From a virus (lineage: Duplodnaviria > Caudoviricetes): 24,030 nt of DNA. The stretch spans positions 1-24,030 of IMG/VR virus record IMGVR_UViG_3300032227_001426. One strand, 5' to 3'. The first letter of the stretch is position 1. Each line of letters starts with the position of its first letter. This document shows, piece after piece, positions 1-24,030 of the stretch. The notes under the pieces were generated by a model. The model saw only the letters and a list, made by a program, of their open reading frames with translations. It was not told where the DNA came from and searched no databases. Both the position numbers and the translations under genes were made by a program.

Positions 1-397
1 CTCCAGTTGCTTGCTTGGAGCCTTTAGTTGGTTTCCATTTTTTAATCTCATCTACAAGTTGTTCTAAGTCAAAGTCAGGTCCATCAACAAAGTCTGCTGG
101 AACAACTGAAACCTTGTAAGCCTCTAGCCAATCTTCATTAAATGTTTGCCACTTGCTCTGACGAACACTCGTCACACGCCAAGCCTTTGGGTCCAGACCA
201 AATTCTTCAAGAATAGATTCAGCATCTGCTGAGTTTCCTGATGGTCTAGGAGTGCTGACGACAAAGCCTCCTGACGTATGGTCAATATCCATACGCGCTC
301 TCCATGCTTCTGGAGTTTCGTTTGAACGTCTATCAGAACCTGTCTGACCAGGAGATGCTAATTCTTCTAAAACTTTTTTTGAAAAACTCTCTGACAT
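1..397 (-). CDS. Partial CDS running off the window edge; N-terminal part of a probable actinophage metallophosphoesterase/MRE11-like protein
   Basis: Not in the ORF track. ATG at 397-395 overlaps the upstream stop (TAATG) and the frame is open to position 1: MSESFSKKVLEELASPGQ...ILEEFGLDPKAWRVTSVRQSKWQ. This resembles the N-terminus of actinophage phosphoesterases; any catalytic motifs lie outside the window. Confidence 0.55.
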   Translation of the reverse strand, partial: MSESFSKKVLEELASPGQTGSDRRSNETPEAWRARMDIDHTSGGFVVSTPRPSGNSADAESILEEFGLDPKAWRVTSVRQSKWQTFNEDWLEAYKVSVVPADFVDGPDFDLEQLVDEIKKWKPTKGSKQATG

Positions 398-702
398 TAC
401 TTATTACCTAGTGCTTCTATGCGAGCATTAATCCCTGTAAAACAACGACACTGCTTACGACGATGCAATGCGATTGATGATTGAGCAATGTCATACTCTT
501 CCGAGATGAGCAATTCTTGGATTTGACGGTTAGAGAATCTTTTTACTTTTTCACTTTGAGGAAACAAAATCAACTCAAGAGTATTTCTATCATCTTCGTC
601 CATCAGAGACATAACTTTTGATACACCACAAGGCAATCCAAATTGGGGTGCGTTAAGTTCTGATACTTTTTGTGCTAGTTTTCCCATGTTCAGTCCTTCC
701 AT
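397..702 (-). CDS. Hypothetical protein with HTH-like segment and putative Zn-binding motif
   Basis: N-terminal Cys plus C-terminal HRRKQCRC. Translationally coupled to the next gene. True start may be ATG 687 (GAAGGA upstream). Confidence 0.7.
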   Translation of the reverse strand: MEGLNMGKLAQKVSELNAPQFGLPCGVSKVMSLMDEDDRNTLELILFPQSEKVKRFSNRQIQELLISEEYDIAQSSIALHRRKQCRCFTGINARIEALGNK

Positions 703-731
703 AAGTAAGTCTTGTGACTAGTTATGTAAGA

Positions 732-740
732 ACTCTAGCA
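732..740 (-). promoter_or_regulatory. Extended -10 promoter (TGcTAGAGT)
   Basis: TGn-TANNNT in the intergenic region upstream of 397..702; no clear -35. Confidence 0.5.
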
Positions 741-802
741 GAAATATCTGCAATTTTGTTATTTATGTTTCTGGCGTGTCGTAAAATAAAAGTGCTAGAA
801 AA

Positions 803-1129
803 CTAACCCTTTTTATTAGCAGTTTTTCCATGAGCGGCTATGATAGCGGCATTGGATATAATAAGTTCTTTGATAAATTTTACTTCTGTAGCAGTTTCTC
901 TGCTAGAAACTTCAATCTTATTTACACGGTCTGCGAGTGATGAGCCGCCATTTTCCCAAAGTTGGTGTTCGACTCTATCTAAGCGTTCAGCAATGGTTCG
1001 CCCTTTTGTGTCAGTTCCAATGGCATTTTCCATTCGACGAACTATTTTATACACTACTGCAAGAGCACCAATTATGGCAGTAAGACTTCCAAGAATTAAA
1101 GCAATGGTATTTAGCACTGACACGTTCAT
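803..1129 (-). CDS. Membrane protein (one N-terminal TM helix plus coiled coil)
   Basis: Hydrophobic residues ~5-28 and an NGGSSLAD motif typical of actinophage membrane proteins found near lysis genes. TATAAT at 1182-1177 upstream. Confidence 0.7.
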   Translation of the reverse strand: MNVSVLNTIALILGSLTAIIGALAVVYKIVRRMENAIGTDTKGRTIAERLDRVEHQLWENGGSSLADRVNKIEVSSRETATEVKFIKELIISNAAIIAAHGKTANKKG

Positions 1130-1193
1130 TCCATCTTTCAGGTGTATACTGTAATTCCGCCGAAGCCGTTAGTACAATTATACCGTGGTTGTA

Positions 1194-1222
1194 TTGCTTT
1201 ATAGGGCAACATCTTGTACTAT
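1194..1222 (+). promoter_or_regulatory. Sigma70/SigA-type promoter for the primase-helicase gene
   Basis: TTGCTT (1194-1199), 17-nt spacer, TACTAT (1217-1222). Confidence 0.6.
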
Positions 1223-1275
1223 CTACCTAGGTTAAGACCTAAAGGAGGAAATGACACAAATGACAGAGGGATTAA

Positions 1276-3933
1276 ATGTCTGAACACGATAAGGCAAATG
1301 AAGATGGACGGTTCGAAAAAGCCACATCTTGGTACGCATCACAGGGATGGAAAATTCTTCCGTGCTACGGCATTGTCGGTGGTCGCTGTACCTGCAACAG
1401 TACGCACAATGAACCAAAAGATGTTGGTAAGCATCCAGCACTAAACTCGTGGAACTCAGAGTCTTCGGATGATATCAATGTAATTTCTCGCTGGTGGGAG
1501 CGTGACCCTGAAGCAAACATTGGTGTTAACTGTCGTCCATCAGGTTTCCTTGTAATCGATATTGACCCACGCTCTGGTGGGCATGATTCTTTTGAAGAGT
1601 TTGAAAAGTTGGTTGAGGGTGCACTACCTCCAACTGTTGAAGCATTAACTGGTGAGTACACGCTTGCTGGTAAGACAATGCGTGGTCGTCATATTTTTTA
1701 TCGCTGTAATCCATCAGAAGAACTCATTGGAAATCTAAAAGCAGCAGGTATCAAGGGTATTGATATCAAGCACAACGGTTATGTTCTTATCGCTCCGTCA
1801 CGCCATTTCTCTGGCGTTAATTATGAGTGGGTTGAGGGTAAGGCTCCTTGGGAAACCGAGATGGCTGAAGCACCTGAAGAACTTCTTAACTTCTTGCGTA
1901 AGCGTGGAAAGAGTTCATCTCTATCTGTAAGTTCATCTCTTGGTTCTATGGACTGGAGTTCAACTTTTGATGGCGTAGATTTTGGAAAGAACAAAGAAGA
2001 GATTCGCAAGATTCTTGAGGACGGTATTGACGAGGGTGCTCGTGCTGTAGATATCTACAAACTCACTTGCTCTCTTGCTAATGAATATCCAGTAGATAAG
2101 GAACATGGTCGTCAGGCTCTTGAAACCCTGATGATTCGTTTCAATGCTGAAAAGGTTCGCCCACCACTTCCACTTGAGGGACAGAATGGTCTTCTCATGC
2201 ACGTTCGTCGTGCAATGAAGTGGGTTGCTGACCATCCCAAATCAGAGTTCCTTTGGGCTGGTATCACAGATAAAGAAAATGGTTGGGCTAAGAGGTCAAC
2301 TGAGGAAACTCGTGAGAAGTTTGGAGAGTCTTCCTCTGAAGTAACTCCACTACTTGGGGTAGTAACTCCTTATAGGTCAGATGAGTTTCTTCCGGGAACT
2401 TTGGCTGGTGCTGTGTCTGAGAGTATTCACAAGGGTGAATCAATTGCTGAAGCATCTTCCCTTGCTAATCTAAACGTACCAAAAGACCCTGATGCCATTG
2501 ATGAAGAAGATGGTGGTGAAATCGGTGGTCGTACATTATCTGATACAGGTAATGGTCGCCGTTTTGTAGATACTTTTGGTGAAGCCGTTCGCTACTCTGA
2601 GGGTCTTGGTTGGTTCCATTGGTCTGGTGGTTACTGGAAGCCAGACGTTGAGGGTTTGGAAATGCAAGAACTCGCAAAGAGTCTTGCTCCTGTTATCGCT
2701 AGTGAAGTAGTTCGCTATGACGGTGATACAGACAAGCAGTCAGAAGTTATTAAGTGGGCACAAAACTCTAAATCAAACGCTCGCCTAAAATCTGCAATTG
2801 ATAACGCTAACTCAGACCGTCGTGTTCGTCTTGCTGTAGATGATTGGGACTCCAATCCTCACATGCTTGGTGTTCTCAATGGTGTGGTTGATTTGCGTAC
2901 TGGTGAACTTCTTAAGAATCGTCCTGACCTTTACATTACTCGTCGTGCACCTGTCGCTTACACTCCGGGCTTGAGTAATGTTCGTTGGCAACAGTTCCTA
3001 GACTTTGCTACTGGTGGTGATAAGGAATACCAAGAGTGGCTACAGAAAGCAGCAGGTTACTCGCTTACAGGTTTGAGTAAGTATGACTTGATGTTCCTTG
3101 TTTATGGTCCTGCAGGTTCTGGTAAGAATACATTTGTTGAAGCAATTGTAAAATGTCTTGGTACAAAACAATATGCCTGGCCATTTGACTCAAGCATTCT
3201 TGCTAATGGTGACGGTCAAGCATCAGGTTCTGACCTTTACCATTGGGCTGAACTTCGTGGTCGTCGTCTCGTATGGGTCGACGAACTTCCAGACTCAGAA
3301 CGTCTCAAGGAAAACTCAGTAAAGAAGTTGACTGGTTCATCTGAAATTTCTGCACGTTCTCCGGGCGAGCGACCATTTACATTTGCTTCACAGGCTAAGT
3401 TGTGGATTTCTACTAACCACCGTCCAATCATTATGGATGATGCAATGTGGCGACGTATTCGTCCTATGCCATTTAATTTTGTGCCAGAAAATCCTGACCC
3501 AGACTTAAAGGAATACATCTTCGACCCAGAGGGTGCGCTTCCTGCAGTTATGTCTTGGGCAGTTGAGGGTGCAATCAAGATGCTTAACTCAAGTTCTCGT
3601 GATGCTCTTGGTTGGTGCTCTGTTGTTTCTGAAGCAGCCGAAATCTACCGAAAGAATGAGGACCGTATTGGTCTATTCCTTGAGGAAGAGACCACTGAGT
3701 CTGAGGGTTCATCAACTCCAATTAAGCAGTTGTATAGTATTTATAGGGTTTGGGTAGAAGAGCGTGGTGAAAAGCCAATGAGTCAGACTGCGTTCCAGCG
3801 TAAAATGCTAGAGCGTAATATTGAGGTCATTGGTCAAGGCTCTAGTGCCGTTATTCACGGTAGATTCTTGAAGCCTCGTCAGGTTATGGGCGGGGATATC
3901 GACTGGCAAACAGCCACTAGATTCGCCAGATAG
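1276..3933 (+). CDS. Bifunctional DNA primase-polymerase / D5-type SF3 helicase
   Basis: N-terminal Prim-Pol motifs (GKHP, ANIGV, LVIDID, GRHIFY, GIDIK, GYVLIAPSRH), D5_N region (SDTGNGRRF), Walker A GPAGSGKNT, Walker B WVDE, motif C STNHRP, AMWRRI. Confidence 0.93.
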   Translation: MSEHDKANEDGRFEKATSWYASQGWKILPCYGIVGGRCTCNSTHNEPKDVGKHPALNSWNSESSDDINVISRWWERDPEANIGVNCRPSGFLVIDIDPRSGGHDSFEEFEKLVEGALPPTVEALTGEYTLAGKTMRGRHIFYRCNPSEELIGNLKAAGIKGIDIKHNGYVLIAPSRHFSGVNYEWVEGKAPWETEMAEAPEELLNFLRKRGKSSSLSVSSSLGSMDWSSTFDGVDFGKNKEEIRKILEDGIDEGARAVDIYKLTCSLANEYPVDKEHGRQALETLMIRFNAEKVRPPLPLEGQNGLLMHVRRAMKWVADHPKSEFLWAGITDKENGWAKRSTEETREKFGESSSEVTPLLGVVTPYRSDEFLPGTLAGAVSESIHKGESIAEASSLANLNVPKDPDAIDEEDGGEIGGRTLSDTGNGRRFVDTFGEAVRYSEGLGWFHWSGGYWKPDVEGLEMQELAKSLAPVIASEVVRYDGDTDKQSEVIKWAQNSKSNARLKSAIDNANSDRRVRLAVDDWDSNPHMLGVLNGVVDLRTGELLKNRPDLYITRRAPVAYTPGLSNVRWQQFLDFATGGDKEYQEWLQKAAGYSLTGLSKYDLMFLVYGPAGSGKNTFVEAIVKCLGTKQYAWPFDSSILANGDGQASGSDLYHWAELRGRRLVWVDELPDSERLKENSVKKLTGSSEISARSPGERPFTFASQAKLWISTNHRPIIMDDAMWRRIRPMPFNFVPENPDPDLKEYIFDPEGALPAVMSWAVEGAIKMLNSSSRDALGWCSVVSEAAEIYRKNEDRIGLFLEEETTESEGSSTPIKQLYSIYRVWVEERGEKPMSQTAFQRKMLERNIEVIGQGSSAVIHGRFLKPRQVMGGDIDWQTATRFAR

Positions 3934-3947
3934 CCTTTTCATTTCCT

Positions 3948-3956
3948 TGCTACAAT
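3948..3956 (+). promoter_or_regulatory. Extended -10 promoter (TGcTACAAT) for the endolysin gene
   Basis: Near-consensus extended -10 in the 56-bp gap, then GAGGA SD and ATG 3990. Confidence 0.6.
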
Positions 3957-3989
3957 AGTAGAAGATTTACTACTACAAGCGAGGAAATA

Positions 3990-4670
3990 ATGGCATCACC
4001 ATTACCAAAGAAATTCAAGATTACTACTCCCTACCATAAGCCCGGCTCTTGGTGGTCAAGTGGTTACCATACAGGTGTAGATTTTGCGTGCCCAATCGGT
4101 ACTCCTGTGTCTGCTGCCAAGGACGGTACTGTTCTTGAAGTAGGTGGAAACACCTCTTGGGGTGCTGCTTACGGAAATGCAATCATCATTGACCACGGTA
4201 ACGGTGTTCGTGCACTGTATGCTCACCTCAGCGGTATTGGTGTGAAGAAGGGTCAGAAAGTTACTGAAGGTCAGTTGATTGCTCGTTCAGGTAACTCTGG
4301 TAACTCAAGTGGTCCACACCTTCACTTTGAAACTCGTGTTTCACCTTGGCGTTACACCAACAAGGATGTCAATCCAAAGGTAGTTCTTGAAGGTGCTGCA
4401 AAGACATCTGTTAAGGCTGTACTTACTGCTGGTAAGAAGAAGAAGACAGTTGCTCCAGAGCCAAGCAAGATTTATCCAGGAAATCCTGTAGATTCTGAGG
4501 ACAGAGGAGATTGCGTAAAGGCTCTCCAGATTGCTCTTGGTCTAAAGGTAACTGGTGTTTACGATGATGAACTAAAGAAGGCAATCATCGCTGTTCAGAA
4601 GAAGAACAAGGCACTAGGTAAGGCTGACGGTGTTGTCGGTCCTAAGACTTGGAAAGCAATCGTAAAGTAA
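3990..4670 (+). CDS. Endolysin: M23 peptidase plus C-terminal peptidoglycan-binding domain
   Basis: M23 Zn motifs HTGVD, YAHL, GPHLHFE; C-terminal VKALQIAL...ADGVVGPKTW of PG_binding_1 type. Confidence 0.9.
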   Translation: MASPLPKKFKITTPYHKPGSWWSSGYHTGVDFACPIGTPVSAAKDGTVLEVGGNTSWGAAYGNAIIIDHGNGVRALYAHLSGIGVKKGQKVTEGQLIARSGNSGNSSGPHLHFETRVSPWRYTNKDVNPKVVLEGAAKTSVKAVLTAGKKKKTVAPEPSKIYPGNPVDSEDRGDCVKALQIALGLKVTGVYDDELKKAIIAVQKKNKALGKADGVVGPKTWKAIVK

Positions 4671-6095
4671 CTACCTGTTATTTGGGTTAAACACTCTACC
4701 GCCGCGCCCGCCTGATTGACCTCGGTTTCGACCAGTATCAATCTTGCGGTGTGCGGCGGAGTGCGCTGTAATCCTTCCACCAACAAAACCCTGTGGTGGT
4801 TTGATAAGAAGTGCAGTAAGTGCGTGTACCAAAGCATCAACACGGTCTGGAGATTTACCTTCACCAGGAATCCACGAAGTCATTTGGTCTTCAAGTTCTG
4901 CTAAGAATCCAATGTGATGGACTCGTCCCTGCTCGTAAGCCAATACTGTTGGTTCTGCGCGTAGGGCTTTTCCATGCTTGGAGTGTACTTCTAAAACTTT
5001 TACATTTGGGTCAATAGTATTGATTGCGTTACGCACCAATGCTCCACCCTGATTGACTTCAGCAATAACTGGACACATCCACTTACGCGCCATCTCTACA
5101 ACTTTATTTGCCCACACATCTGGTGAGCCAAGTACAGATGCATCTTCTAGAACCCACGCTTCACGCTTGTAAAGGTCACGGTCTCCTGAAGCAGCGCATA
5201 CAATAATTCCACACTCATCTCGTGGATTCTCAGCAACGGACGGGTCAACACCAATACAACGCAGTGGTGTTCCGATAGGAAATGAGCCGTGGCGATTACG
5301 TTCAATCATCTCAATGGTCCATAGTGCACCTTCGATGTCGTCAAGCATCTCACCATAAAGTTCTTGAGAAGCCAAACGTGTACCTTCATAAACTCCAAGG
5401 ATTGCATCCATATATGCGCCAGAAAGATTTCCAGCGTTGTCCATAGTCGAGCCTTTAGTGATTACTACGTTGCTTCCCTTTTTTGCTTCTTCGATAAGTT
5501 GATAAAGAAGTGCTACACGCTTGGGAGTGGTGGTGAGCATAATTTTTGGTCGGTCTCCAAGACGAGTACCAACGCGTAAGTTATCAAACGCAGTCATACC
5601 TGCAGCGTCTGGAGTCTGTCGCCAAGCAGCGACCTCATCTCCCCATGCGTGAGTAAACTGCGGACCACGAAGTGAGTCAGGTTCGTCTGCAGTAAAACAC
5701 GTTGCAGTGTTTCCATTAGCCCAAGTTAGGCGACGCTTGGATGGTTCGTAGTGTGGTTTCTCACTTGGAGGTGAGACGTTGATAATTCCTGACTCACCTT
5801 CAACAATAACGTCACGCACGTCAGCAGCAGTACGAGCAACAAGAGCAAAACGAAGTTGTCCCTTGTTTGTGTGCTTTGCTTCTTCACGCACCCACTCAGC
5901 AGCGGTACGAGTTTTTCCAGCACCACGACCAGCAATGTAAGCCCAGATATTCCAATCACCTTCAGGTGCTTGTTGCTCAGGGCGACCCCAAGCCTTCCAA
6001 TCCCAAAGAAGTGTGTCCATGTCCATATCTGCTAGAACGGCTTCGCGTTCTGCATCTGGGAGCATAGCAATATGCTCCATTAAACTCTTGCCCAT
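4671..6095 (-). CDS. terL: Terminase large subunit
   Basis: Walker A AGRGAGKT, LRGPQF...WGDE Walker B, TTTP coupling motif, nuclease motifs IGVDP and SPDRVDALV. SD GAGGA. Confidence 0.92.
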   Translation of the reverse strand: MGKSLMEHIAMLPDAEREAVLADMDMDTLLWDWKAWGRPEQQAPEGDWNIWAYIAGRGAGKTRTAAEWVREEAKHTNKGQLRFALVARTAADVRDVIVEGESGIINVSPPSEKPHYEPSKRRLTWANGNTATCFTADEPDSLRGPQFTHAWGDEVAAWRQTPDAAGMTAFDNLRVGTRLGDRPKIMLTTTPKRVALLYQLIEEAKKGSNVVITKGSTMDNAGNLSGAYMDAILGVYEGTRLASQELYGEMLDDIEGALWTIEMIERNRHGSFPIGTPLRCIGVDPSVAENPRDECGIIVCAASGDRDLYKREAWVLEDASVLGSPDVWANKVVEMARKWMCPVIAEVNQGGALVRNAINTIDPNVKVLEVHSKHGKALRAEPTVLAYEQGRVHHIGFLAELEDQMTSWIPGEGKSPDRVDALVHALTALLIKPPQGFVGGRITAHSAAHRKIDTGRNRGQSGGRGGRVFNPNNR

Positions 6096-6108
6096 AATTC
6101 CTCATTCC

Positions 6109-6145
6109 AAAAACAAAATGCCCTCACGCTGAGTAGCATGAGGGC
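6109..6145 (-). terminator. Intrinsic terminator between the HTH gene and terL
   Basis: Minus strand GCCCTCATGCT-actc-AGCGTGAGGGC (11 bp, one G-U) followed by ATTTTGTTTTT. Confidence 0.75.
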
Positions 6146-6159
6146 GATTAAGTTTGTGC

Positions 6160-6636
6160 TTAGGCGTGACGCTTCAAACTACTCTGTACTCCATAATACA
6201 GGGGTGCAGCCGAACTTAGTCCTAGTTCACGCGCCAAAACTGACAAAGAAACACCATTTTTGTATTCTAGAGCCAGTTGGTCGTGGTACTGGTCAATGCC
6301 AGTCTCTTTTGCTTGCTTTACTCTACCTACTGCATCTGCATTTTCTTGACGAGTAGCCCTAGTCTTTGGCTTGACTTCGGAAAGATTTACATCTTTCATA
6401 ATCACACGACGGCGGATGCCTGGGTAGGCAACACCAAGAGCCTTAGCAAGTTGTGGAAGACTTCCACCCTTTGACTTAAACTCAACAAGTAGTTCTGTGT
6501 AGGCTCTGCTTGCTTCGTGTTCTGGGCTTGTCTGAGTCCGTGAACCATAAGCCTTTTTAGCCAGTGGAAGGATTGGTAGGATTTTATCTGTATATTCGAG
6601 CAGAAGGTCGCTCATGTCTTTTTCTCCAATTGTCAT
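6160..6636 (-). CDS. Putative DNA-binding protein with two HTH-like repeats
   Basis: Repeats GGSLPQLAKALGVAYPGIRRRV and GVSLSVLARELGLSSAAPLYYGV. Likely start ATG 6615 (MSDLL; GGAGA upstream). Confidence 0.7.
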   Translation of the reverse strand: MTIGEKDMSDLLLEYTDKILPILPLAKKAYGSRTQTSPEHEASRAYTELLVEFKSKGGSLPQLAKALGVAYPGIRRRVIMKDVNLSEVKPKTRATRQENADAVGRVKQAKETGIDQYHDQLALEYKNGVSLSVLARELGLSSAAPLYYGVQSSLKRHA

Positions 6637-6655
6637 TAGCGCATGTCATACCCTT

Positions 6656-6684
6656 ATGGTACAGGATATGAATGCTCTATGCAA
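6656..6684 (-). promoter_or_regulatory. SigA-type promoter
   Basis: TTGCAT, 17-nt spacer, TACCAT (6661-6656). Confidence 0.6.
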
Positions 6685-6701
6685 TTTATAGAAAAAAGAT
6701 A

Positions 6702-6905
6702 TTAATCTTCTTTTTCTTCTTTTTCCAATGGTTCACGAACTCGTAGAGTAATAAGCCAAAGAACTAAAGACAGAATAATTGCGTATCCAACAATAACTCT
6801 TGCCGAGCCTTCAAGAAGCACCCAAGCAATGAACATACCTAGAAGAGTCCATGTTTGATTTAGTGACTCAACAAAGATATCTTTTATCCAGCGAAGTAGT
6901 CTCAT
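6702..6905 (-). CDS. Small two-TM membrane protein
   Basis: Two hydrophobic helices and a charged tail; TAATG-coupled to the upstream large gene. Confidence 0.75.
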   Translation of the reverse strand: MRLLRWIKDIFVESLNQTWTLLGMFIAWVLLEGSARVIVGYAIILSLVLWLITLRVREPLEKEEKED

Positions 6906-9064
6906 TATATTTTCCTTGTTAGTAGTGATGCAGTGCCAGAAATAATCTGAGTTACGATTACGGCTGGAACTGCTGCTTGTTGTACTTTCTTGCGTGTTTC
7001 TGTTGTCATATCTGCACCAACATTTGCGATAGCAGTTATTGCTTTACTTGGGTCAGTAAATACTGCTGATAAAATTTCGGAGGGGGCTTCAAAAATTTCT
7101 AGAGCATCTGCAACATTTGCTGTCAGAACTACGCCATTTTCCAAAGTAATTGGTTGCTCTGGTGGAAGGTCTGAGTAATCCAACCCTGACTCAGCGAATA
7201 CATCAGCAGGGATTGCTGTATCTGCATATGCTTCAACAAGAACATCTGTTACTAGTTGCTTTTCTTCTTCTGACAACTGACCATCTGCTTGTAGGTCATC
7301 AACAAGATTTGTTACTTCTTCTTGACTAAGGTCTCCATCTAATAATAAATTATCAACAATTGCTTGAGTCTCTGCTTCAGAAATAACTCCATCAGATAAC
7401 GCATTATCTACAACAACTTGTTGCTCTTCCTGCGGAGTGATGGTAGGCTCGATAGTAGGTTCAACAATAGGAGTTGGTTCAGGTGAAGAAGTTACTACGG
7501 GCTTTGGGGACTCTTGTGACGTTGGGCTTTTGGATGGTTGTGGTTCAGGTTCTTTTGTTGGGGTCGCTGTGGGCGATACTGATGGTTCTATCGTCGGTGT
7601 GGGAGTAGGGCTAGGCTCAATGGTTTCTGTTGGGGTTGGAGTTGGCTCAATGGTTTCTGTTGGAGTTGGGGTAGGGCTTGGTTCAACTGTAGGACTTGGA
7701 GTCGGAGTTGGTTCTACATAATCAGGGTCGGTTTCGATAGTAAGAACTACTGAAAGATATTTGTATGTTCCGCCACAAGGGTCACCAAAAACTCCATTAT
7801 TTACATTAATACTAAGAATATTTTTAGATACTGCCTTAGTTACTAACTCTAAAGAACTTTTAGCATCGCATAAGCCATACTGATAATTGTTTGGCGTTCC
7901 ATAAGAAGCAAAAAGAATATCTTTAATCTTTTTTCCAATTGGTGCTGTGTATTCTAGATTCTGGTTTTCAGAATAAGTCAAAAAGATAGCATCTTCAGGG
8001 TAGACAATTACTACTGGTTCATCTGGGCATCGTTGATTCCACTCAACGTAAGAGCCGTCCCAGCAATGAACAGGAGGTGGAATTACTGGACAGACACCAT
8101 TCCATGGAACTACATCACCATTCCAACAAGTAATATCTGGTGGAGTTGGAGAGCACTCTGATTGGTAATGAACTGTGGAACCGTCCCAGCAGACAACTAC
8201 AGGTTCAGGAGAACAAGTACCATTCCATGGAACTGATGAGTCGTCCCAGCAGGTGATGTCTGGTGGAACTGGAGAACAAGTTTCATTCCAAGCAACCGTA
8301 GTTCCGTCCCAACAAACTTGAGGTGGTGGGGTAGGAAGACATTCATTTTCACCAAATACTACATTTGAATCCCAGCAAGTAAAGGTAGGAGTTGGGGTAG
8401 GAGTTGGGGTTGGTTCAGTAGGGGTTGGTGTTGGTGTAGGTTCGATAGGACAGACAGAAGTAAGAGGAATTACAGAGCCGTCCCAACAAGATTGCATCTC
8501 TACTGGACGACCACCGTTTACAGTAAACGCTTCAGAGATTGTTACTACATCTTGTCCAGAGATAAAACGAATACCTCGGCGGAGATTGTCTGGAATCCAT
8601 CCTGTTGTTTCAATAGTTCCTGACCAAGATGGAAGTTGAGATGTATCAACTGTTAATTTGATGATTGTAAACTCGCCACTATTTTGTGGGTATGGTCGAA
8701 CCATCCACTCCACACAAAAGCCTGATTCAGTTGCTCCATAACTTAAGTGACCGTCACCCCAAGTAACCCAATCCCATCCTGCTAAGGATATAGAAGGAGT
8801 ATTTGGATAACTACCAAATGTTGCATCAGGTGAGCCAAATGTAAGTGTTCCATTTGTAGTTGCATAAACAGTGTCGTAAGACGTATCACCAAGATTTATG
8901 TTGGTAGGAAGAAATATCTGATGTGCAACATCATCCTCGTTTGTCCAAGAAACTTGGTCGCAAGGTTGTTGAGATACTGTCGCATTTGCAGGTGTAATAG
9001 GAATAACTACAACAAAAAATAAAAGATAAAAGAATACGGGAATGACCCGAAGTAACTTACGCAA
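6905..9064 (-). CDS. Large secreted/membrane-anchored modular protein (signal peptide, NIDO-like domain, 7 CWD repeats, SUEL-type lectin domain, Pro/Thr stalk, C-terminal anchor)
   Basis: TTG start with GGAGG SD. Signal peptide ending ANA; VYATTNGTLTFG; seven CW[DN]-x9-C repeats; ILFASYGTP...VFGDPCGGTYKYL; EPTPT tracts; hydrophobic C-terminus ending RKI. Confidence 0.8.
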   Translation of the reverse strand: MRKLLRVIPVFFYLLFFVVVIPITPANATVSQQPCDQVSWTNEDDVAHQIFLPTNINLGDTSYDTVYATTNGTLTFGSPDATFGSYPNTPSISLAGWDWVTWGDGHLSYGATESGFCVEWMVRPYPQNSGEFTIIKLTVDTSQLPSWSGTIETTGWIPDNLRRGIRFISGQDVVTISEAFTVNGGRPVEMQSCWDGSVIPLTSVCPIEPTPTPTPTEPTPTPTPTPTFTCWDSNVVFGENECLPTPPPQVCWDGTTVAWNETCSPVPPDITCWDDSSVPWNGTCSPEPVVVCWDGSTVHYQSECSPTPPDITCWNGDVVPWNGVCPVIPPPVHCWDGSYVEWNQRCPDEPVVIVYPEDAIFLTYSENQNLEYTAPIGKKIKDILFASYGTPNNYQYGLCDAKSSLELVTKAVSKNILSINVNNGVFGDPCGGTYKYLSVVLTIETDPDYVEPTPTPSPTVEPSPTPTPTETIEPTPTPTETIEPSPTPTPTIEPSVSPTATPTKEPEPQPSKSPTSQESPKPVVTSSPEPTPIVEPTIEPTITPQEEQQVVVDNALSDGVISEAETQAIVDNLLLDGDLSQEEVTNLVDDLQADGQLSEEEKQLVTDVLVEAYADTAIPADVFAESGLDYSDLPPEQPITLENGVVLTANVADALEIFEAPSEILSAVFTDPSKAITAIANVGADMTTETRKKVQQAAVPAVIVTQIISGTASLLTRKI
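7614..7663. repeat. Coding direct repeat with 30-nt period (PTPTETIEP[TS])
   Basis: GGCTCAATGGTTTCTGTTGG at 7614-7633 and 7644-7663. Confidence 0.8.
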
Positions 9065-9084
9065 AGTAACCCCTCCAGCAAGGG

Positions 9085-9120
9085 TAGAAATATCCGTGTG
9101 TCGTCGGACTTATATTTCTA
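9085..9120. repeat. Inverted repeat immediately downstream of the serine recombinase gene
   Basis: Arms TAGAAATAT and ATATTTCTA flank an inner CCG...CGG dyad. Confidence 0.6.
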
Positions 9121-9122
9121 TT

Positions 9123-9785
9123 TTACAATGTTTTTTCATACGCTAGATAAGAATTTCTTACAGTTGCTGAGTACCACTTCTCTCCACCGTGTGCAGTTGG
9201 TATGCCTTCAGCATTTAATGCATTAGCAATCAATTGATAGGAAAGTCCAAGTTTTCTGTCGCGATAGATTCTTTCTCTGACTTCTAATTCAACAGCAGGT
9301 AATGGACCTAAATCAATTCCCCACTTTTTTCCATTACTTCTTCTATCACGATGAACATCTTTCTGTCGTTCGGAAATCATTCCACGTTCCATCTCCGCCA
9401 TAGCAGCCATAATGGTAACCACAAAACGACCCTGATGAGTTGCAGTATCAAGACCAAGGTCAAGCAAAGCCAAACGCCAACCATACTTATGAGAACGGTC
9501 AACAATACTGAGAAAGTCCTTAGTGGAGCGAGCAAGACGGTCAAGTCGTGTGACATAGATTGCCTGAGCCTTCCCTGCGTCTAGGTCATCTAGCGCATTT
9601 CTTAGTACTGGTCTTCCTTGAATACTCTTACCTGAACGACCTTCTTCTCTTAAAATTACTGGTTCGTAATCAGCAGCAAGTGCTGCGTATTCCATTTGCT
9701 TTACTTGAGCGTCAAGACTTATGCCATCATTGACCTGCATCTGGGTTGAGACGCGGGCATAGAGATAAGCAATACCGTTAGACAT
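9123..9785 (-). CDS. Serine recombinase (resolvase family) with short C-terminal recombinase/HTH domain
   Basis: YARVST catalytic Ser, SGKS...RP, RLDRLARS, AEMERGMISER helix E, IANALNAEGIPT...W. Confidence 0.92.
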   Translation of the reverse strand: MSNGIAYLYARVSTQMQVNDGISLDAQVKQMEYAALAADYEPVILREEGRSGKSIQGRPVLRNALDDLDAGKAQAIYVTRLDRLARSTKDFLSIVDRSHKYGWRLALLDLGLDTATHQGRFVVTIMAAMAEMERGMISERQKDVHRDRRSNGKKWGIDLGPLPAVELEVRERIYRDRKLGLSYQLIANALNAEGIPTAHGGEKWYSATVRNSYLAYEKTL

Positions 9786-10782
9786 CTAAGTCCTTAAGTG
9801 TCTTCTTAATATCTTCTTTGCTAATAGTTGCTACATAACAAGCAACATCAGAGCGACCAAAACTGATAACGTATCCGTTATCAGTCGGAGCCATGCCCGC
9901 TACAAAGTCGAAACCCTCTTTATCTGTCATAACAAACTTATCTGAGATTTTAATGATGTTGTAATCATTGTCCATCAAAACAAATCTATGAGAGTACTTA
10001 AGAACTTTTACTTTAGTTCCAAAACTTATTGGATTAAACTTGTCTATGTAGTAATGCTCTGCTTCATGGATGACTGCAATGTTTGTATTCTCATTAAAGG
10101 GAAGAACTTGGGAACCACCTCTGAATGATTTAGTTACTGGATGCTTTTCTTTGTGCAGAAACTTACTTCTAGAAATTAGAACATGAGAACTATGAATAAA
10201 ATCTATCTGTGTGTCGACTGAACTTTTATGGATTGGCATCCAGTTTTTCTCTGGAACATTTTCGTCTAGAGGTTCTAACATAGAGAAAGCAACAACTTTA
10301 GGATTCTCTAGAGACTCTAAAACTATTTTACAGATTTTTGCAATTCTAAATCCTTTTTCAAAAACTGTTGCAGTAATGCAGTAGTCGTATCCGTCCCAGA
10401 AAAGTCTAGGGTCTTCAACGTCTCTTTTAAGATAAGACTTTACTGATTTTGTATCAATCTGTTTTAGAGTGTCTTCTTCAAACTGCCAAGTGTTTTTGTT
10501 TAACTTAACTAGAAATAGTTTGTTTGCAGTGGTTGGTCCATTGAGACTTGTGTCAGTAAGTCTGATTGAACCAGTCTCTATAGAGAAGTAGTAGTTACTA
10601 GAGCGGAAAGCAAGCCAGTACTCTCCTTCGTTGGAAAGCATAATTGAAGAATTGAAAGCACTCCAGTTTTCATTATCAAGAGTTGCGTATCTTCTTTGGA
10701 AGATAACATCTCCATCAAGTTCAGAGATTGTCGGAAACATTAGGGTGCTACTCTTTCGTTTTCTAGGGATATTTGTGTTCAA
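9778..10782 (-). CDS. Five-bladed beta-propeller glycosidase-like protein (GH130/GH43-like fold), paralog 1
   Basis: Motifs FNSSI, VEDPRL, EKNWMP, RGGSQ, YSHRF, FVAG, SFG. Start uncertain (TTG 10782 or ATG 10740). Confidence 0.65.
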   Translation of the reverse strand: MNTNIPRKRKSSTLMFPTISELDGDVIFQRRYATLDNENWSAFNSSIMLSNEGEYWLAFRSSNYYFSIETGSIRLTDTSLNGPTTANKLFLVKLNKNTWQFEEDTLKQIDTKSVKSYLKRDVEDPRLFWDGYDYCITATVFEKGFRIAKICKIVLESLENPKVVAFSMLEPLDENVPEKNWMPIHKSSVDTQIDFIHSSHVLISRSKFLHKEKHPVTKSFRGGSQVLPFNENTNIAVIHEAEHYYIDKFNPISFGTKVKVLKYSHRFVLMDNDYNIIKISDKFVMTDKEGFDFVAGMAPTDNGYVISFGRSDVACYVATISKEDIKKTLKDLDV

Positions 10783-11479
10783 GTCTTTTCTTTATTACTT
10801 CCACTGCTACTGGATTTATATCGTTAGTTGCATATTTTCTACCCATTTGGTTTGCTACAAAAGCAGTAGAGCCACTTCCACCAAATGGGTCGACAACAAG
10901 GTCACCTTCGTCTGTGTGGACTGCTACAAAAGGCTTTATTAACTCTTCTGGTTTCTGATTAGGATAGCCAACTCGCTCTGGGGCTGTATTTGAGAGAGTT
11001 ATGTCCCAGACTGATGTTACTTTTTTCCCACCTTCGTATCCTCTTTTAGGGGCTTTTCTGTAAGTGGTAGGAACTCTATCCTCATAGAACCTTGGAGTTC
11101 CGCTCTTGCTAAACATGATAATAGTGTTGTGTTTATTTGCCCACCATTTAGTAGCACCTCTTCCAAGTCCAAATGTCCAGATAATCTCTCCATGTGGAAC
11201 TAAACCCTGCTCTAATAAAGCGCAGTATGTTTGATGCACCGCTCTATAGTCAAGACAAATGGCAAGTACACCGTCATTTGTAAGAATCCTCTTTGCTTGT
11301 TTACCAACTCTACTCAAAAGTTCTACGACTGACTCAACATTAGTGTCTCGATATTTTTTTCCTGTGGAGTAAGTAACTTGATATGAGTCTGTGCCAAAAG
11401 GTGGGTCAGTCCAAATAAGTTGAACTGAGTCATCCTCTAAAGACGAAAGGAACTCGACAGCATCTCTACAAGAAATCAA
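10763..11479 (-). CDS. Orphan DNA amino-methyltransferase (N6/N4, beta class)
   Basis: Motif IV TDPPF precedes motif I DPFGGSGS; ERVGYPNQKP. Confidence 0.9.
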   Translation of the reverse strand: MISCRDAVEFLSSLEDDSVQLIWTDPPFGTDSYQVTYSTGKKYRDTNVESVVELLSRVGKQAKRILTNDGVLAICLDYRAVHQTYCALLEQGLVPHGEIIWTFGLGRGATKWWANKHNTIIMFSKSGTPRFYEDRVPTTYRKAPKRGYEGGKKVTSVWDITLSNTAPERVGYPNQKPEELIKPFVAVHTDEGDLVVDPFGGSGSTAFVANQMGRKYATNDINPVAVEVIKKRLEHKYP

Positions 11480-12207
11480 GGTGCTACTCTCCCGTTTTCA
11501 ACAAATGACTTATGAGTTAGTGGCATAAGTTCAGCAAAGATTTTTTCGTACTTCTCCGCTACCATTTCAATCTCTCGCTGAGGGTAGGAGGGAAAGTGCG
11601 AGCCTTCAACACTTGTTCTCAGGGATAAGAAGTTCATCAGAGCGCGAGCGTTCATCGTGACGTATGCACTTGAGTAAATGTTGAGTGGAAGGATTCCTCT
11701 AGCCACTTCTCGTGCAACGCCAGCCTCAAGCATTCCGAGGTAAGAGTTGTATGATGCCTTGCAAGCAGACATATAGCCACCAAGAACACTTGCGTATTGG
11801 TAAGGACTACCCTCTTCAAATGTGTAAGAGCCAGCCTTGCCAACTTGAACAAGTTTTCTGTCTGCAGATGGAACGTAAAACTCTGGTGCTAGTTCCTTAT
11901 AGCGACCTGACTCTTCGTTGTAAGAAGCGATGCGATGTCGCATATGCTCACGCCATACAAAGATTGGAGCCTTGACGTAGAAAGTAAAGATGGAGTGCTC
12001 GAAGGGAGAGCCGTGACGCTCCCTAAGCAGGAAGTTGATTAGCCCTCCAATCTCTGTGCCCTCTTTCTTAGGGTTAAGACTTCCAACTCCAACAGTACTT
12101 ACTCTGGCGGATTGGGCAACGATTTCATCTGAAGCATTATGTTGAACAAGTTCTACCGTCATCTCACTGCTAAAGACAATATCTTTTAGTGTTCTTCTTT
12201 TTTCCAT
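11476..12207 (-). CDS. thyX: Flavin-dependent thymidylate synthase
   Basis: HGSPFEH, RHRIASYNEESGRY (RHR-x7-S), EVARGILP, NARALMNFLSLR. Confidence 0.95.
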   Translation of the reverse strand: MEKRRTLKDIVFSSEMTVELVQHNASDEIVAQSARVSTVGVGSLNPKKEGTEIGGLINFLLRERHGSPFEHSIFTFYVKAPIFVWREHMRHRIASYNEESGRYKELAPEFYVPSADRKLVQVGKAGSYTFEEGSPYQYASVLGGYMSACKASYNSYLGMLEAGVAREVARGILPLNIYSSAYVTMNARALMNFLSLRTSVEGSHFPSYPQREIEMVAEKYEKIFAELMPLTHKSFVENGRVAP

Positions 12208-12581
12208 ACAACCCTACTAATACCTGCTGAAGCGATAAGTTTTGAGCAACCAGCGCATGGTTGACCCGTAATATAAATAGTTGCTCCCTGAAGGTCGCTC
12301 CAGGAAGCCCGTAGAAGCGCGTTTGACTCTGCGTGGGTACTCCAACATAGGTCGTAATGACCCTTTGCGTGTTCTGAGTTAGCATCAAGTGCTCTTGGGC
12401 ATTGACCTGTAAGACCGCAGGAGCGTTTGTCACCTGCTGGAGTTCCATTATATCCAGTAGAGACAATCTTATGGTCTTTGACGATTACTGCTCCGTGTTG
12501 AGCGCGAACGCAATCTCCTCTAGCAGAAACTGCTAAAGCGATATCTAAGTAGTACTCGTCCCACGTTGGGCGCAGAATCAC
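12186..12581 (-). CDS. dCMP deaminase family protein
   Basis: RPTWDEYY, STGYNG, HAE and PCAGC Zn motifs. Confidence 0.92.
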   Translation of the reverse strand: MILRPTWDEYYLDIALAVSARGDCVRAQHGAVIVKDHKIVSTGYNGTPAGDKRSCGLTGQCPRALDANSEHAKGHYDLCWSTHAESNALLRASWSDLQGATIYITGQPCAGCSKLIASAGISRVVWKKEEH

Positions 12582-12790
12582 TTAACTGGCTTCAGACGCT
12601 CTGGTTCTGCGTAGTCAGACATGTATGGGTCGTCGTCGATTGAGTCGTAGCCCTTGACTAAGCCAATCAAACCCTTAGCAACGCTAATTACTAATGAGAT
12701 AGAAAGCATTGCAACCAGTGCAATAAGAGTCCATCCTCCGATAAAAGCAAAAATGTCTAACATCTTTGACATTGATAGTGAAATGTTCAT
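12578..12790 (-). CDS. Small membrane protein
   Basis: One long hydrophobic helix; GTGA overlap with the deaminase start. Confidence 0.65.
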   Translation of the reverse strand: MNISLSMSKMLDIFAFIGGWTLIALVAMLSISLVISVAKGLIGLVKGYDSIDDDPYMSDYAEPERLKPVK

Positions 12791-12798
12791 GTTTTTCC

Positions 12799-13275
12799 TT
12801 AAAATAGTCGTGAGTCTTTGTTACTACTTTCTAGATATTCAGCAATAACTTTGTATAGTCTAGCATCATCCCCTAGAAAACCAATACCAGAATTACATTT
12901 TCTACATAAAACCATGCGAATACATTTTCCACAGGTGTGCTGCTGTTTTGGAGGACAACAAGCATGGTCATGGTCTATAACTAAATCTTTAGTTGAATTA
13001 CAGAAAAAACAATTTAAAGGTAGTAAAGATATCTGTTCCATAGAAAGTTTATGATAATAACTTATTCTATAATGATATCCGCACATTCCTTTGGCAACAT
13101 GAGCATTACCGCAACTTGGGATATCGCACACTGTTCTTCCTTTTATTTGAATGGCAGGGTCACCAAGCAAACCTTTTCTTTTTAGACGAACATAGTGAGT
13201 CTGACAATATCCTTTTGCTGTATGTAGTTTTTCACAATTTTCTACAGAACATATGGGTTTCTTTTTCTTAGACAT
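12799..13275 (-). CDS. Endonuclease VII-type (His-Me finger) nuclease with two N-terminal C-x4-C...C-x2-HY Zn repeats; probable homing endonuclease
   Basis: IDHDHACC...CGKCIRMVLCRKCNSGIG; visibly AT-rich; own TATAAT 7 nt upstream of the ATG. Confidence 0.8.
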   Translation of the reverse strand: MSKKKKPICSVENCEKLHTAKGYCQTHYVRLKRKGLLGDPAIQIKGRTVCDIPSCGNAHVAKGMCGYHYRISYYHKLSMEQISLLPLNCFFCNSTKDLVIDHDHACCPPKQQHTCGKCIRMVLCRKCNSGIGFLGDDARLYKVIAEYLESSNKDSRLF

Positions 13276-13380
13276 GTTTAAAATTATACACCCTTTTTGA
13301 CAATTGTATTGTCTTAAACGTAAACACTTGAGTTTAAGTCTATACTGTAATTACGGTTCTTGCTGGGCAAAACGCCATGT

Positions 13381-13875
13381 TTATGCCTGTGGATAACTTT
13401 TTAGTGCGTGCAAGGGTACTCCCCAAGCATTGTGTCGTTCAATTCGCCACTCTGGATGTGAGATTACTTCATCAAAGCCTATTGCTCCAAGTATCTCGAA
13501 TTTAGTAAAGAACTCGTCATCGAGGCATCTAACTCCAAATATAACTTTACCTTCGTCTTTACTCCAGACTGAAATCCAATCTTGAGTCCGTACGGAGCGA
13601 ACTTCGATATTTCCGCCGACATCTGGCAATCTACCGCGCTGACCGTGCAAAGCGTTCGGATACCAAGGAACATTCATTGTGTAGTTGTACGCCTTAGCCA
13701 CAGCCCATTCTGAAAGGATTGTTCGGATACTCGCTAGAACTTCATGCTCTAGGACTCCTTCTTGCTTTCCTTTGGCGTAGTTAGGTCGGTCCTCACTCTC
13801 CCACTTTGCTAACCATCGCTTGAGGGCAATAGTTGAGTAAACATCTACTTCGTCTTTTGTCATTGTTACAATCAT
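13381..13875 (-). CDS. Hypothetical protein, possible PD-(D/E)XK nuclease fold
   Basis: Re-started at ATG 13875 (TAATG overlap with the upstream stop) instead of 14019. Pattern SEWAVAK...LPDVGGNIEVRS. Confidence 0.6.
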   Translation of the reverse strand: MIVTMTKDEVDVYSTIALKRWLAKWESEDRPNYAKGKQEGVLEHEVLASIRTILSEWAVAKAYNYTMNVPWYPNALHGQRGRLPDVGGNIEVRSVRTQDWISVWSKDEGKVIFGVRCLDDEFFTKFEILGAIGFDEVISHPEWRIERHNAWGVPLHALKSYPQA

Positions 13876-14984
13876 TATATCTCCGAAATCGATTTTTCCC
13901 GGCTCTCCCCGATATACTCGTGGGAAAAAGACCACCGATTTGGGTTGATAGTCCATCGGGTTTTGGTCGGGTCTTGTCCGTCTTTGCGTTTCATGTGGTT
14001 CTTTGATGTGGGCTTCCAAAGTGGGGATTGGTCACGGTAGCCACCAAGTCGGGGGTGGGAAGTCTTTGAGAAGTATCGCTTGCCATTATCGGTATAATGC
14101 TTTGCTACTGCCTCTGAAAGTTTCGGTCCAAAGCCTAATCCTTGATAGTCGGGCAGGATAACTAGCCTATGCTCCCTGTAAGCGTTCTGGACAGTGCCAG
14201 ACGGATACGCAAGGGACGAAGCAAAGCCAACTAACTGGTCGTCCCAGAATGCCACATAGCAGTGTGCTGACTTGTTGAGTGACTCTGAGAGGTAGTGGTG
14301 TGAAGCGAAGTGCTTCCAAACTTCGTTTGAGCAAGGATAAATTGAGAGATGTAGTTCAGGTCGTTGAAGCCACCTCCCGTTTGACCATTCACCACGGTCT
14401 GTGTCGATAACCCAATCAGGTTCAAGATACTCTAGAATGTCTCTATGACAAGTTGCTAAGACAATTCCTTTGAGGTTGTTTTTGCGGACGTAGCGAGCCA
14501 TAGCCGTAGATGCTGACTTGGCAACATTACGGTCAACAACAGAAGTGAATTCATCTATAATAGAGTTATTGCGAAGTGAGCGAGCAAGGTCAGCACGGAA
14601 CTTCTGCCCCGTAGAAAGCGCGTAGTAAGGCTTAATCCAATCTGGTACAGACATTAGACCTGCCGCTGAAAACCGCTCATTGGCTTCTACAGCGTTGTTG
14701 AAGTGCCAAGCAATAGACCTAAATGAGTTCCAGCGGTGCTTTTCAGGCTCTCCAAACTTCCTAAGCAACGTGGACTTACCAGTACCAGAAGCACCAACAA
14801 TGACACCAATAGAAAAGTCTTTGGGTAGGTCTTTAGGAATAAGGTACGGATAGAAGTTCTCTTCGCCGTCAGATTCGTAGTCAAATGGACGAATGAGTTC
14901 CTGAGTCAGATTGTCTATGCCAACGTGAGTGGTCATAGGATTTTCGCTCTTTGTAAGAGGCTTCCAGTCTTGGTCATTTGTCAT
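13875..14984 (-). CDS. ABC-type ATPase / GNAT acetyltransferase fusion
   Basis: Walker A GASGTGKS, signature LSTGQ, Walker B IIDEF, H-loop ATCH; GNAT motif A RLVILPDYQGLGFG; no TM segments. Confidence 0.88.
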   Translation of the reverse strand: MTNDQDWKPLTKSENPMTTHVGIDNLTQELIRPFDYESDGEENFYPYLIPKDLPKDFSIGVIVGASGTGKSTLLRKFGEPEKHRWNSFRSIAWHFNNAVEANERFSAAGLMSVPDWIKPYYALSTGQKFRADLARSLRNNSIIDEFTSVVDRNVAKSASTAMARYVRKNNLKGIVLATCHRDILEYLEPDWVIDTDRGEWSNGRWLQRPELHLSIYPCSNEVWKHFASHHYLSESLNKSAHCYVAFWDDQLVGFASSLAYPSGTVQNAYREHRLVILPDYQGLGFGPKLSEAVAKHYTDNGKRYFSKTSHPRLGGYRDQSPLWKPTSKNHMKRKDGQDPTKTRWTINPNRWSFSHEYIGESREKSISEI

Positions 14985-14990
14985 AAGAAA

Positions 14991-15036
14991 ATACTACGCC
15001 TGTCGTCGTGAGAAATCAATACGAGTATGTTAGCAT
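14991..15036. promoter_or_regulatory. Overlapping divergent leaderless promoters
   Basis: Minus: TTGATT (15019-15014), 17 nt, TAGTAT (14996-14991), 6 nt, ATG 14984. Plus: TGtTAGCAT (15028-15036), 6 nt, ATG 15043. Confidence 0.7.
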
Positions 15037-15042
15037 TGTCTC

Positions 15043-15825
15043 ATGCAGGATAATGAAACAGTATGTGTAACGTGGTGTCACCACGGTCAGGTAGATGCCT
15101 ACTTTGCTCACAGCATGATGGACTTGCTTCGTCAAGAGCCTGAGCGAATCAAGAACTTTAATAGTGTTCAAGGACTTGGGCTATTGGCTAAGAGCCGAAA
15201 CATTCAGGTTCAGTACTTCCTAAATCAAACAGATGATGATTGGCTATTCATCATGGACTCTGATGAGTACGTTACGCAGGATGCCTTCAACAAACTTGTA
15301 GATGCTGCTGATAAGGATTTGTATCCTATTGTCTCTGGTTTGTGTTTCGCTGCAACCTTCCCTCAACCAAACCAACTACAACCTGTTCCTGCCATCTTTA
15401 GGTTTGATGAGAATTTTGGTCTTGTGCCGTTCTTTGAGTACCCTAAGAACTCGTTGGTGGAGATTCACTCTGCTGGAACTGGCTGTCTGATGATTCATCG
15501 CTCTGTGTTGGAACATATGCAGAAGGCTTATGAGAAATTTACTGGTCCTGATTGGGCTTGGTTCCAAGATGGTCCAATTGAAAATGGTGATGGGATTGCT
15601 TGGCTTTCTGAGGACTTGATGTTCTCTAGGAGACTAAATGAACTTGGCTACAAACTTGTGGCTCACACAGGGGCTGTATTCCCGCACCACAAAGAGATGT
15701 GGTTAATGGAGTCACACTATGAAACTTGGTTTGCTCTAGAAAAAAATAAACTCGGATACCACAAAAATAATCCTTTTGATAAAACAAAGTTTGGACAGAA
15801 CAAGAACAAACGCAAAAAAAGGTAA
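15043..15825 (+). CDS. GT-A fold (family 2-like) glycosyltransferase
   Basis: SRN, WLFIMDSD (DxD), SAGTGCLMIHRSV, SEDLMF motifs. Confidence 0.85.
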   Translation: MQDNETVCVTWCHHGQVDAYFAHSMMDLLRQEPERIKNFNSVQGLGLLAKSRNIQVQYFLNQTDDDWLFIMDSDEYVTQDAFNKLVDAADKDLYPIVSGLCFAATFPQPNQLQPVPAIFRFDENFGLVPFFEYPKNSLVEIHSAGTGCLMIHRSVLEHMQKAYEKFTGPDWAWFQDGPIENGDGIAWLSEDLMFSRRLNELGYKLVAHTGAVFPHHKEMWLMESHYETWFALEKNKLGYHKNNPFDKTKFGQNKNKRKKR

Positions 15826-15938
15826 CAGTTTCTAGAAATCTATAATAGAAAACTGATTTTTCCAGACCTCACGGGATAAAACGGATAATAATTATCTTGG
15901 TAAGAACGCCGGGAAAAGATAATAAGTGGGGGTTGGAG

Positions 15939-15968
15939 TTGGCGTTTATCATACCTGTCTGGTAGACT
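15939..15968 (+). promoter_or_regulatory. Leaderless promoter for the transglycosylase gene
   Basis: TTGGCG, 18 nt, (TGg)TAGACT at 15963-15968, 7 nt, ATG 15976. Confidence 0.65.
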
Positions 15969-15975
15969 TGGACGT

Positions 15976-16605
15976 ATGTTAGACAAAACCAAGGTTTCGA
16001 GGTCCGCGACTGCGCTTCTTGTGGCTTATGCCATATCGCTACCAATCGCCCAATCTCAGACTAATGCTAATGAAGAACAGAATAAATCCAGTGCCACCAA
16101 GCACTCCAAGACGGATAAGGTAACGCCTAAGCCTAAGCCTAAGCATAAGAAAACGCCTAAGCCTAAGCCAACGCCTACAGTCAAAAAGACTCATAAGCCG
16201 TCAAGTATCGGAACCAGTAATCCTGTAGTGATTGCTACCTCTAAGCCAAAACCGACACACGCTTCACGTTCTACCATCAGACAAACATCTGGTGTTTCTG
16301 TAAGCAAGAATCAGGCTTTTGCTAAGTACCATATGGCTACTCATTATGGTTGGGGCAGTGACCAGTACGTCTGCCTAGTGAATCTATGGACTAGAGAAAG
16401 TGGTTGGAGAGAAACTGCTCATAATCCATCGTCTGGTGCACACGGAATTCCGCAATCCTTGCCGGGAAGTAAGATGGCAAGTTCTGGTGCTGATTGGTAT
16501 TCAAACCCTGAAACACAAATCAAGTGGGGATTGAATTACATCAACAGTCGTTATGGAACTCCTTGCTCGGCAATGGGATTCTGGTACAACCATAACTGGT
16601 ATTAA
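15976..16605 (+). CDS. Secreted lytic transglycosylase (SLT/lysozyme-like) with Lys/Pro linker
   Basis: N-terminal signal-like segment; CLVNLWTRESGW (catalytic Glu), AHGIPQSLPGSKM, NPETQIKWGLNYINSRYGTPC. Confidence 0.88.
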   Translation: MLDKTKVSRSATALLVAYAISLPIAQSQTNANEEQNKSSATKHSKTDKVTPKPKPKHKKTPKPKPTPTVKKTHKPSSIGTSNPVVIATSKPKPTHASRSTIRQTSGVSVSKNQAFAKYHMATHYGWGSDQYVCLVNLWTRESGWRETAHNPSSGAHGIPQSLPGSKMASSGADWYSNPETQIKWGLNYINSRYGTPCSAMGFWYNHNWY

Positions 16606-16620
16606 TCTGCTAGAAGCCTT

Positions 16621-16654
16621 AGCCCTCACCTTTTAGGTGGGGGCTTTGTGCTTT
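16621..16654 (+). terminator. Intrinsic terminator after the transglycosylase gene
   Basis: AGCCCTCACCT-ttt-AGGTGGGGGCT 11-bp stem followed by TTGTGCTTT. Confidence 0.8.
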
Positions 16655-16655
16655 G

Positions 16656-16756
16656 GTTATATTGTTGACCTACAAATGTAACAAATACCCCCCTTTTGTT
16701 ATATTGTTGCACTCCAATGCAACTTTTGGGTGCTATTTGTTGCATTGTAATGCAAT
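16656..16756. repeat. Three related dyad-containing direct repeats (putative protein-binding array)
   Basis: GTTATATTGTTG at 16656 and 16698; dyads TTGCA-N6-TGCAA at 16707-16722 and 16740-16755; degenerate copy at 16663-16683. Confidence 0.7.
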
Positions 16757-16785
16757 AAAGTGGAATAAGGGAGGCACTGCTCCAG

Positions 16786-16828
16786 AATAAGAAAGACCCC
16801 CTAGAAGAGAGAAACTAGGGGGACTTTC
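16786..16828 (-). terminator. Intrinsic terminator closing the putative ncRNA
   Basis: GAAAGTCCCCCTAG-tttctctctt-CTAGGGGGTCTTTC followed by TTATT. Confidence 0.75.
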
Positions 16829-17138
16829 GTTGTCACTCATTCGCAAGCGGGTGACTCCACTTGGGACAACTATGGAATGCAAAGGAGGTAAGAATTCCAT
16901 AGTCGTGCGAAGACTAAGAGGTGGAAGGTGAGACTTCACTCACACACAGGGGCAATCCTTGAATCAGTTTAGCCCTGTGACCACAAGTTGTCTGCCGACA
17001 TAAGTAAGACTTTGCAAAAGCCAGCCTCTCTAAGCAGTTGCCCTTGAGAGACCTTTTCCTTACCTTGTGTGCATTACTGGCTACGATTGCGACACCAGCA
17101 TTTCTGCCACTCCCCAAGATAACCGTCGCTATCTCGTT
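16788..17138 (-). ncRNA. Putative ~350-nt structured non-coding RNA of unrecognised family, with an anti-SD loop
   Basis: Bounded by a consensus promoter and a terminator; no credible ORF; about 10 helices, several with G-U pairs that form only on the minus strand. Confidence 0.7.
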
Positions 17139-17144
17139 AGGTAT

Positions 17145-17174
17145 AACCTAGCAGATAGGTTTGGGGGCTGTCAA
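17145..17174 (-). promoter_or_regulatory. Strong SigA-type promoter for the putative ncRNA
   Basis: Perfect TTGACA (17174-17169), 18 nt, extended -10 TGcTAGGTT (17153-17145); predicted +1 at A 17138 or 17137. Confidence 0.75.
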
Positions 17175-17181
17175 ATCGGGG

Positions 17182-17535
17182 TCAGTCTTTTTTGTTTTCC
17201 CCTGATTTTGCAAGGACAAATAGGACTTCAATCTCATCTGAAGAAAGGCTTTCCCTGTGCTCTAGGTAGAGTTCTGCGCTGTCTGGAGTGAGAGAGATGA
17301 GGTGGTCGTCCTCGGTGAACTCAATCTCTACCAAGCCCTTCTGCCATAGAGAGAAGGCAGCATCATCTGTCTTTTGTATGTGCTCGTCGTAGAGTTCAGG
17401 AAGAACTTCTTTGCACTTCTTTGTGACCGTGTAGATTGGCTCATCGTTGTGGTCAGTACCGATGTACTCCAATGCACCTTCAGAGATGAGGTAGTCGATG
17501 AACGCTTCAATGCCTTCTTCTTCTTCAGGTGTCAT
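17182..17535 (-). CDS. Acidic hypothetical protein (possible winged-helix)
   Basis: ATG with AGGA-like SD; 117 aa; coherent gene packing. Confidence 0.7.
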   Translation of the reverse strand: MTPEEEEGIEAFIDYLISEGALEYIGTDHNDEPIYTVTKKCKEVLPELYDEHIQKTDDAAFSLWQKGLVEIEFTEDDHLISLTPDSAELYLEHRESLSSDEIEVLFVLAKSGENKKD

Positions 17536-17547
17536 AATTCCTAATCC

Positions 17548-18633
17548 TTAAATCTTAGGAAGCCGAAGACTGCTAAGAATGTTCTTTAGTGGTACGGATG
17601 CGATATGTGCGGAACTATCTAAAGCACCAAAAGTAACAAGCACGTTCTTTTCGTGAATAGCAATTCCTGATGCAAATTCTACACTCTTATTAAGGAAGTT
17701 AAATTTGTCAGTAACCTTAAGAATTCTTCCTTGCTCATCAAACTGCACAAAGCGATGTGAATAACACCTACGATTGATTGGTGGCTTAGTGATGTCAATA
17801 AAACGCATCTTTTGAGAGAGGTCACGCTGATGAATGATTCCTAGTAGTGTGCCGTTCTCTAGACCTACAAGTTGAGAACTACCGCTGATTGGAAGTCTGT
17901 GTCCTCCAACATCCACTAACTTTCTATCATCGATGTTGAAAGTTTCTGCAGACTGATACCAGTAATCAAAAGAAACGTCATCAGGATTGAATAGAGATAG
18001 TCTGTCTACTGGCATCCAATTCTTTTCATTGACAGTTCTACCCTTTGGAGAATCAAAAATATCAAGTGATGTAGCCTTTGGAGTTTTTCCTGAGAGGTCT
18101 AGTTTCATGGAGCACATCTGAACCGCTGGACTTTTATTAGGTTCGTAGAAAGTTGCAGAGATTCTTAGTCCGTCTTGAGCATGGTGAAGTCTTCCATCTT
18201 CAACACCGCGAACTACTTCATAAGGTGCTTTACCATATGCCTCTGACAAATCGACTTCTCTAATTTTAGAGAGTCTAAGCGTATTTGGATTTAAGTTTGC
18301 AATAAACATTCTATTGCGATACATAGACTCACTGCCATAAGTTCCATCCACAAAAACATCAACATAGTACTCACTAGGATTCTTGTAAGAGTCTGGAGTG
18401 TTGAGTTCTTCGCCTAGTTCTGTTTGCCACTCTGGTCTGTGGTCTCTTAGACCGCCGTTGGTAGAACGGAGTAAGACAAGATAGCCGTGCTCTTCTGTGT
18501 AGCATACGGAAGGATTGAAGGCAGTCCAGTCAGGTTCTTCGCAGTAACGTGCAAGTTGTGATACCTTAGCACCAAGCATTTCAGTTGCGGTTGGTATACT
18601 TCTTAGGTCTTCTGGGTTGACTGGTAGTGGCAT
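17548..18633 (-). CDS. Five-bladed beta-propeller glycosidase-like protein, paralog 2
   Basis: FNPSV, VEDGRL, EKNWMP, SGSSQ, YSHRF, EFASG. Start corrected to ATG 18633 because the longer ORF overlaps the tRNA; TGtTACGCT lies 7 nt upstream. Confidence 0.7.
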   Translation of the reverse strand: MPLPVNPEDLRSIPTATEMLGAKVSQLARYCEEPDWTAFNPSVCYTEEHGYLVLLRSTNGGLRDHRPEWQTELGEELNTPDSYKNPSEYYVDVFVDGTYGSESMYRNRMFIANLNPNTLRLSKIREVDLSEAYGKAPYEVVRGVEDGRLHHAQDGLRISATFYEPNKSPAVQMCSMKLDLSGKTPKATSLDIFDSPKGRTVNEKNWMPVDRLSLFNPDDVSFDYWYQSAETFNIDDRKLVDVGGHRLPISGSSQLVGLENGTLLGIIHQRDLSQKMRFIDITKPPINRRCYSHRFVQFDEQGRILKVTDKFNFLNKSVEFASGIAIHEKNVLVTFGALDSSAHIASVPLKNILSSLRLPKI

Positions 18634-18663
18634 AAGATAAAGCGTAACATAAAATGAAGTAAT

Positions 18664-18736
18664 GTCTCCGTGGCGCAATGGATAGCGCAACAGGTTTCTA
18701 CCCTGTCGGTTGTAGGTTCGAGTCCTACCGGGGACG
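18664..18736 (+). tRNA. trnR: tRNA-Arg (anticodon UCU), CCA not encoded
   Basis: Acceptor GTCTCCG/CGGGGAC, D arm GCGC-AATGGATA-GCGC (A20), anticodon arm ACAGG-TTTCTAC-CCTGT, T arm GTAGG-TTCGAGT-CCTAC, discriminator G. Confidence 0.96.
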
Positions 18737-18740
18737 CAAA

Positions 18741-18769
18741 TTGAAAATGTCAGTGATGTATGATAGAGT
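18741..18769 (+). promoter_or_regulatory. Leaderless promoter
   Basis: TTGAAA, 17 nt, (TGa)TAGAGT, 6 nt, ATG 18776. Confidence 0.72.
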
Positions 18770-18775
18770 CGGGTT

Positions 18776-19096
18776 ATGGGAAAAAAGAGAAACGTAGTGT
18801 CACATCCAGAATCTTGGACTGTGACCAATGAAATTCAAGTAAATGGTCGTACCGTATCTGTGGGGACAGAACTTTCTATTAAGGGTGAGTCTGGTCGCTT
18901 TAGATTTATGAAGCACGTTAAGACTCAGACATCAGAGTGGATTGATGTTATCGGTGGGAAGAAAGGATATTCAACCTGCCGTTCATTCCGTGTAAGCCAA
19001 GTAAAGACGGTACACTGGAAGAATCGAACAGATAAGAATATTGTCAAGGAACGCAAAGAGCGTTTGAAAGCAGAGTCGGGGTCGGAGTCAGAATGA
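18776..19096 (+). CDS. Basic hypothetical protein (beta-rich, actinophage-type)
   Basis: Own promoter; ATGA overlap with the next gene. Confidence 0.75.
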   Translation: MGKKRNVVSHPESWTVTNEIQVNGRTVSVGTELSIKGESGRFRFMKHVKTQTSEWIDVIGGKKGYSTCRSFRVSQVKTVHWKNRTDKNIVKERKERLKAESGSESE

Positions 19097-19569
19097 ATCA
19101 ACTCGCAGAGATTGCTTTAGAAGAAGTTGGATTCGTCAACGGTGAGAACCTAGACAACAAATATGGCAAATGGTATGGGCTTAATAATCAGCCCTACTCT
19201 GCGATGTTCATTTCGTGGTGCTTTGGAAAAGCGGGTAGAAGTGATTTAGTTGAAGTTTCAAGTAAAAAGGGATTCGCTTCAAATAAGATTGCTTACGAAC
19301 ACTTCTACAAAAAGTATGAACAGTATAAATTCTGGCAGGTGCGAGTTGGGGACTTGGTGTTCCTAGACTTCGATGGAAAGAAGAAAGACCTGCAGGTGGG
19401 GATTGTGGTGGGGGTTGGTCGTAAGTTTGGTTATCCGTTATGGATTGAAACTGTAGAAGCGGATACGACAGCAGACAATGCAAGCGCAGAGAGTAAGGGT
19501 CTGCGTACAGGTGTCTACCGTCGTACCCGCGTCAAGAAAGATGTATTAACTATCTTTCGGTTGCTTTAG
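19093..19569 (+). CDS. CHAP-domain-like protein with degenerate catalytic residues
   Basis: NKYGKWYGLNNQPYSAMFISWCF, GDLVFLDF, QVGIV, TVEADT align by eye to CHAP motifs WCAxFVSW, GDxVFF, HVGIV, TIEGNT. Confidence 0.75.
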   Translation: MNQLAEIALEEVGFVNGENLDNKYGKWYGLNNQPYSAMFISWCFGKAGRSDLVEVSSKKGFASNKIAYEHFYKKYEQYKFWQVRVGDLVFLDFDGKKKDLQVGIVVGVGRKFGYPLWIETVEADTTADNASAESKGLRTGVYRRTRVKKDVLTIFRLL

Positions 19570-19832
19570 GAAGCAACTCCATCTTGGCTTGGAAGTTCTA
19601 AATAGATTTCTTTACAAGTTGGACAGACTGGAAAGTTGTCTCCATCTCTGGAGGGAGTCCACACCTTACCGCAAAGTGCGATACTCGGTGTGCCGTTAAC
19701 CATTGACTCCATAACATCGTCCTTGTGAACATAATGTGAGAAGCGTTCGTGGTCTCCGTTGTCAATCTGGAAGTGCGTTGCCAAGTCAACTTCAGTAACG
19801 CTTCCCATAAGGGGTTGTAGTTCTTCGCTCAT
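19566..19832 (-). CDS. DUF3039-family protein
   Basis: GDHERFSHYV...GTPSIALCGKVWTPSRD...PVCPTCKEIY. Confidence 0.85.
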   Translation of the reverse strand: MSEELQPLMGSVTEVDLATHFQIDNGDHERFSHYVHKDDVMESMVNGTPSIALCGKVWTPSRDGDNFPVCPTCKEIYLELPSQDGVAS

Positions 19833-20020
19833 AATCCGAATTCCTTCTTTCGTTCTTTAGAGTAAAATCCATCGCCTTGGAATGTTACTGGAGTTGATTC
19901 AAAGACGCGCTTCAAAGTAGTTCCACACTCAGGGCACTCGAAGGCTTCTTGGTCAGCAAAGATTGAGCGAACCTCTTGGTAAGGATGCTCGTTCTCGCAG
20001 ATGTATTCGTAAGTAGGCAT
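19829..20020 (-). CDS. FmdB-family zinc-ribbon protein
   Basis: MPTYEYIC...CPECG...RVF...FQGDGFY. Confidence 0.88.
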   Translation of the reverse strand: MPTYEYICENEHPYQEVRSIFADQEAFECPECGTTLKRVFESTPVTFQGDGFYSKERKKEFGL

Positions 20021-20029
20021 ATGTTTATT

Positions 20030-20347
20030 CTATCCTAAGTGGTCTGCTAGTTCAGTAAGGAGTGTTGGCTTATTTTTAGCACCAAGAATCTCCTTTACTT
20101 TCTTGCCTTTTACGAAGACACGCATGGTAGGAATCGAACGGATTCCGTCCATAAGTTCAGGTTCATCATCAACATTAACCTTTGCAATGATTACCTTGCC
20201 CTCGTACTCGTCTGATATTTCCTCAAGGATTGGGAGCATCATCTTGCATGGTCCGCACCAGTTAGCCCAATAGTCAACGACTACTGGAACTGATGCGGAT
20301 GCAATGAACTTGTCAAAGGTCTTTGTGTTTAGGATTTCGATTGCCAT
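20030..20347 (-). CDS. trxA: Thioredoxin
   Basis: WCGPC active site and SIPT cis-Pro loop. Confidence 0.95.
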   Translation of the reverse strand: MAIEILNTKTFDKFIASASVPVVVDYWANWCGPCKMMLPILEEISDEYEGKVIIAKVNVDDEPELMDGIRSIPTMRVFVKGKKVKEILGAKNKPTLLTELADHLG

Positions 20348-22405
20348 TTACTTATCCTTGAGATTCTCAGTAATAAGTTTTACTTCACAGGAGTCTGTAC
20401 TGCAGTAGGATTCGCCAACAGCATCGGCAGACATTCCAGCATAGACACCAGAGAAGTCGATTGGGAACAACTTAAGAAGTTCTGCTTCGTAATCTTCTTC
20501 AGAGATTTGCGTGTAAGGCATCTGTGGGTAGGTGAAGTTACCAGACGGTAGGAATGAAACCGTCTTCAACTGACCGTCGTACATGTGCAGAACGGTTCCG
20601 ATGTGGTCTGCTTCAGACTCTGGGTCGAATGAGATTGTTACAGATACAGAGTTGTCTGACCAGTAACGCTGTGCAGTCGCTGCAAGTGACATCTTCTCAA
20701 AGATAGTTACGTCACGCTCTGCACGTTCAGCATCAGACTTGATTGGGAAGAATACAACACTGGTGGTGTCAGGAGATTCTGACGCAGGTTCAACACGGTA
20801 GTTAGCCATCTTGAAAAGCGGAAGCATTGGGTCGCTGTTACCAAAACGGATTGCACGCAAGAAGTACTTACCGCCGGGAGTCCAGTGAACGCCGGGTGAT
20901 TCTCCAGCAAGAATGGATACAGTTCCTGAAGGCTTAACGGTTGTCGTCTTGATTGACTCGCGAATACCTAGCCACTCTGAGTAGAGAATGTCGTAACGCT
21001 TGATGTTCTCGTATCCTGCATCCATCCAGTCGCGCAGGGTTGGTAGACCCTTACGGTCAGCAAAGTTAGCAACACCTGACATAGAAGTTCCGATGCGACG
21101 GTTGCGTTGCATAATTGCGTTGGTCTCTTCCCAATGCGTTGGGAGAAGCGTAACGGTCTTAGCGTAAAGGTACGCAAACTTCAGAGTTCGGTTGTAGTCT
21201 TCAATTGAATCGTGACGGTTGAGGTAAGTTTCAACAAGCGTGCACATCTCGAAAGATTCTAGAGACTGTTCAGCGCAAGGATTGTAACCAGCAATGCGGT
21301 GGTCCTTGTTGTTGATTGGGTCAGCAAGACGACCGTACTTCTTTGATACGTCCATCCAGATTACGCCGGGTTCTCCGTTGCGAGCAATACCATCAACAAT
21401 GTTTGTCAGGTCCTTACCAACTTCAACAGCAACAGAGTTGTTGGACATCCATCCCCAGCCCGGTGCACTAGGGTCATATGAGTTGCGCTCAGGGAATACT
21501 TCAGCGTTCTTGAGATTCAAGAAGTCTTGGTCGTCAATAGAACCGATTAGGAGTTCTGCAGAGCGACGTACATTTCCAGATACAACGCACACACCGATGA
21601 GATTGCCAATGTCAGCAATATCCCTCTTCGTAACCAGTTCACCAGAACGCCCCTTAAATAGTCCATTGATGTAATCGTGTAGTCGCTCCAGCGGAGCGTG
21701 ACCTGCAGCCGTTCCACCAAAGGTAGCAATAGGTGCGCCCTCTGGACGGATTTGGCTGTAATCAAATTCGTAGGTTGGTTGGTCCTGCTTGAGGTAAGAG
21801 TTGATAAGAGCAACGGTTGAGTCAACCCAACCCTCGCGAGTATCTGGGATAGAGAAAACTTCTACATCAGACTTAGGCTTGTAGATAGTGAAATCTTTCT
21901 CAGCACCCTTATCATCAAAGCCAACACCAACGCCGAGCATTGACGCTTCCATCAAGAAAGCGAAAGGCTTTGCAGGATTGTTCTTGGTCATTTCCAATGT
22001 TGATACGAACGCGCAGTTCTGAAGAGCAGCGGAGTTCTTCTGCACGTTGACAATTGGAGTTCCCATAACCCACAAGCCTCTGCCTGGGGGAGTCCACTTC
22101 AGATTGAACAGACGGTCGTATGCTTCCTTAGCGGATGCAGAAGCCTTAGCATCAGACCACGGAAGACGGTTCGTCTTGCAATGTTCTTTCTGGAGTGAGT
22201 ACATGCCATTGATAACGCGCTCGCAAACTTCAGCCCACGTTTCCTTCGTGCCGTCTTCCTTCTTGCGTGAGTAAGTGCGTAGGAAAGTAATCTCGCCTAC
22301 TGAATTACCGCCAGCATCTCGATAGCCGAATGGTGCTTTCTTATCTTTATAAGAAGCAACAAACTCCTCGTTGAGACGGAAGGAAAATTGGACAGCAGTA
22401 GACAT
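20348..22405 (-). CDS. nrdJ: Class II (adenosylcobalamin-dependent) monomeric ribonucleotide reductase
   Basis: PPGRGLW, LQNCAF, GNVRRSA, NPCAEQ, CTLVE, NRRIG, TVKPSGTVS and a C-terminal C-x4-C tail. Confidence 0.93.
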   Translation of the reverse strand: MSTAVQFSFRLNEEFVASYKDKKAPFGYRDAGGNSVGEITFLRTYSRKKEDGTKETWAEVCERVINGMYSLQKEHCKTNRLPWSDAKASASAKEAYDRLFNLKWTPPGRGLWVMGTPIVNVQKNSAALQNCAFVSTLEMTKNNPAKPFAFLMEASMLGVGVGFDDKGAEKDFTIYKPKSDVEVFSIPDTREGWVDSTVALINSYLKQDQPTYEFDYSQIRPEGAPIATFGGTAAGHAPLERLHDYINGLFKGRSGELVTKRDIADIGNLIGVCVVSGNVRRSAELLIGSIDDQDFLNLKNAEVFPERNSYDPSAPGWGWMSNNSVAVEVGKDLTNIVDGIARNGEPGVIWMDVSKKYGRLADPINNKDHRIAGYNPCAEQSLESFEMCTLVETYLNRHDSIEDYNRTLKFAYLYAKTVTLLPTHWEETNAIMQRNRRIGTSMSGVANFADRKGLPTLRDWMDAGYENIKRYDILYSEWLGIRESIKTTTVKPSGTVSILAGESPGVHWTPGGKYFLRAIRFGNSDPMLPLFKMANYRVEPASESPDTTSVVFFPIKSDAERAERDVTIFEKMSLAATAQRYWSDNSVSVTISFDPESEADHIGTVLHMYDGQLKTVSFLPSGNFTYPQMPYTQISEEDYEAELLKLFPIDFSGVYAGMSADAVGESYCSTDSCEVKLITENLKDK

Positions 22406-22447
22406 AGATAACCTCTTTTGTGGGGGATGATTTAGTGCAGGATTAAA

Positions 22448-22456
22448 ATACTAGCA
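22448..22456 (-). promoter_or_regulatory. Extended -10 promoter (TGcTAGTAT) for the nrdJ-trxA operon
   Basis: TGn-TANNNT ~43 nt upstream of the ATG; AGAGG SD. Confidence 0.55.
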
Positions 22457-22474
22457 GGTCTTGCGGTGGAGTAT

Positions 22475-22738
22475 CTACTCGGTAGGAGGAATACTCTGAC
22501 TTTTTCTTAGTGGAAGTCCATTGATTTCAGCGCGAACAACTTCACTACTTGTGAGAATACCAAGAATAAACTGCTCCGACTCTCCGCGCATATACGCTTC
22601 ACTACGAATAGTGTTCAGTTTATTTAAAATTCTGAACAGTCGTTCGCTATCTACAATTGAGTCGTTTTTGTGGTAAGTATCTTCCACTAGAAATCTCCGG
22701 GCTGTACTTGAAGACACTTGAGACCAATCTCTCGCCAC
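22475..22738 (-). CDS. Hypothetical protein
   Basis: Fills the gap on the coding strand; start uncertain (52-bp overlap with the upstream gene). Confidence 0.55.
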   Translation of the reverse strand: MARDWSQVSSSTARRFLVEDTYHKNDSIVDSERLFRILNKLNTIRSEAYMRGESEQFILGILTSSEVVRAEINGLPLRKSQSIPPTE

Positions 22739-23109
22739 ATATCTACAACTTGTTGACGGTCATCAAATACGCAAAGGACATCGAACTCGTCTTTGATATG
22801 CGTTTCGTAAATCTCTTGCTTGACAATAGCGTCTTTACGGAAGTCACCTGCTTGTCGCATATAGAGACCGAAGTAGTAAGGGCAGTGAAGTGAAAGCCAA
22901 TCTCTAGTTACAGAGATGCAGTCGTCACTTCGTCCTGTGACAAAAAGAACTCTGTATCCCTGAGTCCATAGAGCGTGAACAACTTCAAGAATTACGGGGT
23001 CGTGCTTGTCGGTGATTGCTTTATCGTAGTCGTAGATGTCTCTGTCGGTCTTGTGAGAAACCGTTCCATCAATATCAACAATGATTGCTTTAGGTAATGT
23101 AGTTGTCAT
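22687..23109 (-). CDS. HAD-family phosphatase (T4 PseT/PNK 3'-phosphatase-like domain)
   Basis: DIDGT, VTGR, K, FDDR motifs I-IV; no kinase domain. Confidence 0.88.
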   Translation of the reverse strand: MTTTLPKAIIVDIDGTVSHKTDRDIYDYDKAITDKHDPVILEVVHALWTQGYRVLFVTGRSDDCISVTRDWLSLHCPYYFGLYMRQAGDFRKDAIVKQEIYETHIKDEFDVLCVFDDRQQVVDMWREIGLKCLQVQPGDF

Positions 23110-23372
23110 TTAATTTCCATCGTTTCTTGAGTCTCTCTGTTGAGCAACTCAACGGTTGCATCTGTTTCAATCCATACTCTTGCACCACATACTAGCGGAT
23201 TCTCTGGCTCGTACACAACCTTGCTTGGTCCATTGATTACAACCTCGTGACCGTAGCCAATAACCTTTTGCCCAATACGAACGGTTACTGCTGGGTTGGT
23301 AGTTCCGTGCTTCTTGTTAGAGCGGATTGTGTTGCTATTGATGTGTATTCGTTTGGTCTTCGTTTTTAACAT
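23106..23372 (-). CDS. Phage hypothetical protein
   Basis: IHIN...GPSKVVY.P..PL.CGARVWIET pattern; start moved to ATG 23372 (GGAGA SD). Confidence 0.7.
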   Translation of the reverse strand: MLKTKTKRIHINSNTIRSNKKHGTTNPAVTVRIGQKVIGYGHEVVINGPSKVVYEPENPLVCGARVWIETDATVELLNRETQETMEIK

Positions 23373-23583
23373 TCTTAGTTCTCCATTCATTAAAAGATTT
23401 GATGTAGACGATTGAATAAGCAACCGCCATAAAAATAAATCCGTATTGCTTGGTTGCTAATGAGTAAGCAATCCAAATGCATTCGTTTGTGAGAAGTACA
23501 AGCCATCCCCAGATGGTTTTACGACCAACAAAAAAGATTCCAGTAACACCGATGATGCCTAGAACGTAAGACCAGTACGTCAC
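23335..23583 (-). CDS. Three-TM membrane protein, PnuC/SemiSWEET half-size-like
   Basis: Three hydrophobic helices with WGW...NE..W...QYG pattern. Confidence 0.6.
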   Translation of the reverse strand: MTYWSYVLGIIGVTGIFFVGRKTIWGWLVLLTNECIWIAYSLATKQYGFIFMAVAYSIVYIKSFNEWRTKNVKNEDQTNTHQ

Positions 23584-23690
23584 TTGTCTTTATTCTTTTT
23601 GTTTGAGATGTAGTTGGTTAGTCCTACGCAGAAGTTGAGAAAAACAAATAAGAGAATTAGTACTTCTACAACACTAACAGCAATCTTCAT
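23580..23690 (-). CDS. Small single-TM protein (36 aa)
   Basis: Below the ORF-track cutoff: MKIAVSVVEVLILLFVFLNFCVGLTNYISNKKNKDK; GTGA overlap with the next gene. Confidence 0.6.
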   Translation of the reverse strand: MKIAVSVVEVLILLFVFLNFCVGLTNYISNKKNKDK

Positions 23691-23814
23691 TCTTTTTCCT
23701 TTTTTCTTTGTAGTCATCGATAACTAATGAGACCAGCATGAGCACTGCTCCAGCACCAATGATACTAGTAGTGGCTACGATGATGCCTGAGATTATGTTC
23801 TCTGTTGTGCACAT
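23674..23814 (-). CDS. Small single-TM protein (46 aa)
   Basis: Below the ORF-track cutoff: MCTTENIISGIIVATTSIIGAGAVLMLVSLVIDDYKEKRKKNEDCC; TAATG coupling. Confidence 0.6.
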   Translation of the reverse strand: MCTTENIISGIIVATTSIIGAGAVLMLVSLVIDDYKEKRKKNEDCC

Positions 23815-24026
23815 TACTGCTCACCGTCTAACGCTTTGATGGTTGGGCATGGGTATGGAACTGTTACGCCCATATCTGTTTTGTCGCAGGTCTTGCAAGT
23901 ATTCTCGTACTCTTTAGGAACATGCAACTCACGCACACGCTGGATGGATGCTTTTAGAAAGTTAATCTCTTCCAAAGCATATTCCAAACTGTTGTCTGTT
24001 TCAGACCACTTCATTAAGTTTCTCAT
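23814..24026 (-). CDS. Actinophage-type hypothetical protein with putative Zn-binding motif
   Basis: RVRELH...CKTC...YPCPTIKALD motif. Confidence 0.7.
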   Translation of the reverse strand: MRNLMKWSETDNSLEYALEEINFLKASIQRVRELHVPKEYENTCKTCDKTDMGVTVPYPCPTIKALDGEQ

Positions 24027-24030
24027 TTAC

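Follow-up and report, generated by a model that had tools for sequence, protein, structure and literature searches.

A predicted phage RNA gene combining a divergent manA RNA with a pseudoknot module outside Rfam

The virus record IMGVR_UViG_3300032227_001426, which we analysed over its entire 24 kb (24,030 nt, completeness ~18%; hereafter, the window), very probably carries a conserved, folded and protein-free RNA gene on its minus strand, in which a single predicted promoter and a single terminator flank two modules. The 5′ module is a divergent manA RNA, tied by homology to members of RF01745 that score above the family cut-off, while the 3′ module represents a small covarying pseudoknot family missing from Rfam. 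The two modules are separable, as seen in relatives that possess the second without the first.

The phage itself likely infects Actinobacteria, because its terminase is 74% identical to that of Actinomycetia phage DSL-LC01 and ~60% identical to those of Microbacterium phages, and because it encodes DUF3039 and DUF7246. Sequencing runs containing parts of the RNA stretch bear the labels aquatic, lake, river, freshwater, subsurface or simply metagenome, and none of those listed is an RNA run. No transcript was observed.

Architecture and coding status of the RNA unit

The unit and its convergent neighbor comprise the following elements, in window coordinates.

17145..17174, minus strand: predicted promoter, TTGACA (17174-17169), an 18-nt spacer and TG-n-TAGGTT, with TAGGTT at 17150-17145
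16918..17138, minus strand: divergent manA RNA (module 1), with the RF01745 match over 17133-16918 (216 nt)
17115..17136, minus strand: manA 5′ hairpin with GACG loop, 9/9 pairs, A-U changed to G-C in relative L001
16923..17114, minus strand: manA closing helix (17114-17110/16927-16923), 5/5 pairs, followed by ACC
16982..17069, minus strand: manA central arm CACAAG/CUUGUG, a lineage-specific branched insert replacing the L5/L7 region of manA
16928..16979, minus strand: manA 3′ arms, 16979-16945 and 16943-16928, the latter with its loop shortened to 6 nt
16832..16916, minus strand: 3′ module (module 2), ~85 nt, a hairpin and then an H-type pseudoknot
16906-16866, minus strand: module 2 hairpin, carrying the CU-rich loop
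16879..16893, minus strand: CU-rich loop with ACCUCCUU
16862-16857/16850-16845, minus strand: module 2 pseudoknot stem S1, 4/6 pairs with double-sided change
16855-16851/16836-16832, minus strand: module 2 pseudoknot stem S2, 2/7 pairs with double-sided change in the alignment
16911-16907/16844-16840, minus strand: possible third helix of module 2 (candidate only)
16786..16828, minus strand: intrinsic terminator, stem 16828-16791 pairing 13/14, then a U-rich tail
15976..16605, plus strand: transglycosylase gene (PHROG 12661, E 6.5e-38)

Both the promoter-like TTGACA-18-TAGGTT and the terminator sit where the original prediction had placed them, and the promoter sequence would set the start of transcription near 17138. 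Its ranking as the best promoter in the window was not borne out, as a sigma-70 scan of 10000-24030 failed to list the promoter at 17174-17145, whose -10 element matches at 3/6 positions. Instead, we base the promoter on its conservation, with 88-97% identity among the window and three related loci, L001, L002 and L119. The 3′ module and terminator are similarly well kept at these four loci (86-99% identity), and similarity to the relatives drops to ~55% immediately past the terminator, which is also the level of the window's flanks.

Folding the 353-nt minus strand gave a z-score of -4.42, with none of 100 shuffles folding as well, as compared to -1.59 for the plus strand of the same stretch. 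We confirm the earlier observation of G-U pairs in five of the helices. All helices listed at the time are present and fully paired; the list had lacked the manA closing helix, pseudoknot stem S1 and the loop 16893-16879.

A protein-coding function was considered and dropped, since both overlapping reading frames are broken in relatives: a 67-aa ORF shrinks to 48 and 49 aa, and a 68-aa ORF to 33 and 22 aa, in the two full-length relatives. Together with the covarying helices described below and the convergent orientation of the next gene, an arrangement repeated at L001, L002 and L119, the broken frames bear out the proposal of a free-standing minus-strand non-coding unit.

Several further observations concern the surroundings. 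L001 (4299-5075), L002 and L119 have a glycosyltransferase gene immediately before the promoter, a gene that is missing from the window at 17174-17182. The interval 16605-16785 holds the transglycosylase terminator and several inverted and direct repeats, which are not conserved in the relatives. The strongest fold among 40 sampled windows (z -5.05) belongs to positions 6001-6230 on the plus strand, with several hairpins just before the terminase gene; manA itself directly precedes the terminase gene in two related records, G093 and G072. Finally, more diverged homologs are present in runs X2 and X4, where several diverged variants have in common an identical 34-nt node (16977-17010).

Module 1 is a divergent manA RNA

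A scan confined to 231 nt matched module 1 to RF01745 over model positions 1-192 of 192, with 41.2 bits and an E value of 1.2e-9. Because this score falls short of the gathering cut-off of the family (55.2 bits), we file the window copy as a divergent manA variant and not as a cut-off member. Rfam scans of the whole window and of 601 nt as well as a genome-level manA search all missed the match, which was filtered out in bigger scans and recovered only with the 231-nt one. The original prediction had named a hit to a known Rfam family as the finding that would remove novelty, and for the 5′ 216 nt manA is such a family, albeit at a score below its cut-off. What had been regarded as one RNA of an undescribed class is thus catalogued in its 5′ part, and only the ~85-nt 3′ module is not.

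Homologs provide the link to the family proper. Five of 79 related virus records carry manA, two of them above the cut-off; the G070 relative of module 1 reaches 59.1 bits and the G081 copy 62.3 bits. One of two GenBank phage records, that of Rhodococcus phage Francesca, contains an unannotated copy with 72.9 bits between tRNA-Met and tRNA-Lys (L318:2981-3167; PP978770.1:76482-76664). Other gaps of the Francesca tRNA array also appear structured. A model built from three window-type copies only (R1) matched all five manA carriers supplied, namely, G081, G070, Francesca, G063 and G093, with E values of 5e-9 to 7e-5, and had zero matches in a 20-kb control locus. This homology ties the window manA to the above-cut-off members G081, G070 and Francesca. 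With the default first look, R1 recovered a single record out of 67, overlooking four carriers of manA in that set. BLAST of the RNA returned two real matches in 42 records, the remainder being matches of 11-22 nt, and no match in 50 of 78 further records or in cultured phages.

The window copy also has the conserved linker motifs, which occur in 24 seed rows as well, and the core helices of manA. The GACG loop of its 5′ hairpin is part of the Rfam consensus, and its closing helix, in which 4/5 pairs have changed on both sides across seven homologs, encloses a four-arm junction; L001 folds unaided into this cloverleaf. The junction linker bases appear to resemble the class II tRNA core (tRNA-Leu/Ser consensus). 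Within the central arm, 68 nt are unaligned to the Rfam model. In the 3′ arms, where the 16979-16945 helix was verified as 7 bp, L119 has four double-sided changes.

Covariation was assessed in a model-fitted R1 alignment of seven rows, window excluded. Of its 285 cells, 90.9% pair, and 30/57 pairs have changed on both sides, a level that none of 500 shuffles equaled; slid controls gave 39-46%. Independently of model fitting, covariation is evident from the changes in L119, of which the two within stem 16943-16928 are seen again in run-X2 and run-X11 contigs, and from one run-X3 contig (depth 3.5), where G-C has become U-A at 17052/17024 and U-A has become A-U at 17049/17027. A group I intron was considered and dropped, as the strand that would serve as P7 belongs to a covarying local stem in L119.

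As for the loops through which manA might associate with itself, the L5-L7 pairing (GGUGG/ACCA in the manA consensus) is absent in the window, where the branched insert has replaced the region. For L8-L9, there is a single 4-bp candidate, loop 16963-16960 with 16938-16935, which is identical in 3/3 window-type copies and shows no covariation. With one interface absent and the other a 4-bp candidate that does not covary, assembly here is a possibility; given the replaced L5/L7 loops and the shortened L9, cage formation may have been lost.

A pseudoknot module with a CU-rich loop

Short-stretch Rfam scans of module 2 gave no match better than E 0.13. Nine of ten candidates in a pair table form both pseudoknot stems, and a MAFFT alignment of six cores, in which the S2 of the window is out of register, pairs in 91.9% of 74 cells, with 0/500 shuffles matching the score. 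The candidate failing the pair table is L232; both L232 and L240, which had come up as pattern matches, were rejected on the pseudoknot test. The pseudoknot loop, GCGAA, is invariant. A complementary UUCGC at the 5′ end is kept in 8/9 copies and never varies, so the corresponding helix is unsupported by covariation. The GCGAA linker resembles that of an HDV-like ribozyme; this candidate was dropped because P3/L3 is absent.

Pattern searches found module 2 in 6/77 and 4/76 records, with zero control matches, and a descriptor search of 4.4 Mb yielded 12 distinct matches, eight of which we judged real, with two control matches. Other pattern scans mostly returned chance matches (1/3, 1/2, 47/48, 2/3, 8/9 and 20/28), a loose pattern matched at control level, and for neither module did the pattern have an exact match in GTDB genomes.

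That the unit is modular follows from two kinds of relatives. In L002, promoter and 3′ module are retained, whereas ~220 nt from the predicted start onward, and with them manA, are missing; compared to the manA-bearing L119, its promoter is 97% and the downstream 300 nt are 94% identical. In G044 and G045 (terminase identity 93%), the same gene position is occupied by a different 5′ hairpin, the shared 3′ module and, behind it, a terminator. Module 2 without manA also occurs in G061 and, in two copies, in G047. In all four G records, it is preceded by a TTGACA promoter of its own. In G044/G045, TTGACA is followed by TATAAT at 15 nt or by TAATCT at 17 nt, and in G061, where the module ends in a U-run, by TACTTT after an 18-nt spacer. 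The two G047 copies (L290:10700-10900) are arranged in tandem directly before a small gene, and no evident terminator intervenes. At three loci (L220:7226-7290, L233 and L251), we noticed a long 5′ hairpin of varying sequence in place of manA ahead of the pseudoknot module.

The CU-rich loop, found in four of the five module types examined (the exception being the second G047 copy), retains its core in L001, L002 and L119 despite a rewritten stem. It resembles the anti-Shine-Dalgarno sequence at the end of 16S rRNA. Using crude gene calls, strong pairing of the window loop was predicted for 0/26 start regions of G000 (shuffled mean 1.05) and 4/104 of G001 (shuffled mean 5.5), and that of the G044 loop for 23/126 start regions of its own genome (shuffled mean 16, maximum 23). 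Targeting of the phage's own ribosome-binding sites by the window loop was rejected, there being no enrichment over shuffled loops.

A tentative mechanism, its alternatives and known systems

We propose, with a confidence that stays somewhat short of even, that a free-standing manA RNA is produced together with a pseudoknotted small RNA that blocks ribosome-binding sites. One transcript would run from ~17138 to ~16788 and would probably be cut between the modules near 16920, in the manner of manA copies in tRNA arrays. The manA part would then likely act as a product in its own right rather than as a gene switch, and may self-associate by loop-loop pairing through the 4-bp candidate described above. 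The exposed loop of module 2 would likely pair with ribosome-binding sites and lower translation, with host mRNAs possessing strong Shine-Dalgarno sites as the predicted targets, and the pseudoknot may shield the module from 3′ nucleases. Going further, one could imagine module 2 as the founder of a phage class of pseudoknot-armored anti-Shine-Dalgarno RNAs that shut off host translation and, attached to a self-assembling manA, form an RNA-only particle displaying many anti-ribosome-site loops; we regard this as improbable.

That manA acts other than in cis in the window seems to us quite probable. With the next gene convergent, it cannot regulate a downstream gene or serve as a 5′-UTR switch, and its own predicted promoter, the lack of anything downstream and its presence or absence in otherwise near-identical loci argue that the RNA is itself the product. 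The catalogued view would have manA as a cis-regulatory element, here controlling the terminator or persisting as a stranded relic. In its favor, PMC2864571 classes manA as cis-regulatory and a probable riboswitch, and in four of five manA-scoring relatives (G081, G093, G072 and G063), manA is succeeded by a terminator with a same-strand gene behind it. However, no same-strand gene lies behind it in the window, L001 or L119, and the compensatory changes that continue within this branch indicate that it is not decaying; we accord the cis reading a low probability.

Alternatively, manA could be a tRNA-shaped decoy whose four-arm core sequesters tRNA-handling or tRNA-cutting proteins of the host during infection, its assembly being incidental. 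We consider this unlikely, albeit the least unlikely of the alternatives. The cloverleaf topology and the class II tRNA-like linker bases would fit, and so would the location of manA copies behind tmRNA or tRNA genes in G070, G081 and G063, a location that speaks for our main reading as well. In contrast, closing helix and last arm amount to 5+5 bp, not 12, manA has neither a canonical T-loop nor the GG of a D-loop, and neither ARAGORN nor the tRNA model calls it. These clusters contain more RNAs: in G070 (L301:13091-14315) and G081 (L312), a phage tmRNA with the tag AESRSAFALAA precedes several folded RNAs that lack annotation, among them a hairpin with a mini-cloverleaf that both phages have directly before manA, and only tmRNA, manA and tRNA-Gly match Rfam.

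Regarding module 2, we prefer to read it as a likely antisense RNA against ribosome-binding sites. Its loop could also act within the molecule, its partner being the first strand of the pseudoknot or manA 17065-17059, to give a two-state switch or a single 350-nt fold. Positions 17065-17059 and 16892-16886 are complementary at 7/7, and loop/S1-strand pairings of 4-6 bp are possible by eye in the window, G044, G047 copy 1 and G061. Yet 17063-17059 has a local partner in 17008-17004 (5/5), L002 retains the loop despite the absence of manA, and short pairings of CU-rich with G-rich sequence easily arise by chance, which leaves an intramolecular role a little less likely than the decoy. The least probable proposal is a protein-binding or nuclease-blocking pseudoknot, e.g., a type III antitoxin mimic with an incidental loop: the H-type fold with its invariant GCGAA loop and the tandem G047 copies, one of them without the CU-rich loop, speak for it, but Rfam antitoxins gave no match up to E 10, most carriers are single-copy and no toxin gene lies behind.

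manA is a catalogued probable riboswitch recently reported to form RNA-only cages. The window branch extends it to phages that probably infect Actinobacteria, and Francesca, a cultured phage with an unannotated above-cut-off copy, opens the way to deletion and expression tests. Module 2 adds a small covarying pseudoknot family to those outside Rfam. Among titles and abstract openings, with most subscription papers outside that scope, no report on manA in actinophages or on the pseudoknot module was found.

Of the larger known RNAs, Ms1 (RF02566) is alike in total length alone and was rejected for want of a model match at E up to 10, while RNase P and SRP had no match. tmRNA was dropped for lack of a conserved tag frame; the original prediction had likewise noted no hallmarks of tmRNA, RNase P or SRP and no sequence similarity to Ms1. 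With class II tRNA and the tRNA-like domain of tmRNA, manA presumably has in common the cloverleaf arm order and core linker bases. The third pair is G-U in the window and L119 and A-U in L001. A 5-bp closing stem replaces the 7-bp acceptor, and anticodon, T-loop consensus and conserved tag frame are missing. Module 2 resembles 6C/B11 (RF01066), a small RNA of Actinobacteria, in a hairpin loop with predicted complementarity to ribosome-binding sites and in its probable actinobacterial setting; B11/6C represses by loop-to-RBS pairing (PMC10470900). Whereas 6C/B11 has two hairpins with C-run loops, module 2 is phage-borne, with one CU-rich loop and a pseudoknot, and the RF01066 model does not match it at E up to 10.

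The closest relative is manA itself. Published manAs assemble via kissing loops into decamers and a 60-mer, as described in the main text of a cryo-EM preprint (10.64898/2026.07.01.735769), from which the word "tRNA" is absent, although its supplements may bear on tRNA likeness. The window copy and RF01745 agree in the GACG 5′ hairpin, the 5-bp closing helix with its GGGAGUG start, the GAA and UAA linkers, the four-arm junction, the GGU linker, the CUUCC-ACC end and the full-length model match. They differ in the branched insert that stands for the L5/L7 loops and in the last loop, which measures 6 nt versus ~11. Known manAs come from cyanophages or Photobacterium, and PMC2864571 places the family, described there as probably cis-regulatory, in marine metagenomes, cyanophages and gamma-proteobacteria; the window copy resides in a probable actinobacterial phage. 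Unlike 5′-UTR manA, it has its own predicted promoter and no downstream gene, and is joined to a second RNA.

Follow-up and report, generated by a model that had tools for sequence, protein, structure and literature searches.

Whose messages, if any, would a phage silence with an RNA hairpin that displays a sequence resembling the 3' tail of 16S rRNA? The question is raised by a stretch of 24,030 nt (hereafter the window), a 24-kb virus record that carries a terminase, a primase, a ribonucleotide reductase and an actinobacterial DUF3039 gene, and in which a minus-strand hairpin holds an anti-Shine-Dalgarno (anti-SD) sequence in its loop. The nearest named phage is Actinomycetia phage DSL-LC01 (OQ999401.1; terminase 73.6%), after which come large Microbacterium and Gordonia phages. 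The host is likely to be found among the actinobacteria, a placement given at phylum level only because it is based on the DUF3039 gene and on the predicted actinobacterial host of DSL-LC01 (PMC10611076, as far as its available text goes). Elsewhere in the window, a tRNA-Arg(UCU) at 18664-18737 (+), common to G001 and G002, overlaps the 5' extension of a 426-aa ORF whose true start is probably 18630; a related 135-kb phage, G064, has a tmRNA according to ARAGORN (L167 13691-14036, +).

A conserved loop on a fast-changing stem

The 13-bp stem and 15-nt loop reported for 16906-16866 on the minus strand have the sequence described and fold accordingly (z -5.8). The preliminary description had called the loop an exact anti-SD. 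This holds for ACCUCCUUU (16889-16881), which equals 9 nt of the Bacillus subtilis 16S tail (worded as in the available part of PMC6107228), a reference that may not equal the host's own tail; it does not hold for the motif that is kept among homologs, UUACCUCCUU, which differs from the tail's UCACCUCCUU in having a U where the tail has a C. The ninth 16S-identical base (U) occurs in the window only, and is an A in the four homologs. Shuffling the 24-kb window gives an expectation of 0.27 such 9-mers; on its own the match is not remarkable, and conservation is what makes the motif real.

This conservation was read from five close copies (the window, L001, L002, L092 and L109), which represent four distinct versions of the hairpin, P2, and are all closely related. 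L001 and L002 were found independently of the loop, in 2 of 42 loci that have a relative of the adjacent transglycosylase; L092 and L109 came from a search of metagenomes with a 17-mer of the surrounding scaffold, which gave 38 matches, three of them true, one being L002 again and two new. Across the five copies the arms of P2 are 36-56% identical, while the loop (10/10 nt) and the scaffold (48/48 nt) are invariant; four-fold sites of two flanking genes are 41-79% identical. Three outer pairs of P2 have changed on both sides, as much as is reached by 4 of 500 shuffles of the four distinct rows. The check proposed at the outset, namely whether the loop is invariant while the stem covaries, thus comes out in favour of the hairpin, in a small sample of related copies. 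On these sequence comparisons, we regard the anti-SD loop of this uncatalogued phage ncRNA as selected, and the hairpin as real.

In the full predicted transcript, folding leaves the decamer UUACCUCCUU 88-100% unpaired. For L001, L092 and L109, folding predicts that the last CCU of the loop pairs with an AGG located upstream (unpaired probability 0.05-0.37), such that the 3' half of the loop would be partly paired in three of the five copies.

Could the signal belong to the other strand instead? The plus strand reads AGGAGG here and, as had been noted, lacks a usable start codon: since the first one, a GTG, lies 16-19 nt away in 5/5 copies, this is not an RBS. Between 17145 and 16780, the minus strand folds with z -4.6 and the plus strand with z -1.2; with no start at usable spacing and a weak fold, both a plus-strand RBS and a plus-strand RNA were rejected.

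The predicted transcript and its modules

The hairpin sits in a predicted minus-strand phage ncRNA, at about 17138-16785 (Table 1). Stand-alone signals, i.e. a promoter and a terminator, are conserved in 5/5 copies around a transcript which is itself predicted. The promoter is identical in kind and place in all five copies, and its geometry is that of the promoters clustered in the early block of G001, a carrier of the RNA; a consensus promoter scan scored it below threshold. The U-tail of the terminator is longer in the four homologs than in the window. Between the promoter and the upstream 117-aa gene, all four close homologs have a gene of ~240 aa for a glycosyltransferase, which the window lacks (17174-17182). 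At 16650-16760, between two terminators, the window has an imperfect inverted repeat and repeated TATTGTTG words, which were not found at the corresponding place in L001 or L002.

Table 1. Predicted features of the RNA locus and its neighbours, in window coordinates
Feature	Position	Strand	Details
Sigma-A-type promoter (predicted)	17145..17174	-	TTGACA (17174-17169), 18 nt, TAGGTT (17150-17145); start near 17138
RNA-A, optional ~220-nt 5' module	16921..17138	-	Hairpin 17136-17115, then four-arm cloverleaf-like fold
RNA-B core, predicted three-way junction P1/P2/P3 with L3-tail pseudoknot	16832..16916	-	Folding z -6.3, -4.7 and -4.3 in three copies
P1 5' strand UUCGC	16907..16911	-	Pairs with GCGAA 16844-16840; 5/5 Watson-Crick pairs, also in G063
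P2 hairpin, fast-changing stem	16866..16906	-	Arms 5-9 of 14-16 nt identical, window versus homologs; 3 outer pairs change on both sides
Anti-SD decamer UUACCUCCUU, within 15-nt loop 16893-16879	16882..16891	-	10/10 nt identical in 5/5 copies
P3 hairpin, loop L3 AGUCAC	16845..16862	-	Predicted; 16862-16857 with 16850-16845; G063 keeps 5/6 pairs with different letters
Pseudoknot strand GUGAC	16832..16836	-	Pairs with L3 (16855-16851); 5 Watson-Crick pairs, chance about 0.7%
Intrinsic terminator hairpin	16785..16828	-	10-nt C/U loop 16814-16805; folds in all copies
Lytic transglycosylase, convergent with the RNA	15976..16605	+	phrog_12661, E 6.5e-38; context only
117-aa gene, function unassigned	17182..17535	-	Synteny marker; flanks the RNA on its 5' side in every close copy and in G063

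The 5' part of the transcript, RNA-A, is present in three of the five copies (window 17138-16921, L001 5259-5038 and L092 844-625, all on the minus strand) and cleanly missing from L002 and L109, where the promoter directly abuts the remainder, RNA-B. Its cloverleaf-like fold, which is predicted to be closed by 17114-17110 with 16927-16923, has covarying stems with fixed loops: two-sided changes affect 6 of its 68 pairs, a number matched by 2 of 500 shuffles. A tRNA or tmRNA identity was rejected, with ARAGORN calling 0/3 copies at the 80% threshold and behaving inconsistently at 70%, no Rfam call, and an internal frame, considered as a tmRNA tag, that is broken by a 2-nt indel. RNA-A may be a separate ncRNA that is co-transcribed with RNA-B.

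Neither does the transcript appear to be coding or cis-acting. The small ORFs over it (16733-16939, 16914-17117 and 17067-17291) are broken in the homologs by indels and by the missing module, and Pfam gave no match for the two that were tested. A cis-acting leader or riboswitch was rejected as well: a terminator follows the RNA, and the next real minus-strand gene is ~1.8 kb off, beyond two opposite-strand genes.

Since in L002 and L109 the shared promoter is followed at once by the 3' ~130 nt and by nothing else of the transcript, we take RNA-B, a module of ~130 nt in which the P2 anti-SD hairpin is one of the arms, as the unit that carries the hairpin. Its three-way junction is predicted in 3/3 copies folded alone, and the pseudoknot partner of the P3 loop begins 3 nt after P1. 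P1, P3 and the pseudoknot give no covariation in the close copies because these helices never vary there. A loop-blind search for the topology returned 114 matches in 279 kb; the junction topology alone is common, and the search was discarded as a homolog finder for being too loose. HDV-like ribozymes, including theta, combine a short P3, a P1.1 of 1-2 bp, a P4, a catalytic C and a closing P2; by inspection, RNA-B lacks a strand beyond a P4 that could close P2, and with no Rfam match either this identity was rejected. Across the window, Rfam gave only a tRNA at gathering score, with 14 weak matches up to E 10 and no plausible family among them; for the relatives of the RNA, Rfam gave no match, and the RNA itself matched none of the 6C, RNAIII or cuckoo families.

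Two further CU-rich tracts had been pointed out. Since the tract at 16931-16916 is mostly paired within RNA-A, whose helices vary compatibly, and is absent from L002 and L109, it does not amount to a second free anti-SD. The terminator loop does stay C/U-rich among the copies, as suggested, although its sequence is not invariant.

Relatives with other loops

Searches beyond the close copies were sparse in true matches. Loop-anchored scans of viral contigs gave 0 matches in a first round and 17 in a second, only two of them true; 11 of these 17 go back to a single SD that another phage group has on the opposite strand. Scaffold scans gave 19 matches and then a further six, with two true ones each time, and an RNA-A scan gave 81, of which 80 were scored and one was true. 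A first covariance-type search with model R1 matched 3 of 50 records, the third being G026 (E 0.0125), which lacks the fold, and 0 of 21 in a second set; model R2 matched 1 of 42. Blanks with R1 carry little weight, because at default filters this model missed G063. Among annotated phages, there was no DNA match to the RNA. Seven long metagenome contigs (L091, L096, L102, L104, L106, L107 and L115) share a conserved stretch of ~150 nt which contains the 17-mer of the scaffold search, and which did not score on model R1.

A syntenic RNA occurs in a relative, G063 (120 kb; primase 83%), at L155 8125-8335 (+), behind the same promoter type and facing a wall hydrolase of NlpC/P60 type. This RNA keeps UUCGC, AAG and CUUGCGAA while its loop changes to UUUGUUCUCCUUUC, and its pseudoknot is unlike that of the window in sequence. 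Its alignment to the RNA-B model covers the full length but scores just 11.4 bits, in a search designed post hoc; a pattern of the three words occurs in 3 of 50 records (G001, G063 and one that looks unrelated), and in none with the reversed control. The loop of its extra first hairpin has no complement of at least 12 nt elsewhere in the contig. Taken together, the alignment and the shared words make it probable that the G063 RNA is homologous to RNA-B.

DSL-LC01 (L187 4187-4330, +) and G054 (L163 11310-11170, -) have in common a 13-nt anti-SD hairpin tip on different stems, with the loop wording UCACCUCCGA; the tip contains UCACCUCC and is followed by a shared 13-mer, GUCCUAAG, with a second tract bearing UCUCCUU farther along. 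The unannotated DSL-LC01 element, which lies directly after a transglycosylase gene on that gene's own strand and shows no visible promoter, has the same topology as RNA-B; G054 is less clear. A pattern that joins the two occurs in 3 of 50 records. Because neither element scores on the RNA-B model, this pattern was written after both had been seen, and the topology is common, we treat them as candidate homologs only. Anti-SD loops of varied wording in probable relatives are nonetheless as would be expected of a pairing loop.

Likeness to known RNAs

The closest functional parallels come from bacterial sRNAs. Cuckoo RNAs of Alphaproteobacteria (RSs0680/alpha-r14) likewise keep an anti-SD-like loop motif while their stems vary freely, and global action versus action on chosen RBSs was left undecided there too (PMC4615179, in its available part). 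They are built of 2-4 simple adjacent hairpins, each with the loop CCUCCUCCC, whereas the window RNA has a three-way junction with a pseudoknot, from which a single loop, UUACCUCCUU, is displayed; and they are alphaproteobacterial, in a paper whose available text does not use the word 'phage', whereas our RNA belongs to an actinophage. With one anti-SD loop only, against the 2-4 with CCUCCUCCC that the definition in that text needs, it was rejected as a cuckoo RNA. The 6C sRNA of high-GC Gram-positive bacteria, hence of the same phylum as the likely host, pairs with mRNAs through pyrimidine-rich loops without Hfq, and is a precedent for chaperone-free loop pairing in Actinobacteria (PMC6486639, likewise in part); the pyrimidine-rich UCCC loops of Staphylococcus aureus RNAIII, as described in the same portion of PMC4615179, also pair without Hfq. 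Unlike 6C and RNAIII, the window RNA has a loop that resembles the 16S tail and not a run of Cs, is phage-encoded and has a different fold. With anti-RBS loop sRNAs it shares a conserved, single-stranded pyrimidine loop on a covarying stem, bearing in mind the partial pairing in three copies. We propose, by analogy, that it works like the loops of cuckoo RNAs, 6C and RNAIII, yet it would belong to none of these.

Among phages, the c4 antisense RNA of P1 and P7 likewise blocks translation near an RBS via loop-borne sequences; it serves one specific target, within a temperate immunity circuit, whereas the window RNA has a loop that matches a generic long SD (PMC12197685, as far as available). 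In the literature consulted, which included the available part of this phage sRNA review and left most subscription papers outside its scope, no phage anti-SD RNA was found.

The scaffold recalls something altogether different: the class 1 xrRNA of flaviviruses (PMC5760640, PMC7749634 and PMC8374639, each in part). The order of elements is common to both, with a P1 of five pairs, P2 and P3; in both, L3 pairs with the stretch just after P1 (the L3-S4 pseudoknot, predicted in our case), with the start of the RNA some 5 nt ahead of P1. RNA-B has a predicted three-way junction and a predicted pseudoknot, the latter of five pairs here, seven in G063 and six in DSL-LC01; the pairing of the 5' end with the junction and the base triple of xrRNAs, which also have a conserved C in the junction, are not evident in it. 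By inspection, RNA-B has no free strand between P3 and P1 unless P3 is shortened, and its bases are invariant, without covariation. One flavivirus xrRNA blocks bacterial RNase J1 in vitro, and the word 'phage' is absent from the available text of the xrRNA review among these three sources.

Which messages would the loop pair with?

Summed over the readings that follow, the loop quite probably pairs with SDs in some form. With loop opening included, its predicted net binding to model full-length SDs is -13.0 to -15.4 kcal/mol, compared with -4.4 to -8.4 kcal/mol for the early-type AAAGGAGA of the phage. Of the several ways in which this could be put to use, we favour, at a probability of roughly 0.4, a trans-acting anti-RBS sRNA that is selective for long SDs and has mainly non-self targets, be they of the host or of a co-infecting phage. 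Host RNA polymerase would transcribe the RNA from its early-type promoter; the RNA would fold, as the covariation suggests, into a pseudoknotted three-way junction that holds P2 out with the loop at its tip; and the knot may stabilise the RNA, so that it accumulates. The loop is then predicted to form 10-12 bp with AAGGAGGU(A/G)A sites, as against 6-7 bp with the AAAGGAGA that is usual in the phage, and strongly SD-led mRNAs would putatively lose initiation while most phage mRNAs keep theirs. Selection would go by SD length and not by SD versus leaderless, and AAGGAGGUGA-led mRNAs would be expected to be repressed. Non-self targets remain plausible because the loop fits long canonical SDs, which are mostly lacking in the carrier's own genes. 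The idea that the RNA occludes SD-led mRNAs is in this sense partly supported, SD pairing being the likeliest use of the loop, though its global form, SD-led against leaderless, has been weakened.

Would the phage not be the first to suffer? The strongest rival, although we consider it unlikely, is that mRNAs of the phage itself are the main partners of the RNA, which would build up after entry and damp an SD-led early block, or hold back strongly SD-led capsid and tape-measure mRNAs, or delay a CHAP endolysin. It draws on the early block of G001 being SD-rich: in this genome, which is 62% complete and whose mechanical ORF calls include some false ones, 24 of 69 early ORFs are SD-led and four look leaderless, compared with 7 and 13 of 78 outside the block. 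Against this, the 5' extension of the loop fits 0 of 24 RGGAG-led starts of G001 (a filter that dropped one fitting early gene, which pairs at -13.9), and the UUAC extension of the window clade does no better than random on the clade's own SD-led starts, 175 of 250 alternatives being as good. A few other G001 genes do pair with the loop at -11 to -13, which, like the dropped gene, counts against the favoured reading.

The distant relative tells a different story. The G063 loop forms duplexes of up to 13 bp with early starts, and the 12 partners that rank highest are found in stretches holding the early block; of 32 starts in G063 its extension matches 6, which places it in the top 0.4% of 4096 alternatives. 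Yet it fits the starts of other phages about as well as those of G063, and by mean energy it is not outstanding (52 of 250 alternatives as good). The G063 loop therefore points to early-type phage starts, and that of the window clade to long canonical SDs, which are rare among its sampled genes. Insofar as the probable G063 homolog directs the family toward self targets, it points against selection of non-self messages. The lack of an SD purge in the carriers, described below, points the same way. So would the strong SDs of late genes, should the carriers have retained them: in 4/4 relatives with a major capsid gene, that gene has one (-10.2 to -11.9), and SDs of tape-measure-type genes in three relatives pair with the loop at -14 to -15, such that these mRNAs of the carriers would be hit. 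These names come from the DSL-LC01 annotation, and the carrier contigs are without the genes in question.

As for the endolysin, the CHAP start region ranks 1/31 in the window and 2/150 in G001 for pairing with the loop plus 3' arm, but 9/36 in G002; the match beats arm shuffles only in G001 (1/300, with 31/300 and 78/300 in the others), and falls to -3.2, -7.8 and +0.6 once the stem must open. Inconsistent as it is, failing in G002 and weak after stem opening, CHAP was rejected as a specific target. Many early promoters, in G001 12-41 kb (L145, L146) and in G063 (L153, L154), have the same arrangement behind them: a 5' hairpin whose stem varies while its purine loop (AAGGG/AGGGA type) is fixed, next an A-rich linker, and finally the SD AAAGGAGA; the whole looks like a conserved element of early leaders. 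Pairing of the scaffold's CUUGCGA with UCGCAAG of these early leaders was considered and dropped, the former strand being locked in P1/P3 and the leader forming its own variable-stem hairpin.

An improbable reading is that the loop is a decoy of the 16S 3' end, sequestering anti-SD-recognising nucleases or proteins of the host and so shielding ribosomes during infection. Actinobacterial toxins that cut the 16S anti-SD do exist, among them RelE1 (PMC12620021), MazF-mt11, which cuts at C^ACCU (PMC12274833), and MazF-mt1, which cuts at U^CCUU (bioRxiv 10.64898/2026.10.23.761202). The U^CCUU site is present in 5/5 loops, and the loop of DSL-LC01 and G054 keeps the true tail wording UCACCUCC. Yet all five close copies read UACCU, which is not the site of MazF-mt11; the toxins reportedly need 30S context, and the available text on MazF-mt1 states that UCCUU occurs in 796 genes while 16S alone is cut; the G063 loop drifts from the 16S tail toward mRNA spacers; and no helix-45-like context is seen, the real tail being a free 3' end and not a loop. 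A mimic with the exact tail, CACCU included, was rejected on the same UACCU, and the tail mimicry that the preliminary description had offered as its second option is made less likely because the loop has a U at the tail's C. This U accepts both A and G, which, we infer, suits pairing better than mimicry.

Slightly less probable still is that the scaffold is the working part, through protein binding, a nuclease block or catalysis, and that the loop is secondary or serves another contact. The 48 scaffold nucleotides are as invariant as the loop, and it is the scaffold's words that survive in G063 despite the change of loop. However, CUCC, the complement of GGAG, stands in every loop version including the distant ones, which argues against a scaffold-centred role because a neutral loop would drift like the arms.

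Last and least probable of all comes the strong form of the original proposal, in which a global block on SD-led messages would release ribosomes for phage genes that are leaderless or coupled: the loop is conserved and predicted to be exposed, leaderless-looking ORFs do outnumber SD-led ones outside the G001 early block, none of the 31 starts in the window reaches -10 in pairing with the G001 loop, and leaderless mRNAs make up only about 14% of mycobacterial transcripts (PMC12274833, in its available part), but the early phage genes are SD-led with few leaderless-looking ones among them, the family's capsid genes have strong SDs, carriers show no purge of SDs (orthologous starts in G001 are no weaker than those of G063 in 47 pairs, p=0.53, nor was there weakening in four other comparisons), and such a block is unlikely to work because 6-7 bp with short SDs is too little.

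Implications

Known phage sRNAs mostly have a single target. If the preferred reading holds, a phage could, with an RNA sensitive to SD length and without any protein, change which messages are translated first, and the question posed for the cuckoo RNAs, global or selective, would become testable with a small natural series of scaffold plus loop, in which three loop wordings sit on what looks like one fold. We can push this further, as a long shot: a lytic actinophage RNA whose xrRNA-like knot resists host RNase J and which bears an exchangeable anti-RBS loop in P2 would amount to host takeover by RNA only. Were this true, strongly SD-led translation of the host or of a rival phage would be shut down while short-SD and leaderless phage mRNAs escape, and the knot would be the first of its exoribonuclease-resistant kind in a phage. 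Resistance of the fold to RNase J would extend xrRNA-type protection to bacteria, and would provide a stable carrier for antisense loops in Actinobacteria. And if the target should instead prove to be the phage's own genes, the RNA would reveal a timer in an abundant, uncultured phage group.
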